DNA from: Escherichia phage JMPW1
Sequence record: NC_041874.1
Reading direction: 5' to 3' (one strand)
Length of the DNA: 49,628 nucleotides
Below are positions 1 through 49,628 of this stretch, one piece after another. A program made the position numbers and the translations under genes. How positions within the stretch are numbered: position 1 is the stretch's first letter; each line of letters starts with the position of its first letter. The notes beneath the pieces are model-generated. The model did not search any database. It was not told where the DNA came from and saw only the letters and a program-made list of their open reading frames with translations.

Positions 1-60
1 ATTGCATGGTTTGCAACAGTTGGTTGATTTGTTGCTTAGATTGCAATGATTGTGAGAGGG
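1..60. repeat. GATTGCA/TTTGCAA repeat tract (continues at 49590-49628 if the ends are joined)
   Basis: attgcatgg, tttgcaac, gattgcaatgattg at the left end; ctgattgcgattgattgcaaatgatg at the right end. Confidence 0.55.
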
Positions 61-105
61 GGGGATCTAGTGTTGCCCGGTTCGCCTGGTAGTCATCTCC
101 ATTTT

Positions 106-120
106 TAGCAAAAAGTGCTA
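106..120. promoter_or_regulatory. palindrome TAGCAaaaagTGCTA (operator-like, no -10 at the usual distance)
   Basis: Perfect 5+5 inverted repeat. Flanks match the consensus ATAGCACTTTTTGCTAAAA on the minus strand. Lies in the large divergent control region. Confidence 0.5.
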
Positions 121-136
121 TCGATTACACTTTACC

Positions 137-165
137 TTGTCACAGATGTAATATTTGTCTAGAAT
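137..165 (+). promoter_or_regulatory. sigma70-type early promoter candidate
   Basis: TTGTCA (137-142), 17-nt spacer, TAGAAT (160-165); overlaps iteron 147-162. Confidence 0.5.
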
Positions 166-437
166 CGCACTTGTGACAAAATTACACACTGTGACGCCTC
201 TAAATATACATATAGATATATGTATCTATATAATATATATAGTGTTTTCTTTATTTATATATATAGATAATTATATTGTAATAGTTGTGTATAGTTGTCT
301 TACATTGTCTAGCGTACTGTTGGCATATTTCTATCTGCATGTTTATATATACAGTACTTTTTTGAGAGCTATATATTTCTATAGTGACTCTAGACAGCTA
401 GACAAATGTTACACAGCTTAATATCGGCTCGCAGTCA

Positions 438-466
438 TTGACAGCTCTGTATCGCACTGTCACAAT
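438..466 (+). promoter_or_regulatory. sigma70-type early promoter candidate
   Basis: TTGACA (438-443), 17-nt spacer, CACAAT (461-466); 59 nt upstream of the first gene. Confidence 0.4.
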
Positions 467-524
467 GTCAATTGTTGACACATTATGACGCCATTTACAC
501 ACGAATAGACAAAGAGGATATATT

Positions 525-1040
525 ATGAGCAATACCAATCAGGAATTAAAAATCACCGATATGATTCGACTAACCTGCGATGCAATGTATCGCGACAAAG
601 GCATGAATGAGTTCTCTTTCGTGGCTGATGATATGGCCCTCGAGGCCGCGCGATTCTACTTCCGTGACCAGGAGGTAAGTGATAGCGATCTTGAATCTGC
701 CGCTGCCGGATGGGTGGACCAGAACCAGGGTGAGGTGGAGAAGCGATTCAAGTCTGCTTTCATTACGCCAATCATTACCCGGCACTTTTGCAAGTATGGC
801 AAGGTGGCAAAGGTGAAGGTAGGCCGGAATGACGCTGCAATCACAATGATAACGGTTATCGTTACCGACGAAGAGATTCCCGTGAAGAAGCGCCGCAGTC
901 GGAAGAAAGTTAGCCTGGCCGATTGCCTGGATTCGTTTGTGGTTGATGTGGGTAAACTGGCTGATAGCGAATTGATGACTCGTGACGTAAACGAGATCGT
1001 TCGCCAGATGAAGGCGCATATCGAAAAGTGTGGACTGTAA
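525..1040 (+). CDS. hypothetical early protein (171 aa)
   Basis: ATG 7 nt after AAAGAGGA SD; first ORF after control region A; no recognisable motif. Confidence 0.6.
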   Translation: MSNTNQELKITDMIRLTCDAMYRDKGMNEFSFVADDMALEAARFYFRDQEVSDSDLESAAAGWVDQNQGEVEKRFKSAFITPIITRHFCKYGKVAKVKVGRNDAAITMITVIVTDEEIPVKKRRSRKKVSLADCLDSFVVDVGKLADSELMTRDVNEIVRQMKAHIEKCGL

Positions 1041-1055
1041 GCACTGAGCGGTAAA

Positions 1056-1098
1056 TAGCACTTTTTGTTAAAACCGGATCGGGATAACGCGGTATAGT
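1056..1098 (+). promoter_or_regulatory. palindrome-promoter cassette
   Basis: TAGCActtttTGTTA, 22-nt spacer, TATAGT 1093-1098; hairpin GGGATAAC/GTTATCCC spans the -10. Confidence 0.55.
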
Positions 1099-1129
1099 TA
1101 TCCCATCAACAACGAATGAGAAAACGAAG

Positions 1130-1324
1130 ATGGAAACGCAAATTGACGTAGTGGTTGTTCAGCGAGACTCAACTCATGAAAAGGGTCTGTTTAAGAAGGG
1201 AACGGAAATCACGATCGACCTTGAGGATATGGTTGCTTATCACTCTGGACTTACCTGGAACGTGGTGCGCGTAGGCAGCGACTATAAACTCAAAGGCTTT
1301 AACACTTACTTTGCAGAGGCTTAA
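1130..1324 (+). CDS. hypothetical early protein (64 aa)
   Basis: ORF directly downstream of promoter cassette 1056-1098; GAGAAAACGAAG leader. Confidence 0.55.
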   Translation: METQIDVVVVQRDSTHEKGLFKKGTEITIDLEDMVAYHSGLTWNVVRVGSDYKLKGFNTYFAEA

Positions 1325-1326
1325 TC

Positions 1327-1797
1327 ATGACAACCATTACCGTATTTCTGGCTAAAGATGAGATTGATGGCGAAATGTCATTCTTCGCATTTGAGCACAA
1401 AACCGGATCGCACTGGCATATGTATAGCCGCTACACGGTTATCGATATCAACTCATACCGCGCAGGCTCACTTACTGAAAAGCTGGGTTGCTTCATTGGA
1501 GCTATCAAGGTGAACAATGGCTGCGAGTGGGCAGATGAGCACGAAGAGCGCCGCATGTGCAATATGATTAACCCGGTCTATCTTGAGTCGTTCGAGCTTG
1601 ATGCTGATGTGAACATTAAGGTGAGAAAGTCTGGTGAGTTATTGCCAGGGATGCGTGTGCTGACTGGTTACTCGGGCCGTAAGGTGTGGCGCACCGTATC
1701 GAAGATTCGCCAGCGTTCTGCAACATGCTACAGCGTATTCTTTGAAGATGGCTGGAATATGATGTCCGGTAGTGAGGTGAAGTATCTCACCAAATAG
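1327..1797 (+). CDS. hypothetical early protein (156 aa)
   Basis: Starts 3 nt after upstream stop; its TAG stop is the TAG of the next palindrome. Confidence 0.6.
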   Translation: MTTITVFLAKDEIDGEMSFFAFEHKTGSHWHMYSRYTVIDINSYRAGSLTEKLGCFIGAIKVNNGCEWADEHEERRMCNMINPVYLESFELDADVNIKVRKSGELLPGMRVLTGYSGRKVWRTVSKIRQRSATCYSVFFEDGWNMMSGSEVKYLTK

Positions 1798-1837
1798 CAC
1801 GAATTGTTAAAACCGGATCGGGGTATCTTGCTATAGT
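1795..1837 (+). promoter_or_regulatory. palindrome-promoter cassette
   Basis: TAGCAcgaatTGTTA, 22 nt, TGcTATAGT 1832-1837; hairpin GGGGTA/TACCCC. Confidence 0.55.
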
Positions 1838-1875
1838 TACCCCATCGAAACGAGATACCAATCAGAGGAATAACC

Positions 1876-2106
1876 ATGTCAATCGTCAAGAACCAGCAAG
1901 CAATCGATTAAACCAATAACAACCGCTTTGCTATTTTCATCACATCGATAGGTCGCCGATTTGCAGTCAAAGCCGTTCCGGGTGGATACAAAACCTACAT
2001 GGAAGATAAAGGAAAGTGGGTGTGGTGCGAAAACCTTGCAAACTTCCTAGTCTGGAATGCAGACCTCCAGGGCTTTGATGATATCAGCACCTTAATTGAG
2101 GAATAA
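1876..2106 (+). pseudogene. early gene interrupted by in-frame TAA (codon 12, 1909-1911)
   Basis: Canonical cassette leader ACCAATCAGAGGAATAACC-ATG. After an 11-aa ORF the same frame stays open for 64 more codons (TNNNRFAIF...STLIEE) to TAA 2104-2106. Confidence 0.45.
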
Positions 2107-2112
2107 ATAATT

Positions 2113-2340
2113 ATGCCACGTTACAATAAACAGACTAAACTCACCCGCGTAAACGGGCACATGATTCCGGCTGAATCCACTCACTACGCAATGGGCGCAA
2201 AGCACGGAGTCTATTTCAAGTGGCGCGGTCAATGGAACTTCACGGCGGTTAGTAATTTCTACATGCGCGTCCCAGGTATTGACCCGCAGACGGTCGTAGA
2301 GGACTCAATCGGCAACAACAAGATCGAGGTGCTAAAATGA
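2113..2340 (+). CDS. hypothetical early protein (75 aa)
   Basis: ORF track; ATG 7 nt after preceding stop. Confidence 0.55.
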   Translation: MPRYNKQTKLTRVNGHMIPAESTHYAMGAKHGVYFKWRGQWNFTAVSNFYMRVPGIDPQTVVEDSIGNNKIEVLK

Positions 2341-2447
2341 ACTTCAATACAATTGCTTTATGGTCTGCCGTCTGGTTCTTCTGTATGGGTCATGTCATGG
2401 TTGGAATCGTAGTTATGCTGCTACTGTGTGCGGGAGCGTTCGAATGA
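2337..2447 (+). CDS. putative 36-aa single-pass membrane peptide
   Basis: ATGA start/stop overlap with upstream gene; MNFNTIALWSAVWFFCMGHVMVGIVVMLLLCAGAFE is almost entirely hydrophobic. Confidence 0.3.
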   Translation: MNFNTIALWSAVWFFCMGHVMVGIVVMLLLCAGAFE

Positions 2448-2617
2448 TGCGCATTCTGATTTGCATGATGGCGGCGGTCGCACTGGCTATCCTGGTAGTG
2501 TCCGGCTGCGGAGAGGCCAAAGAGCGATGCCATGAAACCGGAAACCAGGTTACTACTTTCGTGATGGTTGGCAACGTATTGCTACCAATCACATCAAATG
2601 AAATCACTTGCGAATAG
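2444..2617 (+). CDS. small putative lipoprotein (57 aa)
   Basis: ATGATG overlaps upstream TGA; signal peptide MMRILICMMAAVALAILVVSG-C with lipobox VSGC. The longer 2360 start in the ORF track is less likely. Confidence 0.45.
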   Translation: MMRILICMMAAVALAILVVSGCGEAKERCHETGNQVTTFVMVGNVLLPITSNEITCE

Positions 2618-2626
2618 GATGTTAAA

Positions 2627-2818
2627 ATGGCTGATTTTATGCACCAAATGATTGCAGTATTCAAAGGTAGTGATGACCAGGAGGTGAAAGAGTGCTTTAC
2701 TGTAGACAAGCCTTATAGCGCATCGCTAACCAGCTTCGGGAATATCTCATTGCTTGATGATAACGGCGACCCCTGGGTATTCGACGAAGACACTGATTGC
2801 TTCGAAATTAAAGAATAG
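2627..2818 (+). CDS. hypothetical acidic protein (63 aa)
   Basis: ORF track; D/E-rich; TAG stop lies inside next palindrome. Confidence 0.5.
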   Translation: MADFMHQMIAVFKGSDDQEVKECFTVDKPYSASLTSFGNISLLDDNGDPWVFDEDTDCFEIKE

Positions 2819-2858
2819 CACTTTTTGTTAAAACTCAATATCGGGGTTGCGCTATAGT
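2816..2858 (+). promoter_or_regulatory. palindrome-promoter cassette
   Basis: TAGCActtttTGTTA, 22 nt, TATAGT 2853-2858; hairpin GGGGTT/AACCCC. Confidence 0.55.
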
Positions 2859-2889
2859 AACCCCATCGACAACAAACGAGGACACTAAC

Positions 2890-3378
2890 ATGAAAATCAA
2901 ATTGCTTTGCACTGGCGGTTACAAGGGCTTTACTCGCGACCTGGAAGCGGATCCTATCGTGATTGATGCGGTGAAGTGTGATGATAGCCTCGGCGGCTAC
3001 CGCGTGAAGGTTGACGACCTGGTGAAAGCTGGCGTGTACGATCTGGGCTATGGACTTTCGGTTAGCCCGGTAGTTGGTCCGGCAGACTTCAACGAGAAGG
3101 ATGGAACGATGTTCTTCTTCGAATGGGAAGTCCAGGCAAATCCTAAGCCGCGCAAGGTTCGTCTTCTCAGTAATGGCGGCTACCCGATGCGTCCAGGTTA
3201 TGAGAATCGCACATTCCCGGTTATCGTTGACTTTGAAGAAATCACCGCACACTTAGCTTATATCAACGGTGAACAGCTTCATGCTGTTGGATTCGTGGGA
3301 TGTATGAATCAAGAGGCGCTATGCTTCTTCCATTGTAAAGCCGAGCCGTTCGATATTGAGTGCGAGTTAGTATACTAA
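2890..3378 (+). CDS. hypothetical protein with internal tandem duplication (162 aa)
   Basis: Follows cassette 2816-2858. Repeats KIKLLCTGGYKGF...PIVIDAV and KVRLLSNGGYPMRPGY...PVIVDFE. Confidence 0.6.
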   Translation: MKIKLLCTGGYKGFTRDLEADPIVIDAVKCDDSLGGYRVKVDDLVKAGVYDLGYGLSVSPVVGPADFNEKDGTMFFFEWEVQANPKPRKVRLLSNGGYPMRPGYENRTFPVIVDFEEITAHLAYINGEQLHAVGFVGCMNQEALCFFHCKAEPFDIECELVY

Positions 3379-3419
3379 GCACGAATTGTTAAAAGGGGAT
3401 TTGGCCTGACTGGTATAAT
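3377..3419 (+). promoter_or_regulatory. palindrome-promoter cassette
   Basis: AAGCAcgaatTGTTA, 22 nt, TGgTATAAT 3414-3419; hairpin GGGGATT/AATCCCC. Confidence 0.55.
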
Positions 3420-3449
3420 CCCCGCATAAACCACTAAGAGGAAAGCATC

Positions 3450-3956
3450 ATGTTAAAATTAGAAGACGTAAAATTCCCGATTAAATTTATCAGCCTAGGT
3501 TGCGGTGAAATTACATTCACCAGTGAAGATAAAGGCAAGTGGGACAATGATAAAATGTCTCAGCTTAAGTTGGATTGGTTTATCAATCGGCACAATGAAG
3601 TAAATCCTGAAAACTCAGCCAAGAAGGATTACCATTACATTATTAGTGGTAGTCAGGATGCGTACGAAAAGTATGATGGTTGGAAAATTGTTCGATCAAT
3701 CTTCCACCCCGCAAAGCCAGAAATTAAACCGATGTTACAATGCGCTCAGATCGAGAACATTCCATTGAGCGCGACGCTAAAAGGAGTGCAGCTTGATGAT
3801 AAATCCTGGCTTGAAATAACCGCCACGCCGAAAACTATTGAAGTGCACGACGATATCGTCACTCTTCTATTGCATTACGGCAGCTTTAAGCACAAAGCGG
3901 TATCAGGTGAAATCAGCATTAAGCGCGGAACACTTGTGCGCTATGAGGTGAAATAA
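3450..3956 (+). CDS. hypothetical early protein (168 aa)
   Basis: Follows cassette 3377-3419; AAGAGGAAAGCATC-ATG. Confidence 0.6.
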   Translation: MLKLEDVKFPIKFISLGCGEITFTSEDKGKWDNDKMSQLKLDWFINRHNEVNPENSAKKDYHYIISGSQDAYEKYDGWKIVRSIFHPAKPEIKPMLQCAQIENIPLSATLKGVQLDDKSWLEITATPKTIEVHDDIVTLLLHYGSFKHKAVSGEISIKRGTLVRYEVK

Positions 3957-4030
3957 TGGCTGCATGGGTTTTGATTATCTTAATGAGTACCGGGCCGGAT
4001 CACGTATACATGGAAAGTCAGCAATCATGA
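3956..4030 (+). CDS. possible 24-aa micro-ORF
   Basis: TAATG overlap with upstream stop; MAAWVLIILMSTGPDHVYMESQQS; very short, so weak. Confidence 0.2.
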   Translation: MAAWVLIILMSTGPDHVYMESQQS

Positions 4031-4102
4031 AACAAGGTACGGGAAGTAATTGCAGAGAATAAGCCGTTCGGATATGAAGTAAAAACGATGTGCGTTAAAC
4101 GA

Positions 4103-4145
4103 TAGCACGAATTGCTAAACCTTCCGCAAGGCCATTTGATATAGT
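4103..4145 (+). promoter_or_regulatory. palindrome-promoter cassette
   Basis: TAGCAcgaatTGCTA, 22 nt, TGaTATAGT 4140-4145; hairpin AAGGCCA/TGGCCTT. Confidence 0.6.
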
Positions 4146-4185
4146 GGCCTTATTGAAGCAAGGCAACCAATCAGAGGAATCAGCT

Positions 4186-4392
4186 ATGGCTACACGACTA
4201 ACTCAGTGGCAGATTTACGACAAGGCCTCACGCCTTCGTGAATCGCTTCGCGGACTGACGCCGAATGACCGAATGGAGATTATCGGGCACGCATTGCACG
4301 AACTAACATCTCAGGACGTAATCTATCATTCATGCGGCAATAAATTCTGGAACGTGACATTCGAGGTAAAGAAAGATGAGCAAAACTCATAA
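4186..4392 (+). CDS. hypothetical early protein (68 aa)
   Basis: ATG after conserved leader AACCAATCAGAGGAATCAGCT. The GTG 4144 start in the ORF track lies inside the -10 element. Confidence 0.5.
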   Translation: MATRLTQWQIYDKASRLRESLRGLTPNDRMEIIGHALHELTSQDVIYHSCGNKFWNVTFEVKKDEQNS

Positions 4393-4663
4393 GTTAAAAA
4401 TCGCCCCGATACATTTCATTGGTGTAATGAACGGAACCAAAACGGCAGAGTTCCGCATCAATGACCGCAACTTCCAGGTTGGTGATATCCTTGAGCTACG
4501 CGAGTTCGATCGTGACGACTTTACCGGGTGGGAAGTTCACGCCAGGGTGTCCGATGTTACAGACGTGACGCCATACATCAATCGCGGTTATGACGAGCAA
4601 GAATGCGACTTCACGCAATACGTGATGTTATCAATCAAGCCTTACAGGAAGGTTAGACCATGA
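4376..4663 (+). CDS. DUF3850 / ASCH (PUA-like) domain protein
   Basis: HKLKIAPIHFIGVMNGTKTAEFRINDRNFQVGDILELREF matches my memory of the DUF3850 N-terminal signature. Confidence 0.6.
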   Translation: MSKTHKLKIAPIHFIGVMNGTKTAEFRINDRNFQVGDILELREFDRDDFTGWEVHARVSDVTDVTPYINRGYDEQECDFTQYVMLSIKPYRKVRP

Positions 4664-5298
4664 AATTTGAGTGCGTATCAAGTAGCGGATCTGGTTTTAA
4701 GTGGGGAAAAACTTACAAAGGTGTTCGCGTAAATGATGACAGCTTCATCATTACTGATGAGAACGGTTGCAACGTGAACGTTGTACGGCGTCACGAATAT
4801 CAGGAAATTTTCCTGCCTTATGGCGGTAGCTCAAAATATATCTTCCATCGAATCGTGGATGGTGTTAAATTTAACGACGTAATCGAAGCAATCAACCAAC
4901 TGCATAATAAAGAGGTAAAATTTATGAAATTCGAATGTATCAGCGACAACACTAAAAAATTTACCGTTGGAAAAATTTACAACGTTCCTTCTGAGCACGC
5001 TAAGCACACTTTAGCGCTGACCGACGACACAGGCTGCCAACGCATTGCAACCGTGACGCACAATGGCGAAGGTCTTCGCTGGAACAGCGGCGGCACTAAG
5101 TTCGCAACTTTCGGTAAGAAGCGCAAGCGCAATTTCCGCGTCAACGGCAAGATCAACACCAGCAAGATTAGCAACGTCAAGCCTATTAATGTTGACCACA
5201 AGCCAGAGCTTGATCTTAAAGGCAAGGTGGATATTCCTGATATGGCTTTAGCGATCCTTATTCTTGTTGCTCTAATTTCTATCATGCTCATCATGTAA
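4660..5298 (+). CDS. membrane-anchored protein with two tandem MKFEC mini-domains
   Basis: Repeat 1 starts MKFECVSSSGSGFKWGKTY and repeat 2 MKFECISDNTKKFTVGKIY. Repeat 2 keeps its own AAGAGG-ATG at 4909-4926. C-terminal TM helix MALAILILVALISIMLIM. Confidence 0.6.
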   Translation: MKFECVSSSGSGFKWGKTYKGVRVNDDSFIITDENGCNVNVVRRHEYQEIFLPYGGSSKYIFHRIVDGVKFNDVIEAINQLHNKEVKFMKFECISDNTKKFTVGKIYNVPSEHAKHTLALTDDTGCQRIATVTHNGEGLRWNSGGTKFATFGKKRKRNFRVNGKINTSKISNVKPINVDHKPELDLKGKVDIPDMALAILILVALISIMLIM

Positions 5299-5305
5299 TT
5301 TTAAC

Positions 5306-5339
5306 GGGGAATTGGCTCTGAGCGGTTCCCCTTTCTTTT
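5306..5339 (+). terminator. intrinsic terminator fused to SD
   Basis: GGGGAA...TTCCCC stem then TTTCTTTTGGAG. Confidence 0.55.
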
Positions 5340-5351
5340 GGAGAAAACACT

Positions 5352-5462
5352 ATGCCAGACTTTTCTAACTGGAATAACGAGCCGCCATCATTTCAGGAGT
5401 TGCTATTCTGCCTCCTGGTCCTGACATTATCTCTTAAGGGTGTTTTATGGCTACTATCATAA
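5352..5462 (+). CDS. possible 36-aa membrane peptide
   Basis: GGAG SD fused to terminator T-run; MPDFSNWNNEPPSFQELLFCLLVLTLSLKGVLWLLS; overlaps next gene by 16 nt. Confidence 0.3.
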   Translation: MPDFSNWNNEPPSFQELLFCLLVLTLSLKGVLWLLS

Positions 5463-5665
5463 CAGCAGAAGATGCAGCACGCGACGCAGTGGAAGGAATG
5501 CGCCCAAATACCTCCAGAATAGCACACTACTACAAATCTGAGGTGTCGGCAGTGCAATTGGTCAACGAAATTTTAAGGCTACCACAAGTCGATTCAGCGC
5601 GCGTGGTGACGTGCTTAAAAAATTATTTTTGCATCGCTATTAAAACGAATAGCACGAATTGCTAA
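5447..5665 (+). CDS. hypothetical early protein (72 aa)
   Basis: ORF track; stop lies in palindrome 5650-5664. Confidence 0.45.
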   Translation: MATIITAEDAARDAVEGMRPNTSRIAHYYKSEVSAVQLVNEILRLPQVDSARVVTCLKNYFCIAIKTNSTNC

Positions 5666-5692
5666 AACCTATCAAGGGGAATGCGCTATGAT
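5650..5692 (+). promoter_or_regulatory. palindrome-promoter cassette
   Basis: TAGCAcgaatTGCTA, 22 nt, TATGAT 5687-5692; hairpin GGGAAT/ATTCCC. Confidence 0.5.
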
Positions 5693-5722
5693 TCCCATGC
5701 ACCAACAAACGAGGAAGCACTC

Positions 5723-6169
5723 ATGAAACACTTAATTTGCATTGAAACGCCTAACGACCAGTACACCCTGCACGGCATTGGAATGTTCAAAGGTCACTAC
5801 ATGACAGCAAGTATTCATGATTCGCGTTGCGTCAATGGCGATCTGATGATTACGTCAAAAGAAGTAACTCCGTACATTATGCAGAATCTTGGCAATAACG
5901 AATATATGGCCTACGGATGCAATGCGGTGTACAAGCATATCAAGATCAGAAAACGCGTTGTTCGCGCATTCAAGAAAATTGCAATGAAACAATGGAAGAT
6001 GAGCAAGAAAGATGCTGGACGCTGGGCGCGTAACGTTGCAGATTCATACTTCTACCGTAACGGTGAGTCCTGCCACTTCCTTATCGATGAACTTATGGAA
6101 AACTACGGCGGCGACTTCAGTCAGGGTGGCTTTGACGCTTGGGCTGACTACGAGGTCGATTACTGGTAA
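5723..6169 (+). CDS. hypothetical early protein (148 aa)
   Basis: ATG after ACGAGGAAGCACTC. The 5681 start in the ORF track overlaps the -10 hexamer TATGAT 5687-5692. Confidence 0.55.
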   Translation: MKHLICIETPNDQYTLHGIGMFKGHYMTASIHDSRCVNGDLMITSKEVTPYIMQNLGNNEYMAYGCNAVYKHIKIRKRVVRAFKKIAMKQWKMSKKDAGRWARNVADSYFYRNGESCHFLIDELMENYGGDFSQGGFDAWADYEVDYW

Positions 6170-6212
6170 TAGCACGAATTGCTAAAACTTGCTCAAGGGC
6201 ATTTGATAGAAT
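6170..6212 (+). promoter_or_regulatory. palindrome-promoter cassette
   Basis: TAGCAcgaatTGCTA, 22 nt, TGaTAGAAT 6207-6212; hairpin AAGGGCAT/ATGCCCTT. Confidence 0.6.
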
Positions 6213-6252
6213 GCCCTTCGTTGAGTTAAGCAACCAATCAGAGGAATAAATC

Positions 6253-6864
6253 ATGGATAAAATTACCATTTGGGGCCAGACAATCAACCTGTTTCTCGGC
6301 ACGCGCCGCGTAGCAATCTTTGACTTTGATGGAACACTTAGCGATGGATCTGGTCGACTTCACCTGCTACCTACAAAGGATTTGCACTTAACTGAAAGCT
6401 GGTCCGAGTTTAACCGCGCGGCAATATTTGACAACCCTATCCAAAGCACGATCGATGTGATGAACTCTATGTATGCCGCTGGTCATCATGTGATCATTTT
6501 AACCGGGCGAAGTGATGAGGTGCGTTACGCATCTGAGTTGTGGCTTAAGCATCACGGCGCTCGATATGATTACCTGATTATGCGACCATACACCGATAAC
6601 CGGAAAGACACAGTAATGAAAGAAGAGGCGGTGCGCGCGATCGGCATTGATAACATTCTGGCGGCCTGGGATGACTCACCGCAAATTATTCCATTATTCC
6701 GCTCACTTGGAATAACCACTTACGCTGTAGTTGACTATGGCGATAAAGTTCACGATCATTTAAAATCTCACGGGGTAGATGAGGTTTGCAATCATGAACC
6801 ATCTGAGCCGCTACCGCCATTTGGTGAGAAAATTTGCATTAAGTGCAAGGAGTTATTGAAGTGA
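6253..6864 (+). CDS. HAD-family polynucleotide 3'-phosphatase-like protein (T4 Pnkp C-terminal-domain type)
   Basis: DFDGTL motif I, ILTGR motif, RKDTVMKEEAV and WDDSPQIIPLFRSLGI. These resemble T4 Pnkp phosphatase-domain blocks (RKDDVVKEE, IDDRTQVVEMW) as I remember them. Confidence 0.75.
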   Translation: MDKITIWGQTINLFLGTRRVAIFDFDGTLSDGSGRLHLLPTKDLHLTESWSEFNRAAIFDNPIQSTIDVMNSMYAAGHHVIILTGRSDEVRYASELWLKHHGARYDYLIMRPYTDNRKDTVMKEEAVRAIGIDNILAAWDDSPQIIPLFRSLGITTYAVVDYGDKVHDHLKSHGVDEVCNHEPSEPLPPFGEKICIKCKELLK

Positions 6865-6971
6865 ACCTATACGAATTTATTGCAGCACATCCGGTACTAA
6901 CAGTTATCATTCTGTTAATCATAAACTCCACCATCATCAATGTGGCGAAATTATTTTTAGGGAGATACTGA
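6861..6971 (+). CDS. possible 36-aa membrane peptide
   Basis: GTGA overlap with upstream stop; MNLYEFIAAHPVLTVIILLIINSTIINVAKLFLGRY; its stop lies 1 nt before the next ATG. Confidence 0.3.
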   Translation: MNLYEFIAAHPVLTVIILLIINSTIINVAKLFLGRY

Positions 6972-6972
6972 C

Positions 6973-7545
6973 ATGAAAACAGCTATCATTTTAAACGGTG
7001 CGCCTGGCGCGGGAAAAGACACTATAGGGTGCATCCTGGCTGACACTTACGATCATGTAGCGCTACGCAGCTTTAAAGCTCCAATGTTTGAGATTGCCCG
7101 AGCAATCCTGGGTGAGACTAATTTTGAGTATTTCATGTTCTTGTATGAGGACCGTCGCTATAAAGAAGAGCCAGCATCAATCCTGAACGGTAAAAGCCCG
7201 CGCCAGTTTATGATCTGGATTAGCGAGGAGGTTATCAAGCCGCAGTTCGGAAATCGCTTCTTCGGTATGCGAGCGGAAAGCAAGGTGAAAGAGTCTCACT
7301 CCCTTTCGGTATTTACTGACGGTGGATTCAAAGACGAAATCTTGCAGATGATTGAAGGTGAAATCCAGGTCAAGCTATGTCGAATCCATCGCAACGGTTG
7401 CAACTTTGACAACGACAGTCGCGACTACATCTATCTTGACGATATGATCGGGGTCAACGGTTATCAGGAATGTGACTTCTTCTCTGTCGAAGGTCATCCA
7501 GAAATTACCGCTCAGCACATAGCCGCCACGTTCATCAACAAATAG
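6973..7545 (+). CDS. P-loop kinase of the phage dNMP-kinase family
   Basis: Walker A GAPGAGKDT; LNGKSP and SPRQFMIWISEE blocks resemble T4 gp1 dNMP kinase (GKDT, LNGKSP). Confidence 0.7.
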   Translation: MKTAIILNGAPGAGKDTIGCILADTYDHVALRSFKAPMFEIARAILGETNFEYFMFLYEDRRYKEEPASILNGKSPRQFMIWISEEVIKPQFGNRFFGMRAESKVKESHSLSVFTDGGFKDEILQMIEGEIQVKLCRIHRNGCNFDNDSRDYIYLDDMIGVNGYQECDFFSVEGHPEITAQHIAATFINK

Positions 7546-7585
7546 CACGAATTGCTAAAACGTCGGTGGGGTGACTTGATATAGT
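7543..7585 (+). promoter_or_regulatory. palindrome-promoter cassette
   Basis: TAGCAcgaatTGCTA, 22 nt, TGaTATAGT 7580-7585; imperfect hairpin GGGGTGAC/GTTACCTC. Confidence 0.6.
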
Positions 7586-7617
7586 TACCTCATCGACAAC
7601 GAAGAGAGAAAATCGAA

Positions 7618-7827
7618 ATGATGGTATCAACTGATAAGTTTTTCACTTGCACTAAAACTTCTGAAGTATTCGAACTGGTTCATACTGATAATGGTGACTT
7701 CATGCATGACGGTTGCGACGTTTTCATTGAAGTGAAAGAAAGCGACTATGACTATGGGGTTTATTATAACCCGGCAGTGAACACTCAGTTTTTTACACCG
7801 ATCGAAGAGGAAGGAGAAGAAGCATGA
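7618..7827 (+). CDS. hypothetical acidic protein (69 aa)
   Basis: Follows cassette 7543-7585; acidic C-terminus EEEGEEA. Confidence 0.5.
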   Translation: MMVSTDKFFTCTKTSEVFELVHTDNGDFMHDGCDVFIEVKESDYDYGVYYNPAVNTQFFTPIEEEGEEA

Positions 7828-8168
7828 TCACGATTAACCTGTCAGATAAACAAGCGCGTGAAATCCTCGATACTATCGGCGAACAGCTTCACGTAAAAGT
7901 CGCTACCGCTGAGATTCTTAACCAGATCGAAAGACAGCTAACCCCGGTGTCGACGAATCAGGCTGAGTTCTCAATCTGGAAAAGCGAGCGAATCCTGCCA
8001 AATATCATCAAGGCATGGAAGCGCAAGAATAAAAAAGAAATCAATGTTGATGACTTATTTTCTGATGAATTAAGTCCTTCAAAGGTTGCTCAATATCAGT
8101 TGCGATACATGGAATCAGTTTGCAATCAGGTTTTAAATGTCAACTTTTCATTCGGGAGTGGTAAATAA
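7824..8168 (+). CDS. hypothetical protein (114 aa)
   Basis: ATGA overlap with upstream gene. Confidence 0.5.
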   Translation: MITINLSDKQAREILDTIGEQLHVKVATAEILNQIERQLTPVSTNQAEFSIWKSERILPNIIKAWKRKNKKEINVDDLFSDELSPSKVAQYQLRYMESVCNQVLNVNFSFGSGK

Positions 8169-8398
8169 TGTTTGGTTTAAGTGAAGCGGAATGGAACGTG
8201 GTAAAGCGCGCGGCGAAGGAATTGAATAAATTCGTTAGCGGAATGAAGAAAGAAGATCGCAAAAACGAAAAGATTATGATTGATGTGATCTCAACTCATC
8301 ACAAAAAGGTTGAGCTACTCATCGACCGCTACAAGTTTGTATGGACCGCCGGATATATTGCAGGGCGCGTAGGTAACAAAGAGGGTGATTACGAATAA
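8168..8398 (+). CDS. hypothetical protein (76 aa)
   Basis: TAATG overlap with upstream gene. Confidence 0.5.
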   Translation: MFGLSEAEWNVVKRAAKELNKFVSGMKKEDRKNEKIMIDVISTHHKKVELLIDRYKFVWTAGYIAGRVGNKEGDYE

Positions 8399-8601
8399 TG
8401 GCTAACTTACCGAAGAAAGGCGATCAGGTTCGATGTGTTACATCACGCAATGGTGATGCTTTCTCAGCGGGATGCTTGTATGACGTTGAAAAAGTAAGTA
8501 AAGCAAAGAGACTCGTATTTGTATACGGAGACGATGGAAATATTCATGAGATTGACTACCCGCAGGATATTACTAATGGCCAATTTGAAATTAATGATTG
8601 A
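8398..8601 (+). CDS. hypothetical small beta-rich protein (67 aa), mini-domain family member
   Basis: TAATG overlap; KKGDQVRCVTSRNGDAFSAGCLYDV...GDDGNIHEI resembles the MKFEC-type mini-domains. Confidence 0.5.
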   Translation: MANLPKKGDQVRCVTSRNGDAFSAGCLYDVEKVSKAKRLVFVYGDDGNIHEIDYPQDITNGQFEIND

Positions 8602-8627
8602 CCTGAATCTCTGAGCGGTGATAGTAT
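8598..8627 (+). promoter_or_regulatory. sigma70-type promoter candidate with extended -10
   Basis: TTGACC (8598-8603), 18-nt spacer, TGaTAGTAT (-10 at 8622-8627); heads a 140-nt hairpin-rich untranslated stretch. Confidence 0.4.
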
Positions 8628-8765
8628 TAATCCCGTAGACAGACGAGGCGCAAATAAGCGCAACGCGTGAGACGATTCTCACACTTCCAGCTAACAAGCT
8701 CGGTTGCATAGTGGTTAAGCAACGCCGCAGACCCGTAAGCGGCAACAATTCAAGAGGATTGCATA

Positions 8766-8927
8766 ATGCAAAAAACTAAAGACGAATCAGTCAAAATTGA
8801 AATTAAAGTAACTCGCAACGGTGAAACCACTAGTTATAAAAAACGATTAAATCCTGGCGAGGCTGTTATTGGTCGCATTGCTGGCGTTATGATTAAGGCG
8901 CAGGAAGATGAAGCGATTCAAAGTTAA
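8766..8927 (+). CDS. possible hypothetical protein (53 aa)
   Basis: AAGAGGATTGCATA-ATG; below the ORF-track length cut-off; MQKTKDESVKIEIKVTRNGETTSYKK... Confidence 0.35.
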   Translation: MQKTKDESVKIEIKVTRNGETTSYKKRLNPGEAVIGRIAGVMIKAQEDEAIQS

Positions 8928-9093
8928 ATTAATTATTCGAAAGATGGGAATGTTTTGCCAGTCGTGCAAGCAATCTTTCGAAACTGAATTATCAGCAACC
9001 AGTCAGGATGAAGCCATCACGAAAGCAAAAAAACTTTCCGGCGCTAACCTTGACACTCACAAAATAAATATTGAATTAATCAAGGAGATTTAA
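8908..9093 (+). CDS. hypothetical protein (61 aa; start uncertain)
   Basis: ORF track; contains CQSC; overlaps 8766-8927 by 20 nt. Confidence 0.4.
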   Translation: MKRFKVKLIIRKMGMFCQSCKQSFETELSATSQDEAITKAKKLSGANLDTHKINIELIKEI

Positions 9094-9094
9094 C

Positions 9095-9322
9095 ATGACA
9101 ATTTTTTTATTGATTATCGCTGGTGTCATTATTTTTGGTGCTGGTTTGTTTGCTGGCTTCGCACTTGTGGCGGCAGCAATTGCGATGGACGCGAAGGATA
9201 AAACTGGTGTATGGCTGACCTACTCGCCTAAGAAGGATCAATGGGAAATGACTGGCGACCTTGCTCACTGCTACTCTAAAGCTCAGACCCACCCTAAAGG
9301 CATTAAACGACGATTATCGTGA
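9095..9322 (+). CDS. membrane protein (75 aa)
   Basis: GGAG SD; N-terminal TM helix IFLLIIAGVIIFGAGLFAGFALVAAAIA; followed by terminator 9331-9354. Confidence 0.5.
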   Translation: MTIFLLIIAGVIIFGAGLFAGFALVAAAIAMDAKDKTGVWLTYSPKKDQWEMTGDLAHCYSKAQTHPKGIKRRLS

Positions 9323-9330
9323 TAAATACT

Positions 9331-9354
9331 AACCCGCTTCGGCGGGTTTTTTTA
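9331..9354 (+). terminator. intrinsic terminator (end of early region)
   Basis: ACCCGC ttcg GCGGGT followed by TTTTTTT. Confidence 0.8.
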
Positions 9355-9365
9355 TGCCTGCAATA

Positions 9366-9388
9366 TGGTAAAATAGCACTAAATGTTA
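9366..9388 (+). promoter_or_regulatory. extended -10 promoter overlapped by palindrome (terS)
   Basis: TGgTAAAAT (9366-9374); its last T is the first base of TAGCActaaaTGTTA (9374-9388), 18 nt before the terS ATG. Confidence 0.45.
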
Positions 9389-9406
9389 AACAAAGAGGAT
9401 GGATTT

Positions 9407-9931
9407 ATGAGTGAACCTAAGAACGCCCCCGTAGTCCAGGGAGGTAATTTCAAAGAGCTATACAAGAAAAAGTTCGGCACTGTTCTTGCTAAAAACCGGG
9501 CAATGACGCCTGAGCAACTATTCGATCTGTCAGTTAAGTATTTCGAATGGGCTGAGGACAACGCAATCAAGGCGTCAGAATCAGCCAGCTTTCAGGGTGG
9601 CGTTTATGAATCGCTAGTTCATAAGCCGCGAGTCTTCACCTGGACCGGATACCGACTATTCATCGGTGCAAGCGAGGCAGCAATCATTAAGTGGAAGCGA
9701 GAGGAAGAATACAGTGAGGTTATGGAGTTTGTGGAATCGGTAATCAACGAGCAAAAATTCCAGCTTGCCGCCAACGGTGTTATTAATGCCTCCTTTATCG
9801 GTAAGGATCTCGGAATCGATAAGCCAGCCTCAATCAATATCGAAAACTCGTCAGCTTCCGCATCGACAGTAGTCGCCACCACTGAGGATGCAATGAAAGA
9901 GGCAGTAAATAGCATTCTTGACATGCTTTAA
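9407..9931 (+). CDS. terS: terminase small subunit
   Basis: Immediately upstream of terL; GAGGATGG SD; FEWAEDNAIK...FTWTGYRLFIG resembles T1-type small-terminase proteins (from memory). Confidence 0.7.
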   Translation: MSEPKNAPVVQGGNFKELYKKKFGTVLAKNRAMTPEQLFDLSVKYFEWAEDNAIKASESASFQGGVYESLVHKPRVFTWTGYRLFIGASEAAIIKWKREEEYSEVMEFVESVINEQKFQLAANGVINASFIGKDLGIDKPASINIENSSASASTVVATTEDAMKEAVNSILDML

Positions 9932-9970
9932 CGTTACGGGCGCGCGAGCGCCCACATGGGAGACTTAATC

Positions 9971-11539
9971 ATGATTCAATGGGAAGACCTTAACGCAACG
10001 CAGAAGTTAGCGATCAAGAAAATGAGCGAGGCCAATTTCGAAAAAATGATTCGGATCTGGTTCCAGCTTATGCAGGCGCAGCAGTTCCAGCCTAACTGGC
10101 ATCACCTTTACCTATGTCACGAAGTGGAGGAAATAATTGCAGGCCGACGCGGCAACACTATCTTTAACGTCACGCCTGGTTCCGGTAAAACTGAAGTGTT
10201 CTCAATTCACCTTCCGGTATACGCAATGCTCAAGTGTAAAAAGGTGCGAAACCTTAACGTGTCGTTTGCCGACAGCTTGGTTAAGCGTAACAGTAAGCGT
10301 GTCCGTGAGATTATCAGCAGCAACGAATTTCAAGAGCTATGGCCTTGCAAGTTCGGCACATCGAAAGACGAGGAGATGCAGGTTCTTAACGAAGATGGAA
10401 AGGTTTGGTTTGAGTTGATATCCGCAGCGGCTGGAGGTCGTATTACAGGTTCGCGTGGTGGCTACATGACGCCGGGATTCTCCGGTATGGTAATGCTCGA
10501 CGATATCGACAAGCCTGATGATATGTTCTCAAAGGTTAAGCGTGAGCGTACGCATATGCTACTGAAGAACACCATTCGCTCGCGCCGTATGCACAACGAA
10601 ACGCCAATCATCGCAATTCAGCAGCGACTACACGCACAGGATTCAACATGGTTCATGATGAATGGCGGGATGGGGATCGAGTTTGATCAAATCTCAATTC
10701 CGGCACTGGTGACTGAAGAATACGGAAAGACGCTTCCTGACTGGTTACAACCATACTTCGAGCGCGACGTTTTGTCGTCTGAGTATGTAGAATTGGATGG
10801 AGTTAAGCATTACTCATTCTGGCCCAGCAAGGAAAGCGTTCACGACCTGTTAGCTCTTCGAGAAGCGGACCAGTATACCTTTGACTCTCAGTATCAGCAG
10901 AAGCCGATCGCGCTTGGTGGCTCCGTGTTCAATTCGGAGTGGTGGACTTATTACGGCAGCAGCCTTGACGCTGATGAGCCGGATCCTGGTAAATATGATT
11001 ACCGTTTTATCACCGCTGATACCGCTCAGAAGACAGGTGAGCTAAACGACTACACAGTCTTTTGTTTATGGGGTAAGAAAAACGATAAGGTTTACTTTAT
11101 CGACGGCATTCGCGGAAAGTGGGAAGCGCCGGATATGGAGAAGCAATTTACCGCTTTCGTCAACCAAGCATGGAGGCACAATAAATCAATGGGGGTGCTT
11201 CGTAAAATCTATGTGGAAGATAAGGCGAGTGGTACGGGCTTAATCCAGAATCTAAGGAAAAAGACTCCGATATCCATCACTCCATTGCAGCGTAACAAAG
11301 ACAAAGTTACCCGAGCTATGGATGCCCAGCCAGTTATTAAAGCCGGGCGCGTGGTTCTGCCAGAAGAGCACCCCATGCTTGCGGAAATTATCGCGGAACA
11401 TAGCGCGTTCACTTACGATGACACGCATCCGCACGACGATATTGTCGATAACTTCATGGACGCTGCAAACATTGAACTACTGACAATTGACGATCCTATC
11501 GAGAGAATGAAGCGACTCGCCGGGATGGTTAAGCGGTAA
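9971..11539 (+). CDS. terL: terminase large subunit
   Basis: Walker A VTPGSGKTE, Walker B-like MVMLDDID, C-terminal RNaseH-like nuclease region (ITADTAQK...FCLWG...DD); GGGAG SD before ATG 9971. Confidence 0.9.
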   Translation: MIQWEDLNATQKLAIKKMSEANFEKMIRIWFQLMQAQQFQPNWHHLYLCHEVEEIIAGRRGNTIFNVTPGSGKTEVFSIHLPVYAMLKCKKVRNLNVSFADSLVKRNSKRVREIISSNEFQELWPCKFGTSKDEEMQVLNEDGKVWFELISAAAGGRITGSRGGYMTPGFSGMVMLDDIDKPDDMFSKVKRERTHMLLKNTIRSRRMHNETPIIAIQQRLHAQDSTWFMMNGGMGIEFDQISIPALVTEEYGKTLPDWLQPYFERDVLSSEYVELDGVKHYSFWPSKESVHDLLALREADQYTFDSQYQQKPIALGGSVFNSEWWTYYGSSLDADEPDPGKYDYRFITADTAQKTGELNDYTVFCLWGKKNDKVYFIDGIRGKWEAPDMEKQFTAFVNQAWRHNKSMGVLRKIYVEDKASGTGLIQNLRKKTPISITPLQRNKDKVTRAMDAQPVIKAGRVVLPEEHPMLAEIIAEHSAFTYDDTHPHDDIVDNFMDAANIELLTIDDPIERMKRLAGMVKR

Positions 11540-11555
11540 TAAATGAGATATAATC

Positions 11556-11583
11556 AGGGCTGTCAATTGACGGCCCTTTTTAT
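11556..11583 (+). terminator. terminator-like hairpin between terL and portal
   Basis: GGGCTGTCAATTGACGGCCC palindrome then TTTTTATTGGAGG. Confidence 0.55.
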
Positions 11584-11593
11584 TGGAGGAAAC

Positions 11594-12877
11594 ATGAAAA
11601 TTGTTAAGCATGATGGATATAACGATATTTTTAACGGCGGTGCAGACGGATCGCCTAAGCCATTCTTTATGTCTGATGCATCATATCACGTCGGTTCTTT
11701 CTACAACGACAACGCAACCGCGAAGCGAATTGTGGATGTTATCCCGGAAGAGATGGTGACGGCTGGTTTTAAAATGTCAGGCGTTAAGGATGAAAAAGAG
11801 TTCAAGTCTTTATGGGATAGCTACAAACTTGATTCAAGTCTGGTGGATCTTCTTTGTTGGGCGCGACTTTACGGTGGCGCGGCGATGGTGGCAATCATCA
11901 ACGACAACCGGATGTTAACCAGTCAGGCAAAGCCTGGAGCCAAACTTGAAGGCGTCCGAGTTTACGATCGATTTGCTATCACTGTTGAAAAGCGAGTCAC
12001 CAATGCAAGATCCCCTCGCTATGGTGAGCCTGAAATCTACAAGGTATCCCCTGGCGACAATATGCAGCCGTATCTGATTCATCACTCAAGAGTCTTTATT
12101 GCTGATGGTGAGCGAGTAACGCAACAGGCAAGAAAACAGAATCAAGGATGGGGAGCATCGGTATTGAACAAGTCACTGATTGATGCAATCTGTGACTATG
12201 ATTACTGTGAATCTCTGGCTACTCAGATCTTGAGACGTAAGCAACAGGCTGTATGGAAGGTCAAAGGTCTTGCCGAAATGTGTGATGATGATGATGCTCA
12301 GTACGCCGCGCGCCTGCGACTTGCTCAGGTTGATGATAACTCCGGCGTGGGCCGTGCGATCGGTATCGATGCTGAGACTGAGGAATATGACGTTCTCAAC
12401 TCTGATATCAGCGGAGTTCCTGAGTTCTTATCAAGCAAGATGGACCGCATCGTCTCCCTATCCGGGATCCATGAGATTATCATCAAGAATAAGAACGTAG
12501 GCGGCGTATCAGCGAGCCAAAACACAGCGCTTGAGACTTTCTATAAGCTAGTCGATCGCAAGCGCGAGGAAGATTACAGGCCGCTTCTTGAGTTCTTGTT
12601 GCCGTTCATTGTTGATGAGGAAGAGTGGTCGATCGAGTTTGAGCCTTTGTCTGTTCCGAGTAAGAAAGAGGAATCAGAGATCACGAAGAATAACGTTGAG
12701 TCAGTCACGAAGGCTATCACTGAGCAAATCATCGATCTGGAAGAAGCTCGCGACACGTTGCGATCCATTGCCCCTGAGTTCAAACTCAAGGATGGTAATA
12801 ACATCAACATTCGCGAACCGGAAGAAACAACCGAACCGGAGCCGGGATTAGGGGAGAAGTTAGAAGATGAAAATTAA
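11594..12877 (+). CDS. portal protein
   Basis: Position after terL, about 427 aa, acidic C-terminus; TTGGAGGAAAC-ATG. The 11543 start in the ORF track runs through the terminator hairpin. Confidence 0.85.
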   Translation: MKIVKHDGYNDIFNGGADGSPKPFFMSDASYHVGSFYNDNATAKRIVDVIPEEMVTAGFKMSGVKDEKEFKSLWDSYKLDSSLVDLLCWARLYGGAAMVAIINDNRMLTSQAKPGAKLEGVRVYDRFAITVEKRVTNARSPRYGEPEIYKVSPGDNMQPYLIHHSRVFIADGERVTQQARKQNQGWGASVLNKSLIDAICDYDYCESLATQILRRKQQAVWKVKGLAEMCDDDDAQYAARLRLAQVDDNSGVGRAIGIDAETEEYDVLNSDISGVPEFLSSKMDRIVSLSGIHEIIIKNKNVGGVSASQNTALETFYKLVDRKREEDYRPLLEFLLPFIVDEEEWSIEFEPLSVPSKKEESEITKNNVESVTKAITEQIIDLEEARDTLRSIAPEFKLKDGNNINIREPEETTEPEPGLGEKLEDEN

Positions 12878-13628
12878 TGGCGTTGCAACACAGTGGCGCT
12901 ATCCTGAAATGAGCGAGCGCGCAATGTCGCGCTCCCTACAGGATGTTGCAGCCAAACTAACTGAAAAAATGCGTGACGAATTAAAGCCGATGAAATTTGA
13001 CGCTACTGACGAAGAGATAGATCAGACAGAAAGGTCATTGCTTGATTACGTCGAATCACTCATCGCTCCGATTATTGGTTCTCTATCATCCGTTGCGCTC
13101 GCGATCTATAAATTCAACTCTAAGCAGTGGCTGCGCATCGCTCGCAATGCTGGAGGTAAGAAGAATCAAGCCGTGATGCTACTAGCCCTGATTGGTCCTA
13201 CCGCTGCCGAAAGCTGGTACTCAGGACAATATAATCTGTGGCGATCGCAGGTGACTACTTCTATCAGGAAATTTGCCGCCAACATGGTTACTGATTTCAC
13301 TGATAAACTTCGTGCGGCATCCGGTCAGGGTAAAAGCAAGGATTTTGTTGTTGAACTTGCTAAGGAGCGATTTGGTATTTACCGTAGCTGGGCCAAAAAT
13401 AGAGCGTCGGGAATTGTCGGAACCTGGAACAGTAGACTGATGCGGCAGCGCATAAAAGACGCTGGTGTATCTTACTATTTCTGGCGCGGGGTGATGGATT
13501 TACGCGAACGTGAAAAACATGTAAGATGGGAAGGTAAGCGCATAGCGGTAGATTCCGATCACGTATTCCCGGGTGAAGAATACAACTGCCGCTGTTGGGC
13601 TGTTCCAGACTTTTCTACAGGAGATTAA
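12867..13628 (+). CDS. head morphogenesis protein (SPP1 gp7 / Mu F-like)
   Basis: Follows portal; C-terminal HVFPGEEYNCRCWAVP matches the Mu-F-family NCRC signature. Confidence 0.8.
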   Translation: MKINGVATQWRYPEMSERAMSRSLQDVAAKLTEKMRDELKPMKFDATDEEIDQTERSLLDYVESLIAPIIGSLSSVALAIYKFNSKQWLRIARNAGGKKNQAVMLLALIGPTAAESWYSGQYNLWRSQVTTSIRKFAANMVTDFTDKLRAASGQGKSKDFVVELAKERFGIYRSWAKNRASGIVGTWNSRLMRQRIKDAGVSYYFWRGVMDLREREKHVRWEGKRIAVDSDHVFPGEEYNCRCWAVPDFSTGD

Positions 13629-13630
13629 AA

Positions 13631-14743
13631 ATGAAGGCAAAGCAAAGATTCGATTCAGTAAAAATCAAGGCTCACTTTGATGATAACGGTTTTTTAGTTG
13701 ACCGCCCAATCGTGGCGCGAATCGGCGCTCAGGTTTACAAAACGCCGCACGGCGATCGAGTTGAGTTCCGTCCGGCGTCCGAAGTTTTCAAGCAAGATTC
13801 CTTGCAAAGTTTTGCAGGCAAGCCGATAACAGTCGGTCACGTAACGGTGACACCCCAAAATGCTAAGGACGTTGTTGTCGGATCGTGTGCTGGCGCTGGT
13901 ATTGCTTCAGGGGTTGGCGTTGAAGTTCCTTTGAGTATTTACAGCGACTACGCGATCAGCAAAGCTAAAGCGAAGGAGGCCGGGGAATTATCTGTAGGGT
14001 ATACGTCGGTAGATATTGATAAGCCCGGCTGGGGTTCAAATGAGACTGGAGAATATATCTTCGAAGAGGATATGAAACAGGACGAAGCGCCGCCTGAAGG
14101 TTGGGTGAAATTCGACGCGGTACAAACTAATATCAAGGTCAACCATATTGCCCTAGTTTTTAAAGGTCGTGCGGGAATTGCTAAATTAAATCTTGATGCC
14201 GAACAGGAGTTCCCGTATGATAATAACGTTCAATTAACTAACGAGGACAAGCAAATGAAAAAAATTAAGATCGACTCAGTTGATGTGGAAGTAACCGAAG
14301 ACGTTGCGAACCATATCGAAAAATTAACCGCGCAGATTGCCACCATTCAGGGGAAAGCTGATGGCTTCGAAGCTGAGCGCGATGCGCTGAAGGTTAAGGT
14401 TGACTCTCTGCCGGAACTTGTGAAGGCCGAGGTAGAGAAGCAAAAAGCCGATGCCGCCGCACGCGCAGAAGTTACCGCAGTAGCAGAAACCGCAGGCGTC
14501 AAACATGATGGTCTTGATATCAAAGACGTCAAGATTGCCGTAGTTAAAGCCATGCTTGATAAAGATGTTAGTGAAAAATCAGACGCATATATCGACGCTA
14601 TGTTTGATGTTGCTAAAGATTCTGATATCATGGCTATTCAGCGTAAAGCAGTAAAAGGCGACTCTATCGAAGGCGGTAAGCCGGAAGAGAAAAACGACGC
14701 CGCGCCTGTTACGCCAAATTCACGTTTAAGCAAAGTAATGTAA
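13631..14743 (+). CDS. head scaffolding / prohead core protein (DUF2213-like)
   Basis: Position between Mu-F-like and capsid genes; coiled-coil A/E/K-rich C-terminal half; GGAG SD before ATG 13631. Confidence 0.6.
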   Translation: MKAKQRFDSVKIKAHFDDNGFLVDRPIVARIGAQVYKTPHGDRVEFRPASEVFKQDSLQSFAGKPITVGHVTVTPQNAKDVVVGSCAGAGIASGVGVEVPLSIYSDYAISKAKAKEAGELSVGYTSVDIDKPGWGSNETGEYIFEEDMKQDEAPPEGWVKFDAVQTNIKVNHIALVFKGRAGIAKLNLDAEQEFPYDNNVQLTNEDKQMKKIKIDSVDVEVTEDVANHIEKLTAQIATIQGKADGFEAERDALKVKVDSLPELVKAEVEKQKADAAARAEVTAVAETAGVKHDGLDIKDVKIAVVKAMLDKDVSEKSDAYIDAMFDVAKDSDIMAIQRKAVKGDSIEGGKPEEKNDAAPVTPNSRLSKVM

Positions 14744-14754
14744 GGGGAAATATC

Positions 14755-15231
14755 ATGGCACAAATTAATGCATCTTATCAGCGAGATATGGCGATTGCGC
14801 TTCCGGGTATGGTTGCGGATACTTCAAAGTACAATATTGACGGCGCTTGTGTCGTTAATGAAGGTGATGTTCTTGTTGGCGCTGCCGTACAAGTTGTTCA
14901 AGCTCAGGCGGTTGATGGTCATAAGTTGGTTAAGGCTCTTACTACCGGAACCACTCCTTACGGCGTGGCAATCCGATCTCACTGGCAGACTGTTAACGCT
15001 CAAAATCAGATGATTTACGAAGATGGCGGCGCTATCAACGTGATGACTTCAGGCCGAGTATGGATGCTTTCCAAATCCACCGAAGCACCAACTTTCGGCT
15101 CTGCCGTTAAACTTGATGTTGATGGTCAGGAAAAATCTGATGGCACGATCGAAACAACCTGGACCTACGCTGGCGGTTGGACTAAATACAAAGATATTCA
15201 GCTTGTTGAGGTTCAGTTGCATCAACTGTAA
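14755..15231 (+). CDS. capsid decoration / cement protein paralog 1
   Basis: Upstream of major capsid; N-terminus ALPGMVADTSKYNIDGACVV is paralogous to the next gene. Confidence 0.55.
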   Translation: MAQINASYQRDMAIALPGMVADTSKYNIDGACVVNEGDVLVGAAVQVVQAQAVDGHKLVKALTTGTTPYGVAIRSHWQTVNAQNQMIYEDGGAINVMTSGRVWMLSKSTEAPTFGSAVKLDVDGQEKSDGTIETTWTYAGGWTKYKDIQLVEVQLHQL

Positions 15232-15245
15232 TTAGCGTTTAATAT

Positions 15246-15280
15246 GGGGACTATCTTTTTTTTGGATAGTCCTTTTTTTA
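15246..15280 (+). terminator. terminator-like hairpin fused to SD
   Basis: GGACTATC ... GATAGTCC then TTTTTTTATGGAG. Confidence 0.6.
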
Positions 15281-15293
15281 TGGAGAAATCATT

Positions 15294-16061
15294 ATGGCTT
15301 ACGAAAATTTGTTCTTGCGCCCCGCGTGTCCGGGAAATATTTCTGATACTTCAACCTACAATATTGATGGAGCTTGTGTGGCTCAAGGTGACATTGGGTT
15401 CGGCTCAGCGGTTCAGGTTGTAGGCATCGTTGACGGTGTAAAAGTTGTGGCGGCGCTTCCTGATGGTGGAACTCCTTACGGTATCGCTTTCCGTTCCCAA
15501 TATGAACACCTGAGCGGTAAAATCCTTGACGGTGAAGTGTGCAACGTCGTTTCTCACGGTCGCGTATGGACTCTTACTTCTCTTGGTGAGGCTCCCAGCT
15601 TGTTCTCAAAGTTACAGTTTGGGTCTGGTGGAGTTGTTACTGGTGGATCTGGTTCCGCAGGTTGGACATTTGCGGGTGGCTTTGTTAAGCATGAAGATGG
15701 CTACATCATTGAGGTTCAGGTGAAACAAAATGCTTTCATCGCTCCACCGCCACCGCCCCCTGTCGTTCTTGTTGAATCTGCTACAATCGCCACTGACAAG
15801 GAAAGCCCTCAACCAAACAATGTTACGATCCAGTGTGTAGCTAATGCTCTTCCGGATAATGCAACCGATAAGACTGGTAAATGGTCAATCGACGCTACCA
15901 ATATCGCCACTGTCGATCCGGACTCAGGTCTTGTAACTCCTGTTGGTGGAGAGGTAGTCGGTGATTTCAATATTACCTGGACGGCTAACGATGCCAGCAA
16001 GACGACGGCAACTATTGCTTATCGCGTAGAAGCAGTGCCAACGCCAGAGGTTGATGCATAA
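15294..16061 (+). CDS. capsid decoration paralog 2 with poly-Pro linker and Ig-like C-terminal domain
   Basis: ACPGNISDTSTYNIDGACVA paralogous to 14755 gene; APPPPPPVV linker; Big_2-like C-terminus (NVTIQCVANALPDNATDKTGKWS). Confidence 0.6.
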   Translation: MAYENLFLRPACPGNISDTSTYNIDGACVAQGDIGFGSAVQVVGIVDGVKVVAALPDGGTPYGIAFRSQYEHLSGKILDGEVCNVVSHGRVWTLTSLGEAPSLFSKLQFGSGGVVTGGSGSAGWTFAGGFVKHEDGYIIEVQVKQNAFIAPPPPPPVVLVESATIATDKESPQPNNVTIQCVANALPDNATDKTGKWSIDATNIATVDPDSGLVTPVGGEVVGDFNITWTANDASKTTATIAYRVEAVPTPEVDA

Positions 16062-16073
16062 CATAAAAACACT

Positions 16074-16101
16074 TTGACGCTTTAACAAAAAGTGCTATTA
16101 T
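16074..16101 (+). promoter_or_regulatory. promoter candidate with palindrome in the spacer (capsid gene)
   Basis: TTGACG (16074-16079), 16 nt, TATTAT (16096-16101). TAACAaaaagTGCTA (16083-16097) fills the spacer and -10. A terminator-like hairpin follows, so function is uncertain. Confidence 0.3.
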
Positions 16102-16103
16102 TG

Positions 16104-16132
16104 AAGCCGTGAACATAATCACGGCTTTTTTA
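16104..16132 (+). terminator. terminator-like hairpin upstream of capsid gene
   Basis: GCCGTG aacataat CACGGC then TTTTTTATT. Confidence 0.6.
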
Positions 16133-16152
16133 TTAACTACGGAGAAGTAATC

Positions 16153-17112
16153 ATGACTACTAAAAAATTTGATGAAGCAGATAAAAGCAATGTTGAAATG
16201 TATCTGATCCAGGCTGGCGTAAAACAGGATGCAGCCGCAACGATGGGTATCTGGACCGCTCAGGAACTACACCGCATCAAGAGTCAGTCCTATGAAGAAG
16301 ACTACCCGGTCGGCTCCGCTCTACGAGTATTCCCGGTTACAACCGAACTCTCTCCGACCGACAAGACGTTTGAGTACATGACCTTTGATAAGGTTGGTAC
16401 TGCTCAGATTATCGCTGACTATACCGATGACCTGCCTCTGGTTGATGCACTTGGTACTTCTGAATTTGGTAAGGTGTTCCGTTTGGGTAACGCGTATCTG
16501 ATCTCAATCGACGAAATCAAAGCAGGTCAGGCAACTGGTCGCCCACTGTCAACCCGTAAGGCGAGCGCGTGCCAGTTGGCGCATGATCAGCTTGTTAACC
16601 GCCTGGTGTTCAAAGGTTCCGCACCGCACAAGATTGTGTCCGTGTTTAACCATCCGAACATCACTAAAATTACCTCCGGTAAGTGGATTGATGCATCTAC
16701 TATGAAGCCGGAAACTGCGGAAGCTGAGCTAACTCAAGCGATCGAAACCATCGAGACGATTACTCGGGGTCAGCACCGCGCAACCAACATCCTGATCCCG
16801 CCTTCCATGCGTAAGGTTTTGGCGATTCGTATGCCTGAGACAACCATGTCTTATCTGGACTATTTTAAGTCTCAGAACTCCGGTATCGAAATCGACTCTA
16901 TCGCAGAGCTTGAGGATATTGACGGCGCAGGCACCAAAGGCGTACTGGTGTACGAAAAGAATCCGATGAACATGTCCATCGAGATCCCGGAAGCATTTAA
17001 TATGCTGCCAGCACAACCGAAAGACTTGCACTTTAAAGTGCCTTGCACTTCTAAGTGTACTGGTCTTACAATTTATCGCCCGATGACTATTGTCTTAATC
17101 ACTGGCGTGTAA
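16153..17112 (+). CDS. major capsid protein
   Basis: 319 aa, strong SD, position; sequence resembles T1-family major capsid (DUF2184-type) from memory. Confidence 0.85.
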   Translation: MTTKKFDEADKSNVEMYLIQAGVKQDAAATMGIWTAQELHRIKSQSYEEDYPVGSALRVFPVTTELSPTDKTFEYMTFDKVGTAQIIADYTDDLPLVDALGTSEFGKVFRLGNAYLISIDEIKAGQATGRPLSTRKASACQLAHDQLVNRLVFKGSAPHKIVSVFNHPNITKITSGKWIDASTMKPETAEAELTQAIETIETITRGQHRATNILIPPSMRKVLAIRMPETTMSYLDYFKSQNSGIEIDSIAELEDIDGAGTKGVLVYEKNPMNMSIEIPEAFNMLPAQPKDLHFKVPCTSKCTGLTIYRPMTIVLITGV

Positions 17113-17119
17113 TATTATA

Positions 17120-17147
17120 GGGGCTAACTTAGTTAGTCCCTTTTTTA
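17120..17147 (+). terminator. terminator after capsid gene, fused to SD
   Basis: GGGGCTAAC tta GTTAGTCCC then TTTTTTATTGGAG. Confidence 0.65.
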
Positions 17148-17161
17148 TTGGAGAAATCAAA

Positions 17162-17449
17162 ATGGCTAAAGAAAAAACTGTTGTTATCGTAAACGTTGGT
17201 GTAGCTCTTCAGATGTTCCGTCTTGAAGATGGTTCCTTTGCTAAAGTTCTTCCAGATGAAGAGGTCACGCTTCCGGCGTCCGTTCTTGATTTGCCTGGCC
17301 TGCGTTGCTTAATTGCTCGCGAAGAAATCGAAGTTAAAGACGACAGTGCAACCAACCGCAAAATCCGCGCTGAAATGGCAAAGATCACTAAGCCAGATCC
17401 GTGGGATAGCAAAAGCGTTAAAGAGCTTGAGGACGGCGGCGAATATTAA
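17162..17449 (+). CDS. hypothetical head-associated protein (95 aa)
   Basis: Terminator-SD junction TTTTTTATTGGAGAAATCAAA-ATG; directly after capsid gene. Confidence 0.5.
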   Translation: MAKEKTVVIVNVGVALQMFRLEDGSFAKVLPDEEVTLPASVLDLPGLRCLIAREEIEVKDDSATNRKIRAEMAKITKPDPWDSKSVKELEDGGEY

Positions 17450-17456
17450 TCATCAA

Positions 17457-17481
17457 GGCGCTCATGTAGCGCCTTTTTTTA
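17457..17481 (+). terminator. terminator-like hairpin fused to SD
   Basis: GGCGCT catgt AGCGCC then TTTTTTTATGGGGG. Confidence 0.65.
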
Positions 17482-17492
17482 TGGGGGTAATT

Positions 17493-17903
17493 ATGAATCA
17501 AGAAACTTTAATTGCAGCTGTTGAGCAAATGCGAAAGCTGGTTCCGGCACTTCGTAAGGTTCCAGACGAAACGCTTTATGCGTGGGTAGAAATGGCTGAG
17601 CTTTTTGTATGCCAGAAGACCTTTAAAGACGCATACGTCAAAGCGATCGCTCTTTATGCATTACACCTTGCTTTCCTTGATGGGGCGCTAAAAGGTGAAG
17701 ATGAGGATCTGGAATCGTACTCACGCCGCGTTACGTCATTCTCACTGAGCGGTGAATTTAGCCAGACTTTCGGAGAGGTTACGAAGAACCAGTCAGGGAA
17801 CATGATGCTTTCTACGCCGTGGGGTAAGATGTTCGAACAGCTTAAAGCGAGACGCCGTGGTAGATTCGCATTAATGACAGGACTCCGTGGAGGATGCCAC
17901 TAA
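17493..17903 (+). CDS. head-tail connector (adaptor) protein
   Basis: GGGGG SD then ATG 17493 just after terminator 17457-17481. Position and size fit a gp6-type adaptor. The 17313 start in the ORF track crosses the terminator. Confidence 0.55.
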   Translation: MNQETLIAAVEQMRKLVPALRKVPDETLYAWVEMAELFVCQKTFKDAYVKAIALYALHLAFLDGALKGEDEDLESYSRRVTSFSLSGEFSQTFGEVTKNQSGNMMLSTPWGKMFEQLKARRRGRFALMTGLRGGCH

Positions 17904-18274
17904 TGAACTACTCACAGATTGAAAGAATGGCTCGCAAAGGCGTGGCTTTCTTCACCGATCCGTCAAGACCTATGAACCTGATAAAACAAGGTGAATACGG
18001 ATATGATGAAAACGGATTCGAGATCCCACCGATGGAACAGGTTATTCCAATATCCGGCGCGACGAGAAGACCGAACGCGCGTGAGATTGACGGGGAAACT
18101 ATCCGCGCCTCAGATATTTTGGGGATCTTCAATAATGATCATGAAATAAACGAAGGTGACTATATAGAGATTGATGGCATTCGTCATGTTGTCGTTGATG
18201 CTCGCCCGGTTCAGGCGTCACTGGAACCAGTTGCCTATCGTCCAGTGTTGCGGAGGGTATCAGTCGGTGGCTAA
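17903..18274 (+). CDS. head closure / head-tail joining protein
   Basis: TAATG overlap; GTGGAGG SD 9 nt upstream; position. Confidence 0.5.
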   Translation: MNYSQIERMARKGVAFFTDPSRPMNLIKQGEYGYDENGFEIPPMEQVIPISGATRRPNAREIDGETIRASDILGIFNNDHEINEGDYIEIDGIRHVVVDARPVQASLEPVAYRPVLRRVSVGG

Positions 18275-18710
18275 TTATCAGATTCGTAGATTTCAAGGCG
18301 AGATTGATGCGTGGATTAAGGCAGCTGAAAGCACGTTAGAACATGCCATTGAGATATTCGTAAGGGATGTTCACGACGCTCTTGTTAGCCGCTCCCCTGT
18401 TGATACAGGTCGATTCAAGGGTAACTGGCAGATAACTTTTAACGAAATCCCTAACCACGCATTAAACCGATACGATAAAACTGGCAGTGTCGTAAGAGGT
18501 GAGGAGCAGGCCAAAACTTATGGCATGTTCAGCCGTGGCGGCGCGATAACATCAGTTCACTTTTCAAACATGTTGATTTATGCAAACGCTCTTGAGTACG
18601 GTCATTCACAGCAAGCACCGAGCGGAGTTGTCGGTCTTGTGGCATTAAGGCTGAGATCATATATGGCTGACGCAATCAAGCAGGCAAGGAGACAGCAAAA
18701 TGCACTATGA
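18266..18710 (+). CDS. HK97 gp10-like neck/tail component
   Basis: GTG start with GGAGGG SD 8 nt upstream; SPVDTGRFKGNWQ motif typical of the HK97 gp10 family. Confidence 0.6.
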
Positions 18711-19098
18711 GTTATCAGCGGCGGCGCGAGCCGCTTTTCTATCAAAGTACAGAGACTTTCCTCACTACATGGAAAACAGAAATTTCACACCTCCTAAGGA
18801 TGGCGGCATGTGGCTGAGGTTCAACTACATTGAGGGGGATACGCTTTATCTATCCATTGACAGAAAGTGTAAATCTTACATCGCAATCGTTCAGATCGGC
18901 GTAGTGTTCCCTCCAGGCTCCGGCGTTGACGAAGCAAGATTGAAGGCAAAAGAGATTGCTGATTTTTTCAAAGATGGTAAAATGCTTAACGTTGGTTATA
19001 TTTTCGAGGGTGCAATCGTGCATCAAATTGTTAAACATGAAAGCGGGTGGATGATTCCGGTTCGCTTTACAGTACGAGTAGACACAAAGGAGACTTAA
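18700..19098 (+). CDS. tail completion / tail terminator protein
   Basis: Immediately precedes major tail gene; 132 aa. Confidence 0.5.
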   Translation: MHYELSAAARAAFLSKYRDFPHYMENRNFTPPKDGGMWLRFNYIEGDTLYLSIDRKCKSYIAIVQIGVVFPPGSGVDEARLKAKEIADFFKDGKMLNVGYIFEGAIVHQIVKHESGWMIPVRFTVRVDTKET

Positions 19099-19099
19099 T

Positions 19100-19768
19100 A
19101 TGCACTTACCAAATGGCGCGCAAATTTTCGTGGAAACCTCTCGCGGAGAAGAGATAGAGGCGACCGCTGTCACTAACGAAAAAAATCCTGTTGCTACAGT
19201 TGCATCTAAAGGTGACTTAGTAAAAGGTGATTACGTTATTGTAACTCAGTCAACTTGGGCTAAGATGGTTAGTCGAGTACTAATTGTTACTGACGCTCAG
19301 GAAACAAGTATTACTCTTGCTGGAATTGACACTACTGATACTCTTGTTTTCCCGGCTGGCGGTACAATGAGCTTTGCAAAAGTTACTGGTTGGACTGAGA
19401 TCCCTTGCGTACAGGAGATTGGTCAGGACGGCGGCGAGCAGCAGTATTACACTTATCAGTGTTTGTCCGACGATAAAGAACAGCAGATCCCTACGTTTAA
19501 ATCTGCAATCTCGCTAACGTACACCTTCGCGCACGAATTTGATAACCCTATCTATCCTATTCTGCGTAAGCTGGATTCTTCTGGTCAGGTAACTGCGGTT
19601 CGGATGTATGTTCCAAAAGCGAACGAGATGCGCATGTGGGCTGGTATCTTGTCTTTTAACGACATTCCGTCTACGCAAGTAAACGAAATGGAAACGGTAC
19701 AACTAGCCGTATCCCTGAAAGGTGACTTTACTTTCATCTCATCCACTCTGGCATCGCCTGGTGCTTAA
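19100..19768 (+). CDS. major tail (tube) protein
   Basis: 222 aa, position between terminator protein and G/GT chaperone, followed by hairpin 19781-19806. Confidence 0.8.
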   Translation: MHLPNGAQIFVETSRGEEIEATAVTNEKNPVATVASKGDLVKGDYVIVTQSTWAKMVSRVLIVTDAQETSITLAGIDTTDTLVFPAGGTMSFAKVTGWTEIPCVQEIGQDGGEQQYYTYQCLSDDKEQQIPTFKSAISLTYTFAHEFDNPIYPILRKLDSSGQVTAVRMYVPKANEMRMWAGILSFNDIPSTQVNEMETVQLAVSLKGDFTFISSTLASPGA

Positions 19769-19780
19769 ATACCATCCATA

Positions 19781-19806
19781 GGGGGCTTGCGCCCCCTTAT
19801 TCATTT
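19781..19806 (+). terminator. hairpin after major tail gene (weak T-run)
   Basis: GGGGGC ttgc GCCCCC then TTATTCATTT. Confidence 0.45.
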
Positions 19807-19844
19807 CTGTAAAATCATCCTATCAACTCTATTCACTTAACTTT

Positions 19845-19859
19845 TAACAAAAAGTGCTA
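19845..19859. promoter_or_regulatory. palindrome TAACAaaaagTGCTA upstream of tail chaperone gene
   Basis: Consensus flanks are in minus orientation, 22 nt from TGaTAGGAT on the minus strand. On the plus strand it abuts the leader CAACCAATCAGGAG. Confidence 0.4.
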
Positions 19860-19881
19860 TCAACCAATCAGGAGAAACATC

Positions 19882-20199
19882 ATGGCTAAATTCAATTTCG
19901 TGTTGGGCCAGCTTCCAGACTTCAAACTTCCGGTGACGTTCACCATGCCAAACGGCGAGGATGCAACTATTATTTTTACAGTGCGCCACCTTTCCAGTAA
20001 AGAAGTGCAAGATATGTATGCGAAGCAGGGCGAAATGAATGATAGCGATTTCATCACTAAGATCGCGTCAGGCTGGAATCTGGAAGAAGAATTTAACGAA
20101 GAGAATACGCGTAAACTGGTACAGTATTATCCTTCCGCAGCGTACAACCTGACGGCAACTTACATCAAGGCGCTTGCCGGACACCGCGCAAAAAACTAA
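19882..20199 (+). CDS. tail assembly chaperone (gpG analogue)
   Basis: Position before tape measure; ends ...GCA AAA AAC TAA with a slippery heptamer. Confidence 0.75.
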   Translation: MAKFNFVLGQLPDFKLPVTFTMPNGEDATIIFTVRHLSSKEVQDMYAKQGEMNDSDFITKIASGWNLEEEFNEENTRKLVQYYPSAAYNLTATYIKALAGHRAKN

Positions 20200-20516
20200 A
20201 AAGGGCGGTTTATCTGTTATATCAGAAACCGCCGACAGAAGAGCAATTACGATCGGTTGGCCTCAGTCTTTCTGACTATGAAGACGAGGAACCGGAAACG
20301 ATAATCGGCGATACTGAAATGGTGAAGGCGTGGAATGTTTTTACGTCAATGCTCACTCAGTGGAGAAGTTCAGGCGCTGGAGCTTATGGTCTTGACTATA
20401 ATGTTTTGCCTATGTTGTTCAAAATCTATAAAATAGAAGATGAAGAACTGGCATTGCAGGACGTTAGAATCATGGAAGCGAAAGCGCTTGAAATGGTTGC
20501 TAAGCAAAACAACTAA
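19882..20516 (+). CDS. tail assembly chaperone frameshift product (gpGT analogue, -1 shift at 20190-20196)
   Basis: The -1 frame is open from the slip site through the ORF-track ORF 20319-20516, which ends just before the tape measure gene. Confidence 0.6.
20190..20196 (+). other. -1 programmed ribosomal frameshift slippery heptamer A_AAA_AAC
   Basis: In phase (GCA AAA AAC TAA) one codon before the chaperone stop; the -1 frame stays open to 20516. Confidence 0.65.
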
Positions 20517-20538
20517 GCCGCCGTTTGGCGGTTTTTTC
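20517..20538 (+). terminator. terminator-like hairpin before tape measure
   Basis: GCCGCC gttt GGCGG then TTTTTTCG. Confidence 0.55.
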
Positions 20539-20554
20539 GTATATAGGGGGTTAT

Positions 20555-23428
20555 ATGGTTGATAAGGTAGCAGGTCTGTCGCTTGACGTTGATGTGTCAA
20601 CAGTGCAGCGCGCCGTCAAGTCACTGAAAGAGTTTTCAAAGGCCAACGACCAGGCCGCTGATTCTATGGGTTCTTTAATCAATGAGTCAGAGGTTGCAAA
20701 ACAGAAGGCCAAAGAACACGCTGAACAACTAAGGCGCCAGAGAAAAGAGTATGAGGCCGTGGAGAAGGCAATCGATCCTACAGTATCAAAAATGGAAAGG
20801 TTGAAGATTGCATCTCAGCAGCTTGATAAACTCTGGCAGCAGGGAGTCGTTCCAGATGAGACGTTTTTCCGTTTGGGTGAAATGCTGGATCTGCAAAACG
20901 CAAAACTTGCTCGCAGCCGGGCTATGCTTACGGAAGAAGGTCAGGCGGCATTGCAGGAAGCGAAAGCAAAAGAGCAGGCGGCAGCACGAAGCAAGGCGTT
21001 CATGGATGCCCTGAATGGTCAAGTTAACGCGATCGGCAAGACTCATGCTGAATTGATGGAACTGAAAGCGGCTGAGCTTGGTTTATCGAAAGAAGCAGCA
21101 CCACTAATCGCAAAACTTAAAGATCAAGGCCGAGCTATGAATGCAGCAGGTATTAGCGCCGGGGAATACAGGCAAGCAATGCGAATGCTTCCTGCACAGA
21201 TTACCGACGTCGTTACATCTCTTGCGTCCGGCATGCCAGTTTGGATGGTTGCCATCCAGCAAGGCGGTCAAATCAAGGACTCGTTCGGCGGGATTGGTAA
21301 TACGTTTAAAGTGTTGCTGAGTTATATTAATCCAGTCACAGCAGGTATTGGCGTTCTTGTTGGTTCGTTAGGTCTTCTGGCGAAAGCTGGTTATGACTCT
21401 TACAAGTCAATAACTGATATTCAGAATGCGCTTATTGAGACTGGCGGTTATGCAGGTGTTACGGCTGAAGATCTTGATTCAGTGTCTAAAAAGATCGCGC
21501 AGACAAGTAACTCAACCATTGGGAGTATTCGCGAGATTGTAACGGAGTTGGCAAGTTCTGGTAAGTACACCCGCGAGCAGATCCAGAACATCACTAAGGC
21601 TACCGCAGAGTGGTCAGCGTCAACAGGAAAATCAGCAAGTCAAATTATTTCTGAGTTCGACAAAATCGCAAGCGATCCGGTAAAAGGTCTGAAGAAGTTA
21701 AATGAGCAATATAATTTCCTTGAAAAAGGGCAGCTTACCTATATCGATACATTAAGCCGGACGAAAGGAGAAACTGAGGCAGTATCTGAAGCAACGAAAT
21801 TATTCGCCGACGTAATGGAAAAGCGAATGAAGTCAATAGCGGATAATGCTACCCCTCTGGAAAAAATGTGGAACGATATTAAACAATGGGCTTCGGACGC
21901 GTGGGGATGGGTGGGTGATCATACACTTGGGGCGCTAAACCTGATTATTGATGTGGTTCAGGGTACAGTGATTCAGGTAAAAATGATTCTTGCGAAAGGT
22001 GACGAATACATCTCAAACTTTATTGCCTCTGCGATTAAGGCTACACAGTCTCTTCCTGGTATGAGTGATTTCGGCGCTGATGTACTGAAGGAGCAGGAGA
22101 ATATTGTAAAAAGTTCTCGCGACAACTACGATCAGTTATCTTCAGAGCTTGACGCTATTAACGCTCGTGTAGAAAAAGGAGAGATGGGATACATTGAAGC
22201 AATGAGGCAGCGTCGCACTCTTGAAAAGCAGTACAGCGAGGAAACTAAGGAGGCAATAAGGAAAGAAGCAGAAGAGATCGAGAAGCGAAACCGAGAACGA
22301 AATAAGCAGTCGAAAATTGTACGCTCACCGACAGAGCAATTCGACAAGGAGTTAATTTCACTCAAGGCTCAACTTAAGGTATTGCAGGAGCACAAGGAGA
22401 TCGGGCAAAAACTTTCCGCACAGAGAAAGGCGTTGTTTACAACTGAGGCTACGATCGCTGTTCTTCGCGAAGCCAGCTCTAAGCGTCAGTTGTCTGCGGA
22501 AGAAAAAGCGTTGCTGGCAAGTCAGGAGAGAGTTATTGAGCTTGCAAAACAGAAGGCCGAGATTGGCGATCAGATTGTTAAGCAACAACAGTTGAATGAT
22601 CTTACCGATAAATCTCTGAAGTTTGTCAATGAGATGACGGCGGCGACAGAACAGCTTAACGCGTCACGCGGTCTTAGCACGCGCGAAATGGAACGACAAG
22701 CGGAACTGGCTAAAATAACCACTGATTACATCAACTCTGGAGGTAGTGAGGGAGACGAAAAACTCCAGAACATGATTAAGGCGCAAAATGATTACTACGC
22801 TGCGGAAGATGCCAAGCGTGCTGACTGGTTAGCTGGTGCTGAAAGTGCTTTTGCTGATTACGGTGATGCAGCAATGGATATGTACGGCAATGTTAACGAT
22901 ATCGCGTCAAGTGCACTTAACGGAATGTCAGATATGATGGTTCAATTTCTGACCACAGGAAAAGCGAACTTTGAGGACTTTGCGAAAAATATCATCGGCA
23001 TGATTATAAAGATGATTGCTCAGATGGTAATCTTCAATACGATCTCAGGCATGATGGGCGGTAAGACGTGGAGCTTTGCTGGAGGGGCGTCGTCTGGTGC
23101 TTCTGCGGCATCACAGGCAACCCCTACACCTGCCGCTTCTGTTTTTAGATCTGCATCATCCGGCGGGGCCGCTGTATCACTTGCTGCCGCAGCGGGTAGC
23201 GTGGCAACCTCTGGATTCAACGCATCAAACTCGGCGCCAAAGGCGATAAACCATTCAGGAGGTGGAACGGTAGTTGATGTTAGTGGAATGGAGGTGAGAG
23301 TTGACAACGGCTCAGATCCGAGGGGGATTTCTCAGGGTGTAGAAATGATGTTCAAAAAGATGATTCGCGAGTCTTGTTCGCAGGGCGGCGAGGTTTATAA
23401 TTACATTCAGGAAAAAACAGGAGGCTAA
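20555..23428 (+). CDS. tape measure protein
   Basis: About 957 aa, coiled-coil rich, hydrophobic Gly/Ala segments; AGGGGG SD before ATG 20555. The 20525 start in the ORF track lies in a terminator. Confidence 0.9.
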
Positions 23429-23430
23429 TA

Positions 23431-23784
23431 ATGGCTGCACTTGACACTTTCGGTTGGTGTACGCAGGTTCAAGGGGGCGGCGGCTCCCTTACCACTACCA
23501 ATAACGACCGCTCCATCCAGTTTGGTAACGGCTACATGCAGCTTGCATCGTCTGGATTTAACACCACTCGACGCGAGTATTCAGTCGTCTATGCCGGGGA
23601 AGATTTCATGGCTGTTTACGACTTCTGCAACTCTCACCGCATAAAGCCGTTCGCATGGACGCCGCCGGACGGGAAGATCGGAATATGGGTTGTAAAGCCT
23701 AACAGCTTGGGAGCTAAGCCAGTATCACGCGACGTGATGGAAATTAACGTAACGTTTATGGAGCAGTTTACATCTATGGAATAG
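23431..23784 (+). CDS. minor tail protein (lambda gpM-like)
   Basis: 117 aa directly after tape measure; order M-L-K-I-J. Confidence 0.8.
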   Translation: MAALDTFGWCTQVQGGGGSLTTTNNDRSIQFGNGYMQLASSGFNTTRREYSVVYAGEDFMAVYDFCNSHRIKPFAWTPPDGKIGIWVVKPNSLGAKPVSRDVMEINVTFMEQFTSME

Positions 23785-23873
23785 CACCTCATGACAAAAG
23801 CCCGCCTTGCGCGGGTGGCGCTCAGGTTTACAGATTTCACGGAGAGAATATCCAGTACACTCCAGAAGAAATA

Positions 23874-24479
23874 ATGCAGGCCCAGCAAACCGGAACACTA
23901 CCGCCGAAAGAAATTACATTCCGTGGTGAGCAATACGGAGCGCGCCCGTTCGGTATATCCGGGATCTCGTTTGATAGTTCCGGCAAGGCAACAAAACCAC
24001 AATTAACAGTGGCAAATATTGATAGCAGAGTGTCGGCAATGATTCGCGCATATAACGGATTGATGCAGGCGAAGGTGACAATCTGGATCACTCAAAAGGA
24101 CTTAATTCAACCTGACGGCTCAATCGCTGATGGAGCTTACCGTAAACTGGTATACTATATCGAACGCCCGAGCTATGTCGATAAGAGTGTTGCGTGGTTC
24201 GATCTCACATCACCGTATGATATGGATGGCATCATGATCCCATCTCGACTCACACAAAGCGTATGCTATTGGGCGCAGCGTGGATGGTATAAAACCGGGA
24301 AGGGCTGCGGATATAACGGGCAAAACGGTTACTTTGATAAAGACAATAACCCGGTAGATGATCCTTCACTGGACTTTTGCCCAGGAACGGTAACGGCCTG
24401 CCGCCTGCGATTCGGCGCAAACAATGAATTGGATTTTGGCGGTTGCGCTGTCGCTTCACTACAGAGGAAAAATCAATGA
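23874..24479 (+). CDS. minor tail protein (lambda gpL-like); N-terminus may be incomplete
   Basis: ITFRGEQYGARPFGISGISFDSSGKATKPQLTVANI aligns with lambda L VTWQGRQYQPYPIQGSGFELNGKGTSTRPTLTVSNL (from memory). Cys-rich C-terminus. Confidence 0.8.
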   Translation: MQAQQTGTLPPKEITFRGEQYGARPFGISGISFDSSGKATKPQLTVANIDSRVSAMIRAYNGLMQAKVTIWITQKDLIQPDGSIADGAYRKLVYYIERPSYVDKSVAWFDLTSPYDMDGIMIPSRLTQSVCYWAQRGWYKTGKGCGYNGQNGYFDKDNNPVDDPSLDFCPGTVTACRLRFGANNELDFGGCAVASLQRKNQ

Positions 24480-25210
24480 TTAGTGCAAAAATTAAACTTG
24501 AAATTATGACTCACGCTCAAGAAGAATACCCACGCGAATGCTGCGGGGTAGTCACCCAAAAGGGCCGATTGCAAAAATACCATCGCGTTGATAATGTACA
24601 TCGCGATCCTGAGAATCACTTCATGATGGACGCAGTGCAATACGCATGTATTGAGGACGACGCAGACTCAACCACGATCGCAATTGTCCACAGCCACACC
24701 GGTGACGGAGCTACAACTCTTCCCAGCGCTCACGATACGTGCATGTGTAATGAGATGGAAGTGACCTGGATTATTGTTAGCGTGCCGGAAGGAGATATGC
24801 GCTTTGTGAAGCCTGAGAAATTGCCCCTGATTGGTCGCCCGTGGTCGTTAGGCTCCTTTGATTGTTACGGCCTTGTGATGGCGTGGCATAAAGAGCATGG
24901 CGTAGAGTTGCGCGATCGCCGATTGAATTTTGAATGGTGGAAGCCTGAGCACGGACTTAATCTCTATCAGGATTATTACAAGCAAGATGGATTCGTAGAG
25001 ATTCCAGATCAGAATAACCCGTCATTCGGTGATATGGTAATCATGCAGATAGGGCAAAACGTTCCGGTATGGAACCATGCAGGGATTTACCTGGGAGATA
25101 ATCAGATCTTGCATCATGCCTTCGGCAAGCTATCTCGTCGTGATATTTATTCCGGATGGTATCAGGATCACACTGTTTTAATTGTTCGCCATAAGGATCT
25201 CAAATTATGA
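24476..25210 (+). CDS. tail assembly protein (lambda gpK-like; JAB/MPN + NlpC/P60)
   Basis: ATGA overlap with L; EYPRECCG and HSH..D JAB motifs; C-terminal NlpC/P60-like DCYGLV...H. Confidence 0.85.
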   Translation: MISAKIKLEIMTHAQEEYPRECCGVVTQKGRLQKYHRVDNVHRDPENHFMMDAVQYACIEDDADSTTIAIVHSHTGDGATTLPSAHDTCMCNEMEVTWIIVSVPEGDMRFVKPEKLPLIGRPWSLGSFDCYGLVMAWHKEHGVELRDRRLNFEWWKPEHGLNLYQDYYKQDGFVEIPDQNNPSFGDMVIMQIGQNVPVWNHAGIYLGDNQILHHAFGKLSRRDIYSGWYQDHTVLIVRHKDLKL

Positions 25211-25806
25211 ATGATGTAAAAGTAATCAAATTATCAGGTTCACTTGGAAGGCGCTTTGGCGTCTTTCACCGATTTGCTGTTGACTCTTACCCGGAAGCTA
25301 TCCGGGCGCTATCTAGTCAGGTAGACGGATTTAAAGAATACATGCAAAGTGAGGTAGGTTCGCGTAGCAAGTTTGCAATATTTGTGGACGGCGTTAACGT
25401 AGGCCACCATGAAGAGGAGAAATTCAAGTGCGCAAAAGAGATAAGAATTGTGCCGATCCCAACTGGTTCTAAGTCCGGCGGTCTATTCCAGGTGGTATTG
25501 GGAGCGGCAATAATGGTTGCGGCATTCTATACTGGAGGCGCATCTCTGGCGTTAATGGGTACAATGTCCTCATCACTGTTTATGATGGGCGGCGCTATGG
25601 TGTTGGGTGGAGTGATGCAGATGATTTCACCGCAGCCGGGAGGCGCAAACTTTGAAGTTCAATCAAGCAAGAATAAACCTTCTTACGCGTTCGGCGGTGC
25701 TGTCAATACGACGGCGGCTGGATACCCTCTCCCGGTCCCGTATGGATATCGCGCCGGAGGTGGCGCAACTTTCTCAGCAGGTTCTTATGCCGAGGATATG
25801 AGTTAA
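25207..25806 (+). CDS. tail assembly protein (lambda gpI-like)
   Basis: ATGA overlap with K; Gly/Ala-rich hydrophobic middle segment; position. Confidence 0.8.
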   Translation: MNDVKVIKLSGSLGRRFGVFHRFAVDSYPEAIRALSSQVDGFKEYMQSEVGSRSKFAIFVDGVNVGHHEEEKFKCAKEIRIVPIPTGSKSGGLFQVVLGAAIMVAAFYTGGASLALMGTMSSSLFMMGGAMVLGGVMQMISPQPGGANFEVQSSKNKPSYAFGGAVNTTAAGYPLPVPYGYRAGGGATFSAGSYAEDMS

Positions 25807-25810
25807 AATT

Positions 25811-25836
25811 AACCCGCCTTGCGCGGGTTTTTTTTC
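25811..25836 (+). terminator. intrinsic terminator after gpI-like gene
   Basis: ACCCGC cttgc GCGGGT then TTTTTTTT; its 16-mer CCCGCCTTGCGCGGGT recurs at 23801-23816. Confidence 0.75.
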
Positions 25837-25883
25837 GCCTGTATAATGAGTCCACCGATAAATAGCACAAAAAGGTAAACATC

Positions 25884-28800
25884 ATGATTCAAAAAGTGAT
25901 AAGTGGATCTAAAGGCGGCTCGCCTAAGCCTCATAATCCAGTTGAGATGGAAGACAATCTAATCTCAATCAACAAAATCAAGATCCTGTTAGCTGTATCT
26001 GATGGTGAAATTGACGAAACATTCAGCCTGAAGCAGTTGATGTTTAACTCAGTCCCGGTGCAAAACGAGGATGGATCGTTCAACTTCGAAGGGGTAAAGG
26101 CTGAGTTCAGGCCGGGAACTCAGACGCAGGAATACATCAAGGGCATGGAGGATAGTTCCAGCGAGGTAACTGTAAATCGTGAGGTTACTACCGATAACCC
26201 ATACACGATCTCAGTGACCAATAAAACACTATCGGCAATACGCATCAAAATGTTCATGCCTCGCGGTGTACGAATTGAAAGTAACGGTGATAAAAATGGC
26301 GTAAGAGTTGAGTATGAGGTGCAACAAGCTGTTGATGGCGGTTCGTTTGAGACTGTTCTTACTGACGTAATTGAAGGCAAAACAATGTCAGGTTACGACA
26401 GAAGTCGACGTGTAAACCTGCCTAGCTTTAACAACCAGGTAATATTCAGAGTTGTTCGAAAGACTCCAGACTCTAACGACTCTAACGTTGTTGATGCGAT
26501 CCAGGTAAAGAGCTATGCCGAGGTGATTGATGCCAAATTCCGTTACCCTCTGACAGGTCTTCTTTTCGTCGAGTTCGACTCGAAGATGTTCCCAAACCAG
26601 TTACCTACGATCTCAATTCGTAAGCGCTGGAAGATTGTAAACGTTCCATCAAACTACGATCCGGAATCACGAACCTACAACGGCAATTGGGATGGGACTT
26701 TCAAGAAGGCGTGGACTAACAACCCGGCATGGGTTCTATACGATCTGATGATTAATCAGCGCTACGGTCTGGATCAGAAGGAGCTTGGAATCTCCGTCGA
26801 TAAATGGGCGCTCTACGAGGCCGCGCAATATTGCGATCAGATGGTTCCTGATGGGAAGGGCGGGACGGAGCCTAGATACCTTTGCGACGTGATAATTCAG
26901 TCACAGACTGATGCGTACAAGGTGATTCGAGATATTTGCTCAATATTCCGTGGCATGAGCTTCTGGAATGGTGAAAGCATCTCGGTAATCATCGACAGAC
27001 CGCGTGAGCCTGCGTACATCTTCACTAACGACAACGTTGTTAATGGTGACTTCTCCTATACGTTCGCAAGCGAAAAGAGTATGTACACGACGTGTAACGT
27101 GATGTTTGACGATGAACAAAACATGTATCAACAGGACGTTGAGCCAGTATTCGATCGCGAGGCGACTCTGCGGTTCGGTAATAACGTAACCAGCATTACA
27201 GCGATAGGTTGCACGCGTCGAAGCGAGGCTAACCGACGAGGGCGATGGATTCTGAAGACCAACCTTCGCAGCACTACGGTAAACTTCGCGACCGGACTGG
27301 AAGGGATGATCCCGACAATCGGAGATGTTGTGGCAATAGCTGATAACTTCTGGTCAAGTAACTTGACGATGAACCTATCAGGGCGCTTGCTCGAAGTGTC
27401 TGGAAGTCAGATTTTCTTGCCGTTCCGTGTGGATGCACGCGCGGGTGACTTTATTATCGTAAATAAGCCAGATGGCAAGCCCGTGAAGCGCACAATCTCA
27501 AGCGTTAGTGCGGATGGCAAGACTATAGAGATTAACATCGGCTTTGGCTTTCCTGTAAAGCCTAACACGGTATTCGCTATCGACAGAACCGACATTGCGT
27601 TACAGCAGTACGTCGTGACAAAAATCGATAAGGGCGATGATGACGAGGAATTTACCTACAAAATCACGGCGGTGGAGTACGATCCTAACAAGTACGATGA
27701 GATTGATTACGGAGTTAACATCGACGACAGGCCGACGAGCATCGTTGAACCAGATCAGATCCCTAGACCGGAAAACGTGCAAGTGTCCTCAGAGTCGAGA
27801 ATCGTCCAGGGGATGAGCGTAGAAACGATGATTGTTAGCTGGGATAAAGTGCCGTACGCAGTTTTCTATGACGTACAGTGGAGAAAGGATAACGGCAACT
27901 GGCAAAACGTTCCGCAGACAGCAAACAAAGAGGTTTATGTTGAAGGGATTTACGCTGGCAACTATCAGGTTCGCGTTCGCTCCGTAGCTGGTTCCGGTAC
28001 GACTTCAGGATGGTCAAATGTCGTAGCTGCGACGCTGACGGGCAAACAAGGTGAGCCGGGTGGACCGATTAACCTTACAGCTACGGATGATGTTGTTTTT
28101 GGTATCCGTACAAAATGGGGGTTCTCTGATGGTTCTGGAGATACGGCCTATACAGAGTTGCAACAGTCACCAGATGGAACAGTGGATAACGCAAGTTTGC
28201 TTTCTTTGATTCCGTACCCGCAGCATGAGTATTATCACTCACCGATGCCTGGAGGGAATATTGTTTGGTATCGTGTAAGGACGGTTGATAGGATCGGTAA
28301 CGTGTCTCAGTGGACTGATTTTGTCAGAGGTATGGCATCAACAAACGTTGACGATATCATTGGGGAGATTTCTGTCGATATCGAAAACTCGCCGGGTTAC
28401 GAGTGGCTTGTTGATAACGCAACCGACAACGCGGCGCAGAACGCAGCTAACGCAGAGGCAGCAATAGAAAACGCGCTCGCCAATGACAAAGACGCGATCT
28501 ACATGAAGAAGGAGAACGGAAAACGAAAAGCTGAGTACACGAAATCACTGAAACTTATTGCTGATGAGACGCAGGCGCGAGTGACGGCGATCGAGCAATT
28601 GAAGGCAAGTTTTGGCGATCAGATTAGCGCTAGCAACAGCGAATTGCGTGAAGTTATCGCAACTGAGACTGGAGCGCTATCGCGTGAAATTGACCAACTC
28701 AGGGCAGAGATTGGTGATGATATCCAGGCAAGTTTGACCGATATCAGAGAGGCTATAGCAAACGAGACTGAGGCGAGAACGCAAGCTGACTTGTCGTTAA

Positions 28801-29303
28801 GCGCGAGGCTTGGGAATAATGAGGCAGCACTTTCTCAAAAACTTGATTCGTGGAGCAATGCAGATTCGACTGGTGCAATGTACGGCGTCAAGCTCGGTCT
28901 GAAGTATAACGGCCAAGAATACAGTGCAGGCATGGCTATGTCTCTGATTGGTTCCGGAGCTGCGGTTAAGGCGCAGATTTTGTTTGAGGCATCACGATTT
29001 GCCATCATGAATGGAATGAATGGTCAGACTCAGTACCCATTCGTTGTTGAGAATGGCCAGGTTATTTTAAGTAGCGCGATTATCAAGAACGGATTCATCA
29101 CTAACGCAATGATTGGAAACTTCATCCAGTCGAATAACTATGTATTTAACCAGTCCGGATGGAGGCTTGACAAGGGTGGAACATTCGAAAACTACGGAAG
29201 TGACGGTGAGGGTGCAATGAAGCAAACTAATACCACAATATCTGTTAGGGATGCGAGTGGTCGCCTGAGGGTTCAGATTGGCAGGTTGACTGGTTCATGG
29301 TAA
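25884..29303 (+). CDS. host-specificity / tail tip protein (lambda gpJ-like)
   Basis: 1139 aa; WTNNPAWVLYDL block typical of J; FN3-like domain (VSWDKVPYAVFYDVQWRKDNGNWQ); C-terminal coiled coil. Confidence 0.9.
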   Translation: MIQKVISGSKGGSPKPHNPVEMEDNLISINKIKILLAVSDGEIDETFSLKQLMFNSVPVQNEDGSFNFEGVKAEFRPGTQTQEYIKGMEDSSSEVTVNREVTTDNPYTISVTNKTLSAIRIKMFMPRGVRIESNGDKNGVRVEYEVQQAVDGGSFETVLTDVIEGKTMSGYDRSRRVNLPSFNNQVIFRVVRKTPDSNDSNVVDAIQVKSYAEVIDAKFRYPLTGLLFVEFDSKMFPNQLPTISIRKRWKIVNVPSNYDPESRTYNGNWDGTFKKAWTNNPAWVLYDLMINQRYGLDQKELGISVDKWALYEAAQYCDQMVPDGKGGTEPRYLCDVIIQSQTDAYKVIRDICSIFRGMSFWNGESISVIIDRPREPAYIFTNDNVVNGDFSYTFASEKSMYTTCNVMFDDEQNMYQQDVEPVFDREATLRFGNNVTSITAIGCTRRSEANRRGRWILKTNLRSTTVNFATGLEGMIPTIGDVVAIADNFWSSNLTMNLSGRLLEVSGSQIFLPFRVDARAGDFIIVNKPDGKPVKRTISSVSADGKTIEINIGFGFPVKPNTVFAIDRTDIALQQYVVTKIDKGDDDEEFTYKITAVEYDPNKYDEIDYGVNIDDRPTSIVEPDQIPRPENVQVSSESRIVQGMSVETMIVSWDKVPYAVFYDVQWRKDNGNWQNVPQTANKEVYVEGIYAGNYQVRVRSVAGSGTTSGWSNVVAATLTGKQGEPGGPINLTATDDVVFGIRTKWGFSDGSGDTAYTELQQSPDGTVDNASLLSLIPYPQHEYYHSPMPGGNIVWYRVRTVDRIGNVSQWTDFVRGMASTNVDDIIGEISVDIENSPGYEWLVDNATDNAAQNAANAEAAIENALANDKDAIYMKKENGKRKAEYTKSLKLIADETQARVTAIEQLKASFGDQISASNSELREVIATETGALSREIDQLRAEIGDDIQASLTDIREAIANETEARTQADLSLSARLGNNEAALSQKLDSWSNADSTGAMYGVKLGLKYNGQEYSAGMAMSLIGSGAAVKAQILFEASRFAIMNGMNGQTQYPFVVENGQVILSSAIIKNGFITNAMIGNFIQSNNYVFNQSGWRLDKGGTFENYGSDGEGAMKQTNTTISVRDASGRLRVQIGRLTGSW

Positions 29304-29310
29304 TATCAAG

Positions 29311-29336
29311 GGCATCGAGAGATGCCATTTTCTTTT
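29311..29336 (+). terminator. terminator-like hairpin after J, fused to SD
   Basis: GGCATC gaga GATGCC then ATTTTCTTTTGGAGG. Confidence 0.55.
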
Positions 29337-29348
29337 GGAGGATTTATT

Positions 29349-29654
29349 ATGGCGTACGGTATATCAACTTGGGACGCAAATGGCGTTTATAATAACTATG
29401 GAATTAAGCCTGTTACGGTTGTTGGTTGGAACTTTTTGTCAGCAGGACAGAATTCAGCATCGTTCAGCTATCAAGTTCCTCCTGGTATGCATGTGAACTA
29501 CGTTATAAGCCTTGACGATGGCGCCATTAGTGGGCCTGGCAGGAAAATTATTGCTAGCGGTAATACGATAACAGTAACGCCAACAAACTCACCTGGGCCA
29601 AACGTGTACCCATCATCAAACTGTTACTTAATAGCATATCTGGAGAATGATTAA
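29349..29654 (+). CDS. post-J tail-associated protein, YG-x3-WD-x-NG domain (101 aa)
   Basis: TTGGAGG SD fused to terminator; MAYGISTWDANGV is paralogous to repeats in the next gene. Confidence 0.5.
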   Translation: MAYGISTWDANGVYNNYGIKPVTVVGWNFLSAGQNSASFSYQVPPGMHVNYVISLDDGAISGPGRKIIASGNTITVTPTNSPGPNVYPSSNCYLIAYLEND

Positions 29655-30343
29655 TGTCATACGGTGCTTTTATAGATGTAAACGGAAACCCATTCATAAC
29701 CCCGTTATCCACGCCATTCGCCTTATATGAGAGAGGGGAAATTCAATCAGTAAATGTTAGTGGTTCACAGGTTGCGGAGAGATATGTTCGGATACCTACA
29801 GGTGTTCCGGTTATAGCTTTTTGCAAAACAACAAACACGCAGCAGGGGACCGCGCTTTCAGCCTTTACTTTCAGAAGCGGACCCAATGTTGGAACTGTTT
29901 ATATAAGGGGGACAAATCCAGCAAACCAATCATACACGCTAACATACTACATATTTGCCATATTTGAGCAGTCACTACCGAGCTGGGGTATGGCAATATG
30001 GGATTCGTCAGGAAAGCTAGTGCTGACAAATGAGACAAAAGTCCTTAGTGATTTGGTTACAATCGGCACTCCTGGATACGCTGGAGGTGGATTAAACATA
30101 GACACAACACTCAGCGGAAGCTACGCAGTTGTTCCAACTATACTTGGCAACTATCAAATTGTTATTGGCAGGCTGCCAACTGGGCAACCCATAATAGGAA
30201 ACTCAACAGCAGGCAGCTCATGCAGGTACAACGGGAGCGCAACTAGGATAAATGCAGCAGCAACCACAGCGGCAGGTCAGATAATGAACACCACGAATAA
30301 TGGAAATATCATAACAGCAATCAACACAGCAGCGTATGACTAA
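29654..30343 (+). CDS. post-J tail-associated protein with two copies of the same domain (229 aa)
   Basis: TAATG overlap; MSYGAFIDVNGNP and SWGMAIWDSSGKLVL repeats. Confidence 0.55.
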   Translation: MSYGAFIDVNGNPFITPLSTPFALYERGEIQSVNVSGSQVAERYVRIPTGVPVIAFCKTTNTQQGTALSAFTFRSGPNVGTVYIRGTNPANQSYTLTYYIFAIFEQSLPSWGMAIWDSSGKLVLTNETKVLSDLVTIGTPGYAGGGLNIDTTLSGSYAVVPTILGNYQIVIGRLPTGQPIIGNSTAGSSCRYNGSATRINAAATTAAGQIMNTTNNGNIITAINTAAYD

Positions 30344-30366
30344 GCCCCTTGCGGGGCTTTTCTTTT
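30343..30366 (+). terminator. intrinsic terminator (end of late operon)
   Basis: GCCCC ttgc GGGGC then TTTTCTTTT. Confidence 0.7.
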
Positions 30367-30592
30367 ATATCGAGCAATCGTGAGACTTGAAGTTTTTCTC
30401 TGATACGTAGTTGAATGAGAATGGGTATCCAGCACGCAATAGCATCTCCTCTCCGCGCATCTTAGATCCAAAAACGTAAACCGAGTACTCTGCGCCTCCT
30501 GATTCATAAATTGCCGTACAAGTGCGCTCAGGCATCGATGAGCAACCAGTCAGGATGAATGCCGCAGCGATAATGGTGATTAACTTTTTCAT
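30365..30592 (-). CDS. outer-membrane lipoprotein, Cor/Llp-type superinfection-exclusion candidate
   Basis: Signal peptide MKKLITIIAAAFILTG-C with lipobox LTGC; lone reverse gene after the tail genes, as for cor in T1/phi80-type phages. Confidence 0.6.
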   Translation of the reverse strand: MKKLITIIAAAFILTGCSSMPERTCTAIYESGGAEYSVYVFGSKMRGEEMLLRAGYPFSFNYVSEKNFKSHDCSI

Positions 30593-30599
30593 TTGTATG

Positions 30600-31116
30600 T
30601 CCTCGTCGTTAGTGTGATTGCATTGTATGTCGCATTTACTTTTATTGCAATAGCACTATTACAATTTTTTCGTGTAACAGGTGTCTATTTTTGTAACCGG
30701 AGCGGGTGTTACAAAATCCACCCCATCCGACCGCAGAGGGATATGATAAAAACTCTATATAATATATATAGATAGATAATATTTAATTTTAGCTTTATAT
30801 ATAATTATTGTTGTGTAACAGTTGTCTATTGTGTAACTGGTGATTTGATTGATTCGTCAAATTTCTATCATATATGTTCAAAATTTAATCAATATGGATT
30901 CTACTTGTAGCTATCTCTGTATTTCTAAGAAAAAGCGGTTACAAGTATTACACAGTAGACATCACATAAAAATAGACTTAAGCCATTGATTCCGTTAATG
31001 CTGGTTGTAACTTGAGCGATATAGACACGCTATTACACACCAATTACATGTATCCGATTGACTAAACGCTGTTAATGGCTATAATGGATTCATCGTAAAC
31101 GAAGGAGATAAACGCA
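30600..31116. repeat. control region B: paralog of region A
   Basis: GTGTAACAGGTGTCTAT 30672-30688; GTGTAACAGTTGTCTATTGTGTAAC 30813-30838; inverted copies 30938-30962 and 31021-31040; 17-mer at 30755-30771; GATTGCA repeats 30613-30650. Confidence 0.7.
31058..31085 (+). promoter_or_regulatory. near-consensus sigma70 promoter of recombination operon
   Basis: TTGACT (31058-31063), 16-nt spacer, TATAAT (31080-31085); 31 nt upstream of ATG 31117. Confidence 0.6.
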
Positions 31117-32181
31117 ATGTTCCAAGTATTCACATCAAGTCAGCTTTCTAATGACGAGTATCATAGCAACGAAGGTTGGGCGGCAGAGTATGTAAGCGGT
31201 TCGAGCCTTGCAGAAATTTATCAGACTTGCCCGGCTAACTGGCGATTCAAGAAGAACGAGACGACTAAAGCGCTGGAGTTTGGTACTCAGTCGCACACCA
31301 ACTTTGAGAGCCGAGATCTGTTTACTGCATCGTATGCGCGTTGTCCGGCTCCGGCAGAGTTTAAAGATCTCATTACTTCGCAGGCGGCGCTGGCAGCAAA
31401 ATTAAAATCTTTTGGCCTGAAAGGTACATCCGGTAAGCAGTACCCGGACCTCATCAAAATGATGGTTGATTGTGGCGAAGACCTTAACGTTCAATACCTG
31501 ATTGAACTGATCGCAGAGGCTGAGGCGCGCGCTGAAGGAAAGAAACTCGTCGACGCTGATAAATACGACGCCTGCATGAAGATGAGAGCTATACTTGAAC
31601 AGAACCCCGATCATGAAGCGTGCATCAACAGCGAAACAGCGCAGCGTGAAATCTCAATATTCGGTGAAATATCCGGCGTCAAGGTTAAGGTTCGACTAGA
31701 TCATCTTGACTACAAAGAGAATGTACCAGGTCGTGTACTGACTGGTTATGATGAGAATGGTGATCCGGTATTTGAAGACGTAATTTTCCCGGAAGCACTG
31801 ATTATCACAGATTTCAAAACTACGATGAGCGCCAACCCGTTAGAGTTCCCGAGACTGGCATACAATCACGGTTATTACCTGAAGATGGCATTGCAGCATG
31901 ACCTGCTACGTCGCGCAATCCAGGCTGGCGCTTTTGAAGGAAACTTCCCGGAAGATATTCCGATCGTAGTTCGATTGCTTGCGCAGGAGAAAAAAGAGCC
32001 TTATATCGCACTGGCTTACCGTATGACTATGGAGCAAATCAGGATCGGTCGTAACCAGTACATTAGCGTAGTCCACACTTACAAGGCTTGCTCTGAAATG
32101 GATGTTTGGCCTGGGTACGCTGGCGACGCAAGCGAGATCGAACTTGAAACGCCATCATGGGTGCGTTACCAAAATAAGTAA
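31117..32181 (+). CDS. RecE-like PD-(D/E)XK exonuclease
   Basis: N-terminal DEYHS...VSGSSL...EFGTQSHT block (DUF3799/RecE-type, from memory); sits upstream of erf and ssb. Confidence 0.65.
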   Translation: MFQVFTSSQLSNDEYHSNEGWAAEYVSGSSLAEIYQTCPANWRFKKNETTKALEFGTQSHTNFESRDLFTASYARCPAPAEFKDLITSQAALAAKLKSFGLKGTSGKQYPDLIKMMVDCGEDLNVQYLIELIAEAEARAEGKKLVDADKYDACMKMRAILEQNPDHEACINSETAQREISIFGEISGVKVKVRLDHLDYKENVPGRVLTGYDENGDPVFEDVIFPEALIITDFKTTMSANPLEFPRLAYNHGYYLKMALQHDLLRRAIQAGAFEGNFPEDIPIVVRLLAQEKKEPYIALAYRMTMEQIRIGRNQYISVVHTYKACSEMDVWPGYAGDASEIELETPSWVRYQNK

Positions 32182-32182
32182 A

Positions 32183-32224
32183 CGGCACAAATAGCTAAAC
32201 AAATAATTAATGAGGTGTTATAAT
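32183..32224 (+). promoter_or_regulatory. degenerate palindrome-promoter cassette
   Basis: CGGCAcaaatAGCTA, 21 nt, TGtTATAAT 32219-32224; hairpin GAGGTG/CACCTC; leader ACCAATCAGGAG. Confidence 0.45.
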
Positions 32225-32255
32225 GCACCTCATACACCAATCAGGAGAAGTTAAG

Positions 32256-32903
32256 ATGCAATTATCACCAGAAACAAACGAAATCCTTCCTGCACTGTTC
32301 AATGCTCGCAACAAATTCGCGAAAGCAAAGAAGGACGCTAAAAACAATCACCTGAAAAACTCATACGCAACTCTTGATGCAATGATGGCGGCAGTAAGCC
32401 CAGCACTAACCGATAACGATATTATGATCCTGCAATCAATGCTGGATACCAGCACTGAAACAACTTTCCATCTTGAAACTATGCTTATTCACAAATCCGG
32501 GCAGTGGGCCAAATTCTTCATGATGATGCCGATTGCAAAGCGCGATCCGCAAGGCGTAGGTTCCGCAATGACGTATGCTCGACGTTACTCATTAGCCGCA
32601 GCGCTGGGGATTAGCCAGAGTGATGACGATGCTCAGCTTGCAGTGAAATCTGTCAAGGACTGGAAAAAAGAACTTGATGCGTGTGAAGATATCGAATCAC
32701 TGAAAGAGGCATGGGCTAACGCTTACCGCCAGACGGACACGGCAAGCAAGTCAATCATTCAGGATCACTACAACGCACTTAAGGCTAAGTTTGAGATCGG
32801 TAAAGCTCGTGGCATTCGCCCGGCGCAACCGGAACAGAAAAAACAGGTTGAAGCAACGAGCGCGAAGCCTGTACAATCTCAATCAATCACCAACTTCGAA
32901 TAA
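32256..32903 (+). CDS. erf: Erf-family single-strand annealing protein
   Basis: ILPALFNARNKFAKAKKDAKN..LKNSYATLDAMMAAVSPALTDNDIMILQS matches the ERF N-terminal signature; AATCAGGAG leader. Confidence 0.75.
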   Translation: MQLSPETNEILPALFNARNKFAKAKKDAKNNHLKNSYATLDAMMAAVSPALTDNDIMILQSMLDTSTETTFHLETMLIHKSGQWAKFFMMMPIAKRDPQGVGSAMTYARRYSLAAALGISQSDDDAQLAVKSVKDWKKELDACEDIESLKEAWANAYRQTDTASKSIIQDHYNALKAKFEIGKARGIRPAQPEQKKQVEATSAKPVQSQSITNFE

Positions 32904-32948
32904 CCATCAGGGCGGCTTCGGTCGCCCATAAATTTTAGGAGAGAAATA

Positions 32949-33365
32949 ATGCATATTATCACTGGCGAGATCCGCAAAGAACCTAAGATTCTTGAACGTA
33001 ACGGCGGCAATACTTATATCATCGAACTGGCAGAAAGCTATAAGCCTCGCGATGGCGATCGTGAATACACCAACTACACATTCTTTTTTAGCGATGGTGG
33101 AAAGCCTGGCCTTGCTGACTGGTATCGTGAAGCGTTCCAGGTTGGTCGCGTAGTATCAGTGTCGTGCGAAACTCTGAAAATCTCATCCCGTGAGCACAAC
33201 GGAACTGTTTACAATTCATTGCAGGCCGCTGATTTTCCTAAGCTGGTATTCAGTCAGCGAGGACAAAGCAATCAACAACAGCGATCGCCTCAGCAACAAC
33301 AGCGAACTCAACAACAACCACAACCGAACCATCAGTCAACATTTGACGATGATATCCCATTCTAA
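32949..33365 (+). CDS. ssb: single-stranded DNA-binding protein
   Basis: OB-fold-sized N-terminus, Q/P-rich linker, C-terminal tip TFDDDIPF (SSB hallmark). Confidence 0.85.
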   Translation: MHIITGEIRKEPKILERNGGNTYIIELAESYKPRDGDREYTNYTFFFSDGGKPGLADWYREAFQVGRVVSVSCETLKISSREHNGTVYNSLQAADFPKLVFSQRGQSNQQQRSPQQQQRTQQQPQPNHQSTFDDDIPF

Positions 33366-33366
33366 T

Positions 33367-33398
33367 AAGAAAGCCCCGCATTGCGGGGCTTTTCTTTA
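33367..33398. terminator. bidirectional terminator between ssb (+) and tail fibre (-)
   Basis: AGAAA GCCCCGCA TTGCGGGGC TTTTCTTT. Confidence 0.75.
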
Positions 33399-35243
33399 TG
33401 ATTGTTTAAGTGATTTTATTTCTTCTTTTAGAGAAGATACTTGCTTTGAAAGCTCCTGTATCGCAGCTATAGCGTCAAGCAAAAGAACGTTCTCATCCAG
33501 TGATAGCGTGTAATCTTCTCCATTCATATTTCCGTACTTTCTAACGTACTGACTATCTATGCTCATAAGTTGTTGAGCTATGAACCCTCTCCTTACAGTT
33601 TTCTCCTTGTCATAATTGTATGTGAATGATCGGTATTTCATTTTCATCAAATTATCAAGCGCCAATCTTGTTTCAATATCATTTATGTCGCTTTTAAGTC
33701 TCTCATCTGACACTGGAGACTTTGAAAATATATAGTTGACAGTACCTGAGTTATTCCCAAACGTTATGTCGTAACTCTCAGCGTTGAACGATGTATTCCT
33801 TACAATGTTACCGTTTGGCTGATTACCTGAAGCTATATCATAATCGTACACCTGAGATATTACCGCGTGGGGGTGAGAACCATTTGGAAAAATAAGCGAA
33901 CCAAGAGAGATAAAATTCCTCCAACCGCCGTTGGATACACCAACGCCGCCACCAACTAAACCAATATAACCGCTGTACTGAGAACTCATCCATGTGTTAG
34001 CCAATGTCAAATAGGTATTACCTGGAGCATATCCAGTTCCATTTGGTACTAGACCCTTGTTAAAAATCAACTTTCCGTCCAGTTTGAAATCCCACGTTGC
34101 CGCGCCCTGCTTATATCTGTCATTGATTGTTGTTATCCTTGTCCATATATCTATTTCATTACCTCCCTGCAATTCGAAAGAGGATCTGTACTTATCAACT
34201 TCACCAACCTTGAATTTTGAATCAATCCTGCCGCCTGAAGAATCGGAACCGCTTGGCGGCTCAGAGTCTACATTTTTATAAATAGACCAGTCGTTTACTT
34301 TTAGGCCTTTCTCAACCCAACCCTTAGTAGTTGCGTCCATATTGCCTTCAGGATCTTTAAGTAACTCTAATGGGGCGTCTGGCCTCAAGTTTTTCCATGA
34401 TTCTAATTTATCCTCAAGACCAGCTAAATTACCGTCCTTAGTTAAAAGATTGTCAGCATTAACGCTATTTGCTGCGTCTTTCGCTTCCTGAGCACTTACT
34501 GCCGCCGCGTCTTTTGAACTAACCGCATCATCACGCGCCGATTGAGCATCGTTCTTTGCAGAGGTTGCAGTTTGTGCTGCCGTTTGAGCGTCATTAACGT
34601 AACCTGATAAATCACCTTTCGCCTCATTAATGGCCTGAATCGCTGCCGCCTCTTCAGTGTCAATGTGAGTGATGACAGATGATTCCTTAGATCCGATATC
34701 AGTAATAGCCTGTTCCTTTGCTGCATTAATACTACCTACAGCACCGTCAACAATTTGTTGAGTCTGGTTCTTGATTGAGTTAGTTTCATCGCGTGCAGCG
34801 TTGGCTGCGTCACGCGCTAATTCAGCCTGATTTTGCGCAGCTTGAGAATCAGGTTTCGCCTTATTCACCTCAGTAACTATTTGCTCAAGTTTATCCATAT
34901 CAAGCTGATTGATGATATCAAGAGCCGCAGCAATCTCAGTTTCTTTGCTCTGGTAGTATCGCAGCGTTTCAGCAACGTTTTGAGCTAAGCCGTTTACAGT
35001 CAGTGAATCGTTAAGCAGGATCACATACTTACCGTCAGCGGCAGTCTGACCATCCGTAGAGATAGCCTTTAACTCAGTGTCGCTCACGATATCGCTGATT
35101 ACAGCCAGCTTAATTGGTTGCTCCAGGAATACGATAGTTGCACCTACTCGAATCAGAGCAAGCTGATCCTTCCATTTTGTATCGGTTCCGCGAACCGTTC
35201 CATCTGCATCCATTGATGCTGTACCGCGTCTATATAAAGCCAT
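33396..35243 (-). CDS. tail fibre with C-terminal intramolecular chaperone (peptidase S74) domain
   Basis: Ala/Gln/Asp coiled-coil shaft; C-terminus SDERLKSDINDI...RSFTYN...RRGFIAQQL...LSLDENVLLLDAIAAIQELSKQ typical of S74 chaperone domains. Confidence 0.85.
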   Translation of the reverse strand: MALYRRGTASMDADGTVRGTDTKWKDQLALIRVGATIVFLEQPIKLAVISDIVSDTELKAISTDGQTAADGKYVILLNDSLTVNGLAQNVAETLRYYQSKETEIAAALDIINQLDMDKLEQIVTEVNKAKPDSQAAQNQAELARDAANAARDETNSIKNQTQQIVDGAVGSINAAKEQAITDIGSKESSVITHIDTEEAAAIQAINEAKGDLSGYVNDAQTAAQTATSAKNDAQSARDDAVSSKDAAAVSAQEAKDAANSVNADNLLTKDGNLAGLEDKLESWKNLRPDAPLELLKDPEGNMDATTKGWVEKGLKVNDWSIYKNVDSEPPSGSDSSGGRIDSKFKVGEVDKYRSSFELQGGNEIDIWTRITTINDRYKQGAATWDFKLDGKLIFNKGLVPNGTGYAPGNTYLTLANTWMSSQYSGYIGLVGGGVGVSNGGWRNFISLGSLIFPNGSHPHAVISQVYDYDIASGNQPNGNIVRNTSFNAESYDITFGNNSGTVNYIFSKSPVSDERLKSDINDIETRLALDNLMKMKYRSFTYNYDKEKTVRRGFIAQQLMSIDSQYVRKYGNMNGEDYTLSLDENVLLLDAIAAIQELSKQVSSLKEEIKSLKQS

Positions 35244-35264
35244 AGTATAAACTCCTTAAGTAAA

Positions 35265-35295
35265 TAGCACTAATTGCTAAACGCTGATTTTATCA
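35265..35295 (-). promoter_or_regulatory. extended -10 promoter followed by palindrome (tail fibre)
   Basis: Minus strand reads TGaTAAAAT (35295-35287), 7 nt, TAGCAattagTGCTA (35279-35265), then AAGGAG and the fibre ATG. Confidence 0.45.
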
Positions 35296-35320
35296 TTGTG
35301 CTATCCGACTTGCAATGGAC

Positions 35321-35344
35321 AATAAAAAACCGCCAGAAGGCGGT
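35321..35344 (-). terminator. intrinsic terminator after primase gene
   Basis: Minus strand: ACCGCC ttct GGCGGT then TTTTTTATT. Confidence 0.75.
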
Positions 35345-36279
35345 CAGAGTAGGTCACTTGCTGAGAATAACTTGGCTTGCATTCCTGAGCGGTATCCTCC
35401 AGGATTTGGGATGATTATTTTTAATTGTCGGTCGTCTGCCATGTATAAAGTCTCCTTGTCTGAAGGTTCGCACGCAACCCTTACTTCTCGATCCCCTTTA
35501 TATCTGTATGCAACCATTTCCAGATTCTCAGGAGTGAAGCAGGCCCATACCTCTTGCTTTGTGTGAAATGCAATATGCTGAGCATCAATCCAATTAAGGC
35601 ATAAGTAGATCGCTTTTTCTGTTTTACCAGTCACGGCAACCGAGCAACTTGTGTATTTCTTAGCGTAAAATGACTCCCTACCCTCCTCATCAATAATCAA
35701 AATATTACAAAACTCATCATCAAGACCGTCCTCGTGTACAAGTTGACATGGTATGGTGTGAAATACGCTCTCGCCGCCATCCTCGCGACGTTTTACGCCA
35801 ACGTCGAATGATTCAGTAGGTAGAGATTCAAACATGCTTAGAGGTGTGTTTACGCGCTTCTCTGTGCGCTCCATGACTTTCATCACCGCTTCATGATCTG
35901 CCATCATGACATTGACACCAGATACCGGAGTTCGGCGCGCTTTCTTGTTTGCCTTGACGATGTATTCCTGCGGAACTTTTCCGAGAAATCTTCCCAGGAT
36001 ATTTATGCATTCGCTATACGGCATACCAGTTAATTTCATTAGCCACCCGATCCCGGAGTCGTTACCGCATGAGTTGCAGATCGCACCTCCGTCGCCCGGA
36101 GTGTTCAGGTTATCAGTCCAGCGAAAGCGGTCTTTACCTCCGCAGTTAGGGCAAGGTTGGTGCTTCTTATTAAAAACATCATTCGGCAATCCGCAGATTG
36201 ATTGGAAAGCCTCGCGCCATAACCCCTTCATGTACGGCAAAACGTCCTCTTTCTGAAACATCATAAATTCTTCGTTCAC
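35344..36279 (-). CDS. DNA primase (Zn-ribbon + Toprim type)
   Basis: HQPCPNCGGKDRFRWTD...GGAICNSCG matches the primase Zn-ribbon of T7 gp4 / P4 alpha type. Confidence 0.8.
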   Translation of the reverse strand: MNEEFMMFQKEDVLPYMKGLWREAFQSICGLPNDVFNKKHQPCPNCGGKDRFRWTDNLNTPGDGGAICNSCGNDSGIGWLMKLTGMPYSECINILGRFLGKVPQEYIVKANKKARRTPVSGVNVMMADHEAVMKVMERTEKRVNTPLSMFESLPTESFDVGVKRREDGGESVFHTIPCQLVHEDGLDDEFCNILIIDEEGRESFYAKKYTSCSVAVTGKTEKAIYLCLNWIDAQHIAFHTKQEVWACFTPENLEMVAYRYKGDREVRVACEPSDKETLYMADDRQLKIIIPNPGGYRSGMQAKLFSASDLL

Positions 36280-36291
36280 TTCCAGATCTCC

Positions 36292-36332
36292 AAAATAAAA
36301 AACGCGTAGAAGGATGTTAACCCGCTACGCGT
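36292..36332 (-). terminator. intrinsic terminator after HTH gene
   Basis: Minus strand: ACGCGTAG ...15 nt... CTACGCGT then TTTTTATTTT. Confidence 0.6.
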
Positions 36333-36340
36333 CGTTTGTT

Positions 36341-36793
36341 TTAACTAAAAATGCTATTGGTCGTTCCGATATCTTCCTTCTTCACGACGCGCATAAATTT
36401 CTTGTTCTTGCATCGCTTCTCAAGGCACTTGCCGTTACCGTCAAACTTCAGGTCGAATCGCAACCATGCGGCACGAAATCCTTTGCACCCCTGTCGGCGG
36501 TAAGCGCGATGCGCAGCTTCAGCGCCTTGCCATGAAATCATATTTCGATCTTTCCAGCCTTGCACCGTCTGATTGCTAACTTTTAGAGCCTTTGCGCAGG
36601 CCGCAGGGCCGCCGTAATATTCGATAAGAGCATCAAGTCGCGCTCGCAGTCCGGCGCGTGTTTCTTCTTTATGAATATAGAACCCGCAACGCTGTCGAGG
36701 CTTTTTATCTTTACCGCGCCGTGTTCCGTTGTTACCATTGATGTGACGTTTATCGATTTTACCAGTTGATTCTGCGATACGTTGAATACTCAT
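36341..36793 (-). CDS. HTH DNA-binding protein (Cro/YdaS-like) with basic N-terminus
   Basis: ACAKALKVSNQTVQGWKDRNMIS helix-turn-helix; divergent from helicase gene across palindrome 36807-36821; followed by terminator. Confidence 0.6.
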   Translation of the reverse strand: MSIQRIAESTGKIDKRHINGNNGTRRGKDKKPRQRCGFYIHKEETRAGLRARLDALIEYYGGPAACAKALKVSNQTVQGWKDRNMISWQGAEAAHRAYRRQGCKGFRAAWLRFDLKFDGNGKCLEKRCKNKKFMRVVKKEDIGTTNSIFS

Positions 36794-36806
36794 CTTGATT
36801 CTCCTA

Positions 36807-36849
36807 TAGCACTTTTTGCTAAAAACGTTTACTTTATGCCGTGTATTAT
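36807..36849 (+). promoter_or_regulatory. palindrome-promoter cassette (helicase); shared divergent region with HTH gene
   Basis: TAGCActtttTGCTA, 22 nt, TATTAT 36844-36849. Confidence 0.5.
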
Positions 36850-36886
36850 AGCGTAAACGTTACAACGATTCAAAGGATTAATAGCC

Positions 36887-38905
36887 GTGACAATGAACAT
36901 TAAAAAACAGATTGCGTTACTTGGAGAGGACTACATAAAGCGAACTCAGGAGCGATTCACTGTAGGTGAGGTAGTTCCTTATCCGTATCAGGTTGTTGCT
37001 TACGCCGAGATCGCGAAGCGCTTGTCAAATTATGAGCACCCATTCTTCGTTAAAGCGTCTGTATCCGCAGGCAAGACAATTATTTTCGCTATGGTGGCAA
37101 AGCAGTGTCAGAAAATGGGCTTAAAAATGCTTGTCCTGGCTCGACAGGGTGAGATTGTCGATCAGGATAGCGAAGAGATCGACAACTTCGGGGTAACGAA
37201 CTCCATCTTCTCAGCATCGCTTGGAATCAAGTCCTGCTACTTCCCGATCGTGGTTGGCTCTGAGGGTACGGTTGCAAATGGCCTCGACAATGAGTTGGCT
37301 GATTTTGTCCCGCATGTAATTGGGATCGACGAATGTCACCAGGTGGATTGGGAAGACCTTGCGCAAGCCATCGAGGGTAAGGAAACAATGGAACAGATGA
37401 GGGGCGAGAAAGGGAAAATTATCATGGACGGAGATATTCCCCTGATTGGTAATGATGGAAAACCTTTGCTTGGAACTAAGCGTAGTCAGTACACGATCGT
37501 AATCATGGAAATGATGCGGCGCTGTAAAAAGGTTCACGGGCACGATCTTAGAATATTCGGCATGACGGGATCTGAATTTCGTGGCGTAGTTCCTATTCTG
37601 GTAGAGAATCCGAAAGCATTGGGATTCTGGCGTGAGCGAGTAACTGATATCGACACAAACTATCTGATTGAGTTCGGCTCTGTCGTTCCGACTATATTCG
37701 GATCAACAGACGGAGTTCATTACGATCTGGATAAGTTCAAGGCGTCTAGCGAGGACGGAGTGCAGGACTTTACAGAGAAAGACATGAAGGCTATGGAAGA
37801 TGAGATCCTTCATGATAAATCTCTGACTCAGCGAATCATGCAAATGGTCGCCAAAAAGGCAGAAGAACGCAATGCGGTCTTGATTACATGTGCTGGTGTG
37901 CGCCACTGCAAAGAGGCAGCGGCAGCACTTCCTCCGGGAAGCACCTATGCAATTATTACTGGCGACACAGACAACAAATCGCGCAAGAAGATTCTGGACG
38001 ATGTAAGGGCTGGGAAAATTAAATACACCTTTCAGGTTATGGCGCTCACTACTGGCGTTAACGTTCCAAATTGGGATTTCAGTGTCATACTCCGCAAGAT
38101 AGGGTCGCTCACACTATTGATTCAACTTTTGGGTAGGGGTATGCGTCTGCTTAAATCCTGGCAGGTTGCTGAGGGAATGGTTAAGCAGGACCATCTGGTA
38201 TGGGATTTCGCAGGTACGATGGATGAGTTGGGTCAGCTTTATTTCGATCCGATACTTGAGCAGGCGCAATTCCAAAATCGTTTTGAAAACGGCAAAGATC
38301 CGAAAACATGTCCGAAATGCGGTTGCGTAAATAGCTTCTATGCTCGACGATGCGTTAATGTCATTGATGGTGAACGTTGCGATCATTTCTGGACTTCTCA
38401 AATTTGTGAGGACCAGGTTGACGAGCGCACCGGAAAAATCCTTGTTAAAGGATGCGGTGCAGAGAATGACGTTGTGGCCCGAGTCTGTCGCTGTTGCGAT
38501 GTTTCTCTTGTTGATCCTAACCTTAAGTTATCCGGTAAGGCGTACACTAAGAATGACTGGTACGAGGTCAAGAATTTTGAAGTTACGTTAACCAAAAACC
38601 AAAAGGGTGTGATATACAAATACACACTTATTAATGATGAGGGTGACGAGTTCAAGGCGTATGAAAAATTCTTCCCTGAGTCAGACTCTAAGATTTGCGG
38701 TACGCTATGGAAAACGAAAGGAGTATTACCTCACGTATCAGATCCTAAAATGCGCCGCTACTTTATCGGAATGAAGAACGCCATCAAGATCGTGCAGTAC
38801 GCACATCATATTGCTCACCCGGTGCGCGTAACTCATCGTCGCAACCAGAAGAAAGAAGATATTATCTCACGCAAAGACTTCGGTATGGAGGATATCCCGG
38901 AATGA
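36887..38905 (+). CDS. SF2 (DEAH-type) ATP-dependent DNA helicase with C-terminal Zn-fingers
   Basis: Walker A SVSAGKT, DEAH box GIDECH, motif VI LLGRGMR; CPKCGC...RRC and CRCC clusters; GTG start 9 nt after AAGGA. Confidence 0.85.
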   Translation: MTMNIKKQIALLGEDYIKRTQERFTVGEVVPYPYQVVAYAEIAKRLSNYEHPFFVKASVSAGKTIIFAMVAKQCQKMGLKMLVLARQGEIVDQDSEEIDNFGVTNSIFSASLGIKSCYFPIVVGSEGTVANGLDNELADFVPHVIGIDECHQVDWEDLAQAIEGKETMEQMRGEKGKIIMDGDIPLIGNDGKPLLGTKRSQYTIVIMEMMRRCKKVHGHDLRIFGMTGSEFRGVVPILVENPKALGFWRERVTDIDTNYLIEFGSVVPTIFGSTDGVHYDLDKFKASSEDGVQDFTEKDMKAMEDEILHDKSLTQRIMQMVAKKAEERNAVLITCAGVRHCKEAAAALPPGSTYAIITGDTDNKSRKKILDDVRAGKIKYTFQVMALTTGVNVPNWDFSVILRKIGSLTLLIQLLGRGMRLLKSWQVAEGMVKQDHLVWDFAGTMDELGQLYFDPILEQAQFQNRFENGKDPKTCPKCGCVNSFYARRCVNVIDGERCDHFWTSQICEDQVDERTGKILVKGCGAENDVVARVCRCCDVSLVDPNLKLSGKAYTKNDWYEVKNFEVTLTKNQKGVIYKYTLINDEGDEFKAYEKFFPESDSKICGTLWKTKGVLPHVSDPKMRRYFIGMKNAIKIVQYAHHIAHPVRVTHRRNQKKEDIISRKDFGMEDIPE

Positions 38906-39318
38906 TTACAGACAAAGGTGATTATTTAGAGTTTTACGAGCGAGATCCCAGCGACACTCGAAAGGAGGACGCTCATCAGGTGGATTGTGTGTCCTGGCTG
39001 AAATACAATTTCCCTCACCTTCTATTTTGGCACACTGTCAATGAAGGTGAAAAAACAATCACATCAGCGCTCAGGGATGAGCAGGCCGGATTACTTAAAG
39101 GAGTGTCGGACTTCGTTATCCTGATTGGTGTTAACTCAAGATACCCGTTTGCAGCAATCGAACTTAAGCGGGTTAATAAGTCAGGCAAAGGAAAGGCGTC
39201 ACCAGTCAGCGACAAGCAAAGGGAATTTCTCAGAAAGGTCATGGAGCGTGGCGGCTTCTCTGCCGTCGCATACGGATTTGAGCAATTCAAGATCGCAATT
39301 TACGAAATGATGAAATAG
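38902..39318 (+). CDS. VRR-NUC domain nuclease
   Basis: GVSDFVIL...AAIELKR...SDKQREFL matches the D..ExK..Q VRR-NUC pattern; ATGA overlap with helicase. Confidence 0.8.
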   Translation: MITDKGDYLEFYERDPSDTRKEDAHQVDCVSWLKYNFPHLLFWHTVNEGEKTITSALRDEQAGLLKGVSDFVILIGVNSRYPFAAIELKRVNKSGKGKASPVSDKQREFLRKVMERGGFSAVAYGFEQFKIAIYEMMK

Positions 39319-39358
39319 CACTTTTTGTTAAAACTGCCGGAATGGAATCTGGCATTAT
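39316..39358 (+). promoter_or_regulatory. palindrome-promoter cassette (dam)
   Basis: TAGCActtttTGTTA, 22 nt, TGgCATTAT 39353-39358. Confidence 0.5.
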
Positions 39359-39385
39359 TATCTCACCAACACTAGAGGACTAAAA

Positions 39386-40099
39386 ATGAAAGACTTTAAT
39401 GATATCGAAACTATCGACTTTGCTGAAACTGGTTGCTCATTCACTCGCGAAGCAATAGCGTTTGGCGGTTATTATCAGGCACTAAAAACTCCAACATGCA
39501 AAGAGATTTCAGGCCGTCGATATAAGGGAACCAATACGCCGGATGTTGTTCGTGATTTATGGTCAACCCCGCGCGAGGTTATTGCGTACCTTGAGGGGCG
39601 TTATGGAAAATACGATCTCGACGCTGCGGCAAGCGAAGAAAATAAAGTTTGCGAGAAGTTTTATTCTCAGGAAACAAACTGCTTAAAACGTTGGTGGGGT
39701 AAAAACAAGCATGTATGGTTAAACCCTCCTTATAGTCGACCTGATATATTCGTCAAGAAGGCGATCGAGCAAATGGAGCACAATAATCAGATTGATATTC
39801 TGTTGCCTGCCGATAATTCTACAGCGTGGTTTACTGAGGCGCGACAGCACGCGGCTGAAATCATCTGGATTGAAGCTGACTTGACTGAGGATATTGACGG
39901 CAACAAGTATGCTCGATCCGGACGACTGGCGTTTATATCCGGTGAAACCGGAAAGGCCGTAGATGGTAATAACAAAGGTTCGGTAATTTTTATCATGCGC
40001 GAACTTAAAGATGGTGAGACGCAGCAAACTCACTATATCCCAATCACAAGCATTTTCCCTTCGGTGAAAAACAAGCGCGCAAAAGTGAGGAAAGTATGA
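39386..40099 (+). CDS. dam: DNA N6-adenine methyltransferase (phage Dam family)
   Basis: WSTPREV...DLDAAAS...WLNPPYS (NPPY catalytic motif). Confidence 0.85.
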   Translation: MKDFNDIETIDFAETGCSFTREAIAFGGYYQALKTPTCKEISGRRYKGTNTPDVVRDLWSTPREVIAYLEGRYGKYDLDAAASEENKVCEKFYSQETNCLKRWWGKNKHVWLNPPYSRPDIFVKKAIEQMEHNNQIDILLPADNSTAWFTEARQHAAEIIWIEADLTEDIDGNKYARSGRLAFISGETGKAVDGNNKGSVIFIMRELKDGETQQTHYIPITSIFPSVKNKRAKVRKV

Positions 40100-40347
40100 T
40101 GAACGAGAAAATGATTCCGGTTAAGTTAACTGATCAAGGTTTATGGCTGCTTTATCGAGCTACCTGCTGCGAAATTATGGAGCGAAACGGATTGACTCAG
40201 GATGTTATTGGTTGCGATCTGTGGGAGTTCACTAGTTCTCTTGATATGTCTTTCGATGAGATAAAAAATGAATACATAGAGAATTGGCCTTCAATCATAC
40301 AGAAAGACGTGGAAGAACTTAAAGCTGATACAATCGTACAGCACTAA
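40096..40347 (+). CDS. hypothetical protein (83 aa)
   Basis: ATGA overlap with dam. Confidence 0.5.
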   Translation: MMNEKMIPVKLTDQGLWLLYRATCCEIMERNGLTQDVIGCDLWEFTSSLDMSFDEIKNEYIENWPSIIQKDVEELKADTIVQH

Positions 40348-40381
40348 TTGCTAAAAATACCCGACGAAAGTCGGGTATAGT
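40339..40381 (+). promoter_or_regulatory. palindrome-promoter cassette
   Basis: CAGCActaatTGCTA, 22 nt, TATAGT 40376-40381; hairpin CCCGAC/GTCGGG in the spacer. Confidence 0.5.
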
Positions 40382-40413
40382 TATTTCATAGAAACGAAAT
40401 GAGGAATCAGAAG

Positions 40414-40623
40414 ATGGCACGCATTAATGCAAACTTTTTCAATATCGCTCAACAGTCCGCAAAAATGGCTGTTCATATCACTGACAAGAAAGGCGGCAAC
40501 TTTGATTGGGATATTGCTATGAACTTCCTAAAAATGGCTTATTACCTCTGCTCAGTCAAAGAGGTTGAGTGTTTTATTGAAAGCGTGGAGAAACTAACTA
40601 ATGCTGATAAAAAAACAAGGTAA
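40414..40623 (+). CDS. hypothetical protein (69 aa)
   Basis: GAGGAATCAGAAG-ATG after cassette 40339-40381. Confidence 0.5.
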   Translation: MARINANFFNIAQQSAKMAVHITDKKGGNFDWDIAMNFLKMAYYLCSVKEVECFIESVEKLTNADKKTR

Positions 40624-40873
40624 ACGCGAGGTTTGGGAACACGCGAAGGAATGTGGGATCTCAGACGATATAGCGCTAATAGCGAAATATTTCGATATAA
40701 AGGATGTTAGCATTATCTCAAACGGCAAGATTTCATTTATGGAAGATATGCCGAGAAAAATGCATAGAGTTCCAGCAACTCCATCACTTGAGTTTTACCG
40801 CGAAGAGGGAAAGAGAATTGAGCGAGAAAGAAAATCCACAAAAAACGGCAAGTCTTCCCGGCTTAAATATTAA
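40601..40873 (+). CDS. hypothetical protein (90 aa)
   Basis: ORF track; basic C-terminus; contains A_AAA_AAC at 40840-40846. Confidence 0.45.
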   Translation: MLIKKQGKREVWEHAKECGISDDIALIAKYFDIKDVSIISNGKISFMEDMPRKMHRVPATPSLEFYREEGKRIERERKSTKNGKSSRLKY

Positions 40874-41105
40874 TGCGGACGAATACCAGGCAATATGGAT
40901 CGGTAAAAAGCAGGTTAAGCAAATTCATTTCTCTGACTGGTTGCCACCTGACTTTGTTAACGTGCTTTGCACTATCGGTATTGAGCAGGAGTTGCATATA
41001 GGTTACTACTCACCTGGCCGAAACAGTATGATGCTTGAGGTTGACGGAAAACTCGTTGAGTTTAAATCTTCAGATCTAGGATTCTGGTTGAAGGCTGTGG
41101 CATGA
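40818..41105 (+). CDS. hypothetical protein (start uncertain; TTG 40818 proposed)
   Basis: Frame open from 40704. GAGGGA SD 7 nt before TTG 40818. Overlaps 40601-40873 in the +1 frame. Confidence 0.35.
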   Translation: MSEKENPQKTASLPGLNINADEYQAIWIGKKQVKQIHFSDWLPPDFVNVLCTIGIEQELHIGYYSPGRNSMMLEVDGKLVEFKSSDLGFWLKAVA

Positions 41106-41173
41106 AACTTTATTTTGCTGTAGTATTAACACCGCTAATTTCATTTTCAGTAATGTATTTCATTATCATGTAA
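41102..41173 (+). CDS. possible 23-aa hydrophobic peptide
   Basis: ATGA overlap with upstream stop; MKLYFAVVLTPLISFSVMYFIIM. Confidence 0.25.
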   Translation: MKLYFAVVLTPLISFSVMYFIIM

Positions 41174-41183
41174 GGATTAAAAT

Positions 41184-42335
41184 ATGTCACAAGCTAAAAT
41201 CACTACCGAGCAACTTGTCGAAGAGCGCATGAACGGCCTTACACTTCGCGAGATCGCGGAAAAGTACGGTATGCATATTCGAACTGTTGAGGCTCGACAC
41301 GCAAAATTGGCAAAAGAAGGCCACTTTCACGGCAATGAGCATGTTGCTAAAAACGTTCCTGAAGGCTTCATGGTAAAAGGCACATCAACAATGATTCGCG
41401 GTGATGGGACTGAGGTCGTGCGATGGGTTAAGACCGATCAGGACCGTGAGAAGATTGCAGCTATGATGGAAGCTGCACGCATTGCATTTTGTGAAGACTT
41501 GCCGCGAGCAAAGCCAACTGAGCTGCTCACATCGCAAGGTCTTACAACCTCTATTGGAAAGCTGGCACTATACCCGGTGTTCGATCTTCACATTGGCGCG
41601 CTTGCTCATAAGCATGAATGTGGAGAGAACTACTCTACCGACGTAGCGGAAAAAGTGCTTAGCGACTTCTTTAATTACGCGATCGATATTGCTCCGAACG
41701 CAGAGAAGGCCGTTCTTTTAATCGGCGGTGACTTCCTTCACTCGGACGGTCTTGATGCTGTTACCCCGGCAAGTGGTCACGTTCTGGATCAGGATTCACG
41801 ATATGCAAAATTGGTGCATGTAGCTATTAGATCTGTTCGTCGCGCTATCGACAAAATGCTACTGAAACACAAAGAAGTCGAGGTCCAGGTTATCGAAGGG
41901 AACCACGATCAGTCTGGGATGATTTGGCTGCGCGCTGCAATGTCGGCATATTATGAAGACGAGCCGCGAGTATTCGTTGACGTTAGTCCTATGATTCTGC
42001 ATAAGACTCGTTGGGGAAATACCTTGTTGGGATACACTCACGGGCACACTATGAAAAAGGCAGAGACTCGACTCGCAGCTATGGCAGCAGATTTCCGCGC
42101 AGATTTTGGTGAAAGCAAATACGTGTACACGCATAGCGGTCACTGGCATCACCAGACAATCACTGAGCACTCACTCGGTATTGATGAGGTTCACGGCCAG
42201 TTAGGCGCGAAAGACGCATACGCAGCACGAGGAGGGTGGCGCTCGTATCGCCAGGCGGCTGTAATTGTTTACGATAAGCAATTTGGGGAAATCGGTCGTT
42301 TCATCTATCGTCCAGAAATGACAGGATCGCACTAA
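41184..42335 (+). CDS. HTH domain fused to calcineurin-like metallophosphoesterase
   Basis: N-terminal LTLREIAEKYGMHIRTVEARH HTH; phosphoesterase motifs DLHIG, GGDFLH, EGNHD, GHTH, SGHWHH. Confidence 0.7.
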   Translation: MSQAKITTEQLVEERMNGLTLREIAEKYGMHIRTVEARHAKLAKEGHFHGNEHVAKNVPEGFMVKGTSTMIRGDGTEVVRWVKTDQDREKIAAMMEAARIAFCEDLPRAKPTELLTSQGLTTSIGKLALYPVFDLHIGALAHKHECGENYSTDVAEKVLSDFFNYAIDIAPNAEKAVLLIGGDFLHSDGLDAVTPASGHVLDQDSRYAKLVHVAIRSVRRAIDKMLLKHKEVEVQVIEGNHDQSGMIWLRAAMSAYYEDEPRVFVDVSPMILHKTRWGNTLLGYTHGHTMKKAETRLAAMAADFRADFGESKYVYTHSGHWHHQTITEHSLGIDEVHGQLGAKDAYAARGGWRSYRQAAVIVYDKQFGEIGRFIYRPEMTGSH

Positions 42336-42369
42336 TTGATAAAAACTCCCGAAGGGATTCGGGCATAGT
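42327..42369 (+). promoter_or_regulatory. palindrome-promoter cassette (degenerate)
   Basis: TCGCActaatTGATA, 22 nt, CATAGT 42364-42369; hairpin CCCGAA/TTCGGG in the spacer. Confidence 0.45.
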
Positions 42370-42398
42370 AACCACATCGAAAACAAAGAGGCTATATC

Positions 42399-42575
42399 AT
42401 GAAGCTAGTTAAGTGCATCCGAAATGATTCCAAAACGCTTCCATTCCGCGTAAATCAGATCTATAGTGTTGGTTATGATTTCGGTGGTGGATTATTTGAG
42501 GTTTACGACGGGAGAGGCTCGGCAATCCATGTTCCTCTGAACGGTCACTACCTGGAATTTATTGAGATAGATTAA
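42399..42575 (+). CDS. hypothetical 58-aa mini-domain protein
   Basis: Below the ORF-track cut-off; follows cassette 42327-42369; MKLVKCIRNDSKTLPFRVNQIYSV... resembles MKFEC repeats; followed by terminator. Confidence 0.45.
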   Translation: MKLVKCIRNDSKTLPFRVNQIYSVGYDFGGGLFEVYDGRGSAIHVPLNGHYLEFIEID

Positions 42576-42596
42576 CAATAGCATTCATCACCTTAC

Positions 42597-42628
42597 AGGC
42601 TGGCATGATTTAGATGCTGGCCTTTTTG
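42597..42628 (+). terminator. intrinsic terminator before lysis cassette
   Basis: AGGCTGGCAT ... ATGCTGGCCT imperfect stem then TTTTT. Confidence 0.5.
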
Positions 42629-42693
42629 CGTTGTGTCAAATAAATTTGAAGGTTAAAATCAACTCACTTGTTCAAAAAATATATGGTGAGATT

Positions 42694-42909
42694 ATGAAAG
42701 AATTTTTAACCGCAGCTACGTCTAGCACGGGCGGGGCTTCATTAGTGGGGGCGGCGACCGGGCAGCTTTATATTGCTGGCGCTACATTCATTTGCTTTCT
42801 GCTTTTTGGTGCTTGGGGCGCATACTGGAAGTATCGTGATAGCAAGGCGATTCAGGAAGCGTTAAACGATGGCGATCTAAATAAGGCACTTAAGATCAGG
42901 GGGAGATAA
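42694..42909 (+). CDS. holin (small, possibly pinholin-like)
   Basis: 71 aa, two hydrophobic segments, charged C-terminus; immediately upstream of endolysin; GGTGAG SD. Confidence 0.65.
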
Positions 42910-43397
42910 TGAGCTTAAAAAATAACGTTATAGGCGCATCGATCGGGGCTGCTTTGACGTTGACGCCTACCCTGCTGGAACGAATCGAAGGGATAGAATA
43001 CGAGGTGTATTACGATATAGCCGGAGTCCCTACCGTATGCAGCGGAATAACCGGGCCGGACGTCATACCTGGTAAGAAATACACTAAGCGAGAATGCGAT
43101 GCATTGCTGATAAAACATATCGGCGTCGCTCAGCGATACGTTGACAAAAAGGTGAATGTTGATATTCCGGTAACGATGCGCGCGTCACTGTACAGCTTCA
43201 CTTTCAACGTCGGTACTGGCGCGTTCGGATCTTCTACAATGCTTAAGCTAATAAATCAGAGTAAGCACAAGGAAGCGTGCAATCAGTTATGGCGATGGGT
43301 ATACTACTACAACCCAAAAACCAAAAAGCGCGAAGTGTCTAGAGGACTAAAGAACCGACGCGCTGAAGAATACGCGTATTGCGTTAAGGAATTATGA
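42909..43397 (+). CDS. endolysin, GH24 lysozyme with SAR-like N-terminus
   Basis: E-x8-D-x5-T triad in [21 protein letters not shown]; strong resemblance to P21 R21 (from memory); N-terminal [17 protein letters not shown] is Gly/Ala/Thr-rich. Confidence 0.85.
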
Positions 43398-43798
43398 TGA
43401 AACTGAAGAAAACGTGCATTGCGATTGCAGTGGCTGTTGGCGTTATTTCCCTATCCGGTTGTTCGACGGCATCTGCCCTGAGCGGTTTAATCGGATCTAA
43501 ACCGGAAGTTACAGCACAAATCGGAGAGGAGAACACAAAGCAATTAGCAGGAGTAACCGCAAAATCCGAAGATAAGCGAGATGTTAAAGTTGAGAAGTCC
43601 AATGTAGGAAAGATTGACTCTTCCTTGAAGAAGTCAATTGAAGTGTCAACCATTAAGGCTAACACGGTTAACGCTGAAAGCATCACAGTAACAAAACCGG
43701 AAAACTGGTACGATGCTATCGTTGGCTGGATTCTCGTTTTTATCGGTCTATTGCTGGTTTATTTTTCACTTCGTAAGGACGAAAAAAAGGAGGCTTAG
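43394..43798 (+). CDS. unimolecular spanin (T1 gp11-type)
   Basis: N-terminal lipoprotein signal (ISLSG-C) plus C-terminal TM helix ([16 protein letters not shown]) in one 134-aa chain; last gene of lysis cassette. Confidence 0.8.
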
Positions 43799-43812
43799 CC
43801 TCCTTTGTTATT
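43782..43812. terminator. bidirectional terminator between spanin (+) and leftward operon (-)
   Basis: AAAAAAA GGAGGC tta GCCTCC TTTGTTATTT. Confidence 0.7.
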
Positions 43813-44011
43813 TGTACCTTTTTACGTTAAGTAGTAACTCCCCATCCTGGTCGCAAAGATTATGCTCGCTTTCGTTACTGGCCCTCATTGAAGTGAGCAA
43901 CAGACTCAACAACCCTTGCTCAAATTCTTCTTTCGTAAGCTGGAGCCTTGCGCACAATTCGACGTTCCGATCTATCAATGTTTCTACGTTCTCCAAACAA
44001 ATCCTCATCAC
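43808..44011 (-). CDS. hypothetical protein (67 aa)
   Basis: GGAGAG SD 8 nt before ATGATG; helical-looking sequence; overlaps 3' end of 43920-44327 by 92 nt. Confidence 0.4.
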   Translation of the reverse strand: MMRICLENVETLIDRNVELCARLQLTKEEFEQGLLSLLLTSMRASNESEHNLCDQDGELLLNVKRYK

Positions 44012-44327
44012 TCATCTCTCCAATGTGCATCATTTCCCACGTATACCGATTGTTGTAGCCATCAATACACATCAGCTTCATCATTACCGGGCGCTTAATC
44101 TTTCCCTTGCACCAGTAAAACCCATCCCTGCAATCAAGATAACCCTCAGTTACACAGCGTGAGCAAAACTCCTTAGATAGCGCGCTTGTAAATTCACGGC
44201 GAGTCATTCCTGCGGCCTTAGCAAATCGCTCACTTTCCTTGTGGGCGTATATAAATTTCGCTATGTGCTGTCGAGTGTATTTGTCGTAACCTTCGCAGAA
44301 CCTGAACAGATCTAAAAGAAGAAGCAT
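43920..44327 (-). CDS. hypothetical Cys-rich protein (135 aa)
   Basis: ORF track; starts 4 nt after upstream stop; C-terminal 30 aa are low-complexity R/E-rich. Confidence 0.5.
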   Translation of the reverse strand: MLLLLDLFRFCEGYDKYTRQHIAKFIYAHKESERFAKAAGMTRREFTSALSKEFCSRCVTEGYLDCRDGFYWCKGKIKRPVMMKLMCIDGYNNRYTWEMMHIGEMSDEDLFGERRNIDRSERRIVRKAPAYERRI

Positions 44328-44331
44328 ATTA

Positions 44332-45900
44332 TTAACCCATCAGTCGAGGGTTGATGAAAACAATATCATCAATCCGGCAAGTGTAGTTCATCTCTTCGAG
44401 CGTGATCAGCAGGCTGTCGATTCGCTCAGATACTTTCTGTTGACCGTTGAACGGCGTAACGTTCCGGCACTTTGCAACGATGCTATGAATAGGTGCGCGG
44501 CCTTTGTTCTTCTTCGCGATCTCAGTGATAACATCAATCAGCTTACGAGATTCAGCCTCATCACCTGCATACCCGGCAGCGCTGGCAGATGACAGGTAAG
44601 TCCTGGAAAGCTCATTGAAGATCATGATCGCTTCCTGCATTGTTTCAAGGTCAATCTCACGATTAGATCGGTTCGGTGATTCACCCTCCCAATTCTTGAT
44701 CGTGTGAAGAACTGAAGCAATGCGCAAAGCGTGCTTATCGAACTTACCGAGATGACCGCGTAGCATTGAGTGAGAGTATTTGCCCCCGGCGGCGAAATCA
44801 GGCTCCATCGCCTGGCGAGCAAGGTTTAATTCACGCATAGCGTTACGGCTTACAGAGAGAACGACGTTGTCCTCCTTCATAATGTTGTGCACGAGTCTGT
44901 AATATTTGCTAACCAGTCCGCGATCTACTTCCTTATACAGCGCATCACCATTTTCATCGCAAAGAATACGAGTACCTAAAAGCGGTTCCTCTCGAACCAG
45001 GAGGAAACGCTCAGATACACCGATACCGCGCTGGCCTGCGTCCATGATACCCTTGATTGTTTCATCCTGCGCAATGACGCAGATCGAACCGACCGGGCAA
45101 AGAGATAAGTTGTTGTCCTGATTTGAACGCGCGACCTCCATATGGTTTTTATCCCACGCCTTAAGAATAAGCTCGCTGTTTGATTTCTTATCAGAACCGC
45201 CATAAGTCAGACCAAGCAATGTATTGATTGCCGTTGCTTCATCAGATATTACGGAAAAGTGGCCTTGAACAGCCGCAACTTTCGCAAGACCTTCAGGTGT
45301 AGGATCTGATACCGCGAAAACAATATCAGCCATCTTCTTGATCTTTTCTTCCAGTTTTTCCTTGTCTTCGTACAGAGCCGCCGTCGTGTTACCCTTTGGA
45401 TCGTTTTTTATTTCTTTCTCGACCTGACGTAGCTGACTGGTTAAACGTATGCGCTCCTTTTTGCGCTCTTCATTCAGTCGCTGAATCTCCGCACGCATAG
45501 GTGTAATCGCCGCTGAGTTAATAGCGGACTTACCTGTTGATGGTGGCTGGCTGATTACCATGTAAAGCGCGGTCGGCTGTTCTTCGCCGTGATATTGCAC
45601 CCAAAACTTCCCGAGCATAGCGGCTGAGATGCACCCAATGAAATGAGCGTACGCAGACGAAACAGGGAACTGTACAGACTCAGCCTTTGCCTTTGCATAT
45701 TCGAATACCAGGTTATCGCCACCTAACGAAATCAGCGGGAACTTATCGTTTCCACTGTTGATATCGATCGGATCTTGCCAAAACGAAACTGAATCCCCAT
45801 AGCTGTTTTCACGAATTGCGATCGACACCGGATTAACTCCAGTGCTATTTGCGATCTCAATAATCTGTTGGTAATTCAATTTTGGCTTAATATTAAACAT
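44332..45900 (-). CDS. DUF3987-type replicative helicase-like P-loop protein
   Basis: P-loop-like SQPPSTGKSA; overall YfjI/DUF3987 look; AAGGAG SD before ATG 45900. The longer 45963 start in the ORF track runs into the promoter cassette. Confidence 0.7.
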   Translation of the reverse strand: MFNIKPKLNYQQIIEIANSTGVNPVSIAIRENSYGDSVSFWQDPIDINSGNDKFPLISLGGDNLVFEYAKAKAESVQFPVSSAYAHFIGCISAAMLGKFWVQYHGEEQPTALYMVISQPPSTGKSAINSAAITPMRAEIQRLNEERKKERIRLTSQLRQVEKEIKNDPKGNTTAALYEDKEKLEEKIKKMADIVFAVSDPTPEGLAKVAAVQGHFSVISDEATAINTLLGLTYGGSDKKSNSELILKAWDKNHMEVARSNQDNNLSLCPVGSICVIAQDETIKGIMDAGQRGIGVSERFLLVREEPLLGTRILCDENGDALYKEVDRGLVSKYYRLVHNIMKEDNVVLSVSRNAMRELNLARQAMEPDFAAGGKYSHSMLRGHLGKFDKHALRIASVLHTIKNWEGESPNRSNREIDLETMQEAIMIFNELSRTYLSSASAAGYAGDEAESRKLIDVITEIAKKNKGRAPIHSIVAKCRNVTPFNGQQKVSERIDSLLITLEEMNYTCRIDDIVFINPRLMG

Positions 45901-45929
45901 CACAATAAACTCCTTAGTTGACGGTGTGA

Positions 45930-45972
45930 ATGATACACCGCCAATGGTACACGCGTTTTGCAAAAAGTGCTA
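45930..45972 (-). promoter_or_regulatory. palindrome-promoter cassette
   Basis: Minus strand: TAGCActtttTGCAA, 22 nt, TATCAT (45935-45930); hairpin GGTGT/ACACC around the -10. Confidence 0.5.
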
Positions 45973-45976
45973 TTGG

Positions 45977-46393
45977 TTATAAGTATTTGGCCTCAAAGGT
46001 TGTGCCATCTGCGATACTAAAACCGATCTCTTCGCGAAATAATGTCCAACGGCATCCGTCCTCATCAAAGATGTAACCAGCTACGCCGCCGAGAGCGCGA
46101 CCGCTTTCTACCTGGTAACGCTTTCCAACTTTGAATGATTTTTTCATCGGGTTGCGATGGTCAAGTCCGGTGCACTTTAGCGTCTTTGTTTTCAACTCGG
46201 TGAATTTCGCGAAGAAGATTTCATCAGTTCCGTGAATCTGTAATTCATCATGCTTTTCAAGTTTTAAATACTTCCCGCATTTTAGTTTTACTTCGCGAGT
46301 ACCATCATAGCGCTCACGACCTTTATACAAATTGTTTACTTCGAATCCTGTGATCTTGTCTGCGGAAGTGCATTTCAGTTTGATGGATTTCAT
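45977..46393 (-). CDS. hypothetical protein with two K-x-KC mini-domains (138 aa)
   Basis: MKSIKLKCTSADKITGFEVNNLYKG and KTKTLKCTGLD...FKVGKRYQV...DEDGC repeats; AACCAATCAGGAG leader. Confidence 0.55.
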   Translation of the reverse strand: MKSIKLKCTSADKITGFEVNNLYKGRERYDGTREVKLKCGKYLKLEKHDELQIHGTDEIFFAKFTELKTKTLKCTGLDHRNPMKKSFKVGKRYQVESGRALGGVAGYIFDEDGCRWTLFREEIGFSIADGTTFEAKYL

Positions 46394-46429
46394 GGCGCTA
46401 GCTCCTGATTGGTTATCTTGAATAAGGCC

Positions 46430-46472
46430 ACTTTATCAAATGACCTTACGGCAATATTAACAAATCGTGCTA
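46430..46472 (-). promoter_or_regulatory. palindrome-promoter cassette
   Basis: Minus strand: TAGCAcgattTGTTA, 22 nt, TGaTAAAGT (46435-46430); hairpin AAGGTCA/TGGCCTT; AACCAATCAGGAG leader. Confidence 0.55.
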
Positions 46473-46473
46473 T

Positions 46474-46683
46474 TTACCAGGGAATATAATTGTCGTCGTC
46501 CTCATCAATATCATCACCAGGTAACTCGAAGTCTGGATTATATTCGCTTTCTGCGTCCATATCCATATTCCCTAGAGCGTCATCAAGCGTAATTTCTTTA
46601 TACGCAACCTTTATACACCATTCCGCACTAAGCCCAGCATCAAGAGCGGCAAAATAACGAGTCCAGAAATTATCCTGCTCCAT
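46474..46683 (-). CDS. small acidic protein with SSB-like C-terminal tip (69 aa)
   Basis: ATG 46683; the TTG at 46686 abuts the upstream TGA. C-terminus PGDDIDEDDDNYIPW. Confidence 0.55.
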   Translation of the reverse strand: MEQDNFWTRYFAALDAGLSAEWCIKVAYKEITLDDALGNMDMDAESEYNPDFELPGDDIDEDDDNYIPW

Positions 46684-46686
46684 CAA

Positions 46687-46911
46687 TCAACCCCATGAAT
46701 TAATGTAAATTGAGTTAGCCTCAAGCGTAGCGCGCACATCCGCATCTGTTGCATTTACTAAGCGCGAGCCTGGCGTGCTGCCGATAACGTTATTACCGTT
46801 ACGAGCCTTAGTTACCGTCATTGAAATAAAACCGGAAGACTTATCCATTTTGATAACTACACGGCCTTTAGCGTTCAGGTGCGTGATGATATTCTCAACT
46901 TTAATGCTCAT
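46687..46911 (-). CDS. hypothetical protein (74 aa)
   Basis: Follows cassette 46945-46988; AAAGGAATTAAAA-ATG. Confidence 0.55.
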   Translation of the reverse strand: MSIKVENIITHLNAKGRVVIKMDKSSGFISMTVTKARNGNNVIGSTPGSRLVNATDADVRATLEANSIYINSWG

Positions 46912-46944
46912 TTTTAATTCCTTTGTTTCGTTTGGTGTGGGAGT

Positions 46945-46988
46945 AATATACCTTACCCCCTATTGTATGTCTTTAGCAATTCGTGCTA
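46945..46988 (-). promoter_or_regulatory. palindrome-promoter cassette
   Basis: Minus strand: TAGCAcgaatTGCTA, 23 nt, TATATT (46950-46945). Confidence 0.5.
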
Positions 46989-47132
46989 TCAGTACTCAGA
47001 AATTACTTTGCACTCTTTGATTGTTCCACCCAAAACTACTTTCTGCATCATTGCTTTTTGTTGGCTATCGTAAACGCGAACATTTTTTACTCTGTTAAAT
47101 TTGCCAGTATAGAAGGTGTGAATATAAATCAT
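46989..47132 (-). CDS. possible hypothetical protein (47 aa)
   Basis: ATGA overlap with upstream stop; fills an otherwise empty 140-nt gap; its TGA abuts palindrome 46974-46988. Confidence 0.35.
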   Translation of the reverse strand: MIYIHTFYTGKFNRVKNVRVYDSQQKAMMQKVVLGGTIKECKVISEY

Positions 47133-47452
47133 TTTTTACCGTCCCACGTTTGATATGCCGTAACCAGGTTAATGCTGTGGTCGAACTCGTCAACGCTAAG
47201 CGATCCGATTCTAACAAGCTCTTTGTCGTGCTTAATATCAATCATCCGGCTATATGGATGGCCTGGCACATACTTGAACAGTCGTTTGCTGTCGGCAATG
47301 TCTGCGTTGATTCCGTAGAATCGGCCTACCGCCGCCTTAACGCGCTCCATGATGTTTTTTTCGTGGATTGCCGCCGCGTTATTTAGTGCCGCAACCGTGC
47401 TTCCGTTAATCTTCGGTGACTTCGTTGTGATTTTGTAAGTGTGGTTCATCAT
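47129..47452 (-). CDS. hypothetical protein (about 107 aa), paralog of 47659-48030
   Basis: AGGGGG SD before ATGATG at 47452/47449; ERVKAAVGRFYGINAD block shared with EKAVRAALTAYYGVSD. Confidence 0.5.
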   Translation of the reverse strand: MMNHTYKITTKSPKINGSTVAALNNAAAIHEKNIMERVKAAVGRFYGINADIADSKRLFKYVPGHPYSRMIDIKHDKELVRIGSLSVDEFDHSINLVTAYQTWDGKK

Positions 47453-47465
47453 TCCCCCTAACCAG

Positions 47466-47684
47466 TCAGGATAGCTTTCGCGCTTCATCAATGATAACAG
47501 GCTCAAGGCGTTCAAGTCGAACGCGGAACGAGTTCATAAATCCTTCGTTGTTCTTCAGTAGTTCGAATGCGTCTGTAGCTTCAATGGCGCTATTCCCCAT
47601 GTAGGCAATTACTTTTTTCTGAGTCTTACGTGAGATCGCCACTACGCGGTAAATATTATCACTCATACAATGCCTCTTTAACAC
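47466..47684 (-). CDS. hypothetical protein (72 aa)
   Basis: ORF track; overlaps upstream gene end by 26 nt. Confidence 0.45.
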   Translation of the reverse strand: MLKRHCMSDNIYRVVAISRKTQKKVIAYMGNSAIEATDAFELLKNNEGFMNSFRVRLERLEPVIIDEARKLS

Positions 47685-48030
47685 GATCCGCTACACATGA
47701 GTTAACGGTGATTGAATAGTTAGCCACGCCCCATAATGCAATATTGCCAAGCTCGGTACGCATTGATGGATTGTTTAGCTGAATGATTGTCTCGCCAGTA
47801 TCTTTATCGACGAAGCGAGACACGCCAGAATGGTCCACCACGCGCGTTACTCGGTTCACGCACTCCATTGCATCACTTACACCATAATAGGCGGTTAGGG
47901 CGGCTCTCACGGCCTTCTCTTGCTTGTTGTAAATCTTGCGAGCGATGTTCTCGATCGCTACGCTTTCTTTCTCGTCAGTCTGGATTGCCGTGCTGGCTGA
48001 GAAGTCCAGATCTGTGAACTGCTTAAACAT
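47659..48030 (-). CDS. hypothetical protein (123 aa), paralog of 47129-47452
   Basis: ACGAGGAAATAATC-ATG after cassette 48062-48104. Confidence 0.5.
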   Translation of the reverse strand: MFKQFTDLDFSASTAIQTDEKESVAIENIARKIYNKQEKAVRAALTAYYGVSDAMECVNRVTRVVDHSGVSRFVDKDTGETIIQLNNPSMRTELGNIALWGVANYSITVNSCVADRVKEALYE

Positions 48031-48061
48031 GATTATTTCCTCGTTTGCTGCTGATGGGATG

Positions 48062-48104
48062 ACTATACCAGCCATCCCGGATGCGCGTTTAGCAAAAAGT
48101 GCTA
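48062..48104 (-). promoter_or_regulatory. palindrome-promoter cassette
   Basis: Minus strand: TAGCActtttTGCTA, 22 nt, TGgTATAGT (48067-48062); hairpin GGGATG/CATCCC. Confidence 0.6.
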
Positions 48105-48105
48105 T

Positions 48106-48291
48106 TTAGAATTTTACTTCCTCAACAAGCTCAACCATTTTATAACCCAGGCGATATGAGTCGCCGAACAACAACAGACCCATAAATTCATCGTTGGTTA
48201 TCGACTCCTTACCAACAGTTTTAAGTTCTCCGTTGTGAATCACAGTATCGCCGATCTTGATTTCTGATTTATGCACTAATTTCGTTTTCAT
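48106..48291 (-). CDS. hypothetical protein (61 aa)
   Basis: ORF track; its stop lies next to palindrome 48090-48104. Confidence 0.5.
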   Translation of the reverse strand: MKTKLVHKSEIKIGDTVIHNGELKTVGKESITNDEFMGLLLFGDSYRLGYKMVELVEEVKF

Positions 48292-48306
48292 TTGTTAGCC
48301 TGTTAA

Positions 48307-48492
48307 TTAAAAGAACGCTACATAGTTTGCAATACCTTTTGCATCGTCGTTAGGCATCGCCTTGACAGCCAGGTCATAACCAGCCTCTACCTTCTGCTTT
48401 GCTGATTCTTCGTTGTATCCCCAAATAACCAGGATTTTAACTACGTTTTCTTTGTTCAGAACTTTAAGGTATTTAGTGATGCGACGTGCCAT
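48307..48492 (-). CDS. hypothetical protein (61 aa)
   Basis: GAGGAAAAACAAA-ATG after cassette 48526-48568. Confidence 0.5.
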   Translation of the reverse strand: MARRITKYLKVLNKENVVKILVIWGYNEESAKQKVEAGYDLAVKAMPNDDAKGIANYVAFF

Positions 48493-48525
48493 TTTGTTTT
48501 TCCTCAATCTCGTTTCGATGAGGTA

Positions 48526-48568
48526 ATTATGCCAAATCGCACCGATCGAGTTTTAACAAAAAGTGCTA
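48526..48568 (-). promoter_or_regulatory. palindrome-promoter cassette
   Basis: Minus strand: TAGCActtttTGTTA, 22 nt, TGgCATAAT (48531-48526). The palindrome lies inside the last codons of the C5-MTase gene. Confidence 0.55.
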
Positions 48569-49257
48569 TTTGCGATCGCTTTGAAAAATCCACGAGGAGA
48601 TAAGGAACGTATCAGCTTCGTTTTGGCAGACTTGCCGCCCAGCTTGTTTTGCTGTGCAGAGTACCCGTCATGCAGGTTTACAGGCTTCCTTTCTGGCATG
48701 ACAAAGTCGTCCGAAGTCCAAAGACAAGTTTTCTTCGGGTAAGCATCGCGCGGCGCAATATACATCGGGAACCAGGGGTGTGCGTCATTCTCAGGAAGAT
48801 AGCCGCCATACTCCCAGGGATTGAAAGTGTGGTCAGCCTTTCGCCAGGCTGATGACAGGACGCTAACCGGATTCTCAATGATGTAAGTCACACCCAGGCT
48901 ATCACCGATGTTCGCGGCAATCCGGGCGGTGGCAACAGCTTTCTCCTGGAATAGCGGATCACGTTTACGCTTGCTGGCAAAGTGTCGAGCACCACTAACG
49001 GCCAGGTCAGTGCACGGCGGGAAGGCCATAATGAAATCCGGCTTGCCATACACACCCGCGATCGCATCACGTTCGAACGTTTCATCAATGAACACGTTCA
49101 CATACTCAATGTTGGGATGCTCTACCCGGGCATTGTACTTTGCATAATCTCCGTGATCGGCTCCGTCAAAGTTGAAGCACATCACTTTATGACCTTGCTT
49201 TGCCAGTTCATGACCAGCCAGGCCCGAGCCGTCGAATAGTGACCAGATTAATTTCAT
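48553..49257 (-). CDS. DNA (cytosine-5)-methyltransferase, compact form
   Basis: Motif I LFDGSG, motif IV FPPCTDLAVSG (PC), motif VI IIENPV. The 3' end encodes palindrome 48554-48568. Confidence 0.8.
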   Translation of the reverse strand: MKLIWSLFDGSGLAGHELAKQGHKVMCFNFDGADHGDYAKYNARVEHPNIEYVNVFIDETFERDAIAGVYGKPDFIMAFPPCTDLAVSGARHFASKRKRDPLFQEKAVATARIAANIGDSLGVTYIIENPVSVLSSAWRKADHTFNPWEYGGYLPENDAHPWFPMYIAPRDAYPKKTCLWTSDDFVMPERKPVNLHDGYSAQQNKLGGKSAKTKLIRSLSPRGFFKAIANSTFC

Positions 49258-49466
49258 TTCGTTACCTCCTGGAAAACAGTTTGTCCGCTATTGGTCAGGA
49301 AGCGCCCGATCTTATTCATTGACCGGAACACGCCGATCTGATTCTGATGATTGTCAGTCGCGAAGTAACCGCCATCAATAAGGTAGATTTCATACACTGA
49401 TTGATTCGTGAAGCTGTCAGTGCTGACGCTAACACATCGTACGGTACATTCAAATTCTGGTTCCAT
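49254..49466 (-). CDS. hypothetical protein (70 aa), first gene of leftward early operon
   Basis: AACCAATCAGAGGACTCAGGCA-ATG after cassette 49499-49542. Confidence 0.5.
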   Translation of the reverse strand: MEPEFECTVRCVSVSTDSFTNQSVYEIYLIDGGYFATDNHQNQIGVFRSMNKIGRFLTNSGQTVFQEVTK

Positions 49467-49498
49467 TGCCTGAGTCCTCTGATTGGTTGATGTGATGA

Positions 49499-49542
49499 AT
49501 CATACCCTGCCGACCTGGCTGAGTCGTTAGCAAAAAATGCTA
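49499..49542 (-). promoter_or_regulatory. palindrome-promoter cassette (first of leftward operon)
   Basis: Minus strand: TAGCAtttttTGCTA, 23 nt, TATGAT (49504-49499); AACCAATCAGAGGA leader. Confidence 0.5.
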
Positions 49543-49628
49543 TTCCAATAATTGCTCATTATTCCATCAATAGCGGAATAGGTGGAATAATTCTGATTGC
49601 GATTGATTGCAAATGATGAAACGTGATT

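Follow-up and report, generated by a model that had tools for sequence, protein, structure and literature searches.

The 49,628-nt stretch of Escherichia phage JMPW1 DNA analysed here (NC_041874.1; the window) carries about 20 copies of a ~75-base promoter-plus-hairpin cassette between small accessory genes, and we consider it likely that these composite cassettes double as portable homology for gene-module exchange. Sequence comparison supports such cassette-bounded gene shuffling through breakpoint enrichment, chimeric cassettes, varying module combinations and relocation of modules; it also establishes the motif statistics, the fixed geometry and a strand-specific selection on the stem. The window is that of a Tunavirus, and the 5.6 kb tested at its right end are 100% identical to phi2013 and vB_Henu5_2.

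Every cassette is organized around a 20-nt core, aATAGCACnnnTTGyTAAAAc, hereafter Box A. Searching the window with the pattern ATAGCAYNWWTTGYWA at up to one mismatch returned 22 matches, compared with a mean of 0.20 and a maximum of 2 in shuffled sequence. The six minus-strand copies listed in the initial annotation were recovered in place, with Box A starting at 49543, 48569, 48105, 46989, 46473 and 45973 and the -10 hexamers ending exactly at the lower bounds it had given (49499, 48526, 48062, 46945, 46430 and 45930). Its plus-strand copies were likewise found, at 36806, 39315, 40338 (1 mismatch) and 42326 (1 mismatch to the core used), as was a degenerate one at 32182, where ACGGCACAAATAGCTAA is followed by TGtTATAAT within a TGAGGTG/CACCTCA hairpin. 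Two of its descriptions had to be revised. What had been called a palindrome is asymmetric and directional, with symmetry limited to TAGCA/TGYTA, and "near-identical" blocks of 45-90 bp overstates the resemblance here, mean pairwise identity being 50% over 75 nt; the best within-genome pair reaches 81% over 75 nt, the longest exact common run is 22 nt, and the median longest exact run shared by within-genome pairs is 9 nt.

Box A was present in 88/88 fetched loci searched, with 873 copies in total; among these loci are TLS-, Rtp- and T1-sized contigs, in which the cassette geometry was the same. Promoter and hairpin statistics below refer to 314 non-redundant Box A copies from Drexlerviridae. 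A 9.5-kb query from the left arm matched 314 records; in distant Drexlerviridae among the matches listed, the cassette type at 4102-4174 was 88-98% conserved while the rest of the query found no match. Further Box A copies overlap late-gene core promoters or leaders (9373, 16082-16098, 19844-19860 and 35264-35280).

Starting from the stop codon of the preceding gene, the cassette would run through Box A (-50 to -31), 18 nt of variable sequence and an extended -10 (TGnTATAaT) to a CA start site, which lies 7 nt past the -10; a short leader (CAUCGAAAC..., often AACCAAUCAGAGGA), a Shine-Dalgarno sequence and the ATG follow. A predicted stem, variable in sequence with its complementarity kept, usually surrounds the -10, or else sits immediately 5′ of it. 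The individual cassettes are as follows.

R1, 49464..49543, minus strand: Box A 49524-49543 (ATAGCATTTTTTGCTAACGA), -10 TATGAT 49499-49504, 23-nt spacer, ATG 49466; downstream, a variable 70-aa gene and a Dcm-like methylase.
R2, 48490..48569, minus strand: Box A 48550-48569, extended -10 TGgCATAAT 48526-48534, CATC at +1, ATG 48492; downstream, two 61-aa genes, g6 (DUF7421) and g7.
R3, 48028..48105, minus strand: Box A 48086-48105, -10 hexamer 48062-48067 in extended -10 TGgTATAGT, ATG 48030; hairpin GGGATG 48073-48078 / CATCCC 48056-48061 around the extended -10; downstream, g4, g5 and two g0 genes.
R4, 46909..46989, minus strand: Box A 46970-46989, -10 TATATT 46945-46950, 23-nt spacer, ATG 46911; hairpin GGGGGTAA / TTACTCCC, including one G.T pair.
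R5, 46391..46473, minus strand: Box A 46454-46473, extended -10 TGaTAAAGT, AACCAATCAGGAG leader, ATG 46393; hairpin AAGGTCA 46441-46447 / TGGCCTT 46424-46430, with one U.G pair.
R6, 45898..45973, minus strand: Box A 45954-45973 (TTGCAA variant), -10 TATCAT 45930-45935, ATG 45900; hairpin CGGTGT 45935-45940 / ACACCG 45922-45927; downstream, a DNA helicase.
P4, 42326..42401, plus strand: degenerate Box A ATCGCACTAATTGATAA, -10 CATAGT 42364-42369, ATG 42399; class II hairpin (between Box A and -10) CCCGAA-ggga-TTCGGG.
P3, 40338..40401, plus strand: Box A ACAGCACTAATTGCTAA, class II hairpin ACCCGAC-gaaa-GTCGGGT, -10 TATAGT 40376-40381, ATG 40399.
P2, 39315..39388, plus strand: Box A 39315-39334, extended -10 TGgCATTAT, ATG 39386; downstream, a Dam-type methylase.
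P1, 36806..36895, plus strand: Box A 36806-36825, -10 TATTAT 36844-36849; 9-bp hairpin AACGTTTAC/GTAAACGTT encloses the -10; downstream, an ATP-dependent helicase.
Degenerate cassette before erf, 32182..32257, plus strand: the Box A-like sequence noted above (3 mismatches), 21-nt spacer; its hairpin encloses TGtTATAAT.
Left arm, eight cassettes, 1055..7620, plus strand: Box A starts 1055, 1794, 2815, 3376, 4102, 5649, 6169 and 7542, with start codons, one per cassette in the same order, at 1130, 1876, 2890, 3450, 4186, 5723, 6253 and 7618.

Each cassette had been said to bracket one to three small genes of unknown function. The count is one to four co-directional genes, and all ten right-arm products tested proved to be without known function, as had been stated.

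As the refutation test of its shuffling idea, the initial annotation had named a lack of enrichment of indel and mosaic boundaries at the cassettes; the idea withstood this test. Comparing the window with ~22 Tunavirus genomes yielded 64 unique indel or replacement endpoints, 30 of which fell in cassettes, i.e. in 4.1% of the window (binomial p about 1e-24, for events that come from related genomes and are phylogenetically non-independent). Within the arms, a breakpoint occurred at 12 of 16 cassette junctions versus 5 of the 30 remaining gene junctions (Fisher p = 1.6e-4), corresponding to 14.9 and 3.8 endpoints per kb, respectively. Endpoints cluster at the 5′ and 3′ edges of Box A, at the start site and at the RBS/ATG. 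Seven of the eight left-arm cassettes hold breakpoints. On the right, R3 is the busiest junction, with four distinct endpoints (48031-48106), and is the slot where modules g8, g10-g11, g26 and g9 insert; R1 (49472-49486) and R2 (48507, 48552 and 48571) are also broken, and the first gene behind R1 is g13, g15, g17, g19 or none, depending on the relative. T1 and JMPW2 carry a 596-nt insertion at P4 (42320|42362), and Eco_BIFF a 230-nt insertion within the P2 leader (39365|39382). R4 is conserved in close relatives, with a breakpoint solely in the distant locus L013, and P3 showed none in the ~22-genome survey. Indels away from cassettes occur at 43806, 6782|6857 (polynucleotide kinase C-terminus), 47676, 49257-49270 and in the tail-fibre region.

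Several cassettes in relatives are themselves mosaics. In-register crossovers that keep the Box A-to--10 register produced chimeric cassettes in T1, in the IMG/VR contig L025 and in Eco_BIFF, and each lies inside a shared identical run: in Box A for L025 (at R2), in the -10 for Eco_BIFF (where 1055-type and 2815-type halves are fused) and in the start-site region for T1 (whose chimera contains the 5′ portion of R1). Modules headed by cassettes also vary in combination and place. The slot between the methylase gene and g4 is filled by varying sets of them across 22 genomes, and all four presence/absence combinations of g6-g7 and g8 occur. Modules of a cassette plus its gene are found in opposite arms from genus to genus: the Gp54, DUF7421 and 50-aa families stand behind a Box A cassette in an arm that differs between genera. 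One gene can also stand behind different cassette types. R5, a right-arm cassette, is 71% identical to the left-arm cassette 4102 and 65% identical to 6169 over 75 nt.

Because many co-oriented copies have 8-22-nt identical islands in common, the cassettes probably act as portable homology. Exchange in register at these islands (Box A, the -10/start-site region and the leader) between non-allelic cassettes would delete, insert or relocate modules of a cassette and its gene or genes, possibly through Erf/RecE single-strand annealing or template switching. The phage had been credited with its own Erf/RecE/SSB set. Erf was confirmed (PF04404), as was a PDDEXK nuclease resembling RecE; the protein called SSB had no Pfam hit. 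In the right arm, modules are gained or lost within a conserved order and are not reordered, and with slot order conserved the pattern could largely be explained by repeated deletion from a fuller ancestor plus ordinary homologous recombination in flanking genes. Part of the enrichment may reflect selection, survivors being those that keep a promoter before their genes, or BLAST alignments stopping at conserved islands.

Selection is central to the reading in which cassettes are promoters only, with or without insulating hairpins, and illegitimate indels arise anywhere, those ending at cassette edges being retained. Selection alone would suffice for endpoints gathered at the outer edges of the conserved blocks (Box A 5′ edge, RBS/ATG), several insertions lack a Box A of their own (e.g. 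1041|1053, 2895|2889, 4174|4186 and 6267|6250), and exact homology between cassettes does not exceed 22 nt. We nevertheless judge it unlikely. A deletion leaving one intact cassette would be equally functional, so selection does not predict the three in-register chimeras with crossovers in shared identical runs. Nor does it sit well with modules that change arm along with a cassette, or with five sizeable cassette-free intergenic spacers that contain no endpoints (5298|5447, 8601|8766, 40623|40704, 41105|41184 and 42575|42694).

In either case the cassettes are probably, judging from their layout, the main promoters of the accessory-gene arms and the replication genes. The 22-23-nt spacing reported initially was correct: TTGnTA is followed after 22 nt by the -10 in 16 of 18 complete cassettes, and cassettes 46989 and 49543 have 23 nt. 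Across the 314 copies, the interval from Box A to an extended -10 (tGnTATAaT) and on to a CA start site is constant and free of gaps, which places Box A at -50 to -31, and no -35 is present at normal spacing from the -10. Gap-free conservation at cassette positions is 87% for G36, 89% for A39, 87% for T43, 71% for C49 and 78% for A50; A39 and T43 occur together in 84% of copies, or 95% allowing a 1-nt shift. Canonical -35/-10 promoters in the right arm were not above chance (9 found versus 10.0 expected). We infer promoter activity and the start site of the cassettes from these features; the searchable literature holds no transcript mapping, reporter assay or binding data on any T1-like cassette.

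Known activator-dependent or sigma-appropriated promoters that dispense with a -35, namely class II CRP/FNR, T4 middle (MotA box) and extended -10 promoters, likewise combine a good, TG-extended -10 with a specific box set a constant distance upstream and have no -35 that could be used. Class II activators bind at -41.5, and the centre of the TAGCA/TGYTA dyad in Box A lies close by, at about -42; the MotA box is centred at -30, versus -36 to -42 for Box A. Unlike such sites, Box A is directional and not a true dyad, and to our knowledge it matches no CRP/FNR or MotA box and has no known activator. Host sigma-70 RNA polymerase would read the cassettes via the extended -10, with Box A replacing the missing -35 as docking site for a putative factor, which could be phage-encoded, host-encoded or a polymerase component.

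Box A is the "21-nt intergenic repeat" published in 2024 for phage TLS, with consensus aaATAGCACnnnTTGnTAAAA, co-directional with transcription, ~76 nt 5′ of start codons, and divided into T, G and A subgroups of its central triplet (PMC11447400); the TLS-sized contig L078 carries the same copies. Its authors, who report just three sigma-70-like intergenic promoters in TLS, left function open, with a stoperator, an enhancer site or an UP element as guesses (PMC11447400). Their paper covers the 21-nt core only and mentions neither an extended -10 at fixed distance nor a start site, a hairpin under strand-specific selection or a link to gene exchange.

Following the first of these guesses, Box A might be an operator for a repressor or roadblock protein instead of a positive promoter element. 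A protein bound to the late-gene copies listed above, which lie over core promoters or leaders, would repress there, and mycobacteriophage L5 stoperators are likewise many, short, asymmetric, intergenic and oriented with transcription. As far as the TLS paper describes them (cited in PMC11447400), those are repressor sites of a temperate phage without a fixed relation to a -10, whereas Box A is locked to a core promoter and T1-like phages are virulent. A single fixed distance 5′ of a -35-less extended -10 in 314 copies is where an activator or recruitment site belongs, not an operator, and a scan of 20 window proteins identified no repressor or other DNA-binding domain. A purely repressive role thus seems quite improbable to us, and the two roles are compatible, as one factor could activate from -40 and occlude when bound over a -10.

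The hairpin varies in sequence and in most copies encloses the -10. It folds with a mean energy of -12.0 kcal/mol, compared with -5.3 for shuffled sequence and -10.2 on the antisense strand (p = 2e-18), and its stem mismatches comprise 77 G·T versus 6 A·C (p = 8e-17). The latter bias indicates that selection on the hairpin acts on the sense strand, probably at the RNA level. Compensatory stem changes distinguish paralogous copies, e.g. AAGGGCA/TGCCCTT in cassette 6169 and AAGGCCA/TGGCCTT in cassette 4102. Given sense-strand selection, the hairpin's most likely setting is RNA reading through from upstream, in which it would insulate, attenuate or 3′-stabilise the upstream transcript; RNA initiated at the cassette itself would be unable to form it. 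A U-tract follows in only 10 of 269 hairpins, which leaves a terminator function uncertain. The annotators of phage SA32RD labelled hairpins just 5′ of many small arm genes, i.e. at cassette positions, "terminators".

These properties might instead mark the cassette as mainly an RNA element of polycistronic transcripts (a processing site, a 3′-end stabiliser or a protein-binding site), the -10-like loop being an RNA motif. Besides the stem bias and the SA32RD labels, position 13 of Box A would fit, being C or T in 308/314 copies, either of which would let a small TAGCA/UGYUA hairpin keep its G-C or G.U pair. We hold this to be very unlikely, since the promoter signature persists where the hairpin lies elsewhere. 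The -10 is retained both with the hairpin enclosing it (214 copies) and with the hairpin upstream (55 copies), and in the latter the A and T of the -10 are found at the same distance from Box A in 98% and 100% of cassettes, respectively, the -10 consensus, the TG at -15/-14 and the CA 7 nt downstream being kept. Moreover, Rfam returned no match, U-tracts are nearly absent, and the portable-homology explanation itself already assigns the hairpin a role in RNA.

That selfish mobile genes such as homing endonucleases target cassettes and drive the variability, in place of recombination between cassettes, is highly improbable: T1, JMPW2 and Eco_BIFF do carry a 463-492-nt insertion of gene family g14 at 45974, the exact 5′ edge of the R6 Box A, in a region annotated with an HNH or putative endonuclease in the JMPW2 and Eco_BIFF records, but this is the sole surveyed event tied to such an annotation, the other variable modules are called hypothetical proteins in relatives' records, the window's right-arm ORFs showed no nuclease or other functional domain, and chimeric cassettes need no endonuclease.

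Under the portable-homology explanation, cassette exchange would render the arms hyperplastic, as promoter-early stem-loop cassettes (PeSLs) do in T4-type myoviruses (Arbiol et al. 2010, PMC2839356; Comeau et al. 2014, PMC4122927). The analogy with PeSLs drawn at the outset holds functionally, and the two are, as was also proposed, unrelated in sequence and not homologues, the JMPW1 cassettes coming from the siphovirus family Drexlerviridae. Both comprise an upstream stop, a host-polymerase promoter (putative in JMPW1), a stem-loop between promoter elements or over the -10, G-T pairs, a Shine-Dalgarno sequence and an ATG; both number in the tens per genome and are found mainly ahead of ORFans where the genome is hyperplastic, and both hold indel or replacement boundaries. 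PeSLs have a consensus -35 and an AT-rich upstream region, whereas the JMPW1 cassettes have the specific 20-nt Box A at -50 to -31 and an extended -10, with no -35 at working distance. Termination at the PeSL stem-loop and mini-circles were demonstrated experimentally, whereas the JMPW1 cassettes are described here from DNA sequence and their hairpins lack U-tracts.

The cassettes also bear on gene starts. In relatives, the annotated g4 start falls within the R3 cassette, the corrected start being 48030, and the true erf start is likely the ATG near 32255.

The right-end 5.6 kb of the window matched the Escherichia phages phi2013 and vB_Henu5_2 at 100% identity and many Tunavirus genomes, including vB_EcoS_SH2, Shfl1 and SH6, at ~91-93%, and T1 aligned to the window at ~85-93% identity. 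Given these Tunavirus identities, the window is an essentially complete T1-like genome of the Drexlerviridae, with a leftward small-ORF arm at its right end, a rightward one at its left end, and the structural, recombination, replication and lysis genes in the middle. A search with a degenerate pattern for Box A, the 20-nt core aATAGCACnnnTTGyTAAAAc, retrieved 22 copies from the window, compared with 0.20 expected from shuffles. The six copies that the initial annotation had placed on the minus strand were found on reading that strand, a listing with flanks recovered every copy it had named, including the degenerate one before erf, and its lower coordinates coincide exactly with the last base of each −10 hexamer. 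Among related loci, i.e., 86 from IMG/VR plus further GenBank stretches, Box A occurred in all 88 searched (873 copies in total), and the consensus of 314 non-redundant copies was identical to the repeat published for phage TLS, aaATAGCACnnnTTGnTAAAA, to which the window copies conform.

The 2024 re-annotation of TLS described 18 intergenic 21-nt repeats of this consensus, co-directional with transcription and ~76 nt 5′ of start codons, and reported the same repeats from T1, Rtp and Rogue1 (PMC11447400). Its authors found only three sigma-70-like intergenic promoters in the TLS genome, suggested a stoperator, an enhancer site or an UP element as possible roles of the repeat, and listed its function as an open question (PMC11447400). 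In the window, Box A opens a ~75-bp cassette, and each of the 18 complete cassettes points in the same direction as the gene that follows, with 61-87 nt between Box A and the start codon, as expected of TLS repeats; the exceptions to co-directional intergenic placement are orphan or inverted Box A copies at 121, 9373, 16098, 19860 and 35264. Cassette and TLS repeat are one and the same element, and what is new here is its proposed function and evolutionary role. One cassette type (4102-4174) is 88-98% conserved in distant Drexlerviridae with Klebsiella, Salmonella, Enterobacter and Pseudomonas hosts, in which the rest of the 9.5-kb left arm has no match at the DNA level.

Ungapped alignment of the 314 copies, anchored on Box A, revealed a fixed layout.

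Conserved elements of the cassette (position 0, Box A start)
Positions -1 to 19: Box A, conserved in the 314 copies
Positions 28-31 and 46-49: a G-run and a C-run
Positions 35-43: extended −10, tGnTATAaT (G36 87%, A39 89%, T43 87%)
Positions 49-50: CA (71% and 78%)

To judge from the sequence, this layout characterises extended −10 promoters and puts the predicted start site 7 nt after the hexamer, a geometry that places Box A at −50 to −31. The 22-23 nt spacer proposed initially between TTGnTA and the −10 is accurate (22 nt in 16 of the 18 complete cassettes, 23 nt in two), and leaves TTGyTA 5 bp too far 5′ to serve as a −35. Contigs of TLS, Rtp and T1 size share the same arrangement of Box A and −10. 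The distance to the −10 is unchanged whether or not the hairpin described below contains it, and since the −10 is kept in the 55 cassettes with an upstream hairpin (A 98%, T 100%), it is not just a loop motif.

Other promoter types fared poorly. A sigma-32 reading of CCCCATC fails since the C-run is the 3′ arm of the hairpin and is missing where the stem sequence differs. The sigma-54 look-alike consensus, TGGCAC-N5-TTGCW with GG at −24 and GC at −12, is not matched by TAGCAC-N3-TTGY, in which AG replaces GG and the spacing is 2 nt shorter. Canonical sigma-70 promoters were no more frequent than chance in the right arm (9 sites against 10.0 expected), and none accounts for the cassettes. Searches of ten right-arm proteins against Pfam and PHROGs, and of ten other window proteins against Pfam only, returned no Box A-binding protein; these 20 matched only families of unknown function plus ERF, PDDEXK nuclease, DUF3850 and Gp54. 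A 74-aa homologue of the right-arm family g1 is labelled 'HTH ImmR' in one relative, without Pfam support here. Box A also agrees at 13 of 15 positions with the Lrp SELEX consensus, a lead rather than evidence.

The cassette stretch from position 18 to 58 has a predicted folding energy that averages −12.0 kcal/mol, compared with −5.3 for shuffles and −10.2 for the reverse complement (p = 2e-18). At a threshold of −6 kcal/mol or lower, 269 of 314 cassettes form a hairpin; the −10 lies within the stem in 214 of them and 3′ of it in 55. Internal mismatches in the ungapped best stems are overwhelmingly G.T (77 versus 6 A.C, p = 8e-17), a ratio far beyond any plausible mutational strand bias, and paralogous cassettes show compensatory differences, e.g., AAGGCCA/TGGCCTT versus AAGGGCA/TGCCCTT. 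Fixed-register pairing at positions 27-31 lies several standard deviations above column shuffles. Covariation in any single fixed register is modest (49.5% paired at i+j=75 versus ~38% in other registers) because stems occupy different registers in different cassettes; the evidence for the stem was therefore drawn from per-cassette folding and mismatch types. Together, folding, G.T excess, compensatory changes and fixed-register pairing argue that the stem is selected as a sense-strand structure.

The 3′ arm of the hairpin typically ends at the predicted start site, so that an RNA started at the cassette cannot form it; the simplest reading is that the stem acts as RNA in read-through transcripts. 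The annotators of phage SA32RD labelled as 'terminator' the hairpins just 5′ of many small arm genes, where cassettes lie. However, a U-rich tail (at least 5 T in 9 nt) follows only 10 of the 269 hairpins, which are thus not classical terminators, and a scan for rho-independent terminators returned none at cassettes. The hairpin presumably insulates, attenuates or stabilises 3′ ends. Over the whole window, no RNA family was matched at Rfam gathering thresholds.

The initial annotation had proposed that cassettes mark the boundaries of gene modules. Using BLAST, the window was compared with ~22 Tunavirus genomes, alignments were chained, and interruptions of at least 40 nt on either side were recorded, which yielded 61 unique events with 64 unique endpoints.

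Distribution of breakpoints against ~22 Tunavirus genomes
Cassettes (4.1% of window): 30 unique endpoints
Other gene boundaries (6.1% of window): 11 unique endpoints
Intragenic or other (remainder of window): 23 unique endpoints
Cassette junctions in the arms: breakpoint in 12 of 16, 14.9 endpoints per kb
Other co-directional gene junctions in the arms: breakpoint in 5 of 30, 3.8 endpoints per kb

Indel and mosaic boundaries are indeed enriched at cassettes, which hold 30 of the 64 endpoints (binomial p ~1e-24), and the contrast between junction types in the arms was significant (Fisher's exact p = 1.6e-4). Within cassettes, endpoints cluster at the 5′ and 3′ edges of Box A, at the start site and at the RBS/ATG, i.e., at the borders of the conserved islands. 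The main rival to exchange at the cassettes is that selection alone sets the boundaries there. This explanation is weakened by non-cassette spacers, since several long cassette-free ones carried no endpoint against the ~22 Tunavirus genomes, and by cassettes that are chimeric in register. In T1, a single cassette replaces two that lie 1.4 kb apart in the window, with the upstream flank, Box A, spacer and −10 matching cassette 49543 and the leader and downstream gene matching cassette 48105 (both right arm, minus strand; numbers denote the Box A start); the intervening window DNA encodes a Dcm-like methylase and three small genes. An IMG/VR contig, L025, carries a crossover within Box A between right-arm cassettes 48569 and 48105, with loss of the small genes g6 and g7, and in Eco_BIFF, Box A and spacer of the type found at 1055 in the left arm are fused at the −10 to a leader of the 2815 type, with loss of 1.76 kb. 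All three chimeras keep the promoter register.

Across 22 genomes, the right-arm backbone was constant (cassette-g4-g5-g0-g0, cassette-g1-g1, cassette-g3 and cassette-helicase, where g numbers label gene families), and the slot between methylase and g4 held combinations of [cassette g6 g7], [cassette g8], [cassette g10 g11], [cassette g26] and g9. Modules g6-g7 and g8 are found in all four possible states (both, either one alone, neither), and the gene directly behind cassette 49543 varies. Because gene order within the slot is conserved, the local pattern is one of gain and loss, not reordering. In three phages, a further gene, g14, is inserted precisely where Box A of the right-arm cassette 45973 begins on its 5′ side, in a region annotated in JMPW2 and Eco_BIFF with an HNH or putative endonuclease. 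For several families whose gene comes directly after a cassette, the location differs among genera, either in position or by a switch to the opposite arm, always with a Box A cassette 5′, and the same gene occurs behind different cassette types.

Relocating gene families
1130-1324 (+): 64-aa family, Pfam PF25180 'phage antiviral trigger protein Gp54' (E = 5e-36)
g6: 61-aa family, DUF7421
Third family: 50 aa

Gene 1130-1324 is the first behind cassette 1055 and lies in the opposite arm in other genera; its module is missing from T1, JMPW2, SA32RD and Eco_BIFF, with boundaries at cassettes. These absences and the change of arm place a defence-triggering gene among the swappable modules.

Comparison with the promoter-early stem-loop (PeSL) cassettes of T4-type phages gave a point-by-point match to the published description in predicted function and in architecture, and differences in consensus −35 and lineage. 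Shared features are a stem-loop within or next to the promoter that tolerates G-T pairs, concentration in hyperplastic regions directly 5′ of ORFans (of the 18 complete cassettes, the two ORFan arms contain 14 and the replication/lysis block at 36806-42401 the remaining four, none driving a structural gene), and indel or replacement boundaries inside the motifs, as seen in the enrichment, the chimeras and the module combinations. In contrast, PeSLs have a sigma-70 promoter with −35, −10 and an AT-rich upstream region, whereas cassettes combine an extended −10 with a Box A that has invariant G and C positions, and lack a −35 at 16-18 nt since TTGyTA is 22-23 nt 5′ of the −10. For PeSLs, promoter and terminator activity have been demonstrated, as have mini-circles that arise by exchange between adjacent copies. 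Nor do they share sequence relatedness or genome context with T4-type phages, the window being a Tunavirus of the Drexlerviridae. The cassette would work like a PeSL without being one, and the initial description of an analogous but sequence-unrelated system is borne out. Near-identity over 45-90 bp, part of the same description, did not hold: window copies average 50% identity over 75 nt (best pair 81%, longest exact common run 22 nt), and the 'palindrome' is palindromic in part but belongs to a directional motif. Beyond the TLS paper, the literature searched contained nothing on T1 start sites, T1-like transcript maps or PeSL-like elements in Drexlerviridae; no paper in it tied these repeats to recombination or PeSLs or named PeSL together with T1-like phages or Drexlerviridae, and none on T1-like phages gave promoter, terminator or mini-circle data for the cassettes.

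The best-supported reading is that the cassette is a composite which would serve three purposes, as promoter, RNA hairpin and dispersed short homology. The promoter would be read through its extended −10, with Box A recruiting polymerase by means of a putative reader; the hairpin would act on read-through transcripts; and modules would be exchanged at the short homology. The window encodes Erf and a RecE-like nuclease, and Rad52-type annealases tolerate short, diverged homology; both proteins may take part, and mini-circles may form. More tentatively, and with doubts outweighing confidence, Box A could define an undescribed class of E. coli RNA polymerase promoter, in which a putative factor would read the 20-nt asymmetric box at −50 to −31, replace −35 recognition at ~20 early/middle promoters, and occlude late promoters through inverted or overlapping copies on the −10 or leader; the shared islands would be short-homology exchange substrates that excise and reinsert cassette-plus-gene units and in this way shuffle genes that counteract or trigger defence, such as Gp54, across Drexlerviridae.

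T1-like phages are classic models, common laboratory contaminants and phage-therapy candidates, and their transcription programme is essentially unmapped. The present reading offers a concrete, testable answer to the TLS question: the repeat would form the upstream half of a predicted promoter of fixed geometry that has an extended −10, lacks a −35 and is coupled to a hairpin selected on one strand. The PeSL principle of regulatory cassettes doubling as portable recombination points would have arisen independently, from unrelated sequence, in a siphovirus family. Immunity-sensed accessory genes such as the Gp54 family (PF25180) sit in modules gained and lost at cassettes, which bears on phage escape from defence systems, and the cassettes would be natural landing pads for engineering.

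Four orphan Box A copies lack the cassette −10, and each overlies a late gene's core promoter or leader.

Orphan Box A copies at late genes
9373-9389 (+): overlaps the extended −10 TGgTAAAAT of the terS promoter
16082-16098 (-): inverted; supplies the spacer and some −10 bases of a promoter on the plus strand, TTGACG-16-TGcTATTAT, before the major capsid gene
19844-19860 (-): inverted; 21-22 nt 5′ of the tail chaperone start codon
35264-35280 (+): inverted; 21-22 nt 5′ of the tail fibre start codon

The three inverted copies are conserved in Tunavirus relatives, and throughout the family terS is preceded by a terminator and then an extended −10. One putative Box A-binding factor could activate early cassettes and occlude late promoters. 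The leader of the major capsid gene (16100-16152) carries a full intrinsic terminator (AAGCCGTG-aacataat-CACGGCTTTTTT) between predicted promoter and RBS, kept in relatives, suggesting that the most abundant late protein is controlled by attenuation or antitermination. By its central triplet, Box A can be sorted into classes (among the 314 copies, TTT 158, GAA 113, TAA 20 and AAA 7); the TAA/TAAA copies of the window, at 40338, 42326 (before the lysis genes), 35264 and 9373 (terS), all adjoin later-acting genes, and the triplet might encode timing or strength classes.

Across the two ends of the window, Box A 105-121 (-) lacks a −10 and lies ~200 nt 5′ of cassette 49543, so that the right arm starts with two tandem Box A copies; several GCAATC repeats lie between them (49545-49628 with 1-60). 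The adjoining non-coding stretch of 400 nt (122-524) is rich in AT and has (TATA)n runs and TGTCA/TGACA repeats. No other near-consensus sigma-70 promoters occur near the arms than the two it contains, TTGTCA-17-TAGAAT and TTGACA-17-TGtCACAAT, and it may serve as an origin or as a cluster of immediate-early promoters.

Public records of near-identical genomes mis-annotate gene starts after cassettes: four genes are annotated from the first in-frame ATG, which falls within the cassette or promoter, and the RBS-preceded ATG, about 30-45 nt further 3′, fits the predicted start site.

Annotated and corrected gene starts
5681, corrected 5723: gene behind cassette 5649
48075, corrected 48030: gene behind cassette 48105
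32223, corrected 32255: erf
9383, corrected 9407: terS

Cassette 1794 in the left arm is intact and is followed only by an 11-codon ORF (1876-1911, MSIVKNQQAID*), perhaps a leader peptide or the remnant of a decayed gene, with 1999 as the start of the next annotated gene; relatives carry insertions at 1811 and 1848-1852. Finally, 5′ of the primase gene (36279-36357, minus strand), a degenerate Box A (ATAGCATTTTTAGTTAA) is followed not by the usual −10 and hairpin but by a genuine terminator hairpin with a U-tract (ACGCGTAG...CTACGCGTTTTTT), i.e., the same parts in a different arrangement.

What the first reader, a model, noticed from the sequence alone, without database searches (positions are those of the whole stretch)
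46474..46683. Small acidic protein ending in an SSB-like C-terminal tip (…DEDDDNYIPW)
The phage SSB (32949-33365) ends in TFDDDIPF. This is the conserved acidic tip that bacterial SSB uses to recruit ExoI, RecQ, PriA, the chi subunit, RecO and other partners.

The unrelated 69-aa early protein ends in PGDDIDEDDDNYIPW. It has the same pattern of an acidic run, then Ile-Pro, then an aromatic residue as the very last amino acid.

A free-standing decoy carrying this tip could compete with host SSB for its partner proteins, for example to blunt nucleases or helicases. It could also tether a phage function to them. I know of no described phage SSB-tail mimic of this kind.
Basis: inference. Interest (0 to 1): 0.7.

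Follow-up and report, generated by a model that had tools for sequence, protein, structure and literature searches.

The report
Phage protein with SSB-like tail tip
A 69-residue protein of a T1-like phage, and a whole family of relatives, end in a conserved Asp-x-Ile-Pro-Phe/Trp tip that copies the docking peptide of bacterial SSB, so it probably plugs into a partner of SSB, but no binding has been shown.

Summary
The minus-strand ORF 46474-46683 encodes a 69-aa, very acidic protein ending ...DEDDDNYIPW. The phage SSB (32949-33365) ends TFDDDIPF.

The window is a Tunavirus, 100% identical over this region to Escherichia phage phi2013.

The tip is not chance:
- YIPW is nearly invariant in Tunavirus homologues while the linker drifts.
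- An exhaustive profile search gave 23 complete small representative clusters. Their last residues are F20/W3, P22, I18 (L2, V1, F1, E1), variable, then D15/E3.
- The family consensus is therefore [DE]-x-I-P-F-COOH, against D-D-I-P-F in SSB.
- Among 1,155 six-frame ORFs scanned, only family members, SSBs and one stray ORF end this way.

AlphaFold2 predicts a small three-helix head (residues 6-38) with no known fold, then a disordered acidic tail.

The best reading is a tethered mimic of the SSB tail that docks in the SSB-tail pocket of a host enzyme, as a blocker or an adaptor. This is inferred from sequence alone. Position -4 is not acidic, some relatives carry Cys knuckles, FPF or IPFW, and the partner is unknown.

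Nine full-text searches found no description of such a protein. Some GenBank records call it "putative cytosine DNA methylase", which is unfounded.

The parts
46474..46683 (-). Whole ORF (69 codons plus stop): a small acidic protein (net charge -17), member of PHROG 9085
   Evidence: ORF and translation; phrog_9085, E 5.8e-46, full length; homologues; 21 synonymous vs 8 non-synonymous codon differences against T1; charge
46546..46683 (-). Residues 1-46: conserved head domain of three short helices (6-16, 20-27, 33-38), followed by the most conserved motif of the family, ALG-x-MDMD-x-ES
   Evidence: AlphaFold2 models, (pLDDT about 75-81 over the helices). Invariant or near-invariant residues in A1/A3/A4. 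The same module occurs in other Drexlerviridae (phrog_9323) and inside larger proteins. No fold or sequence match to anything characterised.
46492..46545 (-). Residues 47-64: variable, acidic linker predicted to be disordered (SEYNPDFELPGDDIDEDDD). About 48% of residues 39-65 are Asp or Glu.
   Evidence: No secondary structure and pLDDT 54-61. The sequence varies between homologues but stays net negative.
46477..46491 (-). Residues 65-69, NYIPW: the C-terminal tip. The family consensus is [DE]-x-I-P-[FW]-COOH.
   Evidence: YIPW is at least 90% conserved in A1. Tip logo over 23 representative clusters. Endings of all representatives.
32949..33365 (+). Phage SSB. Its last residues, TFDDDIPF (tip codons at 33345-33362), carry the canonical SSB-Ct used for comparison.
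   Evidence: translation; phrog_44. Other Drexlerviridae SSBs end [IM]DFDDDIPF.
46687..46911 (-). Upstream neighbour, 74 aa, PHROG 4344, function unknown. Its stop codon lies 3 nt before the start of the finding ORF, in the same frame. It is a syntenic partner in many Drexlerviridae.
45977..46393 (-). Downstream neighbour, 138 aa, PHROG 2684, function unknown. It precedes the helicase, with an HNH endonuclease gene between them in T1.
44332..45963 (-). DUF3987 / PHROG 2373 DNA helicase, at the end of the same leftward gene cluster (context only)

Best explanation
The gene encodes a modular, host-directed accessory protein with three parts: a 45-residue three-helix head, a flexible acidic linker of about 20 residues, and a C-terminal [DE]-x-Ile-Pro-Phe/Trp tip with a free carboxylate. 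The tip copies the core of the bacterial SSB C-terminal peptide (D-D-I-P-F).

I propose that the tip inserts its Pro-aromatic end into the hydrophobic, basic-rimmed pocket that SSB-interacting proteins use to hold the SSB tail. The head would supply a second contact that gives affinity and selectivity. The protein would then occupy the SSB-docking site of one particular enzyme and uncouple it from SSB-coated phage ssDNA. It would leave alone the partners that the phage's own DFDDDIPF-tipped SSB needs.

My leading guess for the target is a host 3'-ssDNA nuclease or helicase such as ExoI, RecJ or RecQ, or a defence protein that uses SSB. Such enzymes would attack the intermediates of the phage's RecE-like/Erf-like recombination.

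Shown: the ORF, its conservation, the tip consensus, the predicted disorder, and the canonical tip on the phage SSB. Inferred: that the tip binds an SSB-tail pocket, that the partner is a host protein, and that the effect is inhibitory.
For: - Tip consensus over 23 representative clusters at 50% identity: -1 F20/W3, -2 P22/23, -3 I18 L2 V1 F1 E1, -5 D15/E3. This matches SSB-Ct at four of its last five positions.
- 26 of the 31 small representatives end in the motif or a near variant. The other five are fragments or have lost the normal C-terminus.
- Endings of this kind are essentially absent from background ORFs: 1 among 1,155 scanned, once the family members and SSBs are set aside.
- The tip is always at the extreme C-terminus, as required for recognition of a free carboxylate. 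The only exception is the IPFW variant.
- The tail is predicted to be disordered and is net negative in every member, from -3 to -14, like the SSB linker plus acidic tip.
[quoted passage not shown] The terminal Pro-Phe sits in a hydrophobic pocket in RecO and ExoI, within positively charged sites (PMC7145534, read). DDDIPF is the conserved hub motif (PMC5872125, abstract).
- The known hosts of the family (Escherichia, Shigella, Klebsiella, Salmonella, Enterobacter, Vibrio) are bacteria whose phages' SSBs end DFDDDIPF.
- The head module also occurs in unrelated phages, outside replication modules and with other C-terminal modules. This points to a host partner rather than a phage partner.
- The phage encodes an exonuclease VIII-like protein and an Erf-like annealing protein next to its SSB.
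Against:
- Position -4 is Asp in SSB but variable in the family (C10, E4, G, V, H, Y, F, Q).
- The window copy has Asn at -5, Tyr at -4 and a terminal Trp.
- Tempevirinae copies read K/P-R-C-F-P-F, with a basic residue where SSB is acidic.
- Webervirus-like copies end IPFW, which shifts the carboxylate by one residue.
- Many copies place a CxC...CxxC knuckle directly before IPF, so the tip may be part of a small metal-bound structure and not a free peptide.
- All phage SSBs checked keep a perfect host-type tip, so competition would also hit the phage's own SSB unless it is selective.
- The head domain has no recognisable fold or function.
Confidence: 0.45

Rival explanations
1. Adaptor, not blocker. 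The head binds a phage or host replication or recombination protein. The tip recruits an SSB partner to it, for example the chi subunit of the Pol III clamp loader, DnaG or PriA. This would help a phage with no polymerase of its own to assemble a hybrid replisome.
For: The tip evidence is the same as for the best explanation. The gene sits in the leftward cluster that ends in the DUF3987 helicase in all Drexlerviridae examined. No DNA polymerase turned up among the window proteins I scanned, and the phage SSB keeps a host-type tip. That fits dependence on host replisome parts, but I did not annotate the whole window. From my own knowledge: the T7 helicase-primase gp4 and the T7 SSB gp2.5 both carry acidic tails ending in Phe that contact the same polymerase.
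Against: The head module is also found in phages with quite different replication genes and in non-replication contexts. Roughly half of the records that carry this type of SSB gave no tblastn hit to the family (a weak comparison). An accessory gene fits a core replisome adaptor poorly.
Confidence: 0.15
2. The tip is read by a phage protein that also reads the phage SSB tail (the Erf-like annealing protein, the RecE-like exonuclease, the primase or the DUF3987 helicase). The small protein would regulate or time phage recombination or replication.
For: Exonuclease VIII-like, Erf-like and SSB genes are adjacent in the window. Phage annealing proteins can depend on their cognate SSB (PMC5928155, abstract).
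Against: The small protein's tip varies (IPW, CFPF, CIPFW, IPF, LPF) while the phage SSB tip stays DFDDDIPF in the same phages. There is therefore no covariation pointing to a shared phage-specific reader. The head module occurs in phages with other recombination systems.
Confidence: 0.1
3. The hydrophobic-Pro-aromatic end has nothing to do with SSB. It binds another receptor, such as the beta-clamp cleft, readers of the FtsZ C-terminal peptide (D-I-P-x-F) or a protease adaptor. Or it is a structural part of a small C-terminal (metal-binding) fold.
For: The deviations from SSB-Ct listed above support this: variable -4, K/R before FPF, IPFW, and Cys knuckles abutting the tip. From my own knowledge: the Hda clamp-binding motif QLSLPL and the FtsZ peptide DIPAFL share hydrophobic-Pro features.
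Against: No Gln-Leu start of a clamp motif is present. I-P-F is contiguous and strictly C-terminal, as in SSB and unlike FtsZ. An acidic residue at -5 and a net-negative tail are conserved. From my own knowledge: no E. coli system other than the SSB partners is known to read an -IPF carboxy-terminus.
Confidence: 0.2
4. An acidic DNA mimic or general polyanion decoy, in which the Asp/Glu run is the active part and the tip is incidental.
For: Net charge is -17 over 69 residues, and 48% of residues 39-65 are Asp or Glu. Phage DNA mimics such as gp5.9 are small acidic proteins (PMC9836394, abstract).
Against: The acidic run is the least conserved part. Cys-type relatives have tails of only -3 to -6. 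The invariant features are the head and the tip. The acidic stretch is predicted to be disordered, not a rigid DNA-like surface.
Confidence: 0.04
5. A cytosine DNA methylase, or a fragment of one, as some GenBank records name it.
For: U136B_078, Klebsiella phage Domnhall and EF3-1 gp37 carry the name 'putative cytosine DNA methylase'.
Against: The protein has 69-80 residues and no methyltransferase domain in Pfam. The real methyltransferase (PHROG 757, 234 aa) is a separate gene, directly downstream of the family gene in several relatives, so the name may have been copied from it.
Confidence: 0.01

Closest known systems
C-terminal tip of bacterial SSB (SSB-Ct, E. coli MDFDDDIPF)
   Same: Both have an extreme C-terminal Ile-Pro-aromatic with a free carboxylate, an acidic residue at -5, a net-negative disordered segment in front, and hosts whose SSB ends DDDIPF (PMC7145534).
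   Different: The tip is carried by a helical 45-residue head and not by an OB-fold tetramer. Position -4 is not acidic. The window copy ends in Trp. Many relatives have a Cys knuckle, FPF or IPFW. Binding has not been shown.
SSBs of T1-like phages (window 32949-33365 and homologues)
   Same: They are in the same genomes and have the same kind of tail architecture: a disordered linker plus an IPF tip.
   Different: The phage SSBs keep an exact host-type DFDDDIPF after a Gln/Pro-rich linker and match PHROG 44. The small protein shows no sequence similarity to them, and its tip has drifted.
Acidic C-terminal tails of T7 gp2.5 (SSB) and T7 gp4 (helicase-primase)
   Same: This is a phage precedent for an SSB-type acidic tail ending in an aromatic residue that mediates protein contacts (gp2.5 tail: PMC10359462). 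From my own knowledge, a second, non-SSB replication protein (gp4) carries a similar tail aimed at the same partner.
   Different: The T7 tails act on the phage's own polymerase and have no Ile-Pro-Phe. In T7 the tail belongs to a large enzyme, whereas here it sits on a free-standing 69-residue protein.
Small acidic phage inhibitors of host DNA-repair hubs (T7 gp5.9, P22 Abc2, lambda Gam against RecBCD)
   Same: They are small, acidic accessory phage proteins that protect phage DNA ends or intermediates by binding a host DNA-processing enzyme (PMC9836394, abstract).
   Different: Those proteins act as folded DNA mimics or as hijackers of RecBCD. Here the proposed active element is a short linear motif copied from SSB. 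There is no sequence or fold relation.
Synthetic SSB-Ct peptides and small molecules that block SSB-partner interfaces
   Same: The proposed principle is the same: occupying the SSB-Ct pocket of a partner to uncouple it from SSB (PMC5872125, abstract).
   Different: Those are laboratory tools. A natural, phage-encoded protein doing this has not been described in the literature I could search.

Membership tests
PHROG 9085 / 9323 (small Drexlerviridae proteins of unknown function) | Full-length profile match | tested here: met
   phrog_9085 E 5.8e-46 over residues 1-69. phrog_9323 E 8e-24 over residues 1-47, the head only.
SSB-Ct-type C-terminal motif | Aromatic residue as the very last amino acid (free carboxylate) | tested here: met
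   Trp69 in the window. F20/W3 at -1 in 23 representative clusters. Two further clusters end IPFW.
SSB-Ct-type C-terminal motif | Pro at -2 and Ile/Leu at -3 | tested here: met
   P22/23 at -2. I18, L2, V1, F1, E1 at -3. The window has I67-P68.
SSB-Ct-type C-terminal motif | Run of Asp directly before Ile (positions -4 to -6) | tested here: inconclusive
   Position -5 is acidic in 18 of 23 clusters, but -4 is variable (C10, E4 and others). The window reads D-D-D-N-Y-I-P-W, so the run ends two residues early. Tempevirinae copies have K/P-R-C before FPF.
SSB-Ct-type C-terminal motif | Presented on a disordered linker | tested here: met
   AlphaFold2 gives no secondary structure and pLDDT 54-62 for residues 39-69 in two runs. 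This is a prediction only.
SSB-Ct-type C-terminal motif | Binds the SSB-Ct pocket of SSB-interacting proteins | not testable with these tools
Single-stranded DNA-binding proteins (OB-fold SSB) | OB-fold ssDNA-binding core | tested here: not met
   No Pfam or PHROG SSB match. Predicted all-helical head. No BLASTP similarity to the phage SSB.
Cytosine DNA methyltransferase (name in some GenBank records) | Methyltransferase domain with SAM-binding and catalytic motifs | tested here: not met
   69 residues, no Pfam methyltransferase hit. The real methyltransferase is a separate 234-aa gene, PHROG 757.
Beta-clamp-binding motif (QL[SD]LF type) | Gln at position 1 and Leu/Phe pattern | tested here: not met
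   No Gln-Leu at the corresponding positions in the tip logo. The motif definition is from my own knowledge.
Folded DNA-mimic proteins (Ocr, gp5.9, Arn type) | Rigid fold displaying carboxylates in a DNA-like array | tested here: not met
   The acidic residues lie in the variable segment predicted to be disordered. No fold match.

The most novel reading that the evidence does not exclude
T1-like phages encode a family of free-standing SSB-tail mimics. These would be natural protein inhibitors, or hijackers, of the SSB interaction hub. Each would selectively plug the SSB-docking pocket of one host nuclease, helicase or defence protein while the phage's own canonical SSB keeps using the rest of the hub.
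Probability: 0.3. Interest if true: 0.8.

Novelty: new variant of a known kind. Interest (0 to 1): 0.6.

Why it matters
The SSB C-terminal tip organises replication, repair and recombination enzymes in bacteria (at least 17 partners in E. coli) and is being pursued as an antibiotic target. If a phage protein family copies this tip on a non-SSB scaffold, it would be the first natural inhibitor or adaptor aimed at that hub. It would show which SSB partner is most dangerous or most useful to a recombination-dependent phage. It would also supply evolved peptide variants (IPW, C-IPF, FPF, IPFW) that may discriminate between partner pockets. Several defence systems are thought to sense phage SSBs, so it could also be a counter-defence. 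A practical gain is correcting a misleading 'cytosine DNA methylase' name that is spreading through phage records.

Tried and rejected
- Pfam scan of the protein and of larger relatives gave nothing significant.
- A profile search of PDB sequences gave no hit at E up to 10.
- The promoter and terminator scan of 44000-49628 gave counts at the level of the shuffled controls.
- Synteny gave no functional clue. Distant members all lie in the same Drexlerviridae cluster upstream of PHROG 2684 and the DUF3987 helicase, and the neighbours are all of unknown function. Larger proteins with the head module sit in unrelated places.
- I tested whether the small protein's tip covaries with the phage SSB's tip. 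It does not: the SSB tips are invariant.
- Nine full-text literature searches for a phage SSB-tail mimic, decoy or anti-defence protein, or for essentiality data on Drexlerviridae genes, found nothing relevant. Papers opened on HIDEN-SEQ, Retron-Eco11 and Druantia do not cover this gene.
- I considered a helix-turn-helix DNA-binding reading of the head, because it has an A-x3-G-L pattern. I set it aside because the head is net acidic and no HTH family matched.
- I considered programmed readthrough from the upstream gene, which is in the same frame with one TGA between. I rejected it because the frames differ in U136B.

Full report
**What the window is.** The region 45900-47600 is 100% identical to Escherichia phage phi2013 and vB_Henu5_2. 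It is about 92-94% identical to many Escherichia and Shigella T1-like phages. The window is therefore essentially a Tunavirus genome (Drexlerviridae).

**The observation.**
- On the minus strand, 46474-46683 encodes MEQDNFWTRYFAALDAGLSAEWCIKVAYKEITLDDALGNMDMDAESEYNPDFELPGDDIDEDDDNYIPW.
- The SSB ORF 32949-33365 ends ...HQSTFDDDIPF and matches PHROG 44.
- BLASTP finds no similarity between the two proteins.
- The small ORF matches PHROG 9085 over its full length (E 6e-46), and its first 47 residues also match PHROG 9323. It has no Pfam family.
- Against phage T1 the gene differs at 21 synonymous and 8 non-synonymous codons. The T1 protein ends ...DDINEDVDDYIPW. It is a real gene under purifying selection.

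**Is the tip more than chance?**
- In the window, only 3 of 319 six-frame ORFs of at least 40 aa end in hydrophobic-Pro-aromatic. They are the SSB, this ORF, and a 40-aa alternative-frame ORF at 23807-23929.
- In 836 ORFs from 22 related loci, the only such endings are 13 family members and 4 SSBs.
- In 26 Tunavirinae homologues, down to 59% identity, Y66, I67, P68 and W69 are at least 90% conserved. The preceding linker changes freely, for example ELPGDDIDEDDDN against VMTSEDNSIPGED.

**The wider family.**
- tblastn and annotated records showed that other Drexlerviridae carry the same head with different tails. U136B and tunus end ...CGCNFDPSCKRCFPF. Vibrio phage Vc1 ends ...CPRSFPF. Klebsiella phage RCIP0010 ends ...CGCTGEEGCRECIPFW. 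TH27 ends ...KFDDGIPF.
- A profile search of the 5.8-billion-protein collection and an exhaustive HMM search of 1.84 billion cluster representatives gave 41 representative clusters at E up to 0.001, two of them repeat-protein false positives.
- Of 31 small representatives, 22 end in hydrophobic-Pro-Phe/Trp, two end IPFW, one EPF and one ISF. The other five are fragments or have lost the normal C-terminus.
- Over the 23 complete representatives taken for the logo (the two IPFW clusters left out), the logo of the last five positions is: -5 D15/E3; -4 variable (C10, E4 and others); -3 I18/L2/V1/F1/E1; -2 P22; -1 F20/W3. Every tail is net negative, from -3 to -14.
- The family consensus, [DE]-x-I-P-F-COOH, is closer to the E. 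coli SSB tip (D-D-I-P-F) than the window copy is.
- About half of the representatives place a CxC-x5/6-CxxC knuckle immediately before IPF.

**Architecture.** Two AlphaFold2 runs, with 37 and 46 aligned sequences, agree. They predict three short helices (6-16, 20-27, 33-38; pLDDT about 75-81), then no regular structure to the end (pLDDT 54-62).
- The head has no detectable relative among solved structures or named families.
- The most conserved stretch of all is ALG-x-MDMD-x-ES, just after helix 3.
- The head also occurs inside larger proteins that lack the tip. Ackermannviridae proteins such as Vi01_187c have an extra N-terminal domain and a different conserved C-terminus. Proteins of 217-309 residues have a C-terminal CPAC...CPAC ribbon. 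These sit in unrelated genomic places: next to lysozyme and baseplate genes in one contig, and between structural modules in another.

**Genomic context.**
- In all Drexlerviridae examined, including distant metagenomic ones, the gene lies in a leftward cluster of small genes. It is usually just after a 72-76-aa PHROG 4344 gene, and it is upstream of a 138-143-aa PHROG 2684 gene and the DUF3987 helicase. A PHROG 757 DNA methyltransferase is often inserted next to it.
- All neighbours except the methyltransferase and the helicase are of unknown function.
- Promoter-like and terminator-like matches in the region are at chance level.
- Records with a homologue of this SSB type (1,047) outnumber those with a detectable family member. 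The gene therefore looks accessory, although tblastn with a 69-aa query is insensitive.

**The phage SSB tips.** The SSBs of FritzSarasin, BHUENT1, K50_evo23 and Tls all end [IM]DFDDDIPF. This is the E. coli tip, whatever tip their small protein carries. Two conclusions follow.
- These phages exploit host SSB partners through their own SSB, so a general decoy would be self-defeating.
- There is no covariation that would point to a phage-specific reader shared by the SSB and the small protein.

**What is known about the motif.**
- The terminal Pro-Phe sits in a hydrophobic pocket of RecO and ExoI, within conserved, positively charged sites that differ between partners (PMC7145534).
- DDDIPF is the conserved hub motif and a drug target (PMC5872125).
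- Several defence systems are thought to sense phage SSBs (PMC12904381).
- The acidic tail of T7 gp2.5 contacts other replication proteins (PMC10359462). That T7 gp4 carries a similar tail is from my own knowledge.

**Interpretation.** The conserved elements are the head and the tip, and the linker is a variable acidic tether. The simplest mechanism is a two-point binder. The tip would occupy an SSB-Ct pocket, and the head would bind nearby or on a second protein.
- I judge it about even that the tip engages an SSB-Ct pocket at all.
- Within that, I favour a selective block of a host enzyme over an adaptor role or a phage-internal role. The head module travels between unrelated phages, the gene looks accessory, and the phage's own SSB must keep access to the hub.
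- ExoI, RecJ or RecQ are attractive targets, because the phage relies on an exonuclease VIII-like/Erf-like recombination module whose 3' ssDNA intermediates, coated by IPF-tipped SSB, would attract these enzymes. This step is pure inference.
- The deviations from SSB-Ct keep a non-SSB receptor or a structural role for the tip as a serious rival. These deviations are the variable -4 position, Trp, K/R-C-FPF, IPFW and the Cys knuckles.

**Novelty.** Nine full-text searches found no described non-SSB phage protein with an SSB-like tip, and no functional data on this gene. The library does not hold most subscription-journal papers, so absence is not proof. The name 'putative cytosine DNA methylase' attached to this family in some records is contradicted by size and domain content.

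**Verdict.** The finding is worth an experiment.

Noticed in passing
window 23807-23929 (+): A 40-aa ORF, in a different frame from the tail gene that starts at 23874, also ends ...ERNYIPW. These are the same last five residues as the finding, but encoded by different codons. It is probably a chance ORF.
   Followed up: partly
window 46684-46689 (-), junction of ORFs 46687-46911 and 46474-46683: The upstream 74-aa gene and the finding ORF are in the same frame, separated only by TGA and TTG. One database protein (P0063, Shigella phage vB_SsoS_008, 98 aa) is annotated as a fusion of the two. The frames differ in U136B, so this is probably an assembly or annotation artefact and not readthrough.
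   Followed up: partly
L001 1501-1725 (U136B_078); L018 775-984 (EF3-1 gp37); Klebsiella phage Domnhall (H43): GenBank records name members of this family 'putative cytosine DNA methylase'. EF3-1 names the upstream PHROG 4344 gene 'HTH-type transcriptional regulator ImmR', and U136B names it 'polyribonucleotide nucleotidyltransferase'. The methylase name has no domain support here. The two names for the PHROG 4344 gene disagree with each other, PHROGs lists it as function unknown, and the window copy has no Pfam match.
   Followed up: partly
window 32949-33365 (+); L019-L022: The SSB of these phages has no Pfam SSB hit (only PHROG 44). Yet it keeps a Gln/Pro-rich linker and an exact E. coli-type (D)FDDDIPF tip in every Drexlerviridae genome checked.
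   Followed up: yes
window 33258-33362 (SSB residues 104-138): The SSB tail region weakly matches the C-termini of three PHROGs of unknown function (2544, 4477, 3284; E 0.015-0.43). This may mean that other non-SSB phage protein families also carry SSB-like tails.
   Followed up: no
window 46546-46581 (residues 35-46, DALGNMDMDAES): The most conserved stretch of the whole family, including large relatives without the IPF tip, is ALG-x-MDMD-x-ES. It lies at the end of the head and looks somewhat like the upstream half (PMDFDDD) of the E. coli SSB tip. Its significance is unknown.
   Followed up: no
L001 1501-1725, L002 1483-1722, L003 1501-1725; proteins P0143, P0144, P0152, P0160, P0162, P0165, P0167, P0173: Many relatives replace the acidic run by a CxC-x5/6-CxxC motif, possibly a zinc knuckle, directly abutting the IPF/FPF tip. 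P0155 and P0170 have two such motifs.
   Followed up: partly
L005 1240-1719 (Vi01_187c); L015 8001-8654; L016 8001-8681: The head module is reused in larger proteins of Ackermannviridae and other phages with quite different C-terminal modules. One carries a precomputed Pfam hit, Phage_Mu_gp6. They sit in accessory or moron-like positions.
   Followed up: partly
one search hit list (H54, H61): Records labelled Campylobacter phage A13a and A15a carry T1-like sequence with this gene. There are about 20 such records, and they look like mislabelled or contaminating Drexlerviridae.
   Followed up: no
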